Source of the DNA: Candidatus Babelota bacterium
Lineage (GTDB): Bacteria > Babelota > Babeliae > Babelales > Vermiphilaceae
Direction of reading: 5' to 3'
Assembly (NCBI GenBank): GCA_049325595.1
Contig: JBMOLF010000001.1
Span: 102,857 to 166,856, forward strand
Length of the DNA: 64,000 nucleotides
Shown here one piece after another: positions 1 through 64,000 of the stretch. Every line of letters begins with the position of its first letter. The first letter of the stretch is position 1. The notes under the pieces were generated by a model, which did not search any database, had not been told where the DNA came from, and saw only the letters and a program-made list of their open reading frames with translations. Made by a program: the position numbers and the translations under genes.

Positions 1-1067
1 CAAAAGAAATTGATTTAGGACAATGGCCATTTAAAGTTGAAACCACAGATGGTCGTATTTTGCATGCTCTAACGGTTATTGCAGCAACTGGTGGTGAACC
101 AAAGCGCCTAGATATTCCTGGTCTAGATACGTATTGGGGTAAGGGAGTTGGCGTATGTACTATTTGTGATGCACCGCTTAATAAAGGACAAACAGTAATA
201 GTGGTCGGTGGATCAGATACTGCAGCAGAGCGCGCTATGCAGCTTGCTCCTTTTGCAAAAAAAGTGATTATGGTAGTTCGTGAACCCCAATTGCAAGCAA
301 CGGCACAAGTTCAAAAATACCTCAAAGAATATGATACTATTTCTACCATGCTTAACAGCCAAATTATGCGCATAGACGGCGATGGCAATAGAATAAATAC
401 GGTTACCGCAAAACATAACACAACTAATCAAACAGAAGCTATCCCTGCTCATGCAGTATACCTTTCTGTTGGTTTTACACCACGTACCGATTTATTTAAA
501 AAACAAGTAAAATTAGATGCAAATGGCTACATCGCAATTAATCGTCCAACTCATCAAACTTCGGTTCCCGGTGTTTTTGCTGCTGGTATTGTAACTGATG
601 GCATTTACAACAAGGCAAGTATTTCATCGGGCATGGGAGTACAAGCTGCTATCGATGCTATTAATTTCTTGCAAGAGATTGGCTATACGCCCGCATTTGA
701 AGAACAAATTGAACAACAACTTTTTAAAGAAAACAATACTAATTCAGCGAATAACTTGCAAATCATACGCACTCAACAAGAACTTGATACCTTATTAAAT
801 AAACCACTGGTAGTTATTCAAACAATGCATCCATTATGTTCATTATGCCAAGCAACCCACAAAACATTCAAAAAGCTTGCGCAGCAATATAAAGATAAAA
901 TAGCTTTTGCACAGCTTGATATTAGCAAAACAGCACATCTTGCAAAACAATTAGGAGCAACGCAGGCATCAACACTAATTGCACTAAAAAATGGTAAGGT
1001 CATTACTACTAAACAGACTTTTGATGGCAAGCAAATCGAAGAATTTGTAAACAACCTAATACGTTAA
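1..1067 (+). CDS. trxB: Thioredoxin reductase fused to a C-terminal thioredoxin-like domain (5' end outside the window)
   Basis: Frame is open from the window edge (KEIDLGQWPFKVET...). ATGG, GVGVCTICD redox motif, VVGGSDTA, TSVPGVFAAG. C-terminal ~100 aa thioredoxin-like with CSLC. Confidence 0.85.
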   Translation, partial: KEIDLGQWPFKVETTDGRILHALTVIAATGGEPKRLDIPGLDTYWGKGVGVCTICDAPLNKGQTVIVVGGSDTAAERAMQLAPFAKKVIMVVREPQLQATAQVQKYLKEYDTISTMLNSQIMRIDGDGNRINTVTAKHNTTNQTEAIPAHAVYLSVGFTPRTDLFKKQVKLDANGYIAINRPTHQTSVPGVFAAGIVTDGIYNKASISSGMGVQAAIDAINFLQEIGYTPAFEEQIEQQLFKENNTNSANNLQIIRTQQELDTLLNKPLVVIQTMHPLCSLCQATHKTFKKLAQQYKDKIAFAQLDISKTAHLAKQLGATQASTLIALKNGKVITTKQTFDGKQIEEFVNNLIR

Positions 1068-1681
1068 TTTTTATTTTTCTTGAAAATTTTATCAAAGCCT
1101 TTTTTGAGTTCATGAGGTAAAGACTCGAAAAAGGCTTTGATTTTTTCTTGTTGCTTTTTTTCTTTTTCTTTTCTTTTTAACTTTTTTTCTAATTTATTGC
1201 GATGCTGAGCGCCACGTTCTTTACCTTCTTCACGAATAGCAATAGCAAGTTCATTTTCGATTTGTTTTAACTCTTTTTCTTCTTGGATTATCATATTTTC
1301 TAATTCTTTTAACTTTTTTTCAGATATAGGTTTTTCTCTATCTTCCTTTGAAATAGAATCTTTTAATCCTTCTTTTACTTTCACCACATTTTTGGCTATT
1401 ACTGCTACCGATTCAGGTGTATGTTTTTTATTGTCTATACTCGCAATACTTTCCTCTAAATTGTCGGGTTGACTCACCAATTCTTTTACTATTTTTTTTG
1501 CAAGAACACCTCGTACTAAAGTCTTGTATTCTTGCGCTATTCCTTTTCTTTGTCCTTCTAATTCCTCAATATGTAATTTAGGACTGCTTTTAGGACTTTG
1601 ACTTCTACTTCGGGATTTTTCCATAGAAATGGATGAAAAGGTGACTTTTAAACAAAGCATTAATAAACATTTTTTATTCAT
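1064..1681 (-). CDS. Lys/Glu-rich putative secreted protein, paralog of 1772-2503
   Basis: ORF; MNKKCLL signal-like start at 1681 with AGGA upstream; SPKSSPK and HTPES motifs, coiled-coil character. Confidence 0.6.
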   Translation of the reverse strand: MNKKCLLMLCLKVTFSSISMEKSRSRSQSPKSSPKLHIEELEGQRKGIAQEYKTLVRGVLAKKIVKELVSQPDNLEESIASIDNKKHTPESVAVIAKNVVKVKEGLKDSISKEDREKPISEKKLKELENMIIQEEKELKQIENELAIAIREEGKERGAQHRNKLEKKLKRKEKEKKQQEKIKAFFESLPHELKKGFDKIFKKNKN

Positions 1682-1771
1682 TTCCATCCTTGAAAATAAC
1701 CGTAGGCATAAGATCAAGGGCAGTGTACTGATAAAAAAACAAAGAAGTTAACAATGTAATACAAATAATTA

Positions 1772-2503
1772 TTATTCTTCATTGGTATACTTCTTTTTTG
1801 GTGATCTTTTGAAGAATTTTTTAATTTTCTTATTTAATGCCTTCTGACTCATTTTCCATTTTTCCAATCGCTCTTTGCGTTTTTGTTTTTTTAGCGCTTC
1901 TTTTTGTTGTAATTCAATTTTTTTTAGCTGTTTTTTAGTCTGTCTTTCAGCACGTATCTTTGCTGCTTCTCGAACAATTGGAATTATTTTTTGTTGCAAT
2001 GTAGTATCAATTTCTTTTTCTTTTTGCTTTATATCCTCTTCTATTTTATTTATTTCTTCAACATCCTTTTCCTTTAATTTTTCTACGGTAGCTTTTGTTC
2101 TTTGTGTTATACGAGTTATTGAAGCAGGACTATGTTGAGAATATCCCTCAGATTCTTCTAATTCATCTTTTATTTTCTGCTCTAAATCATCAGATGGAAA
2201 GTTGGTATTAGATTTAATAGTTTCTAGCGCAACTTTTTTTATAACATAATCACTATTGCTCTTACGATGTTCATTTAAAATTTTTTCTTTTTCTCTTTCA
2301 AGTCTCCTTAAAGTTGTAGCACTAACTTTTCGAATCAATTTATTAGGACTTCCTTTAGGACTCAGTGAAGGGCTATTTTTTTTAGAACTTTTAGGAGTTA
2401 TTGCAATCTCAGAAAGAGAAGATGTAGATGTTATTGCTGAATCACGCTCTGAAGCTTGGGTTATTCCAGTACATACAATAATAAAAAAAACATAGCTCAA
2501 CAT
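1772..2503 (-). CDS. Lys/Glu-rich putative secreted protein, paralog of 1064-1681
   Basis: 243-aa ORF, hydrophobic N-terminus, SPKGSP and HSPAS motifs, basic C-terminus. Confidence 0.6.
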   Translation of the reverse strand: MLSYVFFIIVCTGITQASERDSAITSTSSLSEIAITPKSSKKNSPSLSPKGSPNKLIRKVSATTLRRLEREKEKILNEHRKSNSDYVIKKVALETIKSNTNFPSDDLEQKIKDELEESEGYSQHSPASITRITQRTKATVEKLKEKDVEEINKIEEDIKQKEKEIDTTLQQKIIPIVREAAKIRAERQTKKQLKKIELQQKEALKKQKRKERLEKWKMSQKALNKKIKKFFKRSPKKKYTNEE

Positions 2504-2549
2504 AACTATCCTTCCTTGTTTTTACCCGATGTTTTTTTATTACCATAAA

Positions 2550-2578
2550 AAAAAGGTCCCTAGAGAAGGAACCTTTTT
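2550..2578 (-). terminator. Probable intrinsic terminator
   Basis: AAAAAGGTCCC...GGAACCTTTTT imperfect inverted repeat with A/T tracts, just downstream of 2610-3059. Confidence 0.5.
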
Positions 2579-2609
2579 ATAACATAAGAAAAAAAACAAA
2601 TTAACATTA

Positions 2610-3059
2610 CTAGCTTATTGATAGCGCATAAAGTTCAGCAAGCAGAGCTTCATCTAATGCTATACGTTCTTTAGTAAGACCTTGTTCATCCAATGTATTT
2701 TGACAAATATACACACCCAATAAGGTTTTAATCGCAGCAAATAATGATAGCCCCAAAGAGTTATAGCGTGAATGTAAAACAAAATAAATATGTTTTAATC
2801 CAGCAACAGTTAGATAGCCACCAACTACGAGCTTGGCCACATAAGCTAATTTTTTATTTAAGCTTTTTTGTGAAAACCGCAAATCATTTTTTACTAGCTT
2901 GGTATAGAGAGAAAGATGATTTTTTATGTTTGGGATTTTTTTAATTGATTGATGCTCTTTATATTGTGCTACAAGCCAATTATAGGTAAATTCTTTTGGT
3001 TCTTGCGCTTGTAAGCTTATACCTATTAATATGGCACAAAAAAACGTAAATAATTTCAT
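2610..3059 (-). CDS. Hypothetical membrane/secreted protein
   Basis: 149-aa ORF, signal peptide (SLQA), two hydrophobic segments. Confidence 0.6.
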   Translation of the reverse strand: MKLFTFFCAILIGISLQAQEPKEFTYNWLVAQYKEHQSIKKIPNIKNHLSLYTKLVKNDLRFSQKSLNKKLAYVAKLVVGGYLTVAGLKHIYFVLHSRYNSLGLSLFAAIKTLLGVYICQNTLDEQGLTKERIALDEALLAELYALSIS

Positions 3060-3076
3060 AAGTTTTCTTTCATTAG

Positions 3077-3517
3077 CTATTTTGATGGATCAATAATATT
3101 TGTTTCATACACTAATGCTTTGTGAATTAAATACCCGCCAAAAGTCACAAAGATCATTGATGCAAACTTATGAAGCCCTCTAAGCGGACTAACAAGATCT
3201 TGCAATACCGCTCTTACATTATCGGTATGGGCATAAGTATCCCATTTGGTAATGCCACTTTTATCTTTTGCAAACAAACTTGAACAATGCAAATTAACTA
3301 ATTTTTTCAGACCTGCTTCAGTTTTATCGCTCTGATAAGCAAGATGATAAGATTTGCAACCCAAAGCCACAAGCACCGCGCCCGTTACTATAAGCAATAC
3401 TCGATCAGCTGGCTTTATCTGACGACTTTTTTGCTCACGTTGATCTTTTTTACAAGATTCTGCTTGAATGGTAACAAATGGTTGGAGAATAAGTAGAGTA
3501 AGTAATATTTTTTTCAT
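3077..3517 (-). CDS. Hypothetical membrane/secreted protein
   Basis: 146-aa ORF, MKKILL signal peptide, two hydrophobic segments. Confidence 0.6.
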   Translation of the reverse strand: MKKILLTLLILQPFVTIQAESCKKDQREQKSRQIKPADRVLLIVTGAVLVALGCKSYHLAYQSDKTEAGLKKLVNLHCSSLFAKDKSGITKWDTYAHTDNVRAVLQDLVSPLRGLHKFASMIFVTFGGYLIHKALVYETNIIDPSK

Positions 3518-3537
3518 GGTGGGTTTCTTTAAAAAAG

Positions 3538-3954
3538 TTATTGATTTTCAGATAATTTAACACGTGCTTTACACATACCTTTATAAATGCTGATCTGTTT
3601 AGAAAACTCATCCATCCCATAGAGACGTATAAACTTTATAGTAAATTCAGCGCATGCAACAGGCACCTTCAGCTGGCTAAGTTCTTGCCCAATATTTGTC
3701 TCAAAACAGTCTTGTAAAACTTTTTCTATTTTAATTTTTTCTCTTCTGACATGGGCTTGCTCATTTTTTTCTGCTTCTGCTTCACTTGTCATCTCTTTTA
3801 TATTTTTTATGGTACTTGTTGTATACGAAGCTGCTTCAGCAATTTTTAAGGTTACTTCTAACACAAAGAGTAAATCCATAGAGAGAGCAGCATTTGTAAA
3901 AAAAATAGAAAATAGTAAAGTTGTTTTTTTTATTTTTATAATGTTTATAAGCAT
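3538..3954 (-). CDS. Small secreted two-Cys-motif protein (copy 4)
   Basis: KIEKVLQDC-x17-CAEFTIKFIRLYG, shared with 5445, 5825 and 6577 ORFs. Confidence 0.65.
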   Translation of the reverse strand: MLINIIKIKKTTLLFSIFFTNAALSMDLLFVLEVTLKIAEAASYTTSTIKNIKEMTSEAEAEKNEQAHVRREKIKIEKVLQDCFETNIGQELSQLKVPVACAEFTIKFIRLYGMDEFSKQISIYKGMCKARVKLSENQ

Positions 3955-4037
3955 AAGAAATTATATCGGCATTTATATATAACAAAATAAGATTGAACAA
4001 TTCTCAATTTATGAATGTCAGCTTAAATTAAAAATAT

Positions 4038-4376
4038 CTATGTAAAATTCTCATATTCTTTCCATTTTTCTTCTGGAATTAGCTTATTGTAAGATTGAAC
4101 AACATTTAAAATTAATTCATCGACATCCTCAAGAATTTCAGCAAGTGTCATTAACAGGAATCTCATATAGATTAAAATTAAAATCGCTTCAAAGCCATGT
4201 GTGCCTGGCAATGAATTTAACCTTTTACTAAGCAAATCCAGATAATCTTTTATAACTTCAAATTCTTGGAGACTTTTTTTTGTATTTTCTATCATCTCTA
4301 TTTGAATTGATTTTATTGGATTTAATTTATAAAGGTGCTCAATTTTTTGTAAAATTATTTTAGTTTCTTCAATCAT
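4038..4376 (-). CDS. Hypothetical protein, possible immunity/accessory gene
   Basis: 112-aa ORF overlapping the upstream ORF by 4 nt; no signal peptide. Confidence 0.5.
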   Translation of the reverse strand: MIEETKIILQKIEHLYKLNPIKSIQIEMIENTKKSLQEFEVIKDYLDLLSKRLNSLPGTHGFEAILILIYMRFLLMTLAEILEDVDELILNVVQSYNKLIPEEKWKEYENFT

Positions 4377-4951
4377 GACAATTTGCTCAAAGCTGCTTTA
4401 GTGTTTTTTATATCACATCCGCCGTCTACTTTTAGAATGATTTTTATTTCATTGTGTTTATTAAATACTTCAATTTTTCTTTCATCAATTTTTACATAAT
4501 CATTTTTTCTCAAGTAAATGTTTACTGATTGTTTTAATTGTAACTTTTTAGGATATTTACTTTTTATTAACAAATTATTTGATACAAGCTGATTAATAAA
4601 TTGAGATGAAATAACATCACAAAATAGTAATTCTTTTATATCATCTTTATGTTCAAAATTAACTTTTGGGAACTTAAGAACTATAGTATCAATGTAATTT
4701 GCGATATTACTTAATGTTGCTGCCATTGAACCATTAAGCGAATAAAATCTTACAAGTTCTAATATAATTGCCGGTAAATCATTTTTTATTAAGAATCGAT
4801 CAATTTTTTCATGACTTTCTTTAATCGCATCTTCTAAAATGGAAATTTCATTAGAATCAATTTCTTCAGTTATAGTTTTAGGAGAAATATTTAACTTAAA
4901 TGTCTTGTTAAGTTGCTCGACTGCTCGAGATAAATTATTAATGACGCACAT
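4373..4951 (-). CDS. Hypothetical protein, candidate immunity protein for the orphan toxin tip
   Basis: 192-aa ORF starting 4 nt after the stop of 4956-5231; no signal peptide. Confidence 0.5.
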   Translation of the reverse strand: MCVINNLSRAVEQLNKTFKLNISPKTITEEIDSNEISILEDAIKESHEKIDRFLIKNDLPAIILELVRFYSLNGSMAATLSNIANYIDTIVLKFPKVNFEHKDDIKELLFCDVISSQFINQLVSNNLLIKSKYPKKLQLKQSVNIYLRKNDYVKIDERKIEVFNKHNEIKIILKVDGGCDIKNTKAALSKLS

Positions 4952-4955
4952 TAAA

Positions 4956-5231
4956 TCATACCTTTATTGTTCGGCCCATCGCATTTTTTGCTTTTATGTA
5001 ATTAACTGTCCCATCCAGGTTTAAAACTGTTCTTGCAAAACCTCGCTTATCATAAACCTCAATGTGATCAAAATGAGTTTTATCGATATAATAATGAAAA
5101 CCTTTTTTTAGATCAGGATGTCCGAAATCTTTTTTTATTTTATATACGATTGATTCCTTAACAATAAGATGAGTTTTTTGGGAAAAGTCTTTTAACTTAT
5201 TGCCGAAATCAGTTTTAAAAAGTTCCTTCAT
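4956..5231 (-). CDS. Orphan polymorphic-toxin C-terminal tip, putative colicin E3-like/BECR RNase
   Basis: YYIDKTHFDHIEVYDKRG..VLNLDG motif (D-x2-H-x2-H-x-E-V-Y-D) typical of RNase toxin tips; no N-terminal stalk. Confidence 0.6.
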   Translation of the reverse strand: MKELFKTDFGNKLKDFSQKTHLIVKESIVYKIKKDFGHPDLKKGFHYYIDKTHFDHIEVYDKRGFARTVLNLDGTVNYIKAKNAMGRTIKV

Positions 5232-5379
5232 ATTTAGAACTTTGCTGTAACAAGTATTGCGTTATTTCCAGCATTCACTTATATAGTGCTTCCTGAATAA
5301 TTATCGAATGGGATAACCAAATACTTTGATTTATGACTTTTTTAATTTCGAATTTAATTTTAATTTAAAATAGACTCTT

Positions 5380-5417
5380 TATAACACATACCCTTATCTT
5401 AAGGCGTATGTGTTATA
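5380..5417. terminator. Long inverted repeat, probable terminator
   Basis: TATAACACATACCCTTA-TCT-TAAGGCGTATGTGTTATA, downstream of 5445-5777. Confidence 0.5.
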
Positions 5418-5444
5418 TGGGTATACTTTGTTGTTCTTTTAGTT

Positions 5445-5777
5445 TTATTCTTGGTTTGATAGATCAGCTTTCTGCATTTCTTGATATGAGCGCATTTTTT
5501 TTAAAAGCTCAGTAGTTCCGTGTAATAAAATAAAATCTTTAACAAATTCTGCACATTTTATAGGCAAATCTAACTGACTTAGCTCACTGCCCAAATTAAT
5601 CTTTAAACATTCATTAAGACTTTTTTCGATTTTTCTTTTTTCAATGTTTAGTTGTGCTTGTTGGTATGCATCTTCTTGAATAACACTATTTGTAGCATAA
5701 GATATTTTTGAATAGAACAATGCGTTGGTTGAATTTAGTAAAATAAATAAGAAATCGATAATGTTAATTTTTTTCAT
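5445..5777 (-). CDS. Small secreted two-Cys-motif protein (copy 3)
   Basis: KIEKSLNEC-x17-CAEFVKDFILLHG; MKK signal-like start. Confidence 0.65.
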   Translation of the reverse strand: MKKINIIDFLFILLNSTNALFYSKISYATNSVIQEDAYQQAQLNIEKRKIEKSLNECLKINLGSELSQLDLPIKCAEFVKDFILLHGTTELLKKMRSYQEMQKADLSNQE

Positions 5778-5824
5778 AATGAAATCCCTTTATATGGAGT
5801 TAAAATCTTTTTTGATCTACAAGA

Positions 5825-6580
5825 TTAGCTATATTTTTTCTGAACACGTTCAGTTAAAGAACCTTTTTCACGAGCTTCTCGTTTTAGTTCAATTAATTCA
5901 CATTCGTAATCTGAAAGGAATTCAGATTCTTTTAAAGGTTCAATTGAAGAAGTATTAACTTTATCTGCAATCTTCGCTACATGAATTATCTTATCCGTTG
6001 TAGGAAGATTTTTAAAATCATTGATATATTGTGTAGTAGCATCACGTGCAATATCAGCTGCTGACTTAGCGACTGTTATAATTGCAGGGGCTGCACCAGG
6101 AATCATTACTATGGCAACTCCTGTAGCGGCAACAGCGAACACACAACCTGATATTATTAGTGCCTTTTGAGATGATGACAGTTCACCACTAGCTGTCTCT
6201 TTTTCTTTTATTGTTTTAATTACATCTTTATATTCTTGAATAAGTTCATTTGCTTTTTGCGCACCTCCAGCAAGTTTAAATGCATTCAAACATTCTGAAC
6301 ATTTACCTGGAATATCGTCAATTGAGTCCCTTTTAGCATGAGTTACTAAACAATCAATAAAATTTTTTTCTAATTTGAGTAAGCGCGCTTGTTTTTTTAA
6401 TTCTGCAATGTCATCTTTATTATTAACCTGGATGACTTTGCCTCCAATTGCAAAAACATTACAAGTTGTGGCAGCTAATTTTCCTATTGCCTCTACTAAT
6501 TTGAGTTTGTCCCAAAGTGAATCATTGGGACTTGTAGTTTGATGAATAATTATAAAAATAGCTAAGAACGTCTTTTTCAT
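5825..6580 (-). CDS. Secreted two-Cys-motif protein with an extra Ala/Gly-rich hydrophobic segment (copy 2)
   Basis: KLEKNFIDC-x16-CSECLNAFKLAGG; hydrophobic ALIISGCVFAVAATGVAIVMIPGAAPAII. Confidence 0.65.
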   Translation of the reverse strand: MKKTFLAIFIIIHQTTSPNDSLWDKLKLVEAIGKLAATTCNVFAIGGKVIQVNNKDDIAELKKQARLLKLEKNFIDCLVTHAKRDSIDDIPGKCSECLNAFKLAGGAQKANELIQEYKDVIKTIKEKETASGELSSSQKALIISGCVFAVAATGVAIVMIPGAAPAIITVAKSAADIARDATTQYINDFKNLPTTDKIIHVAKIADKVNTSSIEPLKESEFLSDYECELIELKREAREKGSLTERVQKKYS

Positions 6581-7116
6581 TTTGGTCTAACTAGATAAAA
6601 ATCTGCACTTTTTTTCATACATTCTTTATTGCCAAGATAAAATGTAAATTGATCAATTAAATCTTTACAGGCTATGGGCATTTGAGTTGTTTCATCAAGC
6701 TCATCTGACTTATGCTGCAATAAACATTTATCCAGTAATACCTCAATTTCATATCCTCTAAGTCGTTTTTTTGCAAGCTCATTTCTTTCTTTTTGTTCTG
6801 GAGAGGGTCTTAACCAATTAATAAAACTTCCAATTGTAGCTCCAACCACTGAAAAATTTCTACCAATATTTGAGATACTTTCAACTGTTCCTACAACACC
6901 TTTTTGAACTGCATTAGCTATTTTTTCATTGCTATCAGCCGTTCGTTCTTGTGGCGTTTTTTCTGAGTTAGTATCGTGTGCTTGATTTTTTTGATTTTCA
7001 ACAATGTTTACATCATTCAAGTTAACTGTCTCAGAGGCTATTGAAATTTCATATGAAAGGCCGCTCAAAATAGCTATTAAAACCAGAAAAGTAATATTAT
7101 TTTTCATCAAGAACAT
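6577..7116 (-). CDS. Secreted two-Cys-motif protein (copy 1)
   Basis: EIEVLLDKC-x18-CKDLIDQFTFYLG; signal peptide; start may be 7107. Confidence 0.65.
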   Translation of the reverse strand: MFLMKNNITFLVLIAILSGLSYEISIASETVNLNDVNIVENQKNQAHDTNSEKTPQERTADSNEKIANAVQKGVVGTVESISNIGRNFSVVGATIGSFINWLRPSPEQKERNELAKKRLRGYEIEVLLDKCLLQHKSDELDETTQMPIACKDLIDQFTFYLGNKECMKKSADFYLVRPK

Positions 7117-7124
7117 CCTTTATT

Positions 7125-7607
7125 TTATTGTTTATTAAATGATTTGATCTCATTAACACAACTATCCCACTTAGCTAAAAATATACTTAGCAAATTTAGT
7201 TCATATCCTGTTCTAATAAATTGATAAATTAATAACTGCTTATCAAAGTCATCTAAATATTTAACTTCAACAAATTCGGTTATTAGCCTACACGTAAAAA
7301 TGCTTTGTTTTTCATTCACAAAATTATTCCATACTTTTTGAAGACAATCTTCAAAATCTTCCGCATATTGATCTGCTAATTTACTATTTGTCTCTTTACC
7401 AATAGCTACTAAAATTCTTTTTATTAATTTATCCCGTAGAAATTCATATTCTTTTCTAGCATCAGAAACAACTTTCTTTTGCTCAGTTATTTTTTTTCCT
7501 AAAGCTGATAATTCTTGGTATTTCTGTATTAACTGATCTGATGCGTTATCATTGCCGGAAAGAATAGAAGAAAAAATTAAAGAATAGACGATAAACCATT
7601 TCTTCAT
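7125..7607 (-). CDS. Hypothetical secreted helical protein
   Basis: MKKWFIVYSLIFSSILSG signal peptide, coiled-coil character. Confidence 0.6.
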   Translation of the reverse strand: MKKWFIVYSLIFSSILSGNDNASDQLIQKYQELSALGKKITEQKKVVSDARKEYEFLRDKLIKRILVAIGKETNSKLADQYAEDFEDCLQKVWNNFVNEKQSIFTCRLITEFVEVKYLDDFDKQLLIYQFIRTGYELNLLSIFLAKWDSCVNEIKSFNKQ

Positions 7608-7751
7608 AAGAAGTGATTCCCCCAAGGTGTATGGCTAAATAAATTACTGCTGATGCGGAATTATAAAAAAAATTTAATTAAATGTCTAACAAATAGATAA
7701 AATTTTCTCTTGTGAAATTTTTGAGCTAGGTAAGTGAATTTAATGTTTCAT

Positions 7752-8213
7752 TTATACAAAAACTGGCTTTAACCAGAGGGCTTGTAATTCGTTTTTTTCA
7801 ATTACCGCAACAACATTAGTGATAAATTCAACCGCTTGATTATTCTTAGTTGGATCGCCTACGCAAACCCAGCCTGACTGCTGATTATAATAAACTGGCC
7901 AATGAATGTTGTTTAATCTATAAGAAAACCCTGGTTCATAACTTTTTAAAACCTTTAATTGTCCCACCTCATAATTTGGCACAGGCAAATCTGTTAAAAT
8001 CCATTCGTGATTAGGGCAAAATCCATCAACTTGTACCACTAAATTATTTACCACCGTTAAATTTAAATAGTTTATAACTAAAACAAAATCAATTCTTGCA
8101 GTAAATGGTCTAATATTAAAAGAAAATTCATCAAATAAGTAAAATAATTTTCTTTGCTTTGCCTGTACAAATTCATCTTTAATTATGAATTCCATAAAAT
8201 CTTTATTGATCAC
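7752..8213 (-). CDS. Hypothetical protein, candidate orphan immunity protein
   Basis: 153-aa ORF coupled by a 4-nt overlap to the immunity-like array; GFCP..W, WPVYYN..SGWVCVGDP, ALWLKP; unrelated to its neighbours. Confidence 0.55.
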   Translation of the reverse strand: MINKDFMEFIIKDEFVQAKQRKLFYLFDEFSFNIRPFTARIDFVLVINYLNLTVVNNLVVQVDGFCPNHEWILTDLPVPNYEVGQLKVLKSYEPGFSYRLNNIHWPVYYNQQSGWVCVGDPTKNNQAVEFITNVVAVIEKNELQALWLKPVFV

Positions 8214-9013
8214 CTAGGATCCAGTGAAAGCTCAACAAAATCTAGTCCTTGGCATATTGAGGCTAATAAATCTAGATAGCGCCAATAATCAAAAACTACA
8301 TCAGGACCACTAAATATACGCTCTTGCTTCCAAGGAAAAAAAGCATTTGATATCTGCATGATTAATTCTTTATTCTCTGTATTAACGCAAATACCCATAA
8401 AAAAATAGGTGCCCTCACATTTGACATACAAATTATTACTCATCCGCTTTTCAATTTTTTCTATGATTTCTTGAACTGATAACAAGTAAGAATCACCGTA
8501 CCATTCGTCATTTTGATATTCAAAAAAATAACATTCTTGAACTTGAGCGTTAGAAACAATACTGTGTACAGTTTTTGTTAAATCTGCGTAATTAAACTTA
8601 AGAGAAATAGAATGAGTATTATCAGAATCAGAATTAAAAAAACTTTTAGAACTAATGCGTTTAACAGGCCCTATATAAAACTGCTCAATTTCAAAGTTAA
8701 TAGCTAATAGTAGCGCGTAAGAAAACATTAAATCTGTATTACAAATAAAATTACTTGGAATAAAACTCAATACAAGATGTTGCTTAATCAACTGCATTGA
8801 TAAATTAAAAAAAATATTGTTATGCGAAAGAATCAAAGTGGTACTTAAATCAGTTTTTATGATTTGTATAAGTTCATTTTTCCCCAAAAATATTATTTCT
8901 TTGTTTTCGTTATAAAATAAAAATTGATTCAGTAATAAATTTGCATGCAACCCATTTATAGATTCGCCAAAATCATCACGTACTTTTAATTTCATAAAAG
9001 CTGCATTAGTCAT
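8210..9013 (-). CDS. Two-domain immunity-like protein
   Basis: N-half resembles 9022-9408; C-half resembles 9405-9857 (FDYWRYLDLLASICQGL). Confidence 0.55.
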   Translation of the reverse strand: MTNAAFMKLKVRDDFGESINGLHANLLLNQFLFYNENKEIIFLGKNELIQIIKTDLSTTLILSHNNIFFNLSMQLIKQHLVLSFIPSNFICNTDLMFSYALLLAINFEIEQFYIGPVKRISSKSFFNSDSDNTHSISLKFNYADLTKTVHSIVSNAQVQECYFFEYQNDEWYGDSYLLSVQEIIEKIEKRMSNNLYVKCEGTYFFMGICVNTENKELIMQISNAFFPWKQERIFSGPDVVFDYWRYLDLLASICQGLDFVELSLDPR

Positions 9014-9021
9014 AACAATCC

Positions 9022-9408
9022 TTATTCATATGTTGGTAATGAATAATAGGGTTCTGTAAAAAATTCTTTTAAGAAAAAATTTTCGCATATAGCAAGTACA
9101 CATTTTATGTATAAAGATAAATCATTTTGCTGTTCTTTAAACTTTGGAATAGCACTAATAATTGTTTTAGATGTTTGATATTCAATACTAATGTCTAGAA
9201 AAACTGTTTTATATTTAATTGCTAATTTTATTAATCTGTTACTAAAAAAAAGATCGCAAAATTCAGTTGCTGAAATCTGAACAGCATGGTTAAAGCTAGG
9301 ATCATAAAAAGTTATTTTATTCATTAACATATTACCATACAAAGCTAGAGCAGCACTTTTTAAGTCATTAGCATCAACATAAGAATATATTTTATATTCG
9401 TTATTCAT
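9022..9408 (-). CDS. Immunity-like protein
   Basis: 4-nt overlap with 9405-9857; C-terminal NDLSLYIKCVLAICENF motif. Confidence 0.55.
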   Translation of the reverse strand: MNNEYKIYSYVDANDLKSAALALYGNMLMNKITFYDPSFNHAVQISATEFCDLFFSNRLIKLAIKYKTVFLDISIEYQTSKTIISAIPKFKEQQNDLSLYIKCVLAICENFFLKEFFTEPYYSLPTYE

Positions 9409-9857
9409 GATATGCTCTCTTTCATAATTCCAATTACAGCAAAATCATTACATAACTTAAGCATAATATTGATATAACGAGCAAAATCTAAACCATATGT
9501 GGGCAATCTTAAAAGAGGAATTAGACCGCTGTGAACAAACTCTACTTCCCAATTAATAAAATCGCTAAAAGTTATCTCGCACAAACCAGCATCAGTTTTG
9601 TTGATCCAGAATTTAAAAGCTGTATCTTTATAGCGAGTAAAAATTCCATAATATTCTATGTTACTATTTTCATCAAAGTTAATTATTCTTTCTGCAATCT
9701 CATCGGGACCAATTAATTTTGCAGCCTCATAACCTTCATTCCAAATATAATTATAATAAATAAAGCCAATTTTTAATCCCGACTCTGAAATTTTCTTAAT
9801 GTATTCCTGGTTATAAGAAAGATTAATCGTTGCACTAACTACATGCAATAAACTCAT
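9405..9857 (-). CDS. Candidate cognate immunity protein
   Basis: Starts 1 nt after the toxin stop; no signal peptide; C-terminal LDFARYINIMLKLCNDF motif. Confidence 0.6.
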   Translation of the reverse strand: MSLLHVVSATINLSYNQEYIKKISESGLKIGFIYYNYIWNEGYEAAKLIGPDEIAERIINFDENSNIEYYGIFTRYKDTAFKFWINKTDAGLCEITFSDFINWEVEFVHSGLIPLLRLPTYGLDFARYINIMLKLCNDFAVIGIMKESIS

Positions 9858-9858
9858 T

Positions 9859-12800
9859 TTATCCCTCTATGAAAGATATACCATTGTCATAAAACCATTT
9901 TTGCCAATGTTCTGGAATAGGCTGCTTGGAATGCACCTCAAACGTCTTTCCATAAGCACTCGCATTTTTTTTCTGCTCAATAAATCTACTTTTCATAGTC
10001 TGCATTTTTTTTGCAGTTATATTTTGCCAGTATCTATCTTTGCATTCTATTAACTTGGATAAAGTTTCTATATCAAATTCGCAAGTCTTATTCCCAGGAA
10101 GTTTTCTTCCAAAATAAACAACTTTTTCACCTTTTGATTCTAAGTTAAGAGCTTTTTCAAGTTCATAAATAGCACCCCTAGCGGTATTTAAATCATTACC
10201 ATCTAAAGTCTTGGTTGCCGTCTTTAAAATTTTATATAGGGGTCCATCTTTATTCCAAAAACTATTCACCTCTTTAAATAACCTTGCCCCATCAGTTACC
10301 TTCTCAACATTAATTATTGATTCCATCTCGAAATTTGTTAAATATTCTGAAACTGTTTTTAAATTTTTAAGAACAGCATTTATATGCTCTTCTAGCTGCT
10401 GATTAGTGACAACTAATTTACCTATGCTATTAGTTATCCTCTCAGCTTCCATGAACTGTGCTGGAATTTTACTTTCTACTGCAAATCCTTCAGCAGTTTG
10501 GGCTACCGCATTTACTTCTTTTAATTCGCGTAAAATATTTTCTGCTCGTGCAAGAGCCACTTGTATTGCAGGAGACGTTGCATTAAAAATTACTCCCAAT
10601 CCCTGATCGATCAATAATCCTTCAGTAACCATTCTGCCTATTAACTTTGCTTTTTCTTGTACGGGTAGTTCGGCTAATGCAATCATAGTTTTGGCAAGAT
10701 TGATTCCATCTGTACCAACTCTATTGCAAAGACTATTTAATTTTGCAGCACATTTTTCTAAATCATCCTGCAACACTATGTCAGCCAAATCCAATAAAAT
10801 ATCTGCGGTATATACAAAAGGTTTTATAAATCCTTCAGTTGCATTGAGCACAAACTGTTCTGGATTTTTTGCAATCTCGCTACCTAACTCTGAACCTTCT
10901 CTCACCGCCAACCACGCACATTCAGCCGCCAGTTTTTCATTGTTATACAATTCAGTTATAAAAGTGCTTGGAATCTCAGATAAAAGACGATTAAGACAAT
11001 CGTCAATAAGCACATTTTTATTGTGCACCTTTAAATCTTGGTAAGAAGCTTTTGATTCATAATCACTGAGTATTTGAATTGTTTGCTTTAATGTATGGGC
11101 AATTGATGAGCCTAATGGATTAATAACACGCGCTGTATCAGAAAAAACAATATTTTCAGTAACTACATAAAGCTTGTGGGCCACATTTTGCGCAGAATAA
11201 GCAACTTGATTAAAACAATGTTCTAATGAATGTCCTACATATTTTGATACTGTTTGGCCATATTCAAACAAAGACCAGCAAAAATCCGCTAAACTAAGTG
11301 CTTTAGAGGCATGCCCTTCTAAATTTACTTTTGCGGTATGCAATAAATAATCAGCAATCTTACTATGCAGCGTTTTATCATAATCTGAGGCTGTCTTTTT
11401 AAATGATAATTCTGAAACCTTATTAAAGAGTTCAACAACCTCAGTATGTACAACTTGCTGAATTGCGTTACCAATACAATATTCTAAAACTCTTTGATTT
11501 TCTTTTTTTTGATTAAGCAACCATTTTGATTCTAAGCTAAGTTCATAATTTTGTTCGTAAACAATAGAACCATGCTCTTTAATAAAATTTAATGCTTCTT
11601 CTCGGCGGGTTACAATAAACTCCGCTTGCTTGTTATTTTCAGATAAGACAAGTGGTGCTACTTGTTCATACTTATCTAGTTGCGCCTTGCAGTCATTAAA
11701 ATTTTGTTCTATTAAGTTAGTTATCTCATTTCTTAAAGAAGAATCTATATGGTAATTATATTTTTTTTGATGCTTACTTAAATTAACAAATCTGGCGATA
11801 ACCGGCGCATTATAGGAATAATCCCATTGAGGAATTTTATTATCAGATTCCTCTATTTTAGGTAATCCATTAATAGTCAATTCATTTTTCACCAAATTTT
11901 GTTCAGCAATTGTAGCCTGTGGCGATGAAGCTTGAGCAATCAAACTATCTTGGTCATTAACTGCAATTGCCTGCTTAGCATTTAAGTTGTTCTCTGATGC
12001 TAAAGATTCAGTTTTATTTTTTTTCAACCCTGAAATTATACGATTGTAAGGCAACAGACTTTCGCTATTTTTTAGATAGTCGGCAGCTTCATTTGATTTA
12101 TTATTTTCTGCTAATTTTATGAGATGGCCAAGTTTTTGATTTACCTCATTAGCTTGTACTTTTTTTAAAAAGGTTTTGGGAGTACAACCACGTTGTAAAT
12201 TTTTTATACCATTTATAATCTGTTGCGAACTGCTTTTTGCACACTGGTAGGCCTGTCCAATCCCACCTTCGGTTTTTATTGTATTTAAAATACTGGTACG
12301 TGAATTAATATCATTTACTATAGTCGATTTAAAATTATCAGTATTGATCGATAACAAAGTGTCATACCACTCTGCTGGACTTCCTGAAATTGTCTTGCAA
12401 AAATCGGCACAAATTTGCGTTATTAATTGTCTGTCATTGCTAGAAAGATCTACCTTAATTGTTGCATCCGGAGCGCATGCGACTAAACTAAGCTTTTCTT
12501 TTATTGGTATCCATTGCTGATTATAGCTGGTATTATTTATGGAGCTATGCAATAACTCATGAATAGCTTTTACCGTTGAAAAACTATTATTACTTTCAAG
12601 CAAAGTTTTAAAGTTTGTTTTAATAGATTCAATAGCATTGAGTGTGGCAACATCACAAAGATTTTTTTGAATCGGAACATTAACTAATAATTGAACAGGA
12701 TTATCAGATAAATAAGGATTTAATTCTGATGCGAGTTTCTTTTCAGAACTATAAAGATATAACGATTGTCCCTCATTCCAATGCTGATTAAGAATAGGAT

Positions 12801-13080
12801 TATTTCGATAGAGTGGAATAACATCTAATGCTTTTCCATTACCCCACTCTATTTCATGATATTGCTTATATGCGCTATAGTTTTCCATACGATTAAAACT
12901 ACTATTAAGAGATTTTGATCGTTGATCATAAACAATATCATTTTGTTTAGAGGCAATTTCTACATAGGGTTTGGAAGTAGTACATTTTTGTACATTACTA
13001 AAGTGCGCAATAGGCACTGGAACATCTTTATATGAACCCCAGATTGGCAACGTTATGCATAATACTATTAAAAAAAACAT
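9859..13080 (-). CDS. Large Sec-signal protein with C-terminal PD-(D/E)xK (restriction-endonuclease-fold) domain, putative polymorphic toxin
   Basis: 1073 aa; hydrophobic N-terminus; C-terminal RGAIYE...EFDI...LIECK...F.EQK motif series. Confidence 0.7.
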   Translation of the reverse strand: MFFLIVLCITLPIWGSYKDVPVPIAHFSNVQKCTTSKPYVEIASKQNDIVYDQRSKSLNSSFNRMENYSAYKQYHEIEWGNGKALDVIPLYRNNPILNQHWNEGQSLYLYSSEKKLASELNPYLSDNPVQLLVNVPIQKNLCDVATLNAIESIKTNFKTLLESNNSFSTVKAIHELLHSSINNTSYNQQWIPIKEKLSLVACAPDATIKVDLSSNDRQLITQICADFCKTISGSPAEWYDTLLSINTDNFKSTIVNDINSRTSILNTIKTEGGIGQAYQCAKSSSQQIINGIKNLQRGCTPKTFLKKVQANEVNQKLGHLIKLAENNKSNEAADYLKNSESLLPYNRIISGLKKNKTESLASENNLNAKQAIAVNDQDSLIAQASSPQATIAEQNLVKNELTINGLPKIEESDNKIPQWDYSYNAPVIARFVNLSKHQKKYNYHIDSSLRNEITNLIEQNFNDCKAQLDKYEQVAPLVLSENNKQAEFIVTRREEALNFIKEHGSIVYEQNYELSLESKWLLNQKKENQRVLEYCIGNAIQQVVHTEVVELFNKVSELSFKKTASDYDKTLHSKIADYLLHTAKVNLEGHASKALSLADFCWSLFEYGQTVSKYVGHSLEHCFNQVAYSAQNVAHKLYVVTENIVFSDTARVINPLGSSIAHTLKQTIQILSDYESKASYQDLKVHNKNVLIDDCLNRLLSEIPSTFITELYNNEKLAAECAWLAVREGSELGSEIAKNPEQFVLNATEGFIKPFVYTADILLDLADIVLQDDLEKCAAKLNSLCNRVGTDGINLAKTMIALAELPVQEKAKLIGRMVTEGLLIDQGLGVIFNATSPAIQVALARAENILRELKEVNAVAQTAEGFAVESKIPAQFMEAERITNSIGKLVVTNQQLEEHINAVLKNLKTVSEYLTNFEMESIINVEKVTDGARLFKEVNSFWNKDGPLYKILKTATKTLDGNDLNTARGAIYELEKALNLESKGEKVVYFGRKLPGNKTCEFDIETLSKLIECKDRYWQNITAKKMQTMKSRFIEQKKNASAYGKTFEVHSKQPIPEHWQKWFYDNGISFIEG

Positions 13081-13098
13081 AGCTAACTTATTCCACTC

Positions 13099-14424
13099 TT
13101 AAATTTTCTCTTTTTTTAAATCCTGTAAATAATTTATGGTCTTTGTATCGCTCTTAATCAATGATTTATTGTCCTGCCAAGCCAATACTTTGTCTTTCAA
13201 TTTTTCATCACTGTATATCTGCAAATTATTATGAAAATTCGATTGTTCGAGCTGATGATTAAAGCTTTGTTGTTGCAAATTTAATTGAGTATCAAACTGA
13301 TTTGATTGAGTTCTTAACTGTATATAAAAGTTGCGTTGATTTAAATATAAGTTAAGAATCGATATTACTGTTGGTAATCCCTGAGTAATAAATATTCTCA
13401 TACCTGGTTTTATTTTTTGGTATAAGTTACCAAACCAGTCATTCCATGTGTTCCAATTTTTGATGAGACGCTCAAAATCTTGCTCTTGAATAACAATATC
13501 TGTTTTGTTTCTAATCTTGGCGTTACGTGCAGCTTGCTTAACTAAACGATCTAGCATTCTTAAAGGTTTACCCTTAGTTCGGTGGGCTATGTAATCTATA
13601 TATTTATCATTGATTTTATACGGAATACTAAGAGCAGCTAGGTGATACCTTATCGCCTCTTTACGCGAATTATAACTTGACTGACCTAATGTGATAATAT
13701 CAAAATCAATAAAACGTGTTTTTATAGGTGATGGCAAATCTTGAAAAGCTTTGTTAGAAGTACCAATAAAAAACACATTTCCATATTTATTACAATCATC
13801 AAGCATTGTCCAAAATTTAGCAACCGCAGCTTTATCTTGTTTATTATCAGCTTCAGCCAAATCGGTAATCTCAGTAAATTCATCCAAAATCAAAACACAA
13901 TCTGTTTGAGTCTTAAACAAAGTATGAAATAAATGGTTTATATTTTCAGCTCCAGAATGTTTGTACTTATCAAGTAAATCAGGAGCTCTTTCTAGTCTAT
14001 ACCTTCTTTTTGTTACTTTTGCTATAGCCATAGCCAAGCTAGTCTTACCCATTCCAGGTTCTCCTAAAAGCAACATTCTATCGGGCAATAAATCTCTGGA
14101 AATTGGATCTATTAAACTATCAACAATGTCCTCAACCTCAGCAGGAGCCGAATCTATTAATTTTTTAGCAAAATCATCACTTATAGAGTGAATATCATCA
14201 TTGAATATATTATTTTGGTTAAATTTTAAAGAATATGTCTTAGTGCTCTCTTCAGTATCTTCATCAATATAAATAATTGGTTTTTTTGTAATAACCCTGT
14301 CAACAAGATCATTTACTCGTATAGATGTGCGCGTATTGTTGATAGTTTCCTGGCAATAGAGGTTACTTGATAAGCTTATGCTGATAAATATATTAAAAAG
14401 AATTACACTTATATTATTCTTCAT
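13099..14424 (-). CDS. AAA+ ATPase (classic clade) with N-terminal signal-like peptide
   Basis: Walker A GEPGMGKT, Walker B LILDE, sensor TSN, TRF arginine finger, pore-loop KYKHSG. Confidence 0.85.
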   Translation of the reverse strand: MKNNISVILFNIFISISLSSNLYCQETINNTRTSIRVNDLVDRVITKKPIIYIDEDTEESTKTYSLKFNQNNIFNDDIHSISDDFAKKLIDSAPAEVEDIVDSLIDPISRDLLPDRMLLLGEPGMGKTSLAMAIAKVTKRRYRLERAPDLLDKYKHSGAENINHLFHTLFKTQTDCVLILDEFTEITDLAEADNKQDKAAVAKFWTMLDDCNKYGNVFFIGTSNKAFQDLPSPIKTRFIDFDIITLGQSSYNSRKEAIRYHLAALSIPYKINDKYIDYIAHRTKGKPLRMLDRLVKQAARNAKIRNKTDIVIQEQDFERLIKNWNTWNDWFGNLYQKIKPGMRIFITQGLPTVISILNLYLNQRNFYIQLRTQSNQFDTQLNLQQQSFNHQLEQSNFHNNLQIYSDEKLKDKVLAWQDNKSLIKSDTKTINYLQDLKKEKI

Positions 14425-14445
14425 GTTGCAGCACCCTTTGATGTC

Positions 14446-15495
14446 TCATGCGTGATCATTCATCCAGCGCTCATATCTTCTATCGGCTTTAATGGTGTAG
14501 TACAAATTAATCATTGAAAATAAGATGGGTGGACCATATATAAGCACATCTCTTATAGTAAATTTATTTTTATTAATAAATTCTTTTAACGAAAATGATT
14601 TTTTACTTTCATGCAAGGCACGTAAAAAGTCATTTTTTGTAATTATGCTTCGTGGATTTTTATAATGCGCATACTGCGCCGCTCGTATAATTACGGATTC
14701 AATTTCACGAATAGACATTCCCGCAGTTTTTGTTGCAAGCCACCGACATTCCGATCGCGTCCAATCTTTAGTAATTTGACCTAAATAAAATGCGATTATT
14801 TCTACCCTATTGTCATAGTCAGGTAGATTTATGGGAACAATAAAACCTTCAAATCTACTTTTTAAAGGTCCAGGAATATCGTTAAGATCATTAGCAGTTG
14901 CAATAAAAAAGATATTTGGATTTTGAGCGCATCGATCGAGCAACAACCACAGCGCCTCAAGTAACCCTGGATCAATATCCTGTCCCTCTTTTTTATTTTT
15001 GAAAAATACATTGATTTCATCGATAATAATGGTCATTTTTTGATTTGATTCTAAAATTTCACCAAATATTTTTAATAAATTTTGAGGACCGGAATGTTTA
15101 TATTCATTGGCAACAAAAGGTGCTTCTATCACTATATAATCTGCCTCAAGCATATGTCCTATCGCTTTTGCTAATGTTGTTTTCCCACATCCAGGAGGAC
15201 CAACCAATAAAAGCCTTTTAGGTTTTGCCTTTGCATATATTAATGGATAACGAAGATTATAAATAATTTGTTTAAGTCGTTCAGACATTTGCTTTTGAAC
15301 TAGAGAAAGCAACAAACTATCTTCTTGCTGATCACTACAATACGCACTATCCTCAATAGGAATTTTTTTGATATTTTTATCGACTAATTCAGCTACAGAT
15401 TTTGGTTTTTCTTCTGAATTAGGTACAATATTATTAAAATAGAAAGACAACAGAATAATTATTAAGTAGCAAACATTAAAATGGACTTTTCTCAT
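14446..15495 (-). CDS. AAA+ ATPase (classic clade) with N-terminal signal-like peptide, paralog of 13099-14424
   Basis: Walker A GPPGCGKT, Walker B IIIDE, TAN, SRF, pore-loop EYKHSG. Confidence 0.85.
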   Translation of the reverse strand: MRKVHFNVCYLIIILLSFYFNNIVPNSEEKPKSVAELVDKNIKKIPIEDSAYCSDQQEDSLLLSLVQKQMSERLKQIIYNLRYPLIYAKAKPKRLLLVGPPGCGKTTLAKAIGHMLEADYIVIEAPFVANEYKHSGPQNLLKIFGEILESNQKMTIIIDEINVFFKNKKEGQDIDPGLLEALWLLLDRCAQNPNIFFIATANDLNDIPGPLKSRFEGFIVPINLPDYDNRVEIIAFYLGQITKDWTRSECRWLATKTAGMSIREIESVIIRAAQYAHYKNPRSIITKNDFLRALHESKKSFSLKEFINKNKFTIRDVLIYGPPILFSMINLYYTIKADRRYERWMNDHA

Positions 15496-15729
15496 AAATT
15501 CTCATAAAAATAGCTCGAAACTTTTTTTTGACCGCTAAAACTAACATAAAATTATGGGAATCTCAATCTAAAATTTGCCATATTTGACTTTTTGAAAATA
15601 TTTTGCTTATCCTAAAATGTAGTAATAGACAAAATTTATAAGAATGATACAACATTATTCATTACTTTTAACAATTAATAGACGGCTCGAGTTTATAACA
15701 ACTGGTTGAAGAGATCGAAAGTAGTAGCC

Positions 15730-17985
15730 ATGAAAAAATTGCTGATAGTAGAGTCACCAGCAAAAATTAAAACGATATCCAAGTTTTTGGGCAAAGATTT
15801 TAAAATTATGTCCACTATGGGACATGTTAAGGATCTGCCTGCCAAAAAAGTTGGTGTTACACTTTCTGATGATGCTATCGATATTGAATATGTTGCTATT
15901 CCTGATAAAGAAAAGACCATTGCAGAAATTTGCAAAGCGGCCTCTTCTGCTGACGAAATTTATTTAGCGCCCGACCCTGACCGTGAGGGTGAAATTATCG
16001 CATGGCATATTGAGCAAGAAATAAAAAAAGTTGCCAAGAAAAAAGCGAAAATTCATCGTATTACCTTTAACGAAATTACCAAATCAGCCGTTACTGAGGC
16101 AATTGAAAATCCTTTTGAGGTGGATTTACAAAAAGTAGCTGCTCAACAAGCACGCCGTGTGCTTGATCGTTGGGTGGGTTATGAAGTTTCACCTATTTTA
16201 TGGACTAAACTAGCACCGGGTCTTTCTGCTGGTCGTGTGCAATCAGTTGCTTTGCGCTTAATTTGCGACCGTGAAGAAGCAATTCGTAGCTTTAAACCAG
16301 AAGAATATTGGACCATTGCAGGAATTTTTTCCGGTGATCATGGCAAAATAGAAGCAGCATTAACTCATATTGGTAAAGAAAAGGCCGAAATTAGCAGTAA
16401 ACAACAAGCTGATGAATTAGTAAAAAAATTAAAAGCTGCCTCATATGAAATAGAAAGTATTACTGATAAAGAGCGTCTTAAAAATCCGTACGCTCCTTTT
16501 ATGACCAGTACTTTACAGCAAGCGGCATTTAACCAGCTTGGTTTTTCGGTTAAAAAAACTATGCAACTTGCCCAACAATTGTATGAGGGTATTCCGCTCG
16601 ATGATCCAAAAAGCCCGATCGCGCTCATTACTTATATGCGTACCGACTCACTACGTTTATCAGACACCGCTATTAAGCAAGCACGAGATTTTATTAGCGA
16701 TCATTTTGCCAAAGATTACCTGCCAAAAACGGCTATGGTATATGAAAAATCAAAAGGTAAAGCAAAAACCCAAGATGCGCACGAAGCAATCAGGCCTATT
16801 GATGCCAACATTACTCCTGAACGTGCTGGTCGTTATTTACCAAAAGATCTTGCCAAATTATATGAACTTATTTGGAAACGTTATATTGCCTGCCAGATGA
16901 AGCCGGCAGTATATGCTCAGCGCCAAGTAGTTATTAAAGGTGATAAATATCTTTTTAAAGTTACTGGTTCTACCTTAATTTTTGATGGGTTCTTAAAAGT
17001 ATATTCTGGTGATGAGGAAGAAGAAAAAGAACAAAAAGTAGTTATTCCTCATGGCATAAAAGCAAAAGATCCTTTAGATCTTGAAAAAATTAATCCAAAA
17101 CAACATTTTACCCAACCGCCTCCAAAATATACCGAAGCTTCGTTAGTAAAAGAAATGGAAAAAGAAGGTATTGGACGCCCAAGTACGTATGCTACCATTA
17201 TGAATACCATACGGGCACGTGCTTATACCACGCTTGATTCAAAAAAACGTTTTACCCCAACTGAACTTGGTATGACGGTAACCAAACTCTTAACAGAAAA
17301 TCTTCCGCATATCATGAATATTAAATTCACCGCATTAATGGAAGAAGATCTTGATAAAATAGCGCAGGGCGAGTTCCAACGCGATGAATTGTTGCGTGAA
17401 TTTTATAAAAATTTCCAAGAAGATATTGCCCTTTTTAAAGGAAAAGATGGTAAACGTATTGCTGAGCCTACCGATATTACCTGTCCTAAATGCAATGAAG
17501 GTAAACTGGCTATTCGTTTTGGTAAAACAGGCGAATTTTTAGGATGCATGCGTTACCCCGATTGCGATTTTACTTCTAATTTTAAGCGAAATGAACAAGG
17601 TATTATTGAATTAGTTAAAGCTGAACCATTAGTAGTATTGGATGAGCCCTGTCCATTATGTGGTAAACCATTACGCCAGGTAAATGGCAAATTTGGCCCA
17701 TTTATTGCCTGCTCTGGTTACCCTGAATGCAAATATATCCATCAAGTTAAAGCTAGTTTCCCCTGCCCGGTTGACGGCGGTGAAGTAGTGCAACGGCGTT
17801 GGCGCGGTGGTACCTTCTGGGGTTGTGGCAATTATCCAAAATGTAAGTTTGCCGTATTTGGTGATATTGAAGAAATACCATGCCCAAATTGTTCTTTGCC
17901 ATTTTTAGTAAAAAAAGTTGATAAAGAAGGTAAAGTTACCCTCTTTTGCTCAGACAAAAAATGTGGCTATACCAAAGAAGAATAA
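15730..17985 (+). CDS. topA: DNA topoisomerase I
   Basis: LLIVESPAK, DPDREGE, SAGRVQS, ITYMRTDS, QDAHEAIRP, GIGRPSTY; C-terminal C4 zinc ribbons. Confidence 0.97.
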   Translation: MKKLLIVESPAKIKTISKFLGKDFKIMSTMGHVKDLPAKKVGVTLSDDAIDIEYVAIPDKEKTIAEICKAASSADEIYLAPDPDREGEIIAWHIEQEIKKVAKKKAKIHRITFNEITKSAVTEAIENPFEVDLQKVAAQQARRVLDRWVGYEVSPILWTKLAPGLSAGRVQSVALRLICDREEAIRSFKPEEYWTIAGIFSGDHGKIEAALTHIGKEKAEISSKQQADELVKKLKAASYEIESITDKERLKNPYAPFMTSTLQQAAFNQLGFSVKKTMQLAQQLYEGIPLDDPKSPIALITYMRTDSLRLSDTAIKQARDFISDHFAKDYLPKTAMVYEKSKGKAKTQDAHEAIRPIDANITPERAGRYLPKDLAKLYELIWKRYIACQMKPAVYAQRQVVIKGDKYLFKVTGSTLIFDGFLKVYSGDEEEEKEQKVVIPHGIKAKDPLDLEKINPKQHFTQPPPKYTEASLVKEMEKEGIGRPSTYATIMNTIRARAYTTLDSKKRFTPTELGMTVTKLLTENLPHIMNIKFTALMEEDLDKIAQGEFQRDELLREFYKNFQEDIALFKGKDGKRIAEPTDITCPKCNEGKLAIRFGKTGEFLGCMRYPDCDFTSNFKRNEQGIIELVKAEPLVVLDEPCPLCGKPLRQVNGKFGPFIACSGYPECKYIHQVKASFPCPVDGGEVVQRRWRGGTFWGCGNYPKCKFAVFGDIEEIPCPNCSLPFLVKKVDKEGKVTLFCSDKKCGYTKEE

Positions 17986-17988
17986 ACT

Positions 17989-18666
17989 TTAGAACTCCAT
18001 GGTATCTAAGAAAAATTCATTAATTTCTTTATCAACATATTGAGAGAATTTCTCGCTCAATATTTGTTGAAAGTCTTGTATTGTTTGTTTTTCAAACTGC
18101 CCCTGTATGCGCTTAACACAGGGAGCGGGATGAATCTCAAGCCGCGTATCAAAGCTTAATCCCTTATCTTTGCTAAGATACACAGATAAACCACAATTCC
18201 CCATGCGCATTAACCAATTGAAGGGTAAATATTTAATTGGCAAGGCATCTACGGTTGATTTATTTTTGTTGTTCAAATAATTGTATTCACAAGTCTGAAT
18301 ACCATTATGAGCATATGACTTGTAATACACAAATACCGGAACCATGTAATCATTAATTAGATTATTATTATCACAATCATCAATTTTAATAGTGGTAGAT
18401 AATTTTTCATTCTCTTGAAAATTTTTAAATGGGTACCATTGGCTATCTCTCACTAAGACATAGGCTTGTAATTCTTGTGCTCGTTTTCTTATTTTATGTT
18501 CCGGGCCCATTTCATGATAATAATCATCATGCGTTCTTTTCTTGCCTGAAAAACAATGACTCCGAATAAGTTGTTTCTTGTTTTCTTCAATACAACAATA
18601 ATCTATATCCATAGTTAACAAGGGAACATTGTTGAACGCGAAAAGAAATATCAAATATTTTTTCAT
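17989..18666 (-). CDS. Hypothetical secreted protein, paralog of 19126-19974
   Basis: Signal peptide then MDI; shares LxAY, MVPV and YLP motifs with 19126-19974. Confidence 0.6.
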   Translation of the reverse strand: MKKYLIFLFAFNNVPLLTMDIDYCCIEENKKQLIRSHCFSGKKRTHDDYYHEMGPEHKIRKRAQELQAYVLVRDSQWYPFKNFQENEKLSTTIKIDDCDNNNLINDYMVPVFVYYKSYAHNGIQTCEYNYLNNKNKSTVDALPIKYLPFNWLMRMGNCGLSVYLSKDKGLSFDTRLEIHPAPCVKRIQGQFEKQTIQDFQQILSEKFSQYVDKEINEFFLDTMEF

Positions 18667-19151
18667 AGATTAGATTTTTTAAAAATTAATATCCATTGAT
18701 TTCCATACAATCCTGAACCAATGCCCACTGGTTCAAAGCCTGCTTTGAGCAATGCCTTATAGCTTCGCGGATTTTCGCAATATACGCGTGCGGTAAATTC
18801 TGTTAACCCCGTTTCATTAAAGTAAATAGTAGCAGTTTTTTTTATGGCTTCTTGAAGGTATCCTTTACCCCAATATTGCTTGTTGATCCAGCAATAGAGT
18901 TGGCCTGGGTTTTCATCGGGAAGTCGTATTTGTATCGCACCAACATATGCATTTTCTTTTGGTGCATAAATCAAATAAAAAAAAGTTGGAATACCACGTT
19001 CTTTTCGGGTTAAACAAAGCTCAAGATATGCTTCTTCATCTTCCCAACAAGCAACCTGCAAATAAGGCCACAAGTTGGGTTCAAAAAGTTTTTTATAAAT
19101 AGCAATATGCGAATAATCAAGATCTTTAAGTTCTACCATGTGCTTCATCAA
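18663..19151 (-). CDS. GNAT (RimJ/RimL-type) N-acetyltransferase
   Basis: WINKQYWGKGY acetyl-CoA motif; ENPRSYKALLKAGF. Confidence 0.85.
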   Translation of the reverse strand: MMKHMVELKDLDYSHIAIYKKLFEPNLWPYLQVACWEDEEAYLELCLTRKERGIPTFFYLIYAPKENAYVGAIQIRLPDENPGQLYCWINKQYWGKGYLQEAIKKTATIYFNETGLTEFTARVYCENPRSYKALLKAGFEPVGIGSGLYGNQWILIFKKSNL

Positions 19152-19974
19152 CCCTAGGAGAAGAAAGAGAAATAACCGAAAGATCGGGCAAATATTCTTC
19201 TGCGCCCTCCATCATCATACTCATATCTTCTTGATTTGCATTGTTGGTTTTGACCTTATATACGTGTTCAAAAATATGCTGGGAAAATCCTAATTTTTTT
19301 TGCGCCGGGATCAACCATAATGGTATGTCTTTACGTTCAACACTTGCAGGCAAGAAAATCTCAAACGGCTCATCTTCCCGTAATAAAGACACAAAGCTTT
19401 CTGGTAAATAGGTTATTTTCAAGGGGTGGTGTTTACCATCTTCTGGTGAAAAACCAAAATAATTTAAATTGATCTTTTTGCCACAAAACATCTTTGAAAG
19501 TGCTGATAGGCAAACAGGTACCATTACCGTATCTCCCGACAATAAGGCACCAAGAGCACAAACCAATTCCTCTTTATTTTCAAGTTCTTTTAAAAGACAA
19601 ATTGGTTTATCTTCTTTTATCGCTATATAAGCTTCAAGATGCGCACAGTTATTATGTTTTCCCCAAGGCAGAATACCTTCATGAACAATTTTGCGTTTTT
19701 TAGTTGGTCCACCTAATTCGTTTGATGCAGCTCTTTTAAAACCAGTATGCTTTTCTAATTTTACTTTTTTTTGAGCAGCAAATGCGTGGTCATCGGTCAC
19801 TTTTCTTTTAACACCTTGTTTTTTTGATTGAGTAGCAACAAAAAATACCGGAGCGCTTTTACGAGCTTGCGCAATGCATAATGGTATTCCCTGGTGCTCA
19901 TCAACCATTTCAATGTCCATAGCTAGTGCCGATGTTATAGAAAAAAGAATGAGAAAAGCAAAAAGCATCATCAA
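19126..19974 (-). CDS. Hypothetical secreted protein with NLS-like basic clusters
   Basis: Signal peptide ALA-MDI; KRKV...KKVK and KRAASNELGGPTKKRKI. Confidence 0.6.
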   Translation of the reverse strand: MMMLFAFLILFSITSALAMDIEMVDEHQGIPLCIAQARKSAPVFFVATQSKKQGVKRKVTDDHAFAAQKKVKLEKHTGFKRAASNELGGPTKKRKIVHEGILPWGKHNNCAHLEAYIAIKEDKPICLLKELENKEELVCALGALLSGDTVMVPVCLSALSKMFCGKKINLNYFGFSPEDGKHHPLKITYLPESFVSLLREDEPFEIFLPASVERKDIPLWLIPAQKKLGFSQHIFEHVYKVKTNNANQEDMSMMMEGAEEYLPDLSVISLSSPRVDEAHGRT

Positions 19975-19982
19975 AAAAATCC

Positions 19983-21914
19983 TTAACTTAATTGCGACCC
20001 GGAAATCACTGGTTGCTCGGGCATCATAAGTTTAAGATTACCAGCTTCATCTTTTGCAAAAAGCATCATACCCTGTGATTCTAAGCCTAAAATCTTTCTT
20101 GGCTTAAGATTTACTACAAACAAAGCTTGTTTGCCAATCAATTGTTCAGGTTGATAATATTTACGAATGCCAGACAATACTTGTCGCATACCATCAGCAC
20201 CAAAATCAACTTGTAGCTTAAGCAATTTATCTGATTGATCTACAAAAGTGCATTCTTTAATAGTACCTACTTTGAGTTGAACTTTGGCAAAATCTTCTAT
20301 GCCAATATAGGTTGGTTCTTCAATTTTTGGTTGTTCAATTTTTTCTGGTGCAGCAGTTTCTCGCTCACTCATTGGTTTTGCAAATAAGGCATCAATTTTG
20401 TGTAACATAAATCGTTCTTTCCATATACCAAGCTTAAGTAAATCAACTATATTGGTCTCATGAGCTATTGTTTTGCCCAAACTTTTAAGCAATTGCTCCA
20501 TTTTTTCAGGCATTACCGGCCATAATAATAATCCAACGGTGTACAACCCATGAGCAGCAGCACTTATTACCTGCTCAAACTCTGCTCGATTATTTTTTAC
20601 TAATTTCCATGGTTCTTGTGAATGAAAATAAGCATTTACCTGATTAATAAATTTCCACAGCTTTGCCAATGCCATGTGAAATTGAAATTCATCCATGCTC
20701 AGTTCATATTCTTGAACAGCATTTAAGCATTGGTCTCGTAATTCAATAGCAGCGACTGACCATACGGCTTTTGGTGCTACATCATAAAAATCATACTTAT
20801 GAGCCAATGTTACTAATCGGTTAAGTAAATTACCCAAATCATTGGCTAAATCAGATTCAATCTTTTGCTCAAGATCTGCAATGCTAAATTCACTATCATG
20901 AGTAATAGCAAGAGCACGTAATAAGTAATAACGAACTGGATCAGCACCATAGGCTTCTTTTAATGCGATAGGGTCAATAACATTGCCCAATGATTTGGAC
21001 ATCTTCTGCGCACCAACTTTAATCCATCCATGCACCAATAAATGTTTTGGTAATGCCAGACCACTTGCCATTAAAAATGCTGGCCAATACACCGCATGGA
21101 ACCGCACAATATCTTTGCCCATAATGTGCACATCGGCCGGCCACCAGAAATTAAATTCCTGTTCTTTGCCTGGTTGATCATAACCTACGCCAGTAATGTA
21201 ATTGTTAAGTGCATCAGCCCACACATAGGTTACATGTTTATTATCGCCCGGAAATGGAATACCCCACGTAATGGTAGTTCGAGAAATACTCAAATCTTTT
21301 AAACCCGATTTTACAAAACTGATAACTTCGGCAAAACGCTCTTTTGGTACAATAAAATCAGGGTTTTCTTCATAAAATTTTAATAAACGCTCTTGATAGG
21401 CAGACAATCTAAAAAAATAAGTTTCTTCTGACACCCAATGGGTCGCTCTGCCACATGAAGGGCACGGCGGCATTTCTTGCTCATGAGCTTCATGCTCAGT
21501 AACAAATGTTTCACACGAAGTACAATACCAGCCTTTATAAAATGCTTTATAAATATCGCCCTGCGCTAACAATTGAGAAAGCCAATCTTGTACTGCTTTT
21601 ACATGATAATCATCAGTAGTGCGAATAAATTTGGTATATTCAATTTCATAATCAGACCAAGCCTTTTTATACGCATCTATAAAGCTATCAACAAACTCTT
21701 TGGGCTTTTTGCCCGCTTGCTCAGCCGCTTGGGCTATTTTTTGGCCATGCTCATCGGTACCCGTTAAGAAAAACACCTTTTTACCTTTAATCTTATTCCA
21801 TCGCGCACTCACATCGGCAAGCACGGTAGAATATAACGACCCTAAATGTGGTCGTGCGGTAACATAGTAAATAGGAGTAGTAACATACCATTTATTCTTA
21901 GGGATTGATGACAT
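19983..21914 (-). CDS. metG: Methionine--tRNA ligase with C-terminal tRNA-binding domain
   Basis: YVTTPIYY, HLGS, TGTDEHG, GKDIVRFH, KMSKS; C-terminal VVNLKPRKILGLESQGM. Confidence 0.97.
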   Translation of the reverse strand: MSSIPKNKWYVTTPIYYVTARPHLGSLYSTVLADVSARWNKIKGKKVFFLTGTDEHGQKIAQAAEQAGKKPKEFVDSFIDAYKKAWSDYEIEYTKFIRTTDDYHVKAVQDWLSQLLAQGDIYKAFYKGWYCTSCETFVTEHEAHEQEMPPCPSCGRATHWVSEETYFFRLSAYQERLLKFYEENPDFIVPKERFAEVISFVKSGLKDLSISRTTITWGIPFPGDNKHVTYVWADALNNYITGVGYDQPGKEQEFNFWWPADVHIMGKDIVRFHAVYWPAFLMASGLALPKHLLVHGWIKVGAQKMSKSLGNVIDPIALKEAYGADPVRYYLLRALAITHDSEFSIADLEQKIESDLANDLGNLLNRLVTLAHKYDFYDVAPKAVWSVAAIELRDQCLNAVQEYELSMDEFQFHMALAKLWKFINQVNAYFHSQEPWKLVKNNRAEFEQVISAAAHGLYTVGLLLWPVMPEKMEQLLKSLGKTIAHETNIVDLLKLGIWKERFMLHKIDALFAKPMSERETAAPEKIEQPKIEEPTYIGIEDFAKVQLKVGTIKECTFVDQSDKLLKLQVDFGADGMRQVLSGIRKYYQPEQLIGKQALFVVNLKPRKILGLESQGMMLFAKDEAGNLKLMMPEQPVISGSQLS

Positions 21915-22123
21915 GTGGTAATTCCTTTGCAATAATAAAGAGCATTTTATTGCTTTTTAGAATAACCGAAATTATGACAAACATAAAGTTTGATGGCCCT
22001 GCCAGAAAATGTGCCATTAACCAACTCTTTCTAGTATAATCGCAGTATATTAAAGCCATCGCAGCTCAAGCACAAAAATTACAAGAAAAGCACAAAAAAG
22101 AAAAAATGGATTCACATTAAGAT

Positions 22124-22149
22124 TAAGGCGCAACATATGTTGCGCCTTA
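22124..22149. terminator. Perfect 26-bp palindrome, terminator-like
   Basis: TAAGGCGCAACATATGTTGCGCCTTA, 12 nt downstream of the stop of 22162-22926. Confidence 0.5.
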
Positions 22150-22161
22150 TAAATATTCTAT

Positions 22162-22926
22162 TTACGAAATATAGTCATCTGCTCTTAATTGCTTGTACAC
22201 CGTTTTAAGCCAGGTAATTAAACTTAATTGCGCTTGGTCTATGGCAATAACACTATCAAGATCATCAGCATTAGCCGATTCATCGGTAGTACTGCCTATA
22301 GTACTAGCCAAATCTTGATAGGCATCAGCAAGAACCATTACTTTTTGCTCGACGCTGAGCAAAACTGATTCAAGATACGCAACGCGCATTTCGATATTCT
22401 CAAGCATCTGACCAGAATTAGTTATACCATCTTGATTTGCCTGAATATCATTTTTAATAATACTCAATTCTTCAACTAGTTCTTTTTTTACTTTATCTAG
22501 GGCAGTTTTTAATCCACGTAAATCTTTAGTGTGAATCAAATCTACTAATGCTTTTAGTTCTTTACTACGTTTAAGTAATTTTGCTAATGCTTTTGCATGC
22601 AAAGATTGCACATCTGGCGAAACAATTTGATTATTTTCATTTATTGAAACTGATAAGCGATCACATAATTCATGTATTGCTGCGTTGTCGGTAAAATCAG
22701 ATTGCATAGTAAGCGATTCTTTTAGGTTTTTACACTCAGTAACCAATTCTTCAACTGTTTTTAATAATTGTGAAAAATAAAGTTCTTTGGTAACTGGCTT
22801 TTCGTGTTTTTCGCATGAAACAGGATCAATCAGCGACGCAGAATAAGTAGTTTGATCGTCATGTGCAATTACCGAACAGCAAAGCATTAAGCATAAAACT
22901 GCCATTGCATGTTTTGTACAATTCAT
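22162..22926 (-). CDS. Hypothetical secreted coiled-coil protein
   Basis: 254-aa ORF, AGGAG RBS, signal peptide, heptad-like pattern. Confidence 0.65.
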   Translation of the reverse strand: MNCTKHAMAVLCLMLCCSVIAHDDQTTYSASLIDPVSCEKHEKPVTKELYFSQLLKTVEELVTECKNLKESLTMQSDFTDNAAIHELCDRLSVSINENNQIVSPDVQSLHAKALAKLLKRSKELKALVDLIHTKDLRGLKTALDKVKKELVEELSIIKNDIQANQDGITNSGQMLENIEMRVAYLESVLLSVEQKVMVLADAYQDLASTIGSTTDESANADDLDSVIAIDQAQLSLITWLKTVYKQLRADDYIS

Positions 22927-22997
22927 GGTTCTCCTTTTTTAATAGTGCTCTTACTCTCATCAAGATCAATTTTTTTAACAATACATGTCAATGATCA

Positions 22998-24059
22998 TTA
23001 CGCAAAGACATCAATCCACAATTGGTTAATTTCTTGATCAGGAATTATATTACGCAGAAAATCATAACGATTAATATTTTCAATTAAATTAGTGCACCAT
23101 TCTTTGTCTAGCGCCGCAACATCGGTGCGAGCCGGGCAATAGCCATATAACGCTGCATTGTGCTCAATTACGTCTGGCCGTAGTAAAAAGTTAAGCAAGG
23201 CATATACTAATTCATCTTTTTGTGTAGCAGCAGGAATAGCAAATGCATCAATCACCGCTAAACTTCCTGACGATGGTATAACAAAACCTAAATTGGGAGT
23301 ATGAGCTTTATATCGCATATATTCTGATGAAAGAACCAAGGCCAATTGACAACTTTTTGTTTTTAATAAACTTGCTGCACGTTCAATACTGTAAGTTTCT
23401 ATATGCTTTTTTTGTTGCTGAAGTACCTGCTTAATTTCAGCTAATTTTTCTTTGTTAGTTAAGGCATTAATCGAGCCAAAACGGTGCAACGCTGCAAGCA
23501 TTACCGCTTCACGTGCTTCATCGGTCATGCATACGGTGTATTTACCTGGACTAAAAAGAATATCCCATCTATCAAGGGGAATGCCCTGCGGAAAATCATC
23601 AGTGCTATAGCCAATACCATAAACTCCCAAATAATAAGGAACTGCATATTCGTTAGTTTTATCAAAATAATGTCCCATTAATTGTGGAAAAATCAAAGAC
23701 CATGCAGCAATCTTATCGGGTTGAATTTTTTTGAGTAACCCTTCTTGTTTTAACAATTCTATCGAATGGTCATCAGGCATAATCAAATCGTAATCTTTGC
23801 CACCAGTAGTGCGCATTTTGCTCAACAATGATTGGCTATCTTCATAGTAAGCAACATGTAATGCTATACCAGATTCTTTTTCAAACTTTTTAAAAGTCTG
23901 CTCATCAAACATAGCAGGCGGCACTAAAATTGTTAAACTCAAGCGAGCCGTTACCAATTTTTGGTGTATTTTAGGAATCATCAAAAATAAAAAGATAATG
24001 CTCAACCACCCTGCAACAATTATCGGATACCAAAAAAAAGAGAACGATCTGCTGTTCAT
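22998..24059 (-). CDS. potD: Spermidine/putrescine ABC transporter substrate-binding protein
   Basis: FEKESGI, YDLIMP, YAVPYYLG, IDAFAIPA; position in potABC operon. Confidence 0.85.
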   Translation of the reverse strand: MNSRSFSFFWYPIIVAGWLSIIFLFLMIPKIHQKLVTARLSLTILVPPAMFDEQTFKKFEKESGIALHVAYYEDSQSLLSKMRTTGGKDYDLIMPDDHSIELLKQEGLLKKIQPDKIAAWSLIFPQLMGHYFDKTNEYAVPYYLGVYGIGYSTDDFPQGIPLDRWDILFSPGKYTVCMTDEAREAVMLAALHRFGSINALTNKEKLAEIKQVLQQQKKHIETYSIERAASLLKTKSCQLALVLSSEYMRYKAHTPNLGFVIPSSGSLAVIDAFAIPAATQKDELVYALLNFLLRPDVIEHNAALYGYCPARTDVAALDKEWCTNLIENINRYDFLRNIIPDQEINQLWIDVFA

Positions 24060-24850
24060 TGGAGAAAATCCATCTTTTTAATTTTCAATGAAGAGAACAA
24101 TAACACTAAAGCACTACTTATAAGCAATAACAATGTCGAAAGAGCGTTTATCACTGGCGTAGCGCCACTTCTAATTAAAGCAAAAATATGTATGGGCAAC
24201 GTTTGCGTTGCTGATCCCGCACAAAAAAATGAAATAATAAAATCATCCAACGATACGACAAACACTAACAATGATGCTGCTGCCAACGCTGGTGCAAGTA
24301 AAGGAATATATACTTTTCTAAAGGTTTGTCCTTGTGTTGCACCTAAATCCATAGAAGCTTCCATATAACGTTTATCAAGTTCATCAAAGCGAGATTTGAC
24401 AATAGGCACCACATAGCCAAGTCCAATCAAAGTATGGCCAGCAATTAACGTTGTCAGTCCAAGAGGTACGCTCAGAATAATAAATAAATTGAGTAATCCA
24501 ACTGCTAAAACAATTTCTGGCATTGCAAGACTTGCATAAAAAAGTACCACCAAATTTGCTACGTAATTTTTACTGCTATATAGCACAAAAAGAGTTCCTA
24601 AAGTGAGGCTTAATAACACCGTAGCACCTGCTACGATTAATGAATTTTTAAGAGCAATCCAAATAGCAGCACTTTGCCACAATTCTTGATACCAACGAAG
24701 CGAAAATCCTTCCCACTCAAATGGTGTTGCGCCATGGTTAAAGGAAAATAAAACCAGTACTATAATGGGCAAATACATAAAAAGATAGGTTACTAATCCC
24801 ACCACCGGCCAAAAGGAAGAAGTTGATATTTTAAATCGAGAAGTGGCCAT
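24056..24850 (-). CDS. potC: Polyamine ABC transporter permease
   Basis: LFSFN, EASMDLGA EAA loop, SLDDF, TLPI. Confidence 0.9.
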   Translation of the reverse strand: MATSRFKISTSSFWPVVGLVTYLFMYLPIIVLVLFSFNHGATPFEWEGFSLRWYQELWQSAAIWIALKNSLIVAGATVLLSLTLGTLFVLYSSKNYVANLVVLFYASLAMPEIVLAVGLLNLFIILSVPLGLTTLIAGHTLIGLGYVVPIVKSRFDELDKRYMEASMDLGATQGQTFRKVYIPLLAPALAAASLLVFVVSLDDFIISFFCAGSATQTLPIHIFALIRSGATPVINALSTLLLLISSALVLLFSSLKIKKMDFLQ

Positions 24851-24852
24851 AA

Positions 24853-25722
24853 TTATTTCCTTTGTACGCGAGGATTAATAAACCATTTAAATACACGCAT
24901 TATTGCCCATGCACTTAGAGCAAGAACAACTCCACTCAATATCGTAAACGCAGATCCTCTACCAATATCGCGCGCTGAAAGGAAAAATTGTGAAATAAGT
25001 GGACCAACAAATAAATAACGTCCGCCACCTAAGAGTACGGGAATTACTAATTCACCAAAGGCTGGTACAAACACCAAAAAAAAGCCCGTTCTAATGCCTG
25101 GTAGAGATAAAGGCAATGTAACATGTTTAAAGGTATTCCATGCATTAGCACCCAGGTCTGATGATGCTTCTAATAATCGACGATCTAATTTCTCTAGATT
25201 TGCATATAAAGGAAATATCATAAATGGCAAATAACAATACACCATCACCAAGTAGATAGCAAACAACGAATTTAAAAAAGGAATTGGCGCTGATATAAAG
25301 CCCAATTTTAGCAATATGCTATTCAGCAGACCCTGTTTTTCTAAAATAAAAAACCAGGAGTACACTTGCACCATTAAGCTTGTCCAAAATGGTAAAATTA
25401 AAAAAAATAAAAGAATATTTTTAGCTTTTCTTGCTTTTACCGCAAGAAAATAACACATAGGATATGCAGCCAATAAACAGGTAAAGCTCGTAGCTAAAGC
25501 AAGCAATAAAGAACGTGCAATAACACGAAAATAAATTGATGCAAAAAGACTGCTATAAAATTCGGTAGTAAAATACCACCCTTGTGCATCAAAACCTATA
25601 AAACTCAACAAGACAATACCAGCTGCGGGGATATAAAAAAAGAGAAATTGCCATAAAAGCGCTGGTATATATAAAGAAAATGCTGTGTATTTATTTTTAA
25701 TAGCGGTTATTGCGTTTTTCAT
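24853..25722 (-). CDS. potB: Polyamine ABC transporter permease
   Basis: LPFWTS, YLPFMIFPLY, EASSDLGA, LPLSLPG. Confidence 0.9.
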   Translation of the reverse strand: MKNAITAIKNKYTAFSLYIPALLWQFLFFYIPAAGIVLLSFIGFDAQGWYFTTEFYSSLFASIYFRVIARSLLLALATSFTCLLAAYPMCYFLAVKARKAKNILLFFLILPFWTSLMVQVYSWFFILEKQGLLNSILLKLGFISAPIPFLNSLFAIYLVMVYCYLPFMIFPLYANLEKLDRRLLEASSDLGANAWNTFKHVTLPLSLPGIRTGFFLVFVPAFGELVIPVLLGGGRYLFVGPLISQFFLSARDIGRGSAFTILSGVVLALSAWAIMRVFKWFINPRVQRK

Positions 25723-26807
25723 CTCTCTAAAAGCACCACGTTTTCTTTTTGCCAATATAAAAATACCTGATCATCATAATCAATGACTTCTTTAGGAAAA
25801 TGTTCTTCATTTTGCTCAAACACTTGCACTAAAAAGTCATTAGCAAGCCGCACATTGTATTGGGTTGAGCGGCCATGATAAACAATTGAGGCAACCGTAC
25901 CTTTTAAGCAGTTAGAAAAATTTTCAAGCGGGACTTTGCTAATTTCGATTTTTTCAGGGCGCAAACTCATATACAGCTGGGTGCCATGTTCAAATTCTTT
26001 ATTTTTTGGCAATGCCACTTCAAAACTACCTAAATCAGGTATTACCAGGTGTGCACTGTCTGCGCTTTTTTGGAGTGTGCCATGAAAAATATTAGTGCTA
26101 CCTACAAAACGTGCTACAAACGATGAGACTGGAAATTCATATATCTCTTTTGGTGTACCAACTTGCTCAATTTCGCCATCATAATTCATAATTGCCATAG
26201 TATCAGCAACGGTAAGAGCTTCAAACTGATCGTGCGTCACATAGACAAAAGTAGTTTTGAGCATAGATTGTAAATCGATTAACTCAAGCAACATACGCTC
26301 ACGGAGTTTTAAATCTAATGCTGCCAATGGCTCATCGAGTAATAATACATCCGGCTCGTTAATAATCGCACGTGCAAGCGCAACACGCTGTTGCTGCCCC
26401 CCTGAAAGCTGATTAATCGATTTATAGATTTGTTTTTCTAAATGGACTGTTTTCAAGATCTTACGGACTCTTTCTTGAATCTGATCTGCCGGAACTTTTT
26501 TTATGCGTAAGCCATAGGCTACATTATCAAACACATTTAAGTGGGGGAACAGGGCATAATTTTGAAAAACAGTGTTTATGCGACGCTCGTGAATAGGAAC
26601 GTGAGTAATGTCTTGATTACCTAAGAAAATTTGTCCTTCATCCACGGTCTCAAAACCAGCGATAAGTCTGAGTAATGTTGTTTTGCCGCTACCACTTGGT
26701 CCAAGAAGCGCAAAAATAGTTCCGCTGGGAATGGTGAGGTTAAGATTTTCAATAATAACTTCACCATGATAACTTTTTTTTATGTTCTTTAACTTAATGC
26801 TTCTCAT
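25719..26807 (-). CDS. potA: Polyamine ABC transporter ATP-binding protein
   Basis: GPSGSGKT, VFQNYALFPHL, LSGGQQQR, LLLDEP, YVTHDQ; C-terminal TOBE-like region. Confidence 0.93.
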   Translation of the reverse strand: MRSIKLKNIKKSYHGEVIIENLNLTIPSGTIFALLGPSGSGKTTLLRLIAGFETVDEGQIFLGNQDITHVPIHERRINTVFQNYALFPHLNVFDNVAYGLRIKKVPADQIQERVRKILKTVHLEKQIYKSINQLSGGQQQRVALARAIINEPDVLLLDEPLAALDLKLRERMLLELIDLQSMLKTTFVYVTHDQFEALTVADTMAIMNYDGEIEQVGTPKEIYEFPVSSFVARFVGSTNIFHGTLQKSADSAHLVIPDLGSFEVALPKNKEFEHGTQLYMSLRPEKIEISKVPLENFSNCLKGTVASIVYHGRSTQYNVRLANDFLVQVFEQNEEHFPKEVIDYDDQVFLYWQKENVVLLER

Positions 26808-27534
26808 CTTTTTTACCGGCCCTCGCAAACGTCATTGGAACTACTACATCAGCTAAAGTACATGGTATAACTACTGCTATTACCAAAAACAAGAATACAA
26901 AACCAATTTGTTTATGCCAATCAAAAAAACCATGCGAAACCAAATAAAAGGTTGAAGCAAGAGAACTTACAAAAATATGAGAAAAATGAGAAGAAATTGA
27001 GTAAAACCCTTGGCGAGAGCTTGGATGCCTACTCATTACCCACCCATTTATCAATCCTATAGCCAAAAAAGGAAGTACATTTGGCAATTCTTTAAAAAAA
27101 CATAAATGAAAATGCATATTCACACCAAGCGCCGTTCCACCTAAATAGGGAAGTACTGAGTCGGAAATAGTACAGAAAAATACCGTTGAAGATATACCGG
27201 TTATCAAGGCACGTAATATGTTTTTAGAAAACCGTAAAAAAGTTATTAACACTCCGGTTGCTGCAAAGGTAATATGCATAAAATGAAACCCGTGAAAGAG
27301 CATTTTTGAGCCCTTTTTTAACACGGCATGATCAAACCCAGCAGAAAAAAAACTTACCATACTCAAAATAATAAGAGAAAAAGCCACTGAGAAAATAGCG
27401 TAAGGCAAATGATGAGCCAATTCAGATAATAAGCTGTGGTCATGGCCATGACTATGATCGTGACAATGAGAATGTGCCTTTTGATTGCCGCTCACAACAT
27501 GGAGATTTGAGGAGTTTATTGTTTTATTATTCAT
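26794..27534 (-). CDS. His-rich integral membrane protein
   Basis: HSHCHDHSHGHDH N-terminus, ~6 hydrophobic segments with intramembrane His/Cys/Asp. Confidence 0.6.
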   Translation of the reverse strand: MNNKTINSSNLHVVSGNQKAHSHCHDHSHGHDHSLLSELAHHLPYAIFSVAFSLIILSMVSFFSAGFDHAVLKKGSKMLFHGFHFMHITFAATGVLITFLRFSKNILRALITGISSTVFFCTISDSVLPYLGGTALGVNMHFHLCFFKELPNVLPFLAIGLINGWVMSRHPSSRQGFYSISSHFSHIFVSSLASTFYLVSHGFFDWHKQIGFVFLFLVIAVVIPCTLADVVVPMTFARAGKKDEKH

Positions 27535-27683
27535 AATGAGAGGCGACCTCCGATTTTTACCGTAATTATCAAAATTAATTGTATTTTAAAATACCGATTT
27601 TTTGCGTAGAAATCAAAGAAATAGTATGTCAGATTGCAAATGAGCTATAATTATTCAATTAAGGTTAAAAAAGGAGGAATTTT

Positions 27684-28484
27684 ATGCGTAAAAATTCATT
27701 ATATTTTGTGTTGTTAATTATACTCAATACAAACTCAGTCAACCTCTGGGGGCAAGAAAAAAATAATCCCCTCCAAGCGGTACAATTAAAAAAAGATATA
27801 AAGCAAATAAATAAACAAATTCAATCTATAAAAGAAAAACAATGGTTCTTCACCTCGGTAGCATTGGTTTCCATAGGCATGCTTTATTATCTACCTGAAC
27901 GATTTACGAGTGATTTTTCTTTCTTTCATCTGTTAGAAGCATTTGTAAGAAGTACTGTTTTAGTAGCTGGTGGCAATTGTGGCAAACAAGGCTATGAATT
28001 ACATAAAACATCGCTTTTGCTTCAAGAGAAAAAAAACTCGCTTATAGCATCGTTGCAATCAATTAAAAATAATACCCTGTATGATAAGGCCACCTGCTCA
28101 ACAACGGTCAAAGAAAATATATTATTTTCCTGCGGTCTTTTTTTGACTCTTGGCCTGTGGTACTATCTCCCGATTATGTGCCAACAAGACTATTCACCTT
28201 CGCATTTAACTGAAGCAGCAGTTAGAACGGGAGCTGCTACAATTGGCGGCAATTGCTTAATTGAGTTTTATGAATCAAGAAAAAGTCGTCTCAAAACCAA
28301 TAAAAGTGAATTTGTACTTCCTATACAAAAAAAAGACACTCATTCTAGTCCTAAGCCTCCTGTACTTGATTTAACAAAACTTTCGTCTGAATATAGCGGT
28401 GAATATGGCAATATTGCACGCTTAAAGCGACACAACAGTTTGCCAAGTCCACGCAAAAGTAATGAATTTGATGACAAATCTTAA
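27684..28484 (+). CDS. Hypothetical membrane protein with internal duplication
   Basis: AGGAGG RBS; two copies of G.xYYLP...SxxHLxEAxVR......GGNC. Confidence 0.6.
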   Translation: MRKNSLYFVLLIILNTNSVNLWGQEKNNPLQAVQLKKDIKQINKQIQSIKEKQWFFTSVALVSIGMLYYLPERFTSDFSFFHLLEAFVRSTVLVAGGNCGKQGYELHKTSLLLQEKKNSLIASLQSIKNNTLYDKATCSTTVKENILFSCGLFLTLGLWYYLPIMCQQDYSPSHLTEAAVRTGAATIGGNCLIEFYESRKSRLKTNKSEFVLPIQKKDTHSSPKPPVLDLTKLSSEYSGEYGNIARLKRHNSLPSPRKSNEFDDKS

Positions 28485-31399
28485 AAGGCATTGCCAAAAG
28501 TGATAAACCAGGCATAAGAAGCTATATCTTTATCGCCCCGATTCCACTTCCATGCAATATCAAATCGAAGTGGGCCAATCGGGGTATTATAACGCAACCC
28601 AAATCCTGTACCAGCAACAACATCTTTTGAGGTAATATCCGCCAGCCTATTGCTGCTTAAAGCACCTAGGTCCTGAAAAACCACTCCACCTAAAGACCCA
28701 TAAACAGGAAATCTAATTTCTGTGTTGATGTTAAACATAGACTTACCACCCTGGGGCACAAATCGTTTTTTGCTATTAAGATCAACCAATTCTCCTAGCG
28801 GAGGAGCCATATCCGTTTGATAGCTACGGATTGAGTTTGCACCACCAAGATAAAACCGCTCTGACGGCATTATACTACTTAAATGTTGATGAAATATGTG
28901 CCCTACTCTAAAACGCACAGCAAGCACACAGGGGAATACAGGAATATATAGTGATTGCTCAAATTGAACTTTTACAAAGTAAGTTTGTATATCCATTGAT
29001 TTTAAAGGGAACATACCCTTTATAGTAGCAAGCGTTAATGACCCACGCGTAGGTTGTACTTTATTATCCAAATAATCAACAAAAACAGTTGGCTCACAAT
29101 AAATAAAAGGAATTTTACGATCAACCAAGCACGGTTCAAAATTTAACGCACGAGCAACAGCTGGATTCACATCATATCCACATAATTTTTCAATAACATT
29201 CGTTTCCATCCATTCAATACCCATGCTACCTGCAGTCTCTACAAACGGCCAACGACGATTCAAACTTATTAAAAACCCCTGTTGGGTAAGCTCATAAAGA
29301 CTTTTTTGATTTTGAAGTATCCCCGGCTGTTTGTAATGCATGTCATACAGCTCTATTATCCATCGCGCTGGTATATTCCATAACCAGGGCCTGCAATATT
29401 GAGCTGCAATAAATCGTTCACTCCACGAAAAGTCGGCATCAAATCGCATTTGATCTGCGTAGTTAAATGGATTTTTCCACAAAAATGATCCACCAGCCTT
29501 GTAGGTAATACCAGCAAAGGTATATTGTTTATTTAATTGCAAAAGTCCCATACCACCGCGAAGGCGTAGCTCAAAAGGGTCGTCTTTCATTGTTTTTATC
29601 AAAATTGGCTGTTCAATATCTGAAAATGGTGATCGTCCTTGCGTAACTTGAATACTATCAAAAAGTTCAAGCTGCTTTAACCGTTGATGTGTAGCTCTTA
29701 TTTTTTGAGGATCAACTGTTTGTCCTTGCACAAAAGACAGCTCTCGCATGATATATTCATATGGAAAAGAACTACTACCTTGTAAAATTGTCTTACCAAA
29801 AATACGATTTTTTTGAGCTACACTCACATGCCATATTACATCCACCATATTTCCTGATCGTTTAATCTCAGGAGTGGGAGTAACTGTCGTGTATCCTTCT
29901 TTTTCTAACGATGCAACAATCCAGGATCGCTGTTCTTTGAGATGATAGAAATTAAATGGCACTGACTCTAAACCATTTCTTACGGTAAAAGGACATTTGT
30001 TTTCCAAGTGAGTAAAAGGAACAATCGATATACTATTAAGATGAATACACGGGCCTTCTTGAATTTTTATTTTAACTTGCGCAGTTCCAGAACTACCTGA
30101 CAAAGGAATAATCTGATAATCCTGAGCCTTTATCTCCCAATAACCAGACGACAAATAAAAAACAATCAACTCGTCTAAACATTTTTTTAACAATGCTTCA
30201 TCAAAATAATGCGATTTTAATACCGACGAAAAAAATTTCTTTATTAGCAGTTGATGCTCAAAAGAATCTACCCCATCAAAAACAATTTCTTTAATAGCAA
30301 AACGTGGTCCTTCATTTACCAGAAAAAAAGAGCGATCAGATTCTTCTTTGGTATCAATTGATACCAAAGAATATCCCTTTTGGTGATATTTATTTACCAA
30401 TTCATGCGCCAACATATGAGCCGGAAGAAGCCATGCTGAGCGACCAAATAACAATATTTCATCAAGTAATTGTTGTTTAGAAAAATGATGATTACCAAAA
30501 AATACAAATTCTTTTTTTTGAAATAAATCCACTGTCCATATAAGATCTATCGTTGCTTGTTTTTCATGAATCTGTTCTTTAAGATCGATTGCAATATGCG
30601 GATATCCCTTTTTTTCCAGATATTCTTTTAATTCACGACATTGTCTGTTTATTGATGATTTATCATAGACACTATTAACAAGCGGTTTAAAAAAATTGGC
30701 ATAAATTTTGGAAATTAAGTTTTTTTTGTCTGAATCAGAAATCTGTCCCTCGATAGCTATAGAACTTTGTTTTATAGTAAATTTTTCACCTTTATTAATT
30801 CTTAAAATAACTTCTACCGATTTTGTTTGTGCATCCTTAATAAATTCACTGGTAATAGTTGGCTTAAAATACCCTTGCCCTTTTAATGAAGATTTGATGC
30901 GCATCAAAGAATGGATATGTTTGGCAGGATCAAAGCGATCGCCCGGTTGCATAAGATAATCACGCAAAATCGTTTCTTTGCCCAACAAAATACCTTTGCA
31001 GCGCACTTTAACAAATGTCCACCAAGATTTAAGCACTATATGGAGCTTTTTTGCATCACCATCATCAATAAGATAAAGAATGATACTCTCAAACTTATTT
31101 TTCTGCGATAAATAAAAGATTCCATTTTTTAACTCTTGGGCACCTGCCTCTTGGCCCTTTTGAATTCCCAACAAATATAAAAGTTCATGCAATGAACACA
31201 TTACATCACAATCAAAAGTAATATCAGAAACTAAAAATGGTTTTGTGATAACAAGGTCTACATCATTTAACCGTTCAGAAATATCGCTCGCCTTACAATG
31301 AATAAGTGGAATCATTGAGCCGGCAAAAGCTTCAGCCTGTAGATGATAAACAAAAATTGCGAGCAATAAAAGGATAGGACGACCAAGGTGAAATGGCAT
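28481..31399 (-). CDS. Omp85 (BamA/TamA) family outer-membrane assembly protein with POTRA domains
   Basis: ERFYLGGANSIRSY, GFGLRYNTPIGPLRFD, terminal FGNAF; POTRA-like repeats; start taken at 31399. Confidence 0.88.
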   Translation of the reverse strand: MPFHLGRPILLLLAIFVYHLQAEAFAGSMIPLIHCKASDISERLNDVDLVITKPFLVSDITFDCDVMCSLHELLYLLGIQKGQEAGAQELKNGIFYLSQKNKFESIILYLIDDGDAKKLHIVLKSWWTFVKVRCKGILLGKETILRDYLMQPGDRFDPAKHIHSLMRIKSSLKGQGYFKPTITSEFIKDAQTKSVEVILRINKGEKFTIKQSSIAIEGQISDSDKKNLISKIYANFFKPLVNSVYDKSSINRQCRELKEYLEKKGYPHIAIDLKEQIHEKQATIDLIWTVDLFQKKEFVFFGNHHFSKQQLLDEILLFGRSAWLLPAHMLAHELVNKYHQKGYSLVSIDTKEESDRSFFLVNEGPRFAIKEIVFDGVDSFEHQLLIKKFFSSVLKSHYFDEALLKKCLDELIVFYLSSGYWEIKAQDYQIIPLSGSSGTAQVKIKIQEGPCIHLNSISIVPFTHLENKCPFTVRNGLESVPFNFYHLKEQRSWIVASLEKEGYTTVTPTPEIKRSGNMVDVIWHVSVAQKNRIFGKTILQGSSSFPYEYIMRELSFVQGQTVDPQKIRATHQRLKQLELFDSIQVTQGRSPFSDIEQPILIKTMKDDPFELRLRGGMGLLQLNKQYTFAGITYKAGGSFLWKNPFNYADQMRFDADFSWSERFIAAQYCRPWLWNIPARWIIELYDMHYKQPGILQNQKSLYELTQQGFLISLNRRWPFVETAGSMGIEWMETNVIEKLCGYDVNPAVARALNFEPCLVDRKIPFIYCEPTVFVDYLDNKVQPTRGSLTLATIKGMFPLKSMDIQTYFVKVQFEQSLYIPVFPCVLAVRFRVGHIFHQHLSSIMPSERFYLGGANSIRSYQTDMAPPLGELVDLNSKKRFVPQGGKSMFNINTEIRFPVYGSLGGVVFQDLGALSSNRLADITSKDVVAGTGFGLRYNTPIGPLRFDIAWKWNRGDKDIASYAWFITFGNAF

Positions 31400-31496
31400 T
31401 CTGTGCGATACTTTTTTTGTTAATTTTTGATTGTTATTAGTGCAAACTATAACCAGTGTAACAAAAAAAATATTTACGTCAGCCAATGGAATTAAG

Positions 31497-32006
31497 ATGA
31501 AAATATTTCTTATATCTGTTTTATTAGTAACCAGCCTTCACACAAAAGCATCAGAAATAGTACAATTTCCTTACAAAGAACCTCAAAAAAACCAAGACCA
31601 TATTATCAGTAAGCTTAAAGATTTATATGAAGCCCATTGGCTTTATAATCAATTTAATCAATTAGTAACTACTCACGCCGATAAAATAAACAATGGTAGG
31701 TTTCTTACCTATAAAATTACTACACCAGCACATCATAAAAACCGCGTAGAACTTCTTTTGCAGTCTTTTAAAACAAGCGCTGATTTGCTTTTTCTTACCT
31801 ATCATTCACTTCATACTGATGTTGCCATGCTTCTTGCGCAAGAAAATGTTTCAGCATTAGAATTTTTAGCCCTCTACAACGATGAGACCCAAAGTAGTAT
31901 TCCCATTCTTAATAGCGTCATGCAAATCATGAGCGAATATGATCATGAAAAAAAGAATGGGCTTAGTATTATTAAATCGTTGAGTGAGCTTTATCGCAGC
32001 AGGTAA
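31497..32006 (+). CDS. Hypothetical secreted protein
   Basis: MKIFLISVLLVTSLHTKA signal peptide. Confidence 0.55.
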   Translation: MKIFLISVLLVTSLHTKASEIVQFPYKEPQKNQDHIISKLKDLYEAHWLYNQFNQLVTTHADKINNGRFLTYKITTPAHHKNRVELLLQSFKTSADLLFLTYHSLHTDVAMLLAQENVSALEFLALYNDETQSSIPILNSVMQIMSEYDHEKKNGLSIIKSLSELYRSR

Positions 32007-32282
32007 TCATTCTAAAATTCTAAATACGCCTCGATAATCCTTATCTTTAGCAAAGGGCTCTATTTGTGTATCATGTACTTTTATTTTGGATAATTCTTTG
32101 TGAAGAAGATCGGTAAATTGGTCAATATTATCTTTTAACCCACAAACCACAATTTTAACTTGGTCTGTTAATTTGTGAGCCAGACCTTCTAATTCAAAAT
32201 TTTTTGCATTTTTTTGAATATATTTTGCAACAAAAGTTTCTGGCAATGTTGAATTGATAACAATTTTGATACATTTTTTCAT
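32007..32282 (-). CDS. Acylphosphatase-fold protein (degenerate)
   Basis: 91 aa; A..FELEG...VKIVVCG...IDQF...FRIL pattern; lacks the QGVxFR motif. Confidence 0.6.
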   Translation of the reverse strand: MKKCIKIVINSTLPETFVAKYIQKNAKNFELEGLAHKLTDQVKIVVCGLKDNIDQFTDLLHKELSKIKVHDTQIEPFAKDKDYRGVFRILE

Positions 32283-32455
32283 ATACTCTCTCTTTTTTTA
32301 AAATTAATAAATCCGCAAAGATGCTAGCAAAATAGGTCCAAATTTGTCAAAGCAAGAAAAGAAAAAAATATTCTAAGTAGTAAAGCTATAGACTTAGGGC
32401 ATATCCGCAGGTAAAATAAATACAATTGTTTATATTTTTAGTTTATAGGATTTTC

Positions 32456-33898
32456 ATGGCCCTATCTCCTGTCCGTGTTAGATTTGCTCCTGCCCCTACT
32501 GGCATGATGCATCTTGGAAATGTTCGTACCGCGTTAATGAATTATTTATTTGCTCGCCAACACGGCGGCACCTTCATTTTGCGTATAGAAGATACCGACC
32601 AACAGAGAAATTTTGATCCTAAGGCCGAAAAAATTATTGATGATTTACTGTGGCTTGGGCTTGATTATGACCAAGGCCCTATAAAAGGTGGCCCCCATAC
32701 CCCTTATTTTCAATCACAACGAGGGGATATTTATTTAGCGCAACTTGAGCTTCTCAAACAAAAAAATCTCGTTTATCGATGTTTTTGCACTCCTGAAGAA
32801 TTAGAAAAAAAACGTCAACGCCAAATGGCTCTTAAATTGCCTCCGCGTTATGATCGTGCTTGCTTAAATCTTTCTGAATCAGCAATCAAAGAATTGCTTG
32901 ATAAAAATATGCCTTTTGTATGGCGTATTAAGCTTGATCAATCAAAAGAAATCAGCATTCAAGACCTTGCTCGTGGTATTATTAAGTTTGATATCAAGAA
33001 TTTTTCAGATTTCCCTCTAACTCGCGCTGATGGCACCGTAACTTTTATGTTTGCTAACTTTGTTGATGATATGCTTATGGAAATAACCCATGTTATCAGA
33101 GGCGAAGATCACCTTACCAACACGGCTGGCCAAGTAATGCTATACCATGCGTTTGAAAAAGATGTTCCTCTCTTTTGGCATTTACCCATTATTTGTAATG
33201 CCCAAGGTAAAAAATTATCCAAGCGTGACTTTGGTTTTTCATTACAAGATTTGCGTAAAACAGGCTTTTTACCGCAGGCGATCGATAATTATTTAGCAAT
33301 AATCGGTGGTGGTGCTTTTACCGAAGAAATTATGGGATTACCAGAACTTATTAATGCTTTAAATTTTAATAACTTGAGTTCAACAGGACACGTGAGATAC
33401 GACGTAGAAAAATTACGTTGGCTGAATCACAAATGGATTAATCGCATTAGCAATGCCGAACTTCTTTCTTATTGCAAGCCAGTTATTTTAGCAGCTTATG
33501 AAGAAGCGCATACACTTTCTGATGAAGAATTGGGTAAGCTGGTAACGTTTATTAAAACTGATATTCAAACATTAGATGACGTTCCTAAGCTGATCGCATT
33601 CTATTTCAATAAACCTGCAATAACCCGCGATACGCTTGCTCACGCAATTGGCCAAGAAAACATTGCGCCAGTTCAACAATTGATAAAAAATCACCTGGTG
33701 AAAATAGAAAATTCAGCTGAATTTATGGCTCATTTAAAACAAGAAGCTAAGGCACATAACATTACTATTGCGCATCTTTTTAAATTGTTACGTTTAGCAT
33801 TAATAGGCAACCCCAATGGACCTGCCATCAATGAAATTATCGATATTTTGGGTGCTACTGAATCTACACAGCGTATAGAAAAAGCATGCAATCTTTAA
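32456..33898 (+). CDS. gltX: Glutamate--tRNA ligase
   Basis: RVRFAPAPTG, HLGN, LRIEDTD, ITHVIRGEDH, KLSKR. Confidence 0.97.
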   Translation: MALSPVRVRFAPAPTGMMHLGNVRTALMNYLFARQHGGTFILRIEDTDQQRNFDPKAEKIIDDLLWLGLDYDQGPIKGGPHTPYFQSQRGDIYLAQLELLKQKNLVYRCFCTPEELEKKRQRQMALKLPPRYDRACLNLSESAIKELLDKNMPFVWRIKLDQSKEISIQDLARGIIKFDIKNFSDFPLTRADGTVTFMFANFVDDMLMEITHVIRGEDHLTNTAGQVMLYHAFEKDVPLFWHLPIICNAQGKKLSKRDFGFSLQDLRKTGFLPQAIDNYLAIIGGGAFTEEIMGLPELINALNFNNLSSTGHVRYDVEKLRWLNHKWINRISNAELLSYCKPVILAAYEEAHTLSDEELGKLVTFIKTDIQTLDDVPKLIAFYFNKPAITRDTLAHAIGQENIAPVQQLIKNHLVKIENSAEFMAHLKQEAKAHNITIAHLFKLLRLALIGNPNGPAINEIIDILGATESTQRIEKACNL

Positions 33899-34201
33899 TT
33901 ATTCTTCTAACAATTGTCTTTGACGTGCTTGTAATATTTTGAGTTGTTCATTCAAGGTTACAAGCGTATAAATATCAGCAGATTCCATTTTGTCTCTTAA
34001 AAATTGAATCTGCTGATTTAGCTCTTTTGGATCTTGATAACCGTTATAAGAACTTTTTTTAGTTTTTACTGCACACAAAGATAAATCTTCAATATCTCTC
34101 ACATTTTTTGTTTCTTCTGGTGCACACCAATGGGGACAGTCTTCCATAGCATGAACCGAATTTATTACCAAAAATGCAATAAGAGTAGTTATTTTCTTCA
34201 T
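33899..34201 (-). CDS. Hypothetical secreted protein
   Basis: MKKITTLIAFLVINSVHA-MED. Confidence 0.55.
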   Translation of the reverse strand: MKKITTLIAFLVINSVHAMEDCPHWCAPEETKNVRDIEDLSLCAVKTKKSSYNGYQDPKELNQQIQFLRDKMESADIYTLVTLNEQLKILQARQRQLLEE

Positions 34202-34382
34202 ACAGTTTCCTTTTTTTTGTTTTTTACTTTGGCATGATTATGCAACAACTTTTTATAAAAATCTATTATAACCGTCCTATTTAATATCAATAATCATTTT
34301 TAACAGCTCTATGCATTATTGACTATTAGAAAATAAATATGCCATAATCAATAACAAATACCTATTTTAAAAAAGGATTATC

Positions 34383-34898
34383 ATGATTAAAAATAAAAAA
34401 GTAATTTTAGCTGCCATTCTATCACTACTACCTTTATCCTGGTTAACTAATGCCGCTGAGGTAGATTTTCCCCAGTTAGTAATCACAACCATTGATAATA
34501 AAACCAATCAAATAGTTGTCGCAAAAGATCCTCAATACAATAAACTTTTCACAATTAACCCTGGCTTAAATCAAATTAATAAAACTATCAAAATTCCAAA
34601 ATCAATGGGCGGAGAATTTTTTCCGGAGTTTGATACCGGTATTGCATTTTTAATAAACAACCAAGAACTTTTGTATCTGACTTTTTATGTGTATTCAAGA
34701 ACCTGGCATCATTCAATTTATCGTGATCAGATAACCGCTCATTTACACGCATTAAAAGAACATAACATAGAAGAAATTGATACTAAAAAAATATGGCGTA
34801 GTTCAAAAAGCACCACACCAGAAACCTATTATGTTTCATTAGTCCTAGATGGCAAAGAACTTGAAAACTCACACATTGGAACTATTTCAGGCAATTAA
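34383..34898 (+). CDS. Hypothetical secreted protein, family shared with 54262-55889
   Basis: Signal peptide; I.N.T N-terminal and L.G..L..S C-terminal motifs. Confidence 0.6.
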   Translation: MIKNKKVILAAILSLLPLSWLTNAAEVDFPQLVITTIDNKTNQIVVAKDPQYNKLFTINPGLNQINKTIKIPKSMGGEFFPEFDTGIAFLINNQELLYLTFYVYSRTWHHSIYRDQITAHLHALKEHNIEEIDTKKIWRSSKSTTPETYYVSLVLDGKELENSHIGTISGN

Positions 34899-36181
34899 GC
34901 AATTCGCACTTTTAAAAGTTCTTGCCAGCTAGTGGTGTAACACGGTGTTCGCTTTAAACTTTTTGCCCACCATTGTTGATGAGTGCCGGCAGCAGCATAA
35001 AATACCGTGTTCTTGCCCCATTTGTTATTGATAAGATCAACCGCTTTCATAAGATTTTCTTTTTCTTCGTTATAAAAAGAAATTTTATCTGCCAATGACA
35101 ATTGTTTAAAATCAGCCGGTACAAATCCACTCAAAGTAACGCCAACTTTTTTGTAAATTAACGATGCTTGATACAACTGATCAATACATTTTTTAGCAGC
35201 TTTAATAAAATCAGGAGTATAAGCTGTCGGTAATGCTAAAGACTTAGTCTCTTGATAAAATAATCGTGTTGCATCATGATACTGCCTAACCATTACAAAA
35301 ACGGTAATATTGCTAGCAAGACTATTTTGATTACGAAGTTTGCGCAATGCTGATGTGGTATACTCAGTAACTGCTTCGTACAATTGAGACTTTTCAGTAA
35401 TCGGTTGTCCAAACATCCGCGATACGGTGATAGTTTTTTTAACTTCATCAGCAGCATTAATAGCAAAACATGAAACACCATTCAACTCTAATACCGTTTT
35501 TAAACCGTTAATAGTAAGTTGTTTACGCGCCCATTGATGATCAAGATTTTTTAAATCAAGAACAGTCTTAATGCCTTTCGCTTGCAAAAAACGATTATAC
35601 CGTCTTCCTATCCCCCATACCTCATTAACTGGTAACTCTGAGAGCGTTTTATTAAGTTGCTCGTTATGCTCTAGGTAATAAACAAAAGCTCCTTTTTTGG
35701 CAATCGCATTGGCAAGTTTTGCTAATGTTTTGGTAGAACCAATACCAATAGAAACGGGAATTCCCGTAGCTTGATATATCTTTTGTCGTATTGTATATCC
35801 ATAAGCAATTAAATCGACTTGAGATAAAGAAAATGGCATAAGCAAAAATGCTTCATCAACTGAATAAATTTCTAATTCCTGAGAAAAAGTTTCTAAAGTT
35901 GCCATTACCCGAGCAGACATATCAGCATACAATGCAAAATTAGATGAATGCACGATTACACCATGTTTTTTAAATAATTGCTCATACTCAAAAAAAGGAG
36001 CTCCCATAGGAATTTGTAATGCTTTAGCTTCTTGCGAACGGGAAATAACACAGCCATCGTTACTTGAAAGAATAACAACTGGTTTGTTTTTTAGCTTAGG
36101 ATTAAAAACGCGCTCACAAGAAACAAAAAAATTATTGCAATCAACTAAAAAAAATAATTTAGGTGACCGGGTGTATAACAT
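34895..36181 (-). CDS. umuC: Y-family DNA polymerase V catalytic subunit
   Basis: LVDCNNFFVSCERVF, SSNDGCVISRS, SSNFALYADMS, YSVDEAF, VWGIG, TPCYTTSW. Confidence 0.93.
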   Translation of the reverse strand: MLYTRSPKLFFLVDCNNFFVSCERVFNPKLKNKPVVILSSNDGCVISRSQEAKALQIPMGAPFFEYEQLFKKHGVIVHSSNFALYADMSARVMATLETFSQELEIYSVDEAFLLMPFSLSQVDLIAYGYTIRQKIYQATGIPVSIGIGSTKTLAKLANAIAKKGAFVYYLEHNEQLNKTLSELPVNEVWGIGRRYNRFLQAKGIKTVLDLKNLDHQWARKQLTINGLKTVLELNGVSCFAINAADEVKKTITVSRMFGQPITEKSQLYEAVTEYTTSALRKLRNQNSLASNITVFVMVRQYHDATRLFYQETKSLALPTAYTPDFIKAAKKCIDQLYQASLIYKKVGVTLSGFVPADFKQLSLADKISFYNEEKENLMKAVDLINNKWGKNTVFYAAAGTHQQWWAKSLKRTPCYTTSWQELLKVRIA

Positions 36182-36545
36182 AGGTAATTACCCCCCATAT
36201 TTCATAATCGAGCTCTGAGGTAATTCTTATTGGTTTTACGTATTGATATTCTGAAACTAAATAATATTCTTCATGGACTAATAAAAGCCTTTTAATCACT
36301 AGCTCATCTACCAGACGGACTACTACCAGCATATTATGCTGAGCTGTTAAACCTCGATCTACAATAATAATATCTTTTGCCTTAATAGCAGGAGTACCAT
36401 CACCATCTTCTTGAACCTGTAAAAAAAAGGTAGAGAAGGGATTTTTTACCACTAAGTCATTCAGATCGAGCGTATTAGTTTGCGCTTGGGTAGCCCATGA
36501 ATGAAAGCTTGTTTTGATTGAAAGTTTTCCAAATATTTTCATCAA
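36159..36545 (-). CDS. umuD: UmuD-like S24 protein lacking catalytic Ser and cleavage site
   Basis: LDLNDLVVKNPFSTFF, DIIIVDR, VIKRL, IWGVITYVIH; directly upstream of umuC. Confidence 0.8.
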   Translation of the reverse strand: MMKIFGKLSIKTSFHSWATQAQTNTLDLNDLVVKNPFSTFFLQVQEDGDGTPAIKAKDIIIVDRGLTAQHNMLVVVRLVDELVIKRLLLVHEEYYLVSEYQYVKPIRITSELDYEIWGVITYVIHPVT

Positions 36546-36548
36546 TTA

Positions 36549-36803
36549 TTATAAAACTTGGCTGGGATCCATTAAACGATTAGGGAGTTTTTCAAGTTTC
36601 GTTACCAAACCTTTTTGTATAAAATGATTCATTATATGTAAAAAAACTAGTTCTAAATCAGGTGCTACATAAAACTCAAACCGACTTTCTTGTACATCAA
36701 TCGTTCTATCAAATGCTACATGCTCAAAGCTGCGCAAAATCGCGGTGACATACCAAACTTCAGATTTAGATATATTTGCCTGATAATAAGAACAATATTC
36801 CAT
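36549..36803 (-). CDS. Small conserved hypothetical protein (DUF4911-like)
   Basis: AILRSFEHVAFDRTID...FEFYVAP pattern, recalled family resemblance only. Confidence 0.55.
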   Translation of the reverse strand: MEYCSYYQANISKSEVWYVTAILRSFEHVAFDRTIDVQESRFEFYVAPDLELVFLHIMNHFIQKGLVTKLEKLPNRLMDPSQVL

Positions 36804-36900
36804 TGATTTTTTTCTTGTTAAAGTTGATCTGATGTGTAATCTAAATGAAGACTTACCCTTTTAATATAACATGTATTATTACCTAAGTAAAAAGGTTATC

Positions 36901-38109
36901 ATGAACAAACACGAAGCCTCAAAAATTGGGGTCGCTACCGCAACTATTATTGGAATGAATGCCATGATCGGTTCTGGCATTTTTACCGCACCTGCTACTA
37001 TGGCTGCAAATGTTGGGCCTGCGGGTATTATCGCTTATTTACTCGTCGTGGTTTCGGTATGGTTTATGGCTTTATCTCTTGCTCGTTTAGCAGCTCTCTA
37101 TCCACAAGAGGGATCATTCTATGTCTATGCAAGCCAATGGGGTGGTCATCGCGTTGGTATGCTTGCAAGTCTTTGTTATTTTATTGGTCTTTTAATTGCC
37201 ATGGGACTTTTATCACAAATGGCAGGCCAATATTTAACTACCTTTTTTCCGAGTATTTCAGCTTTTAGCCTGGGATTAATTGCTTTAGCAATATTGGTGC
37301 TACTCAATATGTTTGGTGTCGTGTTATCACAAATTGGCCAACACATTTTAATTGCTTGTACCGTTTTCCCTCTCATTGCAACTACCTTGCTCTGCTTGAG
37401 TAAAGCAAATCTTGATAACTTAACACCGTTTGCGCCGTATGGATTTGGCAATGTGCTTAAAGCAACCCGTGTGGTAATATTTGGCTTTTTTGGCTTTGAA
37501 TCAGCTACCTCACTTTTTAATATTGTACGTGATCCCGCTCATAATGTGCCACGTGCGCTTACTTACTCAATTATTTTAGTGGGTATTATTTATACCATGT
37601 TTGTTGGCGCAATGATATTGGCAACACCGCTTGATTTATTCCAAGGTGCCCGTGTGCCATTATCTGAAACCTTGCATGTATTATTCCCTCAATATCCGTG
37701 GCTGATTAGCATTATTCACTTTGCTATTTTGTCAGCGATTATTGGCACTATTCACTCTATGATTTGGGGATCAAGCAACTTACTTACCTTGCTTATGCGC
37801 CGCTTAAAAAGCCCACTTGGCTTGAAGTTAGCTAATTCATCACTTGCCCATAACACCCGCGCAGCGGTGCTTATGGTGGGTGCATGTATTGCATTAACAT
37901 ATTCGACTATTAACAACCCTGATCTTTTCTTCTTTTTAACCGCATTATTTATCATTCTTGCATTTATTCTTTCTTTAATCACCTTACTTACGGTAAAAGA
38001 AGAATGGACATCTGGTCACAATGTCAAAGCAGTAATTGGTATTGCGACAGCAGCAATGATCTTGTTTTTCGCTTTAGAAGGACTTGTTCAACAATTAAGC
38101 TCTCTGTAG
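36901..38109 (+). CDS. APC-family amino acid permease
   Basis: MIGSGIF, GSFYVY, FGFFGFES; ~12 TM segments. Confidence 0.9.
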   Translation: MNKHEASKIGVATATIIGMNAMIGSGIFTAPATMAANVGPAGIIAYLLVVVSVWFMALSLARLAALYPQEGSFYVYASQWGGHRVGMLASLCYFIGLLIAMGLLSQMAGQYLTTFFPSISAFSLGLIALAILVLLNMFGVVLSQIGQHILIACTVFPLIATTLLCLSKANLDNLTPFAPYGFGNVLKATRVVIFGFFGFESATSLFNIVRDPAHNVPRALTYSIILVGIIYTMFVGAMILATPLDLFQGARVPLSETLHVLFPQYPWLISIIHFAILSAIIGTIHSMIWGSSNLLTLLMRRLKSPLGLKLANSSLAHNTRAAVLMVGACIALTYSTINNPDLFFFLTALFIILAFILSLITLLTVKEEWTSGHNVKAVIGIATAAMILFFALEGLVQQLSSL

Positions 38110-38182
38110 TAGTGGTTGACGAGGGGTCAGTAAAGGTGTTATAAGTTAACAAAACAGGTAATAAAAAAGGACATGAACACCC

Positions 38183-39727
38183 ATGAAACACGGCATAAAA
38201 ACAACGCTCATGCTGGTGCTCGCACAAGTAGTAATGAACAGCAACTGGCTCCAAGCAGAAACTTTGACCACGTTATCAAAAAATGACCCTTTGCCAATGT
38301 ACACTACATTGGACCCGGAAACATTTTTATACACACGAACCAAATTGTGGATGAAGGGAATGCCTCATCCACTTGGTTGTTATGAACGATTTGGTATTTC
38401 ATTATCTCCTTTTGGACAATTTGCCGATCGTGGCCGTGATAAATGCGGCAATGATGTAGAACTTGGCGACATTAACGGCCGCTGGTTTATGATTGGATTG
38501 CTCATGGGTTCATTACCACAAGGCGCTTCATTGCCTCCTTTTCTTGCCAATGCATTTGCCAATTTATTTCCCAACAATGAGCCAGGTACAGTCAATAGCG
38601 AAACGTTAGTAGACCCTGCGCGGGGCTACGGCTATTTTGCTATCCCCATGAAATATCGTAAGTATGGTTTTCGTTGGCAATTTGATTTTTATATAGGGGG
38701 AGGCTTTGGCTTAACATTTCAAGGTGGTGTAGCAGACATTTGTCACAAAACATGTAACCATTGCATTCAACAAATTTTAGATTGTCCTCCCTGCGCAAGC
38801 GCTAATATTTGTACAGCAGCAAATCCTGTGTCACAACCGACTTGCCAAAACCAACCTAAAGTATGCCCACGTTATATTAACTTAACCTGTAATGCATTAC
38901 CTAATAGCACCCCTCAATCATGTTCAACTAACAATAATTGCGTTTTTAAATCACCACCTGACGCTTTTCCCAATGTTACGTGTGACAATGTAAATCGCTA
39001 CTTAATGTTTGAAGTTGATAACATTACTAAAGAAATTGGCTTATGTACTGAAAACTTCCATAAAGTATCACTTGAAGATTTGCGCTTGAATTTATGGTGG
39101 CGTCAAGCGTATGAAGTTAACCGAGATCGAGTAAGCTGGCCACATTTTCTTATAATACCATTCTTTTTTGCAGGCGGTTCAATAGCTACGGGTAAAGAAA
39201 AAAGACCTAACGAAGTATTTGGCTTGCCATTTGGTAACAACGGCCATCATTCAATTTATGGAACTGCTGGTATTAATCTTGATTTTATTGATACCATCGA
39301 AATTGGTGGCCAAGGTGGATTTGCCCACTTTTTCCGTCGTTCATTTTGTAATTACCCCGTGCCAACAAGCATGTTTCAAAGTGGCATTTATCCCTTTAAA
39401 ACTGATGTCAGCATTCAACCGGGTATGAACTGGTATTTCTCAGCAAAACTTGCTGCTTATCATTTTCTTGAGCGTTTGTCGTTTCATTTTCAATATATTT
39501 TTATGCATCATGAAGAAGATGATATTGATCTTTGCTCCTGCGATTCAGCATTTACCACCAAACCACTTGAAGATCGCTCTGACTTTAAAGTACAAGTTGC
39601 TAATGCTGCATTTAATTATGATATTTCGCCTAATTTAGGACTTGGCTTCTTATGGCAAATTCCATTAGCGCAACGTAATGCCTTTAAGAGCAGCACTATT
39701 ATGTTTACCTTCTATGCAACATTTTAA
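38183..39727 (+). CDS. Probable outer-membrane beta-barrel protein with Cys-rich insertion
   Basis: Signal peptide, amphipathic strands, terminal FTFYATF, Cys-dense central region. Confidence 0.55.
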   Translation: MKHGIKTTLMLVLAQVVMNSNWLQAETLTTLSKNDPLPMYTTLDPETFLYTRTKLWMKGMPHPLGCYERFGISLSPFGQFADRGRDKCGNDVELGDINGRWFMIGLLMGSLPQGASLPPFLANAFANLFPNNEPGTVNSETLVDPARGYGYFAIPMKYRKYGFRWQFDFYIGGGFGLTFQGGVADICHKTCNHCIQQILDCPPCASANICTAANPVSQPTCQNQPKVCPRYINLTCNALPNSTPQSCSTNNNCVFKSPPDAFPNVTCDNVNRYLMFEVDNITKEIGLCTENFHKVSLEDLRLNLWWRQAYEVNRDRVSWPHFLIIPFFFAGGSIATGKEKRPNEVFGLPFGNNGHHSIYGTAGINLDFIDTIEIGGQGGFAHFFRRSFCNYPVPTSMFQSGIYPFKTDVSIQPGMNWYFSAKLAAYHFLERLSFHFQYIFMHHEEDDIDLCSCDSAFTTKPLEDRSDFKVQVANAAFNYDISPNLGLGFLWQIPLAQRNAFKSSTIMFTFYATF

Positions 39728-39885
39728 ATTTTTAAAAGAATATTTATGCATTTGATTTTTTTATGAACAGGATACTTTGATAAAAAGACTATCCTAAATA
39801 TAGACACAATTGCATTATTTGAGTAATATTTTAGTATGTCCAAAAAAATTACCCGTTAAACACTTAGAAAGGTGGTCGCACTTTT

Positions 39886-40089
39886 ATGTCAAAGAAAGCT
39901 AACATCGCGGTTTATGTAACTTCTAATATTGACAAAGCATTACGTCAACTTAAGAAAAAAACTGAGCGTGAAGGTATCGTACGTGACATGAAACGTACCG
40001 TATATTTTGAATCGCCAACCCAAAAACGTCGTAAAAGACTTGTTCGCGCAATCAAACAAAATTTAATGCGCATGATGACCCAAAAGTAA
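39886..40089 (+). CDS. rpsU: 30S ribosomal protein bS21
   Basis: NIDKALRQLKKK..REGI.RDMKR..YFESPT.KRRK. Confidence 0.9.
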   Translation: MSKKANIAVYVTSNIDKALRQLKKKTEREGIVRDMKRTVYFESPTQKRRKRLVRAIKQNLMRMMTQK

Positions 40090-40092
40090 TTT

Positions 40093-40458
40093 ATGGACAG
40101 CCAACACACGCGCTCAATCAAAAAAGCAAAAAAAGAATCGCTTTTTTATCAAGAACTTTCAAAGCTCATTCATCAAATAATAATGGATGAGCCTGAACTT
40201 GCTTCTCTTACTTTTAATCGTGTACGTCTTTCTGAAGATAGTGGTATTTGCTTTATGTTGTTTTATACACCTGAGGGCAAAGCTCTATTTGATAAACTTT
40301 TGCCAAAGCTCATTTTATATAAGCCATCATTACGCAAATCACTTGCTCATGCTATCCGTTCTCGGTATACCCCTGATTTGGTATTTCAATACGATGAGCA
40401 ATTCGAAAAACAACAACGCATAGAAGAACTTCTTAATAAAATTGGAGAAAAACCATAG
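40093..40458 (+). CDS. rbfA: Ribosome-binding factor A
   Basis: RVRLSED, LRKSLA, RYTPDLVFQYD, RIEELL. Confidence 0.85.
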   Translation: MDSQHTRSIKKAKKESLFYQELSKLIHQIIMDEPELASLTFNRVRLSEDSGICFMLFYTPEGKALFDKLLPKLILYKPSLRKSLAHAIRSRYTPDLVFQYDEQFEKQQRIEELLNKIGEKP

Positions 40459-41213
40459 TTTCAGTTCTTTGGTTATTCCCCCTTTTTTTATGTTGGGGCT
40501 CATTTTTAAATGTCGTAGGCTATCGTATCATACGTGGCCTATCGGTTGTTGCTCCTCGATCTTATTGCCCTCATTGCCGCAAAACTATTTATTGGTACGA
40601 CAATATTCCCGTAATTTCATGGCTAAAGCTTAATGGGGTTTGTCGCCATTGCAAAAAACCAATTTCATTTCTGTACCCTTTTATTGAGCTTATTACTGCT
40701 TTGAGCTTAACAACCGTAGCTCTGCTTGTTCCTCATCATTATTTTTTGAGCTTTTTTATTTTTTTCTCAGCGCTAATAGTAACTACTCGCACTGATCTTG
40801 AAAAAATGCTTATCTCTCGTTTTATGACACTATTTTTAGTCCCCCTCGGCATAGGCTTTGCATCATTTGGTTTATTGCCCATTGATTTACTGGATAGTCT
40901 TATAGGTGCATTAGCAGGTTATGGTCTGTTGTGGCTAACTAAAACTATTTTTTATCGCTTTAAAGGCCAAGAAGGCTTAGGCCAAGGTGATTTAGATTTG
41001 CTCTGTTTTATTGGCAGCTTTACTGGGTTGTTTGGCATATGGTTTTCACTACTCATTGGCTCAGTGACTGGATCAATAGTAGGCATTGTCTATTTAATAA
41101 CGCATAAAAAAACACGAGAAGTTAAAATCCCCTTCGGGCCATTTTTAGCCTTGGGCGCCATGAGCTATGTATTGCTTAGCCCTTATTTATTACTACTTTT
41201 TAGCAGCTACTAA
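40455..41213 (+). CDS. pilD: Prepilin peptidase (A24A); true start upstream of the ORF-track call, probably ATA
   Basis: In-frame 5' extension encodes GSFLNVVGYR, RSYCPHC, WYDNIPVISW, CRHCKKPIS; downstream TD, GQGD, IPFGPFL. Confidence 0.88.
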   Translation: MVSVLWLFPLFLCWGSFLNVVGYRIIRGLSVVAPRSYCPHCRKTIYWYDNIPVISWLKLNGVCRHCKKPISFLYPFIELITALSLTTVALLVPHHYFLSFFIFFSALIVTTRTDLEKMLISRFMTLFLVPLGIGFASFGLLPIDLLDSLIGALAGYGLLWLTKTIFYRFKGQEGLGQGDLDLLCFIGSFTGLFGIWFSLLIGSVTGSIVGIVYLITHKKTREVKIPFGPFLALGAMSYVLLSPYLLLLFSSY

Positions 41214-41313
41214 AAAATATTCCTCATCTGCCAGGTCAACTTGCACAAACAATAAATATCTCTATAGTTTTTCTATTAAAAGAATTGATTACTACTTTAA
41301 TAGGAGAATATAG

Positions 41314-42288
41314 ATGAAAAACCTAGCTATTCTTTTACTTTTACTTTCAATCACTTCACTCAATGGAAATGAAAATATATCTGAAATACTAAATCAAAAT
41401 TATCCGATGCCGGAATTTCCTTTGGAAATCCAACAAAATATTGCCTCTTTTTTGATCACTTCAATTAAAGAAACGATTCCTTCACTCAATGCTTTATCTC
41501 AAGTGAATAAACAATGGAATGCTGCCATTAACGATGAAAGCTTTACTAAAAAAGTTGCGCAAGAATTAAATATATCTCCCTATTTGCTCAAACTTTACAA
41601 AAGCCAAAATAACACACAATTAAAACAAATGATTACGCAACTTAGTGCAGACAAGCATCAGTTATATAAAACATATCAAGATGCACGTTATATTAACTTT
41701 GAATTTAATAACAACAAAAATATGACCCTTCTGACATTTTTAAAATGCAAAATATGTCAATTATTTTACACTGATGACGAACAAGTTCATTGGGTTTACC
41801 CGGATAATTCTTATTTAACTCAGCGCATTAAAAGTTATTCTCTGATTTTATCTGTTAAATCAATACATAATAAATTGGATTATTCATTTGGTGGTGGTTG
41901 TTATGATGTGGAAAGCTCTAATAAGCTCAAAAAACGAGGTGGCAATATTGATGGCAGAGTCGAAATTTGCAATATAAGAAGATTTGGTGGTGAAGAACCA
42001 TGTGTAGCACTTCAAAGCAATAAAAAAATTGTTATAGGTTTAGCATCCAAAGAAAAAAAATTAATTTTAATCCGACTTGATAAGGATGGCAAACTTGATA
42101 CTAACTTTGCAGAAAGTGGCACTATCGACACTAAAATAAAATATTCAGAGGATGATTCTAATCTCTACTATACTGTAGGCCGTCCCGTACTCGAGGATAT
42201 AATAATCAATCCTCAAACTAATGACATTATTTTCAAAGCAAAAGGTATCGTAAAAAAATACACCGCTGATGGTAAAGAAATTCAGTGA
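41314..42288 (+). CDS. Secreted protein with F-box-like N-terminus and delta-60-like repeats
   Basis: FPLEIQQNIASFL...LSQVNKQW; LQSNKKIVIG, IRLDKDGKLDTNF, YTADG. Confidence 0.6.
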   Translation: MKNLAILLLLLSITSLNGNENISEILNQNYPMPEFPLEIQQNIASFLITSIKETIPSLNALSQVNKQWNAAINDESFTKKVAQELNISPYLLKLYKSQNNTQLKQMITQLSADKHQLYKTYQDARYINFEFNNNKNMTLLTFLKCKICQLFYTDDEQVHWVYPDNSYLTQRIKSYSLILSVKSIHNKLDYSFGGGCYDVESSNKLKKRGGNIDGRVEICNIRRFGGEEPCVALQSNKKIVIGLASKEKKLILIRLDKDGKLDTNFAESGTIDTKIKYSEDDSNLYYTVGRPVLEDIIINPQTNDIIFKAKGIVKKYTADGKEIQ

Positions 42289-42301
42289 GCTTTTTACTCA
42301 C

Positions 42302-42778
42302 TTAAGCAAGATCATCCCGCTCAATTTTGATTGTACCATGATGATCGATTGATAAAATATCAAGTTCACCATCGCCATCTATGTCAGCAGCTGCTAAAAC
42401 TAAAAAACTTTTATTATCAGCATGCGCTTTGCCCAAATGAGCAGCCGAAGCTTCGAGCTTGCCGGTAAAGTGATTAACACCCTCAGAGCCACCAAAGCCA
42501 TAGGTGTAATAAAAACGTTCTTGGCTGCCGCCACCGCAATAGCCTTCTGGGCACCAGCCAGCACTATCAGGACCTTGTAAACTAGTAGTATACGTGCCAT
42601 GTTCAGCCCAATATGCTTTTTGTGCGGCATATAATGCATGTAATTGCATGTATGCTTCGGCACGTTTAGCTTTTGCAAGATAGCGCGTAAAACTTGGCAT
42701 AGAAACCATGGCAAGAAATGCCATAATGGCAACAACGATCATTAATTCTATGAGGGAAAATCCAGATTTTTTATTCAT
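42302..42778 (-). CDS. Type IV pilin-like protein
   Basis: KSG/FSLIELMIVVAIMAFLA class III signal; KAKRAEA; DIDGDG. Confidence 0.9.
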   Translation of the reverse strand: MNKKSGFSLIELMIVVAIMAFLAMVSMPSFTRYLAKAKRAEAYMQLHALYAAQKAYWAEHGTYTTSLQGPDSAGWCPEGYCGGGSQERFYYTYGFGGSEGVNHFTGKLEASAAHLGKAHADNKSFLVLAAADIDGDGELDILSIDHHGTIKIERDDLA

Positions 42779-42915
42779 ATACGTATCCTTTTTCCAACTT
42801 TCATTTTAGATAATCATGACCGTTTTGCCAAGGTCAAGTATTTTAAAAATGGTCAAAAGACTATTGTTTTTAATACAAATGCATGAGTAAAATAAGAAAA
42901 AAGTTAGGAGACACA

Positions 42916-43230
42916 ATGATTTTTTTTACAGCAATTTTATTACTTTCATGCACGGCAATTAATTTATTTGGAATGGAAGAACAGCAAGAAAAGCAAATTG
43001 TTTTAAGCACCACCGAAGACTTATTACGCCATGCTACTCGTAAAAACCTAGGCGATCCAGCAGTACGTTTTATTATAGAAGAAAAATTAAGTTCTTATTT
43101 TGAAACAAATCAAATCGCGGCAAAAGAATCGCAATTGCACATCTACAATGCGGTAAGAAAAAAAATAGATCCAAATTTTGATGATAATATTGAAAAACAA
43201 CTTGATGAGTTAGAGAATTTGGAAAAATAA
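42916..43230 (+). CDS. Hypothetical secreted protein
   Basis: AGGAG RBS, signal peptide LFG-MEE. Confidence 0.55.
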   Translation: MIFFTAILLLSCTAINLFGMEEQQEKQIVLSTTEDLLRHATRKNLGDPAVRFIIEEKLSSYFETNQIAAKESQLHIYNAVRKKIDPNFDDNIEKQLDELENLEK

Positions 43231-43245
43231 TAAAATAGATTATTC

Positions 43246-44571
43246 TTAGAGTCTTAAATTATCACAATCATATTTTTGAAAAGAACTACCATTGCTATAA
43301 GCAATGCTATTAAAATGTGGCACAAATTCGGTTTTATCTTCTAATATGCTTATTCCCATTGCAACTCCACTTGTCGCTAAGCCTGCTGCAAACATTGCTT
43401 TAGCTTCTCTTGCTTCTCCCATGGCATATACGAGTGGTGAAAATAAAGTAAATAAAGCACTATAAAACATAAATTGTAATCTGAAAAATAATAGCGTATA
43501 GGAACATAATGAATTGTGATAAAAGCGTTTTCTTTGGACTAGTGCATGCAATAATGGTTTAAGTTTTTTGTTATACAAAATCTTTTCACCAGCTGGTTTA
43601 TCGACTATAAGTTGAAGATAGTAGGGTTTGCAACGACTGGCACTAAAATTGTTTTTTACCGACTCAATTGGATTATTAGATAAATCAAGTTTCAAATTAG
43701 ATGCTTGCTTTATGTTTTTTGCAATATCAATTTCTTTAATTTTGTTATTGTTTAATTTAATTTCTTCAAGATTAGGGAATATTTTAGAGATGGCATTAAG
43801 ATCAAATGATTTTATTTTATTATGCGATAAATCAATTGTCTTAATAGAATTACGAATATTTTCATTCAAATTTATTTTTAAGTATTCTAAATCCTCTAGG
43901 TTGCCAATCCAAGAAACTTGATTACCGGTTAAATTTAATTTTTGATTATACCCATTATATTGCATAATTAGAGCAAGAGAACCAATGTCATAATTCCGGC
44001 TTTTAAAATAACTTTCTATTCCCTTGGTTTTCTCATGCCGCTCAACAAAGTCTTTGATTTCTTCTGTTTCTTGAGAAACATTCTGCGGTATATTTTGAGT
44101 TAAATAGTACTCTGCTATAGCATATAAAAGATCATCACTCGCTCCCAAATAATCCGCTGCATTATAAGCATTTTTAATATCTTGATATGAAAGTTGATTT
44201 ATTAAATCAGACTTTTGGTCAAATAATGTTATATGTGTCAGTGATTTCTTAGTAAGATGAATATTTTTAGGCACACGAAATGTTTTGCCACCACAATCAT
44301 CTAAAAAGTCTTTAACGGTACTTAATTTATGAGCAAAATCATAATTAACTATATGGTCCTGCATATCTGAATCTACAATCTTGATCTTGCCTTCGCTCAA
44401 TCGAGAATCTATGAGAAATCTATTTTGCATTGCTATAATTTTTTTAGCCTGCAAATGTACGAGGGGCGTTGGTTGTGCGGTAACTATTTTTGTAAAGCCG
44501 ACTGGCCCATCAGCTGGGAATGTTAAGAAAAATGAACTGCTCACTAAGACAACTAAAATATATTTATTCAT
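43246..44571 (-). CDS. LRR protein with degenerate Skp1/BTB-like region and C-terminal TM segments
   Basis: AADYLG; IDLSHNKI, IKLNNNKI, LDLSNNPI repeats; signal peptide. Confidence 0.65.
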   Translation of the reverse strand: MNKYILVVLVSSSFFLTFPADGPVGFTKIVTAQPTPLVHLQAKKIIAMQNRFLIDSRLSEGKIKIVDSDMQDHIVNYDFAHKLSTVKDFLDDCGGKTFRVPKNIHLTKKSLTHITLFDQKSDLINQLSYQDIKNAYNAADYLGASDDLLYAIAEYYLTQNIPQNVSQETEEIKDFVERHEKTKGIESYFKSRNYDIGSLALIMQYNGYNQKLNLTGNQVSWIGNLEDLEYLKINLNENIRNSIKTIDLSHNKIKSFDLNAISKIFPNLEEIKLNNNKIKEIDIAKNIKQASNLKLDLSNNPIESVKNNFSASRCKPYYLQLIVDKPAGEKILYNKKLKPLLHALVQRKRFYHNSLCSYTLLFFRLQFMFYSALFTLFSPLVYAMGEAREAKAMFAAGLATSGVAMGISILEDKTEFVPHFNSIAYSNGSSFQKYDCDNLRL

Positions 44572-44994
44572 TATAACCTTAGTTTTAATAGAACTTTTTG
44601 CATCCAACACATTTTATCATGTTATCACAATCAATCAGTATTTCAATTTGAAAGTTTAAAATTTTAAAAAGCGCTATTTTAAAGACTTTTTCGTTACTAT
44701 ACAAAACTTAGTTTTTTAAGCTTAATTTTTCTTGCTGAATAAATTTTGAATGTCGCGATTACATCAAAAAATAGGTCATATTAGGCCTCTTTTAAAAAAT
44801 AGTTAAAGATCAACTTTAAATTTTATTTTTTGTAAATAAATGTTGGCCACTTAAGCAAAAATTTATTGTTTGACATTTTTAGGCAAGAATATAGACTAAT
44901 AGTACTATATGTAATAGTTATTATAATTCAAAACATGATACTTTTTATTACGAAAAAGTAATAAATTAATTAAAAAAAGCCTGCTGGAGAAACA

Positions 44995-46404
44995 ATGAAA
45001 AATCTTAATAAATCCGCAGCTACTGAAAATGTGGCCGTCGGCAAACAGAGAAGTTACAACGAAATTGTTGAATTTTTAGACAGCAACTGGCGCCCAACTA
45101 CCGACACCAATCTCATTGCAATTAAAAAATTAGACCAAGCTTTTGGTAATGTATCTCAAAAAATTAACGCTATTTTAGTAGCTGGCACCAATGGTAAAAG
45201 TTTAACCATTGATTTTGCTACGCAATTGCTTCGCGTTGAAGGATTAAATGTTGGTAGCTTTTACGCGCCGCACATGCTTACCTACAATGAACGTTTTGCA
45301 ATTAACAATGAATTAATTTCAAACAAATCATTTACCGACATTGCAAACGACGTTATTAACATGGTTGAAACATTAGGATTAACTCCTAATTCATTAGAAA
45401 TTTTAACTATGATGGCATTCTTGCATTTTACCGCAAATAATGTTGACGTTGCTTTGCTTGAAGTAAGCGAAGGTAGCAATGCAAATCCAGTAAGCATTTG
45501 TTATCCTAAAATCGCGGCAATAACTCGTGTTACTACCGACGAAGAAAATGCTTCAAAAGAAGTTATCGAAGAAATTTTAAGCATTGTTAAAGAACAAACT
45601 TACGTAGTATCTGCTGATCAAAGCAAATTAAACTTGCAGATTATGCACGACATCGTAAAAGAAAAAAATGGCACCTGGTCAATGCCAATACGTAAATTAG
45701 CGCCTCTTGCCTACCCATACGAACAATTACATGGTCGCTGTGCAGCATTGGCTGAACGTATTGCATCTACCTATGTTAATAGTTTCTCAAACAAAGACGC
45801 TATTGTAGTATCAGGCACCTTGTTAAGCAAACAAAAAGGTCAACGTGGCCGTCCAACTATCGAAGCTAAACGTCATCTTGAACTTAATCCAAAGAAAACT
45901 ATCGACCAATTCTGGAAAGAAACGCAACACACGTTGCCAAATCGTTTCCAATTATTGGATAAAGAAAAACCAAGCATTTTGCTTGATAATGCAAGCAACT
46001 TAGATGCATTTAAAAACTTATTGCTCGGTATTCGCTTATTGCATTACCAACGCCCATTAAAAGGCTTAACTTTGATTATTGGCTGCAATAATTCTGCACT
46101 TGATTTAACTGAGTTCTTAAAACTACTCCGTTACTTCTTCAAAAAAACTTCTGGTCAAGTTATTTTGTGCCCTGTTGAACATGTTCCTGGTCATACTGAC
46201 CTTGGTACTTGGGATGCTGAAAAAGCAACTAACGACATTAAGAGCATGAAGATCAAAGCAAAATCTGCTAAGAACTTCAAAGAAGCGTTTGAAGCAGCTC
46301 AAAAAATGGTTGATGAGCGTAATGGTTTAGTAGTTGTTACCGGATCATCTTCAATCATTTCTGAATACTGGCGCTACAGAGGCATTAAAAAGCTTGATAG
46401 ATAA
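44995..46404 (+). CDS. Divergent FolC/Mur-ligase-fold protein
   Basis: ILVAGTNGKS, APHM..YNERF.IN, EILTMMAF, DVALLEV, LPNRFQ, VVVTGS. Confidence 0.75.
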   Translation: MKNLNKSAATENVAVGKQRSYNEIVEFLDSNWRPTTDTNLIAIKKLDQAFGNVSQKINAILVAGTNGKSLTIDFATQLLRVEGLNVGSFYAPHMLTYNERFAINNELISNKSFTDIANDVINMVETLGLTPNSLEILTMMAFLHFTANNVDVALLEVSEGSNANPVSICYPKIAAITRVTTDEENASKEVIEEILSIVKEQTYVVSADQSKLNLQIMHDIVKEKNGTWSMPIRKLAPLAYPYEQLHGRCAALAERIASTYVNSFSNKDAIVVSGTLLSKQKGQRGRPTIEAKRHLELNPKKTIDQFWKETQHTLPNRFQLLDKEKPSILLDNASNLDAFKNLLLGIRLLHYQRPLKGLTLIIGCNNSALDLTEFLKLLRYFFKKTSGQVILCPVEHVPGHTDLGTWDAEKATNDIKSMKIKAKSAKNFKEAFEAAQKMVDERNGLVVVTGSSSIISEYWRYRGIKKLDR

Positions 46405-46709
46405 TGATTAATTATATTCTTTCAGCTTTTATAGGCCTATTATTAGGATTTATATACGGACTCTTCTTCTTGTTTCACATAAGAAGAGTCCTTCTTGTTA
46501 AGCACCCTTCTCCTTCACATCAAAATTTGAAAAAAGCTTCACTTATTTCTTTTACTTCCGCCCTTACCCGAATGATAATTTTAGCGGTAATTGCATGGCT
46601 TTTATTAAGAATACCTTCCATAAACTTTGTATTGGTGTTACTCTCATTTTTGGTAACCTTTTGGTTGGTAATACTTAATTATAAGGCCCTTTGGTATGCA
46701 CGGCGGTGA
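46404..46709 (+). CDS. atpI: ATP synthase protein I-like membrane protein
   Basis: Small hydrophobic ORF directly upstream of and overlapping atpB. Confidence 0.6.
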   Translation: MINYILSAFIGLLLGFIYGLFFLFHIRRVLLVKHPSPSHQNLKKASLISFTSALTRMIILAVIAWLLLRIPSINFVLVLLSFLVTFWLVILNYKALWYARR

Positions 46710-47442
46710 CTTACTCTCATCAAAACAAATACAACCTTTTGCAGCATTCAACATAACGCACCCGTTATTGGATGTTAATTACGAAATAGTTTTTTTTACC
46801 TGGCTTATTTTGCTGGCACTTTTAGTGTTTACCCTGCCCGTAAGATATATTTTACAAAATAAAAAAAGCGTTACGCGTTATCTAATACTTGAGTATGTGC
46901 GCTTTTTTGCCGATTTAGTAACGCAGACTATCGGACATTTTTCATTTAATCATTTTGCCTTTGTAACAGCACTCTTTACCTTTATTTTCTTATGTAATAC
47001 ATTCCCTATTGTTCCCTGGGTAGAAGAACCTACTAAAGATTTAAATACTGCATTAGCATTGGGACTTATTTCATTTTTCTACACACAAGTTTACGCCATT
47101 AAAGCAAATGGCTTTAAAGCTTATATTAAAGAATATTTTGCACCATTTTTTTTAATGTTTCCCTTGCACTTGATTAGTAAACTTTCTTCCATTATTTCTA
47201 TTTCATTCCGTTTATGGGGAAATATTTTTGGTGGTGCTACGGTTATGCATATTTTCTTAGAACTTATTAAAGGGCATTTGTTATTTGAAACGCTGGCTCT
47301 TATAAGCGGTCTTAACTTATTGCTTTTACTCTTTTTTGGCATTTTTGAAGGATTTTTACAGGCATTTGTATTTACCATGCTTACCGTAACTTATCTTTCA
47401 ATTGCTTTACAACCAGAAGAATCAGACAAGGAACATGCATGA
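46696..47442 (+). CDS. atpB: F0F1 ATP synthase subunit a
   Basis: PTKDLN, SISFRLWGNIFGG (essential Arg), LQAFVFTMLT. Confidence 0.95.
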   Translation: MHGGDLLSSKQIQPFAAFNITHPLLDVNYEIVFFTWLILLALLVFTLPVRYILQNKKSVTRYLILEYVRFFADLVTQTIGHFSFNHFAFVTALFTFIFLCNTFPIVPWVEEPTKDLNTALALGLISFFYTQVYAIKANGFKAYIKEYFAPFFLMFPLHLISKLSSIISISFRLWGNIFGGATVMHIFLELIKGHLLFETLALISGLNLLLLLFFGIFEGFLQAFVFTMLTVTYLSIALQPEESDKEHA

Positions 47443-48395
47443 ACGAATTAGCTGGCATTGTGCATTATCTTTCAATTGCTCTTACAGTCGCTCTTAATTC
47501 TACCGGTACTGGTATTGCGCAAGGTATTGCAAGCGGTGCTGCCATTAAAGCAATGGACATTCAACCATCAGCAAAAGACGATATCACCAAAACCGCTGTA
47601 TTAAGCGCTGCATTTATGGAAGGTGCTTCTATAGTTGGTGTCGTAATGGCAATTATGTTATTTATGGAAAATACTATTACCCATAATCCATTTTTTACTG
47701 ATCTTGCAAAAATCGGTATTATTGCCGCTGTTTGTTTGCCCGGTCTTGCAGTAAGCATTGCTTCATCATTACCGGTAAAACAAACGGTAAATGCGCTAGC
47801 ACGTCAGCCTTTTTTTAGCCAAAAGATTACGCAATTAATGATCTTAACGCTCTCAATTATTCAAACACCATTAATTTTAGGTTTTATTGTTGCCATGTTT
47901 ATCAAAAACCAAGCATTGGTAGCAGCAAACTTGAGTGATAGTTTACGATTAATCGGCAGCGGTATTTGTATTGGAGTAGGCAGCATTGGGCCGGCAATCG
48001 GTCTTGCTCTTTTTGCAGCAACCGCTCTACAAGGATTAGGCATCAATCGTGCCGCCTCAAATAAAATTCTTACTTTCACGTTCATAAGCCAAGCAATTAT
48101 TGAAACACCGGTAATATTCTCGCTCGTGATTGCACTGGCATTATTACTCAGCGGCACACCACCCAATATCGTAAAAGGCGCTGCATTATTTGGTGCTGGA
48201 TTGTGCATGGGCCTAGGTACTATTGCACCCGGTATTAGCTCTGGGCGCACCGCAGCTGCTGCTTGCAAACAAATTGCCTTAAATCCGGCAAACTATGATG
48301 CATTGTCAAAAACCAGTATCTTTGCCCAAGGGGTAATTGATACATCTGCCGTATATGCATTGCTCATTTCGGTTGTATTGATATTTATGATGTAA
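47439..48395 (+). CDS. atpE: F0F1 ATP synthase subunit c, four fused hairpins
   Basis: Four Gly-rich helix / QP-type loop / carboxylate-helix repeats in 318 aa. Confidence 0.9.
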   Translation: MNELAGIVHYLSIALTVALNSTGTGIAQGIASGAAIKAMDIQPSAKDDITKTAVLSAAFMEGASIVGVVMAIMLFMENTITHNPFFTDLAKIGIIAAVCLPGLAVSIASSLPVKQTVNALARQPFFSQKITQLMILTLSIIQTPLILGFIVAMFIKNQALVAANLSDSLRLIGSGICIGVGSIGPAIGLALFAATALQGLGINRAASNKILTFTFISQAIIETPVIFSLVIALALLLSGTPPNIVKGAALFGAGLCMGLGTIAPGISSGRTAAAACKQIALNPANYDALSKTSIFAQGVIDTSAVYALLISVVLIFMM

Positions 48396-48398
48396 AAT

Positions 48399-48437
48399 GG
48401 TGCTCACCATAAAATAATAGCGAGCACCTACTTTTTT
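48399..48437. terminator. Probable terminator between convergent genes
   Basis: GGTGCTC...GAGCACC stem followed by a T-tract. Confidence 0.55.
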
Positions 48438-50010
48438 AAAGCCATATCTCTAGATTATTACGTTTTGAATAATATAAAAGTTTCGCTCTTGTTTTTAACG
48501 TTAGATCTTCATTAAATCTTAGGTCAATTTCACAATTCTTTAGTTGAAATAAGCTTGCCGGCAGTTGACTTAGATTGTTGTCTATTAGACTTAGTTTTTT
48601 TAAATTTCTAAAGTTAACAAATATATTAAATATTTTCTCATTTAAATAATGCAATTGATTATGGTCCAAATACAACCAATTAAGATTTGCTAAACCGTTA
48701 AACGTTCCCTCTTCAAGTCGAGAAAGTAAATTATTTGATATCTTAAGTTCGTTTAACATATTTAATCCACTAAATGCATCCTTATAAATAGTCGTTATCT
48801 TATTCTCGTGCAAATAAAGTTTTTCTAAATTTAATAATCCAACAAAAGTATTTGGATACAAAAAAGTCAGATCATTAAATTGTAATGACAATTTTTGTAA
48901 ATTTAACAATCCTTTAAAAGTTCCTGGTTCTATATAATTAATTCGAGCGCCTGTTAAGTAAAGAGTTCGAAGCTCATTTAAGCCTTCAAAAATTCCTTTT
49001 TTTAAAGTCATCAGTTTATTGCTTGATAAATCTAAACTATAAAGATTACTTATTAACCTAAAAGCACCCGACTCGATAATTTGTAAATTATTATTAGATA
49101 AAGCAAGATACATAATATTTGGAAGATAGCTTAATTCATTCTTTTTTATCTCAATTAACTTATTATCAGCTAAATTTAGGCTTACGATATTGTAGGCATT
49201 ATCGATGCAAGACAATCCAAAAAGGGATGTAATCCCACTTCTATCAATTCTTAGTGTTTTCTGTTCAGAAAATGGAATTAGAAATGAAATACGTTGTACG
49301 AAATCGCTAGTGAAATCTGGGGTTCCTTTTTTTGGCTGACCTTTTTCTAAAATATAATCTGCGATGGTATATTCTTCAGCACTTATACTAATCAAAGTAA
49401 AATAGCGTTTGACCAATTTATAAGAAGACTCTACTAAGTCTCCATATCCAGCTGTTTTGAGTAATTCCTCACTCATTTTCTTAATATTTTTACTATGTAA
49501 TTCTTGGGCAATCTTATAAGCGATATATTTTTCTAGCGGCTCAATTTCTAAATAGTGGGCAGCACGTAACAATTCGCCTTTAAATCGTTGTTGAAGTAAA
49601 GGAACTGTAGCAATTGGGCAACTGGTAAGATTACGAGTAACACTTTGCCACCATGATTCTAAAGCTTTTTTTACTTCTTTGAATGGATAAAAATGAAGCT
49701 CATTTTCTTTACCTTCACAAAGCACTTTTTCTAAAGGAGCTATTAAAGGCATGGCTTGTACTATCGACCCAATTATAAGGGGTTTAATTGAGGTGAGCTC
49801 AAATCGTGTTTGCTCAATGCCTGTTTTTTGTAACTCCGGTTGCAAAAAATCTTTTATCACCGGCGATAACTTCGTAATAAGATCTTTGTTAATTTTAAAT
49901 TCAGTACCATCAGAAGCAACTAAGGTAATGATTTCTCTTTGCTCCATCGCACTGGATAAAGATCCAATTAATAACACAGATAAATACCATAATTGCTTGA
50001 TAAAATTCAT
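48436..50010 (-). CDS. Secreted Skp1/BTB-like plus leucine-rich-repeat protein
   Basis: ITLVASDGTEFKI...SPVIKDFL...LLRAAHYLEIEPL; about ten 24-aa LxxLxLxxNxL...F.GL repeats. Confidence 0.8.
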   Translation of the reverse strand: MNFIKQLWYLSVLLIGSLSSAMEQREIITLVASDGTEFKINKDLITKLSPVIKDFLQPELQKTGIEQTRFELTSIKPLIIGSIVQAMPLIAPLEKVLCEGKENELHFYPFKEVKKALESWWQSVTRNLTSCPIATVPLLQQRFKGELLRAAHYLEIEPLEKYIAYKIAQELHSKNIKKMSEELLKTAGYGDLVESSYKLVKRYFTLISISAEEYTIADYILEKGQPKKGTPDFTSDFVQRISFLIPFSEQKTLRIDRSGITSLFGLSCIDNAYNIVSLNLADNKLIEIKKNELSYLPNIMYLALSNNNLQIIESGAFRLISNLYSLDLSSNKLMTLKKGIFEGLNELRTLYLTGARINYIEPGTFKGLLNLQKLSLQFNDLTFLYPNTFVGLLNLEKLYLHENKITTIYKDAFSGLNMLNELKISNNLLSRLEEGTFNGLANLNWLYLDHNQLHYLNEKIFNIFVNFRNLKKLSLIDNNLSQLPASLFQLKNCEIDLRFNEDLTLKTRAKLLYYSKRNNLEIWL

Positions 50011-50011
50011 T

Positions 50012-50737
50012 TTATTGAGCTCCTTTTTGCTTCAAAAGTCCTATTATTTCTTGATTGCCAAATTGTTCAGCCATTTGCAAAGGAGTAATGCCACGTTTGT
50101 CTGCTAAGTTAACATCGGCACCAAATTCAATTAATTTTTCAACAGTCGCTTTATTACCAATTTTTATAGCCGAAATAAGCGGTGTAGACGAACCTTGAAA
50201 ATTCACCTCAGCGCCATTTGCAATTATGGTGTCAATTAAGGGTTGCATACTACCATCTCGATTTGCTGCGATTGCTAAAATAAGCGGAGAAGTTGGTGTA
50301 TTAAACGGATTTACCTCTGATCCCGCTGCAATAAGCAATAACGGAAAGTCTATTGCAATTTTCTTAAGTCCTGCCATAAAAATAGCCCACAAAAGCGGCG
50401 TCCAGTTATTTTTGGTATCTTTAATTTCCAGATTAGGTTCTTTGGTAATTAGGTATTTTGCTATGGGTAACTGGGTATTTGCAATCGCAAATATTAAAGG
50501 TGTTGCAGTAACTCCTTCTTCTACCTCGAGCGAACTATCAACCGAAGCACCGCAATCTACCGCTTGGGCAACTTTTGTAAGATCATTTTCCATGAGACCT
50601 TCAATTAACTGCTGTTCAGCATCTTGAATGATCTTGGTTGCGATTTCTTTTACATTACGGCCATTAGCAACAATGCCTATAATCACCAACATCGCGCAAA
50701 AAATAGTTACCTGTGTAAAAATTTTTCTTAGGTTCAT
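50012..50737 (-). CDS. Ankyrin-repeat protein
   Basis: TPLIFAI, TPLLWAI, SPLILAI, TPLISAI, GADVN, TPLQMA. Confidence 0.9.
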   Translation of the reverse strand: MNLRKIFTQVTIFCAMLVIIGIVANGRNVKEIATKIIQDAEQQLIEGLMENDLTKVAQAVDCGASVDSSLEVEEGVTATPLIFAIANTQLPIAKYLITKEPNLEIKDTKNNWTPLLWAIFMAGLKKIAIDFPLLLIAAGSEVNPFNTPTSPLILAIAANRDGSMQPLIDTIIANGAEVNFQGSSTPLISAIKIGNKATVEKLIEFGADVNLADKRGITPLQMAEQFGNQEIIGLLKQKGAQ

Positions 50738-51050
50738 AACTACTCCAATAGAAAATTATCCCTTATTATACCTAATAGTATAAACTTTTAATATTTTCTA
50801 ATCGACAATTTTTTATTTTTATTGAAAAAAGGTCAATATAAACATATAAAACTCATTTTTTTATAAAATATTTTTAATTTTTAGATAAGAAGGTATTATT
50901 ATTGCCCTGAAAATACCCCAGATAATGTATTAATCTTTAAACACCTATCCAATTTTCTCTTAAATTTTTCACTTAAGTACAACCATTAGATTATTGCGTT
51001 GATTTATTTCTTGTCGCTAAGCTAGTAGCACTAAAAAAAGGGTATAACCG

Positions 51051-53156
51051 ATGATTAGATTAAATGTACGCTTAGTTCGTTTTATTATTGCTATTACCGC
51101 ATTGCTCAGCTTATTGGGCGGCATATTTTTTTTACACACCCTTATCAGCCAGCGAAGAGTAATAACAAATAACACCATCAGCTTTGCAAAAGAAAATGCT
51201 GAACTAGTAAAAAATCAAGTCGATCAATTTATAAATCAAGCAAAACAAATTGTTACTTTAACAGCCCAACAATTACAATCAAATAGCTCGCCCGAATTTA
51301 TTACTTCTTTACTTAACACGAAACCAAACTTTTTATCTGGACTTGGCATTATTGACCTTTCTTTGCAAGAAAAAATAAGTGGCTGGTACTATGTTGAGCA
51401 TGAAGATCAACAAAAACTTATTACTATATCCCCCACTGAATTGAAAGCCTCTTCTTTTCAATGGATTAACCAAATTTCAAATACAATCACCACCGTACAC
51501 AATCCCGATCCCTATACGACTATGCAAAGCTGGATTATTGGCCAACGCATAACGGTTGATCAGAAAACATTTTTAATATTTGCCACTATTTCATATGCGC
51601 ATCTTAAACACGTATTATCGTTACTCAGCACCAGAGAAGGCGGCATGTGGATTATTACCAATAATAAAGGCGAACCACAGATTTACCCTGCCTTAATGGA
51701 TTTTATGGCCACCTCAGTGGAATCACCAGGCATACAAGAATCATTGAGTAGCTCAATTAAAAGTAGCATTGAACAAAAAAATAATCTTGTCTTTGACAAT
51801 ACAAGTCAATCATGGCTTATACTAACGCCACTTACCAATTTACCTGCAACACTGGTTGGCGTATTCACTGCGCAAAAATCTATTATTACTTCAATATTTT
51901 TGCGGCATACGAGTATGCTTGCCGTTATTGCATTTACTCTATTTTTATTATGTTTGCTTGTTTATTGGTTTTTACAGGTAGGCTCTACCGTTTCTAGTTT
52001 GTGGATTTTAAGTATTATTTCTACGGTTATCTTGTCTACGTGCGTCGCATTTTTGTGGTACATAAGTGACCGTTATCCTTATCATCAAGCACCTATCAAT
52101 TCAATTGCAATTCGTGACAAAGTAAGTTTGTATCAATTTTTAGATTCTATTAGCAATGCTACCCCATTACCTTCCGTGCATAGAACTCTTTCTTCTGAAG
52201 CCCTGGAGCGTTATTTAAATTTTCGCTACAAAAAAGGACGTTATGTACCTACCGGATTGTATATTACCAATATCTCTTTTGACAAACCTCATCAAATAGA
52301 AGTTGCTGGCTATGTATGGCAGCGTTATTTTGACAAAATTCACGACAATATATCGCGTGGTGTATTGTTCCCACAGGCAGTAAGTGAACCTATTGTGGAA
52401 GAAATTTCACAAAGTAAGCAAGGTAATGTACAAACTATCATATGGCAATTTAATGTATTGCTTAACCAACAAATTTCCTACCGCAATTATCCATTTGATA
52501 TCAAAGATGTTAACATTCAATTGTGGCACAAAGATTTTAATGATGTTATTACCCTTGTCCCCGATCTTGATAGCTATTTACCTGGCGCAAATGTACCCAA
52601 ACCAGAATTAAGCCCTCATGCGCTATTACCTGGTTGGCATCCAATTGATACCTATTTTACCTATAACATTATTGATCGTACGACCAATTTTGGGCATTAT
52701 GCATTTGGGCCATTTGGCATTTTTCAAAGTGCCCGCACTACTACTATTCCCGAGTTTAATTTTACCGTAACTTTAAAAAGAAATTTGCTTGAAACTATTA
52801 TTACCGAACTATTACCATTGTTTGTTATTGCCTTGCTGCTTTTTGTATTGCTAATCACCGATCGCGAGCAAGGCTATGTCAACGTTATTACCGGCGCTTC
52901 GGCAATATTTTTTGGTACTATAGTAGCGCATCTTAAGTTTAGAGAAAAAATACCACCACAAGAAGTAGCCTATTTTGAAATATTTTTCCTCATCATGTAC
53001 ATCTTTATTGCATTCGTACTAGCGGTGAGCATTTTAAATTTATTTAATTCAAAATTAAAGTTGATACGGTATAAAGATAATCTTATTTCTCAGATTTTAT
53101 ATTGGCCTATTTTACTACTGAGTATTTGTGTCGTAACGTGGTATTATTTGTATTAA
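51051..53156 (+). CDS. Cache-like sensor domain fused to a pentameric ligand-gated ion channel-like module
   Basis: TM, extracytoplasmic domain, 2 TM, beta-rich domain with NYPFD, then LKRN and four C-terminal TM helices. Confidence 0.65.
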   Translation: MIRLNVRLVRFIIAITALLSLLGGIFFLHTLISQRRVITNNTISFAKENAELVKNQVDQFINQAKQIVTLTAQQLQSNSSPEFITSLLNTKPNFLSGLGIIDLSLQEKISGWYYVEHEDQQKLITISPTELKASSFQWINQISNTITTVHNPDPYTTMQSWIIGQRITVDQKTFLIFATISYAHLKHVLSLLSTREGGMWIITNNKGEPQIYPALMDFMATSVESPGIQESLSSSIKSSIEQKNNLVFDNTSQSWLILTPLTNLPATLVGVFTAQKSIITSIFLRHTSMLAVIAFTLFLLCLLVYWFLQVGSTVSSLWILSIISTVILSTCVAFLWYISDRYPYHQAPINSIAIRDKVSLYQFLDSISNATPLPSVHRTLSSEALERYLNFRYKKGRYVPTGLYITNISFDKPHQIEVAGYVWQRYFDKIHDNISRGVLFPQAVSEPIVEEISQSKQGNVQTIIWQFNVLLNQQISYRNYPFDIKDVNIQLWHKDFNDVITLVPDLDSYLPGANVPKPELSPHALLPGWHPIDTYFTYNIIDRTTNFGHYAFGPFGIFQSARTTTIPEFNFTVTLKRNLLETIITELLPLFVIALLLFVLLITDREQGYVNVITGASAIFFGTIVAHLKFREKIPPQEVAYFEIFFLIMYIFIAFVLAVSILNLFNSKLKLIRYKDNLISQILYWPILLLSICVVTWYYLY

Positions 53157-53234
53157 TTTTTATTAGAATTAGCACAAAATCGGTTTATACTAACTAGACA
53201 TCATTGTTAACACTATTAATGAGGAATTTTACTC

Positions 53235-54218
53235 ATGCTACGACCTCGTTATCACAATCTTCTTGATACTATTGGCAATACCCCTTTAGCACGCGTCCAT
53301 TTTGATTCTCCCGCCCAGATTTATGCAAAATTAGAATATTTAAATCCCGGTGGTAGCGTAAAAGATCGCTCTGCTCTTTTTATGATAGAACATGCAGAAA
53401 AAACAGGATTATTAAAACCTGGGGGTACCATTGTTGAAGCCTCTTCAGGTAATCAAGGCGTTGCGTGCGCTATGATTGGTGCATTAAAAGGCTACCGAGT
53501 TATTATCACGGTTTCTGAAAAGATAAGCCAAGAAAAATTACAAACTATCCAAGCATATGGCGCAGAAGTAGTTATGTGCCCTGCAACGGCTTTTATTGAA
53601 GATCCGCGTAGTTACCATTCACAAGCAGTAGCAATCGCACGCCAAATTCCTAACTCATTTATGCCAAATCAATATTTTAACACTCTCAATGCACAAGCGC
53701 ATTATGCCTTGCTAGCACCTGAAATTTGGCAGCAAACTGAAGGTAAAATTACCCATTATTTTGCCGCAGCTGGTACAGGCGGTACGGTAAGTGGTGTAGG
53801 AAAATATTTAAAAGAACAAAACCCTAATATTAAAGTTATTGCGCTTGATTCTAACAACTCATGGCGTTCAACAGGCGGCAATCCAAAACCTTACAAAATT
53901 GAGGGAATTGGCATTGATTTTGAAACGCCGGTATTAGCAAAAGATATCATCGATGACATTATTCCCGTAAGCGATGAAAATGGTTTGGGGATGCTCAAAA
54001 TTATGGCACAACAACATGGTTTCTTACTGGGGCCAAGTAGTGGTGCAGTAGCCTGGGCAGTTTCAGAATATGCGCGTAAAAATCTTGGCGAAAATGATTG
54101 TGCCGTAATGATATTTAGTGATTCAGGTCGTGCATATTTAACCAAAGGGTTTTATGCGCAAGAAACACCACGTTCTTATGCAACGATTGTAAAAGAACAA
54201 AATAGCATTCAATTATGA
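53235..54218 (+). CDS. PLP-dependent cysteine synthase / cystathionine beta-synthase family protein
   Basis: IGNTPL, KLEYLNPGGSVKDR, SSGNQG, GTGGT, IEGIG, GPSSG. Confidence 0.92.
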   Translation: MLRPRYHNLLDTIGNTPLARVHFDSPAQIYAKLEYLNPGGSVKDRSALFMIEHAEKTGLLKPGGTIVEASSGNQGVACAMIGALKGYRVIITVSEKISQEKLQTIQAYGAEVVMCPATAFIEDPRSYHSQAVAIARQIPNSFMPNQYFNTLNAQAHYALLAPEIWQQTEGKITHYFAAAGTGGTVSGVGKYLKEQNPNIKVIALDSNNSWRSTGGNPKPYKIEGIGIDFETPVLAKDIIDDIIPVSDENGLGMLKIMAQQHGFLLGPSSGAVAWAVSEYARKNLGENDCAVMIFSDSGRAYLTKGFYAQETPRSYATIVKEQNSIQL

Positions 54219-54220
54219 AA

Positions 54221-54257
54221 CAAAGAAGGAGCACTAACTTAATAGTGCTCCTTTTTG
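54221..54257. terminator. Bidirectional intrinsic terminator
   Basis: AAGGAGCACTA-ACTTAA-TAGTGCTCCTT-TTT between convergent genes. Confidence 0.75.
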
Positions 54258-54261
54258 TTAA

Positions 54262-54822
54262 TTAGGGTAATAACTCATATGATGTTTTTTTTGTTTCTTT
54301 AATAACTTCTTCATAAAGCATTCTTTGTTCATTTACTTTAATTTTTGTTTCCTTTAATCCCTCTCCAGCAAATTTAATATTAATTACATATTCTATGGGA
54401 GACCCAAGGGTGTAATTACGTTTTTTCCATCGCGCTAAAGTTGGAGCGTCTTTAAAAATTTTTTCACTAGCACTTAAAGTTTTTTTTAGAGTTATAAAAC
54501 TATTAAGGAGTTCATTAAATTCATTAAGACCATGATCAATTTCTAAAATTGTTTCAATTTCTTTTGCACCTTGTTCTGCAACAATTAAAATTTTAGCATC
54601 TTTCCATATTGGTTGAGATTGTTTTAACTCAATAGGCTGGTTAATTTCTTTTTTTTCATCAGGATACAACGTCCATGAAATTCCAGCGCCAAAAAGAGAT
54701 ATTTTATAATTTGTTTTATTTTCAATTGTTCCCAGTTTAAAAAAAACTTTATTCATTCCATGCACAGACAGACCAAAAGACAAAACAAACATAACTAAAC
54801 TAAATCTTCCAAAATTATTCAT
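54262..54822 (-). CDS. Hypothetical secreted protein (tandem family copy)
   Basis: LGTIENKTN...INIKFAGEGLKETKI. Confidence 0.6.
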   Translation of the reverse strand: MNNFGRFSLVMFVLSFGLSVHGMNKVFFKLGTIENKTNYKISLFGAGISWTLYPDEKKEINQPIELKQSQPIWKDAKILIVAEQGAKEIETILEIDHGLNEFNELLNSFITLKKTLSASEKIFKDAPTLARWKKRNYTLGSPIEYVINIKFAGEGLKETKIKVNEQRMLYEEVIKETKKTSYELLP

Positions 54823-54832
54823 ATAATCTCCC

Positions 54833-55369
54833 CTATCTTTCAAATCCTTCTGTTTCTTTAACCGTCGGGTTGCCAAGCTGCCGAACAACAAAACGTGATT
54901 GTCTTAAATCATTTCCTTCAAGGATGACATTAATAAGATATTCTTCTCCTTCATATTGGTAATTATGTTTGTGCCATTCTTTAATTGTTAAAGCGTTTTG
55001 AAGCTTATCCTTATAATAGAGAAAAATGCTTGTATCATGGAGTTGAATCTTACGATTTTGTCGAATCATCATTTTTGTTTCATCTTCAATTTGCATAGAA
55101 ATAGCAGCTTTTTTTTGTTGAAATTTATAAATTCGAAACCATGTATGATCCACTTCTTTTAAACGAACTTCTAGATCCAATCTTTTACTACTATCACGAT
55201 CAATATTTGCGATCAGTTTATTTGAGGTGCTATCTATGAGAGCAATATCCTGATCAGTATTATTAGAAATAATTCCTAAATAAAATTTGGGAATTATTTC
55301 ATTAACTTCCATTGCATAATTTGAAAAACTAATAATGCCCAAACTAGCTGTTATTATGAATTTTTTCAT
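54833..55369 (-). CDS. Hypothetical secreted protein (tandem family copy)
   Basis: PKFYLGIISNNTD...INVILEGNDLRQSRF. Confidence 0.6.
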   Translation of the reverse strand: MKKFIITASLGIISFSNYAMEVNEIIPKFYLGIISNNTDQDIALIDSTSNKLIANIDRDSSKRLDLEVRLKEVDHTWFRIYKFQQKKAAISMQIEDETKMMIRQNRKIQLHDTSIFLYYKDKLQNALTIKEWHKHNYQYEGEEYLINVILEGNDLRQSRFVVRQLGNPTVKETEGFER

Positions 55370-55379
55370 ATTTTTCCTT

Positions 55380-55889
55380 TTATGATCCAGGTATTTGGTT
55401 TTGCGATTCGACTAATTCTGAATGTTCTAATGCAGCCCCTTTTAAAATAAGATCAAAATAAAATTTCTCATCACCCGAAGAATGAAAGTACAATTTCTGT
55501 AAAGGATTTTTAAATACCAGATTGTTGGGTAATACAAACCGAATATGAACTTGCAATAAAGCTTTTTCTACATTATATATCGGAACCTCGGACCGAGAAA
55601 TCTGAAAATCAACTGCTGCTTTTTTTTCGTAAGTCACCGGATCATTAATTTTCAATTGTCCTAATACATTGCCAAAAATTTGAAAAATATCTATTTCTAG
55701 TGGCGTTTTTAAATGCAACTCTTGATGTTGTGCAATAGTAACTGTTTTATTTTTAATAAACCCAGCAAGAAGCCATTCTTGATCCGTATAATTAGTGATA
55801 TTTTTAATAAAAAAACGTGGTATAACCGCGCAAACCATCAATGGCATAGTTAAACAAACAAAGATAAATAATAGCAATTTTGTTTTCAT
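55380..55889 (-). CDS. Hypothetical secreted protein (tandem family copy)
   Basis: PRFFIKNITNYTD...FDLILKGAALEHSEL. Confidence 0.6.
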   Translation of the reverse strand: MKTKLLLFIFVCLTMPLMVCAVIPRFFIKNITNYTDQEWLLAGFIKNKTVTIAQHQELHLKTPLEIDIFQIFGNVLGQLKINDPVTYEKKAAVDFQISRSEVPIYNVEKALLQVHIRFVLPNNLVFKNPLQKLYFHSSGDEKFYFDLILKGAALEHSELVESQNQIPGS

Positions 55890-55907
55890 AAAAATTATTT
55901 CTCCTTC

Positions 55908-56795
55908 TCATTTATGGTGTAATAAATTCAAATTAACTGGATGAGGTTTTAAACAATATGAATTGTTATAGATAGTTGCGGTAACACAACGACTTAAATC
56001 AGTTTCGGTAAAAAAAGATGTTTTAGTGGAAAAGTGTGAACGATAACCAATTTTTTTTAATAATTGCCCAATTTGCTGTATGTGGCTTCCACCAGCACAA
56101 ATTATAATATTTTGGTAATGTGGTTGCGAAATTATTGCTGCTAAAATATGCAAATCAAGCAACTTGACATCGCACATTAACATTTTTTTTATTAAATTAT
56201 ACCGTTGCCTAACAGGTATCGAAGCAAGATATTCTGCAACCGTAGCATGGGCATATTCATGCCATTTAAAATTAACTATATTTTTTCGTGTTTCAGCTAT
56301 TATTTTTTGCACTGTCACCACTAGCGGATGAGGAAATGATACCCTTGAAAGAGCAGAAATGGCTGTCTCAATTTCGGCAATTAAATCGCGCATGGTTATA
56401 GAGCATGCTGACTTGCACTCAAAAGGATTTTTATCTGGTTGATATACAAACTCACCAAGCGCTTTTACGCGCAATACCCGATATTCAACATTTTGGACAC
56501 ATAAACTGCAATTTGAACAATATTCTGCAAGACCGGCTAATATTCCCTGCGGGGCCGAATCTTGCATAAAAGAATGCAGATCTTCAATAATTACTTTTGT
56601 AGTATCTCTAGGACAAGATAAAAGGTAATTTTTTATATAATTGCGTTGAACTTCGGTAATAGGATGATCTTTATCATGATAATCACTTAATGCTTTTATT
56701 ACTTCATGAGAATTTTTAAGTATATCTAATTGGTAAAAATAGGCTGATGCCAGCATAGGCATGCTGAGAATGAACCCTAAAACCCCTATCCTCAT
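55908..56795 (-). CDS. Hypothetical secreted protein
   Basis: AGGAG RBS, signal peptide; SDYH, IIED, NVEYR, IICAGGSH motifs. Confidence 0.6.
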   Translation of the reverse strand: MRIGVLGFILSMPMLASAYFYQLDILKNSHEVIKALSDYHDKDHPITEVQRNYIKNYLLSCPRDTTKVIIEDLHSFMQDSAPQGILAGLAEYCSNCSLCVQNVEYRVLRVKALGEFVYQPDKNPFECKSACSITMRDLIAEIETAISALSRVSFPHPLVVTVQKIIAETRKNIVNFKWHEYAHATVAEYLASIPVRQRYNLIKKMLMCDVKLLDLHILAAIISQPHYQNIIICAGGSHIQQIGQLLKKIGYRSHFSTKTSFFTETDLSRCVTATIYNNSYCLKPHPVNLNLLHHK

Positions 56796-56931
56796 TACTC
56801 TGCTCTCCTTGTATGCTGACACCATTACTTTTTATACAATAATATTTCAAAGAGAATATATTTTTCAACATTATTGATAATAAAGGAACATTTTACGAAA
56901 GATAAAATGATTATTTGAATTGGTATATTTG

Positions 56932-57954
56932 TTATAGCTGAATTGTTTTTTCAGGCGTAATGCTAATACCAACTTCAGGAATAGCAACCGTCATAGATTG
57001 ACCGGCACGTAATACATAAAGCTCTTTAAGAGTAAAATTATAAGCTTTCCAAAGTTGATGCAACTCAATAATAGGCTCTTCAAAATAGTCTACACCAAAA
57101 GCAAAAGTTCCCCAATGCATCGGCACAAATAGGCGCGCACCAAGCTCATCAAATGCTTGCACTGCCTGAGCAACATCCATGTGGCTTTTTAACATGGCAG
57201 GGTTTGGTTTACAAGGAGCTATGGGCATAAGTGCCATATCAATATTCCCAAATTCCTGTCCGATAGCCTTAAAATGCTCACCATAAGCTGTGTCACCTGC
57301 AAAATAAGCCGATTGGCCATTACAGCGAATAAGCCAACTGCCCCATAACGATTTATTCCTATCAAAAAGTCCTCGGGCAGACCAATGAACTGCCGGCAAA
57401 AAAACGAGCTCAATCGTATATTCAATTCCTTGATGAACTGCCTTAAAAGAAGTTGCATCCCACCACATATATTCTTCAATTTTATAAAAACCTCGTTTGG
57501 TAAGCCATTGCTTATCGCCTTGTGGAACTAAAATAGGAATATTGTTAAATGATTCAAGGCTTGGCAAATCAAGATGATCTTGATGGTTATGGGAAATCAA
57601 AATCACATCAATAGATGGCAGCTTATCAATCGAAATCCCAGCTGGTAACATACGAGGGAATAAAAATGAAGGATGCCCAAAAATAGGGTCGGTTAAGATA
57701 TTAAGCCCGCCTACCTGTATTAAAAAAGTAGAATGGCCAATCCAGGTAACTCGTAGCTCAGCCGATTGATTAACAACAGGCTCAGTAACACACCATGATT
57801 GTACATTTTTGGGAAATCTCTTTTTTTGGCCGATTATCGATTGAATAAATGAAGGAATAGTATGGATGATTATGTTTTCAGGGGAATCGTCGGATGAGTT
57901 ATAAAAGCGATTATTTTTTACCAGAGGCATTAATCGCGTGTGGGTTTTTTTCAT
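56932..57954 (-). CDS. Metallo-beta-lactamase-fold hydrolase (NAPE-PLD/RomA-like)
   Basis: TWIGHST, LTDP, SHNHQDHLD, HWSAR, YFAGDT, PMHWGTF. Confidence 0.9.
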   Translation of the reverse strand: MKKTHTRLMPLVKNNRFYNSSDDSPENIIIHTIPSFIQSIIGQKKRFPKNVQSWCVTEPVVNQSAELRVTWIGHSTFLIQVGGLNILTDPIFGHPSFLFPRMLPAGISIDKLPSIDVILISHNHQDHLDLPSLESFNNIPILVPQGDKQWLTKRGFYKIEEYMWWDATSFKAVHQGIEYTIELVFLPAVHWSARGLFDRNKSLWGSWLIRCNGQSAYFAGDTAYGEHFKAIGQEFGNIDMALMPIAPCKPNPAMLKSHMDVAQAVQAFDELGARLFVPMHWGTFAFGVDYFEEPIIELHQLWKAYNFTLKELYVLRAGQSMTVAIPEVGISITPEKTIQL

Positions 57955-58193
57955 TATATAAATAGTTTACCCCCACCCAGACAGAACGCCGTGGATAGGG
58001 GAAATGGAGGTTATCTAATTAATAAGAACAGTAAAAATTGTACCGTAGCTTTTAATAAAAATCAAACTTTTTCTTTTAGGCTGCGGCTAGTGTCTAGTAT
58101 AGCATCTATTTTAGACCCTCTTCAACAATTTTCCACTCTAATTGAAATTGAAGGCCATGGTTTTTGCGAGCAATAAACACAGGATGAATAGCC

Positions 58194-58412
58194 TTATTTA
58201 TTAATATGAATAACTAGTTCATCTGAGTGCGTGAGGTCAATTACCATTGGTTTTTTCTCTATCTCGGGAAGTTCATCAGGTTTTTGCTGGTCTTTATATT
58301 CCGTTTGCCATTTATAAAGTTCGCCTGCGATAGTAAACAAATAAGGATCAGCCCACATGGCATTAAGAGGAAATGCAAAAATACAGCTGATAACTAATAA
58401 CGTTTTTTTCAT
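58194..58412 (-). CDS. Small hypothetical secreted protein
   Basis: MKKTLLVISCIFAFPLNA-MW. Confidence 0.45.
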   Translation of the reverse strand: MKKTLLVISCIFAFPLNAMWADPYLFTIAGELYKWQTEYKDQQKPDELPEIEKKPMVIDLTHSDELVIHINK

Positions 58413-58484
58413 GTAGGTTCCTTCGCACAAAACAATTATATTTTGCAAAAAGATTACCATAACATGCAAAATATCAATTCAAAA

Positions 58485-59234
58485 TTATTCACTATAAGGA
58501 AAAGTGTGTTCAGCAATTTTATAAGCAACTTCTATAGGCAATGGAAATGGCTCTAATGATTCATTGATAAATAATCTACATATCACAAAACGAGGCCTAT
58601 TTATTCGTTCTTTTGCTAATTTAATATGGCTTTCTATTTTTTTTATAAAATGTAATGCTCGTTTACAATCACTTTGATTCATAGCTTGGACAGTTATTTT
58701 AAATTCTTTTAATAAATCACCTATAGCTTTAGGATTTGCACCATGTTCAAGCAAAACCTTAATTAATCGATGATCTTTCTTGCTTTGTGTTATTTCATTT
58801 TCTAAAGCCAGCAATAAAGAATTTTGTCCATCAGACGAGCGTAGGGCGCAACCATTTTCTAGTAATAATGTTAAGGTAGTCGGAGAAACGCGTTTTGTAA
58901 CCGCATAATTAATAAAACTTAAATTTTGTTTTTCAACCATAAAATTTAAATTACAACCTTTTTTAGCTATATGATCAAGTAATGTTCTGATATCGGCTTC
59001 ATAAAACTGATTTTCATTATCTATCAATTCTACTAATAACGTTTGAGTAACCTCTGAATCCGATTGTAATAAGGATGAAACAATTCTTTCATGTAAATTT
59101 TTAGCATTTTTTTTACTATGGTAATGTTTACTATGGTAATGTCGGTAATCATCACAGGTTTTAATCCACAAAGGATCATTTGCAAATAAAGATACCATTG
59201 ACAACAAATTACTTATGAATAAAATTTTTTTCAT
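58485..59234 (-). CDS. Ankyrin-like protein with C-terminal F-box-like motif
   Basis: LLLENG, SLLLAL, VLLEHGANP; terminal LPIEVAYKIAEH. Confidence 0.65.
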   Translation of the reverse strand: MKKILFISNLLSMVSLFANDPLWIKTCDDYRHYHSKHYHSKKNAKNLHERIVSSLLQSDSEVTQTLLVELIDNENQFYEADIRTLLDHIAKKGCNLNFMVEKQNLSFINYAVTKRVSPTTLTLLLENGCALRSSDGQNSLLLALENEITQSKKDHRLIKVLLEHGANPKAIGDLLKEFKITVQAMNQSDCKRALHFIKKIESHIKLAKERINRPRFVICRLFINESLEPFPLPIEVAYKIAEHTFPYSE

Positions 59235-59308
59235 ATTATTCCGTAATCAAAAAAATAAACATTTTTATTCCCCCTAAAGTATAATGAATTGAATACATTT
59301 ATCAAAAC

Positions 59309-60856
59309 TTACTGATGTTTTTTGCGCAATACTTTCTTATCAACTTTATTTGTCGTTGTCACCGGCAATGGATCAACGGTGCATATAAAATCACGTGGTA
59401 CTTTATAGGCAGCCAATTTACGTTGGCATAACTCACGTAATTCATGCTTAGTAGTATCGGTTAACTCTTTTACTTGCACATAGGCTATTGGCATTTCGCC
59501 TACATCCTCTTGCTTTACACCAATCACGCCAACATTTATAACCAATGGGTGGCCCATAAGCACATTTTCAATCTCTTGTGGGTAGATTTTAAATCCTTTG
59601 TGTGCAATTAAATCTTTTGCACGGCCGCTAATAACAATTCTTCCTTGGTCATCGGTATATCCCAAATCACCTGTCTTTAGCCAGCCATCTTCAATAATCG
59701 CTTTGGTTGCTTCGGGTGCATTGTAATAGCCAAGCATTACATTATCACCCTTTACCCAAATTTCGCCAATTGCAAATGGTGGCAACTCTTTATTTTGGTC
59801 ACCCCTAATAGTGCATTCTATATTCACCATTGGTCTGCCAATGGTACTTGTAGGCACCAACACATCATCAAGGTCAGCCGCAATCACGGGTGAGGCCTCG
59901 GTCATGCCATAGCCATTACAAATTTTTCTACCATAAACAATTTCAAAACCGGCACGAATTTTATCGGGCAATGCATCACCACCCGACACGAAATATTTAA
60001 CGTTTTCAAAATCAAGATTTTTCAATAAACAAAACAAGCCATACAGAGCAGGAACTCCCACAATCACGGTTGGTTTTTGCGCTAAGCCAGCAAATATAGA
60101 ACGACGATCTATTTTAGGTAACAAAATAACGGTGCATCCTAAAAAGAAGCTGGCCCAGATGCAAATATTTTGCGCAAAGCTGTGAAATAACGGCAAAATA
60201 CCAAAAACACGTTCTTGATCGGTAATATTTACGCGCGCAATAACCTGCAGCACATTAGTCATAATATTTTTTGAGCTGAGCATTACTCCTTTTGGCAATC
60301 CGGTAGTTCCCGATGTATATAAAAGAACGGCCATTTCATTATCAGCATGATTGGATATGGTTATTGAAGGTAGTTGATCGGGTGCATTGCTTTGTAAATC
60401 AGCATCTTTCTCAGTCAAAATTGGAATTTCTTGTGCTTTTGCCTGCGCTCTTTCATACAAGGTTGACGAAGTAATTATCAACGTTGGCGAGCTGTCGTGC
60501 ACAACGTGCTCTAACTCTTGCTCAGTTAAAAACGTATTGAGGGGCACTACGACCGCACCTAATTGGGCTGCTGCAAAATAGGCAACATAAAAAAACGGAG
60601 AGTTTTCAACAAAAATAAGAACGCGCTCATTCTTTTTAATATTTTTTTGCGCAATGAGTTTGCCAAATTGAACAGATTGGTAAAACAATTGCTTAAAGCT
60701 TATAGTCTGATTGTTAAAAATCAGGGCAGTACTTTCAGGAAATTTGTGCGCTGCCCTTTGCAATAATGCTCCTACTGGCAGCACAGTACCATCTGGCTGC
60801 TGTATGGATTTATATAATTGTTCAAATAATGCACGTTCTTTATCTATGCGTTTCAT
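59309..60856 (-). CDS. fadD: Long-chain fatty acid--CoA ligase
   Basis: LYTSGTTGLPKG, LPLFHSF, GYGMTE, WLKTGDLG, GRAKDLI, AAYKVPR. Confidence 0.88.
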   Translation of the reverse strand: MKRIDKERALFEQLYKSIQQPDGTVLPVGALLQRAAHKFPESTALIFNNQTISFKQLFYQSVQFGKLIAQKNIKKNERVLIFVENSPFFYVAYFAAAQLGAVVVPLNTFLTEQELEHVVHDSSPTLIITSSTLYERAQAKAQEIPILTEKDADLQSNAPDQLPSITISNHADNEMAVLLYTSGTTGLPKGVMLSSKNIMTNVLQVIARVNITDQERVFGILPLFHSFAQNICIWASFFLGCTVILLPKIDRRSIFAGLAQKPTVIVGVPALYGLFCLLKNLDFENVKYFVSGGDALPDKIRAGFEIVYGRKICNGYGMTEASPVIAADLDDVLVPTSTIGRPMVNIECTIRGDQNKELPPFAIGEIWVKGDNVMLGYYNAPEATKAIIEDGWLKTGDLGYTDDQGRIVISGRAKDLIAHKGFKIYPQEIENVLMGHPLVINVGVIGVKQEDVGEMPIAYVQVKELTDTTKHELRELCQRKLAAYKVPRDFICTVDPLPVTTTNKVDKKVLRKKHQ

Positions 60857-60948
60857 GTAAGCTACTCTCCCATTACCAGTCAATTAGGCATATTTTTGTT
60901 GAGCGTAGCGAAAAAAATATAGGGTAGAAAAGAGTTAAGAGGAGCTCA

Positions 60949-61134
60949 TTATTCTTCAATGACAATAACTTGGACTGGACATCCTATTGCTGCTTGCTTA
61001 ATAGCATCAACATGTTCTTGCAAAGATGCTTGTGGTTTTACGCACGAAACATCTTTAACTTCAAAAATCTCAGGAGCAATAAATTCACAAAGACCGCAGC
61101 TTGTGCAACCGGGTTCAATAGTTACTTTTTTCAT
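60949..61134 (-). CDS. Monocluster ferredoxin
   Basis: CTSCGLC...APEIF...GCPVQVI. Confidence 0.88.
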   Translation of the reverse strand: MKKVTIEPGCTSCGLCEFIAPEIFEVKDVSCVKPQASLQEHVDAIKQAAIGCPVQVIVIEE

Positions 61135-61213
61135 AGTATACTGACCAGTAGAAATAATAGATAATTAGTATTTTATAGAGTAGCACATTAGTTCATTTCT
61201 GCACAGGATTTGT

Positions 61214-61864
61214 ATGCACAAACTCACGCGCGGTATTTTAATCTCAATCGAAGGAATCGACGGTTCAGGTAAATCGACCCTTGCTCGGTCACTTTCCCAA
61301 ACAATGAGTACAACAACTTCTACTTTGCTTACCAAAGAGCCGGGCGATACACCGCTTGGTCAACAAATAAGAACTTTAGTACAAGAAAAAAAAGAACCTA
61401 TTTGCCCAATAAGTGAATATTTGTTATTTGCCGCTGATCGCGCACAACATTTTGAACAAGTGGTGCTTCCTGCATTAAACCGCAATGAGTTGGTTATTTC
61501 AGATCGCCTTGCCGATTCTTCGCTTGCCTACCAAGGATTTGGCCGTGGCCTTGACCAGCATATGATACAAACTATTAATGATTGGGCGATGAAACAACGG
61601 CATCCTGATATTACTATCTATGTGCACGTATCGCCAGATATTGCATATGAGCGCATTATTAAACGCCAAGAAAAACTCACGGCATTTGAGCAAGAAAAAA
61701 AAGATTTTATGAAAAAAGTAGTAGAAGGCTTTGAAACTATTTTTAGCAAACGTTCAAATGTATGGTATATTTCTGGTAATCAATCACCAGAAGAAGTTCT
61801 TAAACAAAGCTATACTACTCTTATTAACTGGTTACATTCACAAAAGTTAATTGCTCATGAATAA
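61214..61864 (+). CDS. tmk: Thymidylate kinase
   Basis: IEGIDGSGKST, KEPG, LLFAADRAQH, SDR, SSLAYQG. Confidence 0.95.
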   Translation: MHKLTRGILISIEGIDGSGKSTLARSLSQTMSTTTSTLLTKEPGDTPLGQQIRTLVQEKKEPICPISEYLLFAADRAQHFEQVVLPALNRNELVISDRLADSSLAYQGFGRGLDQHMIQTINDWAMKQRHPDITIYVHVSPDIAYERIIKRQEKLTAFEQEKKDFMKKVVEGFETIFSKRSNVWYISGNQSPEEVLKQSYTTLINWLHSQKLIAHE

Positions 61865-62618
61865 CTATCAACCATTTGACTTACCCACAAGTTCTCCTGC
61901 TTTTTTATGTATTGGCTCACATGATTTATTGATTGAGCAAACTAAAAAATCATTACAAAAAATAATGTGCCAACAAGATGGTTGTGGGTGGTGCATTACC
62001 TGCCGACAAATAGACGATCAACAACATCATGCTATGATGTGGTTAACACCCGATAAAAGTTACACCCTTGCTCAATTAGAACCTATTGCCCATACTCTTA
62101 GTTTTGCCTTAGAGCCCGATCAACGATTTTTCTTTATCATTCAAAAAGCAGATCTTCTTACTACCGCGTGTGCTAATAGCCTATTAAAATCTCTAGAAGA
62201 GCCACCGGCAGGGTATCAATTTATATTGCTTGCTGAGCGATTTGATTATATTTTACCTACCATTAAATCACGGTGTATTATTTACACTAATTCCTTAACT
62301 ATCGATACTATTCGATACAAAACCTTTGCCTCATTTTTTATGACCACTAAATATCAAGACCCTTTTGCTTTTATGCAAGAACTTGATGCCATCGGTATTA
62401 CCGAACGAGAAAGCCTTGATCTTCTTGATTATTTAATACAATTTTGGGCAGATCGGTACAAAAAAGCAATTTTAGAAAAAAACACCCAAGAAGAAGTTAT
62501 TGTTGAAGAAGTAAATGCACTGCTTCATCAGGCATTACATAAACCACCGATGCCTGGAAGTAGCAAACTTTTTTGGAAGAATTTATTTCTTCAATTACAA
62601 TATTTAAATCAAAAATAA
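61857..62618 (+). CDS. holB: DNA polymerase III delta-prime subunit
   Basis: C...CGWCITC zinc module, ANSLLKSLEEPP, ILPTIKSRC; follows tmk. Confidence 0.88.
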   Translation: MNNYQPFDLPTSSPAFLCIGSHDLLIEQTKKSLQKIMCQQDGCGWCITCRQIDDQQHHAMMWLTPDKSYTLAQLEPIAHTLSFALEPDQRFFFIIQKADLLTTACANSLLKSLEEPPAGYQFILLAERFDYILPTIKSRCIIYTNSLTIDTIRYKTFASFFMTTKYQDPFAFMQELDAIGITERESLDLLDYLIQFWADRYKKAILEKNTQEEVIVEEVNALLHQALHKPPMPGSSKLFWKNLFLQLQYLNQK

Positions 62619-62685
62619 CGTATAGAATACCAGATTTATTCTACATAATTTCGCAGAAACGGAGCCATATTAGCAAGGAGAGTAT

Positions 62686-63303
62686 ATGCGCATCAAATAT
62701 CTTATATTAGTTTTACTATGCACCTTTTCCGCGTCAGCATTTGTTGTATCACCAGTCTCATGGTGCATCTCAGCTCAAACCGTTTGTAAACAATTACGTA
62801 AAAAAGTAGTTACCTGTGATTTTTTTGATACTAAAACTAAACAGTTATTATGCAAATCAATCAAAAGATTTAAATATATTCCCGGTTTTACTAAAACTTT
62901 AGAAAATACTATAACACGAACAAGCGTAATTAAAGGGTCACTTTACGAAATTCAATGTGCATATACACTTGCCAAACAAAATCCTATCAAAGGATTTAAT
63001 CAAATTAAAAAAGGATCTGGCATACATGCGCAATTTGATTTAATTGCTTTCGAAGGCAATAAAGAATGTTGGATTGAATGTAAATCGATTGATTGGCAAA
63101 AAGCCTGGGATAATAAAAAAAGACGCAAAGGCTTGCAAGAACAATTTTTACGGCAACAAACAATTGTAAGAGAGCACAACCAACCTATTGCTCAACACAA
63201 AACAATCTATTGTGTGCATTCTGCAACACCAATTACAATAACATGGCAAGAATGGTTTGAGAAAAATAATATCTTGTTTAAAGAATCTTTTATTATGTAT
63301 TAA
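62686..63303 (+). CDS. Secreted stand-alone PD-(D/E)xK nuclease-fold protein, homologous to the tip of 9859-13080
   Basis: Signal peptide ASA; KGSLYE...QFDL...WIECK..W...F.RQ...VHS..PI...WQEWF..N.I.F.E. Confidence 0.7.
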   Translation: MRIKYLILVLLCTFSASAFVVSPVSWCISAQTVCKQLRKKVVTCDFFDTKTKQLLCKSIKRFKYIPGFTKTLENTITRTSVIKGSLYEIQCAYTLAKQNPIKGFNQIKKGSGIHAQFDLIAFEGNKECWIECKSIDWQKAWDNKKRRKGLQEQFLRQQTIVREHNQPIAQHKTIYCVHSATPITITWQEWFEKNNILFKESFIMY

Positions 63304-63334
63304 AAAAAGGAAGGCACTTAATCCTTCCTTTTTT
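63302..63334. terminator. Bidirectional intrinsic terminator
   Basis: AAAAAAAGGAAGG-CACTTAAT-CCTTCCTTTTTT between convergent genes. Confidence 0.8.
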
Positions 63335-63359
63335 AACTTTTTATAAATCTTAAGATCTA

Positions 63360-63848
63360 TTAAAAATCGCTTAATTCAGTTCTGTTTTCTTCAAGTTTTA
63401 TTTTTATAGCATTTATTTTATCTGAATTAGCATTAAACCATGCTTTTAATTCCGTTAGCGCTTCTGGCTTACAAGTATATGCCGGACATAAGTTCTTTAT
63501 GGTATTGTAAATAGGCTTTACCAATTCTAAATATTCTCTCATCGCAGACTGTAAATTTAAGCTTCTGGGAAGAGCATATTTGTCTATATAATTACGATAT
63601 GATTGTGAAAAATAGTTAAAGTCGGTAATAAAATCTTGTAAGCTATTCGTATCATTCGCATTTTGTAAACTATCTATACTTCTTTGGGCATTTCCAAATA
63701 AAGCTTTATATAATGCAGGATTTGGGTTACCATGCTCAGTCTGAAAGCCAATCGGTTTGAATGGCCAACTAATTTGTTTTTCACCTGCGAATAAACCATT
63801 TCCTAATGCTATTACGCTTAAAATAGTTAAAAATTTTAACGATTTCAT
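63360..63848 (-). CDS. Hypothetical secreted protein
   Basis: AAGGAG RBS, signal peptide LFA-GE. Confidence 0.6.
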   Translation of the reverse strand: MKSLKFLTILSVIALGNGLFAGEKQISWPFKPIGFQTEHGNPNPALYKALFGNAQRSIDSLQNANDTNSLQDFITDFNYFSQSYRNYIDKYALPRSLNLQSAMREYLELVKPIYNTIKNLCPAYTCKPEALTELKAWFNANSDKINAIKIKLEENRTELSDF

Positions 63849-63881
63849 AAAATACTCCTTACGTTATTAAAATAATGAATA

Positions 63882-63903
63882 ACCTCGCAGCAAGCAGCGA
63901 GGT
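63882..63903. repeat. GC-rich REP-like hairpin
   Basis: ACCTCGCAGCAAGCAGCGAGGT imperfect palindrome in AT-rich intergenic DNA. Confidence 0.4.
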
Positions 63904-64000
63904 ATCAAAACTATTTATAGGAAAAACATCTGTCCGAATTTTTTAGGATTTTGTTTGTGCAACAAATTGTATTCTTGGCCTTGATTCTTAACATATGCAG

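Follow-up and report, generated by a model that had tools for sequence, protein, structure and literature searches.

Two neighbouring genes in the window, by which we mean the whole stretch of 64,000 nucleotides that was analysed, appear from their sequences to encode AAA ATPases of the classic clade, each with an export-type N-terminus and a helix of membrane type. Both belong to a phylum-specific AAA family that, even on the tamest reading of the results, has a clear genomic partner, and the link between the AAAs of this family and polymorphic toxins is real. Our preferred explanation, to which we assign a probability of roughly 0.45, is that the family members are unfoldases that are exported by Sec, anchored in a membrane and, powered by host ATP, serve the toxin cassette from outside the cytoplasm. 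The pair lies in a variable island, the features of which are as follows.

2560..15535, all genes on the minus strand: the variable island, ~13 kb, with a G+C content below that of its flanks
14446..15495, minus strand: AAA_B, 349 aa, the first gene of the island, with a signal-like N-terminus (MRK, a 24-residue uncharged run and EE), a short linker, a classic AAA domain, a hydrophobic helix (residues 317-335) and a basic tail of 16 residues
13099..14424, minus strand: AAA_A, 441 aa, between AAA_B and the toxin gene, with a signal-like N-terminus (MK, a 23-residue uncharged run and E), a ~90-residue linker leading into an intact AAA domain, a hydrophobic helix ~223 residues past Walker A and a Q/N-rich tail of 81 residues
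9859..13080, minus strand: polymorphic toxin, 1073 aa, with a hydrophobic N-terminus, a shared middle domain of ~126 residues (504-629) and a predicted restriction-endonuclease-fold nuclease domain at the C-terminus (~960-1073)
9405..9857, minus strand: candidate cognate immunity gene, 150 aa, directly downstream of the toxin, whose stop it overlaps, with no signal-like N-terminus
7752..9408, minus strand: three tightly packed small ORFs (128, 267 and 153 aa) with no signal-like N-termini
4373..5231, minus strand: an orphan toxin C-terminal fragment (4956-5231, 91 aa) and a 192-aa ORF
2610..3059, minus strand: a signal-bearing ORF, 149 aa, with a weak match to a family of small membrane partner proteins

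The two AAA proteins share 28 % identity over 247 residues (E 9e-31) in an alignment that extends through the late hydrophobic helix, and both match the Pfam family AAA PF00004 (AAA_B, E 1.6e-21; AAA_A, E 1.2e-20). Hence, an earlier note on this DNA was right to call them paralogues, and both ORFs lie where it had placed them, on the minus strand. The features that it had listed as intact or shared were also recovered, namely Walker A (GEPGMGKT and GPPGCGKT), Walker B (LILDEF and IIIDEI), the sensor Asn (GTSN and ATAN), the Arg finger (KTRF and KSRF), the motif AP-x5-YKHSG-x2-N, the late helices (QGLPTVISILNLYL and YGPPILFSMINLYY) and a short basic and hydrophobic N-terminal peptide, which in a Kyte-Doolittle scan (window of 19 residues, threshold 1.3) peaked at 1.65 in AAA_A and 1.83 in AAA_B. 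A further shared N-terminal motif, LVD[RK]xIxKxPI, is indeed present (LVDRVITKKPI and LVDKNIKKIPI), but the alignment of the two linkers ranks no higher than the 93rd percentile among pairs taken from different loci, and the motif alone is not clearly above chance. For the late helix, the same 19-residue window gave a peak of 1.36 in AAA_B and values below 1.3 in AAA_A, and a window of 17 residues gave 1.4 (AAA_A) and 1.3 (AAA_B); as these values are ~1.3-1.4, the helices are only moderately hydrophobic. The AF2 model of AAA_B (pLDDT 87.6) has an AAA fold with a helical lid and a long C-terminal helix (311-348), and its best Foldseek matches were Rpt, Vps4, p97, i-AAA and FtsH (E about 4e-13 to 1e-12).

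The family is almost confined to the Dependentiae and was found in 50 of 261 genomes. G99, G102, G104, K105, E160, N202 and R214 are invariant in all 55 family sequences and D159 is kept in 52 of them. The pore-loop position is always aromatic (Y in 45, F in 10) and is followed in the 55-sequence alignment by K/Q/R, N/H and then S-G, instead of hydrophobic-Gly; phmmer aligned the pore Y to the Trp of p97 D2. There is a single Arg finger, R214, preceded by K in 37 of the 55. One member is a fusion that joins a signal peptide, ankyrin repeats (Ank_2, E 4e-43), an AAA domain and the helix. When FtsH, PAN, CDC48, CdvC and IteA were considered as possible homes for the window AAAs, membership was rejected in each case, with all NCBIfam scores far under the cut-offs.

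A generic AAA domain, whose best solved relatives are p97 D1, Rpt, Vps4 and FtsH, is also what would be expected if these were ordinary housekeeping AAAs (FtsH, PAN/Cdc48-like or Vps4-like) that happen to lie beside a toxin. However, neither Pfam nor NCBIfam gave a match to Peptidase_M41, to the Bcs1 N-domain or to a second AAA ring in the window AAAs, so there is no protease, N-domain or second ring, and the best NCBIfam scores fall far short of the cut-offs (PAN 64 against 500, FtsH 47 against 600 and CDC48 62 against 803). This genome has a separate FtsH of 605 aa that scores 82 bits against the family model, compared with 280-537 bits for four core members and 91-104 bits for three divergent members on contig C12. 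The distribution over 50 of 261 genomes is patchy, and the genes are missing at the corresponding site of a congener (G001). The results contradict the housekeeping explanation, which we regard as scarcely tenable. The earlier note had set its own proposal against just such a case, ordinary cytoplasmic AAA families with no link to toxins; what was found is low NCBIfam scores and toxins next door.

In G001, a genome of the same genus that lacks the island, the orthologues of 1064-1717 and 1772-2503 run straight into topA, and the DNA upstream of topA starts to align ~40 bp upstream of the AAA_B start codon. The same genome carries an AAA-AAA-toxin cassette at a different site. G+C is 0.27-0.34 within the island and 0.38 at 16001-18000. 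From these comparisons, the island appears to have been gained or lost as a single block between the congeners. No tRNA and no direct or inverted flanking repeats were found at its borders. Promoter-like sites numbered 63 against 78 expected, a scan that is uninformative in AT-rich DNA, and only a 12-bp terminator-like hairpin at 2578-2550 stood out. The host of the island is a bacterium of the amoeba-parasite type, and the cassette runs in the order AAA genes, toxin, immunity genes.

AAA_B and AAA_A are separated by 21 bp, and AAA_A and the toxin gene by 18 bp. No Pfam toxin family, Tox-REase included, matches the window toxin at E ≤0.01 and its identity hence rests on fold and motif. The AF2 model of the C-terminal core (pLDDT >90) has the order alpha-beta-beta-beta-alpha-beta, and its best Foldseek matches were PD-(D/E)xK nucleases, including a CdiA-CT (E 2e-4 to 1e-2). 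The Atlas leads were Tox-REase families (0.85-0.89), and the nuclease motif E154, D184, E193-x-K195 (numbering of alignment A3) is invariant in five of five sequences. As modelled, the toxin C-terminus is a Tox-REase / PD-(D/E)xK nuclease. This C-terminus is present on three unrelated stalks, one of them that of the toxin of genome G210, the end of which is 32 % identical. In a sister strain, AAA_B is 97 % identical (P0001), but other sequence stands in place of the toxin C-terminus and of the DNA that follows it, the protein P0121 corresponding to the window toxin up to ~residue 885 and then continuing with a different C-terminus. A 158-kb contig from a separate study is collinear with the window, with 9913-10440 replaced by 2783 letters. 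Together, these alignments indicate that 9859-13080 belongs to a polymorphic toxin system with exchanged C-termini. The 150-aa product of the gene downstream is 29 % identical (E 9e-12) to that of a 141-aa gene that follows the G210 toxin, which ends in the same C-terminal domain, and the putative immunity gene at 9405-9857 thus appears to co-vary with the toxin C-terminus.

The 128-, 267- and 153-aa ORFs at 7752-9408 had no Pfam match and, from their position, may be orphan immunity genes. The fragment at 4956-5231 is 51 % identical to residues 935-1007 of a 1018-aa toxin from genome G136. Proteins with two predicted membrane helices, which we refer to as partner proteins, are encoded in arrays adjoining AAA genes elsewhere in this genome, on contigs C12, C23 and C11, and the ORF at 2610-3059 is weakly similar to them (HMM E 2.8e-5; hhalign 62 %, E 7.7e-5 over 42 columns). 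The ORF at 3077-3517 was also considered as a member of the partner family and was rejected (E 0.37).

The earlier note had tied the AAAs to a toxin, and a polymorphic nuclease toxin does lie downstream of the pair. The arrangement recurs. Across the family, 53 of 68 AAA ORFs are within 5 kb of a toxin-cluster ORF of at least 500 aa, and 33 of 45 loci, spread over 17 genera and four families, show proximity at this distance; 44 of the loci were taken in order of E value and from longer contigs and are not a random sample. AAA genes followed by a toxin on the same strand recur across the 17 genera, and the three full-length toxins found in this genome all have family AAAs nearby. When 34 large neighbour proteins were scanned, five passed the Pfam cut-off for a toxin domain (four for EndoU, one for Ntox35) and five more scored below it; neighbour genes match CdiI_ImmP (two loci) and DUF2247 (one locus). 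Among the EndoU matches listed for genomes with both features, 12 of 36 are within 10 kb of an AAA match, where ~1-2 would be expected at random (hand count).

The link does not extend to a general requirement. There is no toxin within 5 kb in 12 of the 45 AAA loci. Of the 261 genomes, 91 have EndoU toxins, 50 the AAA and 27 both (hand count), and since 64 of the 91 genomes with an EndoU toxin do not have the AAA, the AAA is best viewed as an optional toxin accessory. Among the EndoU loci away from strict AAA matches, 12 of 16 have no AAA within 10 kb, and AAA-free EndoU toxins bear the same middle domain. Optional occurrence is frequent among accessory immunity functions and, as AAA and immunity genes are co-inherited in one cassette, the exported AAAs might be protective, unfolding or removing incoming or mislocalised toxins at the envelope of the producer as an ATP-driven adjunct to the immunity genes. 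However, in most loci the AAA genes are upstream of the toxin and apart from the immunity array, and AAA_B remained 97 % identical in the sister strain while the toxin C-terminus was swapped. We consider a protective role very improbable.

In the literature searched, we found no description of a pairing of an export-tagged AAA with a toxin. Nothing joined 'polymorphic toxin' with 'Dependentiae', the terms 'periplasmic AAA' and 'extracytoplasmic AAA' were absent, and 'secreted AAA' retrieved only works that are unrelated by title.

The family tree shows that pairs of a short and a long paralogue have been kept in two lineages, through speciation, and that AAA_A lies on a long branch with an unresolved position. 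We rejected the idea of two ancient clades, one of 'short-tail' and one of 'long-tail' AAAs, each supplying one member to every cassette, because the tree needs 18 changes of the tail label. Instead, the pairs appear to have arisen several times. In some loci, catalytically dead partners adjoin active AAAs. Locus-specific N-linkers gave a weak signal, as only 4 of 15 co-located pairs exceeded the 97th percentile; the window pair lies at the 93rd. It is plausible, judging from the genes themselves, that the paralogues work in pairs.

A hydrophobic, uncharged N-terminal run was found in 64 of the 68 family ORFs, with a median length of 17, K or R directly before it in 61 of 68 and an acidic residue directly after it in 47 of 68. 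A Sec signal peptide consists of a basic n-region, a hydrophobic h-region of ~10-15 residues and a polar c-region that has small residues at -3 and -1. Export was called by a heuristic that uses an uncharged hydrophobic run and the flanking charges, and the signal-like feature has a high base rate, as 527 of the 1233 ORFs of this genome pass the loose form of the heuristic. It is missing from 11 of 11 housekeeping cytoplasmic proteins of the window and from the remaining AAA+ proteins encoded in this genome (a 344-aa ORF and two of Lon size), and the FtsH of this genome has an N-terminal anchor followed by Arg. The LRR and ankyrin proteins of the window bear the same kind of signal peptide as the AAAs. 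A median run of 17 suits a predicted signal peptide and is short for a membrane anchor and, by the positive-inside rule, K/R before the run with an acidic residue after it should place the following domain outside. Among the 64 ORFs that have a Walker A motif, 46 contain a hydrophobic 17-mer that begins 200-250 residues past that motif (median 225). The K/R counts around this post-AAA helix give no consistent orientation.

Polymorphic toxin systems produce a nuclease toxin together with a tight-binding immunity protein, and an unfoldase that stays in the cytoplasm could make use of this. The N-terminal peptide would then be an uncleaved or reverse anchor and the ring, docked on the inner membrane by its C-terminal helix, would strip off the immunity protein, unfold the toxin and feed an export channel, possibly with the two-helix partner proteins whose arrays lie beside AAA genes (C12, C23 and C11). 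The supply of ATP would be unproblematic, and a ring with its exit face on the inner membrane would drive its substrates outward. We nevertheless judge this to be unlikely: the K/R n-region in 61 of 68 and the acidic residue after the run in 47 of 68 indicate a domain outside, the median run of 17 residues is short for an anchor, and the toxins' own signal-like N-termini point to Sec, which such toxins should use.

It is generally taught that the periplasm has no ATP and that, for this reason, Gram-negative bacteria move proteins past their inner membrane without ATP, and the earlier note took the first of these as established. It need not hold here. This genome encodes two TLC-type ATP/ADP translocases and, if these function as such, host ATP must reach the periplasm; obligate energy parasites would break the premise, because translocases in the inner membrane require ATP outside. 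In Deeg 2019 (PMC6561590), ATP is described as imported from the host, signal peptides are given for 44 % of CDS and nucleases and ankyrin proteins are reported as secreted; the words 'AAA' and 'toxin' are absent from that paper.

Under our preferred explanation, AAA_B and AAA_A would form the motor part of a polymorphic-toxin cassette of the Dependentiae that is self-contained and mobile and that, in some loci, also includes small membrane partner proteins. The Sec-type signal peptide would take the AAA domain out of the bacterial cytoplasm, as we propose for any AAA made with one, and the helix directly past the AAA lid would hold it on a membrane. There it would hydrolyse host-cell ATP, present outside the cytoplasm because the bacterium imports it via ATP/ADP translocases. 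The two paralogues would act together, perhaps in a mixed ring, with the exit face of the ring toward the membrane, and the neighbouring nuclease toxin, as the presumed substrate, would be unfolded and threaded to or across the outer envelope or a host membrane. In this model, unfolding and threading of the neighbouring toxin would be the most likely job of the AAAs. A ring on the inner membrane with its exit face to that membrane would push the wrong way for export, and the model therefore needs another target membrane. The more specific proposal, in which exit-face-anchored Sec-exported rings, alone or with partner proteins, drive toxins across the outer or host membrane on host-derived ATP in the periplasm or a host-facing space, is tentative and, on balance, rather doubtful.

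Alternatively, the AAAs could be secreted in the manner of the many ankyrin and nuclease effectors of the Dependentiae and be directed at the host, inserting in a host membrane via the C-terminal helix and remodelling host proteins with host ATP, with toxins adjacent only because effectors gather in variable islands. The signal peptides shared with the LRR and ankyrin proteins of the window, the fusion of signal peptide, Ank_2, AAA and helix in the family, and the secreted nucleases and ankyrin proteins reported in Deeg 2019 (PMC6561590) are in keeping with effectors, as are the 12 of 45 loci with no toxin nearby and the modest hydrophobicity of the helix, which would be expected of a segment that escapes the bacterial inner membrane. 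This does not sit easily with the same-strand order of AAA then toxin with ~20-bp gaps in 17 genera, with a gain and loss as a block that exceeds co-residence in an island, or with dead paralogues beside active ones, which suggest a dedicated machine. Host-directed effectors thus seem an improbable explanation.

Zhang et al. 2012 (PMC3482391), in the tables of that work, place ClpV (type VI secretion) and CDC48-like AAA proteins (Photorhabdus virulence cassettes) in polymorphic toxin systems. The family resembles these in being AAA+ ATPases encoded with polymorphic toxins and immunity genes. However, ClpV and the Photorhabdus proteins are cytoplasmic, lack a signal peptide, have two rings or a Clp-type build and serve to recycle an apparatus that resembles a phage tail, whereas the AAAs described here carry one AAA domain each, between a signal-like N-terminus and a C-terminal membrane helix. 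Among the neighbours scanned, no phage-tail family was found.

In FtsH, Msp1/ATAD1 and Bcs1, classic AAA rings that extract or import proteins are anchored by N-terminal helices, and the entry face consequently meets the membrane. A membrane-held classic-clade ring with threading by an aromatic pore loop is common to these and, as predicted, to the family described here, but the conserved anchor of the latter is past the lid and its N-terminal peptide resembles a cleavable signal. FtsH also has two N-terminal membrane helices and a C-terminal M41 zinc protease, and the window AAAs gave no match to this protease. The label 'Bcs1/Msp1-like' in the earlier note thus holds as a concept only, given that the anchor of Bcs1 and Msp1 is N-terminal and here it follows the AAA domain. 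Torsins are AAA+ proteins of the ER lumen that have a signal peptide, lack an arginine finger and need activator proteins. They are alike in combining a signal peptide with an ATPase domain in a secretory compartment, and differ in that all 55 sequences here keep R214; Pfam gave no Torsin match. In the PTEX of malaria parasites (HSP101 with EXP2), an AAA+ unfoldase with a signal peptide pushes exported proteins across a membrane and into the host cell. The analogy would be one of functional concept only, an AAA+ unfoldase outside its own cytoplasm; HSP101 is a eukaryotic ClpB-type double ring with no membrane anchor of its own, and no pore partner was found here.

If the more specific proposal of rings driving toxins across the outer or a host membrane is true, the family would be a bacterial counterpart of PTEX and an exception to the absence of ATP-driven extracytoplasmic transport in Gram-negative bacteria. 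Export-tagged AAA motors that are conserved and tied to toxin cassettes would also be the first sign of energy parasites using host ATP for mechanical work beyond the cytoplasm. The catalogue of polymorphic toxin systems would gain a module for trafficking or with an accessory role, and there would be a handle on how the exported proteins of the Dependentiae (~44 %) get to their hosts. The pairing of a motor with a toxin across the phylum may represent an undescribed toxin-delivery helper, one that may run on host ATP.

The two AAA ATPases and the large ORF that follows them stand in the order AAA_B, AAA_A and 1073-aa ORF, separated by 21 and 18 bp, and a series of tightly packed small ORFs comes after them.

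14446 to 15495, minus strand: AAA_B, 349 aa, Pfam AAA (PF00004, E 1.6e-21)
13099 to 14424, minus strand: AAA_A, 441 aa, Pfam AAA (PF00004, E 1.2e-20)
9859 to 13080, minus strand: 1073-aa protein, a polymorphic toxin

AAA_B and AAA_A share 28 % identity over 247 residues (E 9e-31), in an alignment that spans the P-loop to the late hydrophobic helix. The Walker A, Walker B, sensor Asn and Arg finger that an earlier note ascribed to both proteins are all present in the translations, as are the motif AP-x5-YKHSG-x2-N and the two late helices; the LVD[RK]xIxKxPI linker was also found, though, ranked by score among linker pairs taken from separate loci, this pair reaches only the 93rd percentile. 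The best solved relative by sequence is p97/VCP D1 (E 5e-31), and with an AF2 model of AAA_B (pLDDT 87.6) as query the closest solved folds were Rpt, Vps4, p97, i-AAA and FtsH (E about 4e-13). No curated subfamily fits either protein, NCBIfam scores being 48–64 bits against cut-offs of 500–1008.

A protein collection search with AAA_B recovered 34 proteins at E 1e-23 or better, followed by a gap down to E 3e-13, where PAN, Cdc48 and FtsH start. Few of these relatives are named, and those that are come from Dependentiae or Babeliales metagenome bins. Family matches at E 1e-20 or better occur in 50 of 261 genomes of the phylum (29 of 145 genera), often several per genome. The window's own genome (G000; 1.29 Mb, 95 % complete) includes, according to the family model, four clear members (the window's two and one each on contigs C11 and C23) and three divergent ones in tandem on C12, and its FtsH scores under all seven. 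Across an alignment of 55 sequences, no variation occurs at the Walker A Gly and Lys, the Walker B Glu, the sensor Asn or one Arg finger, and the pore-loop aromatic, Y or F throughout, is followed by K/Q/R-N/H-S-G and not by hydrophobic-Gly. Unusual forms among the fetched regions are an 894-aa fusion of signal peptide, ankyrin repeats, AAA domain and helix (L036:4863-7547, plus strand) and two giants of 1506 and 1175 aa (L062:8545-13065 and L068:8499-12026, both minus strand) whose AAA domain is distant from the N-terminus and which also match AAA_lid_3.

Location features were counted over 68 family ORFs from 45 loci. A hydrophobic, uncharged N-terminal run (median 17 residues, interquartile range 16–19) is present in 64 of the 68, directly preceded by K/R in 61 and directly followed by an acidic residue in 47. 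This pattern, read from the sequences, is like that of a Sec signal peptide, and by the positive-inside rule the part that follows is predicted to lie outside the cytoplasm. In AAA_A and AAA_B the N-terminal hydrophobicity peaks (Kyte-Doolittle) are 1.65 and 1.83, the late helix being less hydrophobic at 1.3–1.4. Signal-like peptides are absent from all 11 housekeeping enzymes of the window and present in its LRR, ankyrin and many unknown proteins. The feature is common in the genome, as a loose heuristic flags 527 of 1233 ORFs, in agreement with the 44 % signal-peptide figure reported for Chromulinavorax destructans (PMC6561590). These peptides frequently end in a small residue, then Met, then Asp/Glu (..SSA-ME.., ..NYA-ME.., ..ALA-MD..), examples in the window being 48436-50010, 54833-55369, 19126-19974 and 17989-18666 (all minus strand). 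Met is the last uncharged residue in 74 of the 527, with small-M-[DE] in 62; the overall share of Met among residues is 2.2 %. The motif could serve cleavage or sorting in a way specific to the phylum, or be the trace of a second start codon.

Of the 64 members bearing a Walker A, 46 have a hydrophobic 17-mer that begins 200–250 residues past this motif (median 225), and in the AF2 model this segment is a portion of one long helix leaving the lid. Some members stop shortly past the helix and others add a Q/E-rich tail and Gly/Ala-rich hydrophobic segments; the charges flanking the helix have no uniform orientation across members. In classic AAA rings the end following the lid lies on the substrate exit face. 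An anchor in this position would make the ring push polypeptide toward its own membrane, and the ring would act as a translocase rather than an extractase. We consider that AAA_A and AAA_B may be unfoldases that are exported, anchored in a membrane and at work for the toxin cassette using host ATP, with a probability of roughly 0.45. A periplasmic ring anchored in the inner membrane would point the wrong way, and this keeps alive two other explanations, both unlikely, namely that the AAA proteins are effectors directed at the host or that they are unfoldases of the cytoplasm.

An ancient split of the family into short-tailed and long-tailed forms was not shown by the tree, in which two lineages have retained short and long paralogue pairs through speciation, the C11 copy is the one that AAA_B joins and AAA_A is on a long unplaced branch. 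Two paralogues in other genomes (L032:5029-6003 and L026:13274-14407, both minus strand) stand beside active paralogues but no longer have Walker A, Walker B or the sensor 1 Asn. Such losses in co-located copies suggest mixed rings, and the two are probably non-catalytic ring subunits. Small signal-bearing proteins with two predicted membrane helices are also arrayed on three contigs of G000.

C12:8981-16050, C23:17855-20784 and C11:276-2166 (regions L002, L003 and L011): small-protein arrays, 1–6 copies by AAA genes

Members of this small partner family (175–219 aa) combine a signal-like N-terminus with two hydrophobic segments, the motif (K/E)WL..QY is conserved among them and a R-D-x-x-M/I-L helix lies at the C-terminus; in L048, L060 and L064 the gene sits between AAA and toxin.

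The generality of the AAA-toxin pairing was assessed in 44 regions fetched around AAA matches, a non-random set that favoured low E-values and longer contigs. A large ORF belonging to the toxin cluster lies within 5 kb of 53 of the 68 family ORFs (33 of 45 loci, 17 genera in 4 families going by the genome labels), usually directly downstream on the same strand, and the remaining two full-length toxins of G000 likewise have family AAAs nearby. Among 34 of these large proteins scanned, four contain bacterial EndoU and one Ntox35 above the curated Pfam cut-off, and five more have toxin-domain scores below it; the genes alongside include matches to CdiI_ImmP in two loci and to DUF2247 in one. EndoU was found in 91 of 261 genomes, and of the 36 EndoU matches listed in genomes with both features, 12 have an AAA match no more than 10 kb away, against a rough chance estimate of 1–2. 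The 12 come from a hand count over 150 of 218 EndoU rows, and related genomes are non-independent. Against the pairing, 64 of the 91 EndoU genomes lack an AAA match at E 1e-20 or better and 12 of the 45 AAA loci lack a toxin within 5 kb. Among 16 EndoU loci that are not close to a strict AAA match, 12 lack any AAA in the surrounding 10 kb and the other four have divergent signal-bearing AAAs; the toxins at these loci carry the same middle domain.

Over its last 240 or so residues the window toxin shares 32 % identity with the terminal part of a toxin of another build from another genus, the genes after the two toxins are likewise homologous, and two more stalks, unrelated to these, carry this C-terminus as well. 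Its E, D and ExK residues are invariant, its modelled core is alpha-beta-beta-beta-alpha-beta (pLDDT above 90), its best fold matches are PD-(D/E)xK nucleases, one a CdiA-CT toxin, and the atlas leads point to Tox-REase families. In a sister strain AAA_B is 97 % identical and the toxin is the same to about residue 885, after which the C-terminus differs; the strain's 158-kb contig, from another study, has 2783 letters in place of window 9913-10440. As orthologues of window 1064-2503 directly adjoin topA in a genome of the same genus (G001), window 2560-15535 (approximately) is an island of 13 kb that AAA_B opens, and its G+C is below that of the flanks. The island includes an orphan toxin C-terminal fragment (4956-5231, minus strand), which a 192-aa ORF (4373-4951, minus strand) follows, and two paralogous small ORFs (3538-3954 and 5445-5777, both minus strand) 47 % identical over 68 residues; the orphan end and the paralogous ORFs are the usual debris of toxin-end displacement. 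G001 has a full AAA(404)-AAA(368)-toxin(764) cassette (L070, C1:529000-548900) at a site where G000 has solely a 218-aa signal-bearing AAA remnant (C15:99487-100143). On this comparison, cassettes are gained and decay quickly.

Exported AAA+ motors are known in eukaryotes (PTEX and torsins). The literature searches gave no paper joining Dependentiae with polymorphic toxins, or naming a periplasmic AAA, and Deeg 2019 (PMC6561590) does not mention AAA or toxins. The only role known for AAA+ proteins in polymorphic toxin systems, according to PMC3482391, is to recycle injection machines from the cytoplasm, as ClpV and the PVC CDC48-like AAA do. The window encodes an Omp85/BamA homologue (28481-31486, minus strand), a type IV prepilin peptidase (40701-41213, plus strand) and a pilin-like protein (42302-42778, minus strand), and the organism possesses an outer membrane as well as parts of a pilus or of type II-like secretion. 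G000 encodes two TLC-type ATP/ADP translocases, which points to ATP outside the inner membrane. A thioredoxin reductase-thioredoxin fusion (window 3-1067, plus strand; C1:102499-103923) also starts with a basic and hydrophobic peptide, and other P-loop (GxxxxGK[ST]) proteins whose N-termini are signal-like are encoded at C15:130764-131546, C15:203762-204631, C11:37187-38959, C12:28747-30303 and C15:95834-97534. Exported nucleotide-binding proteins may, on their predicted N-termini, be a wider theme in this genome.
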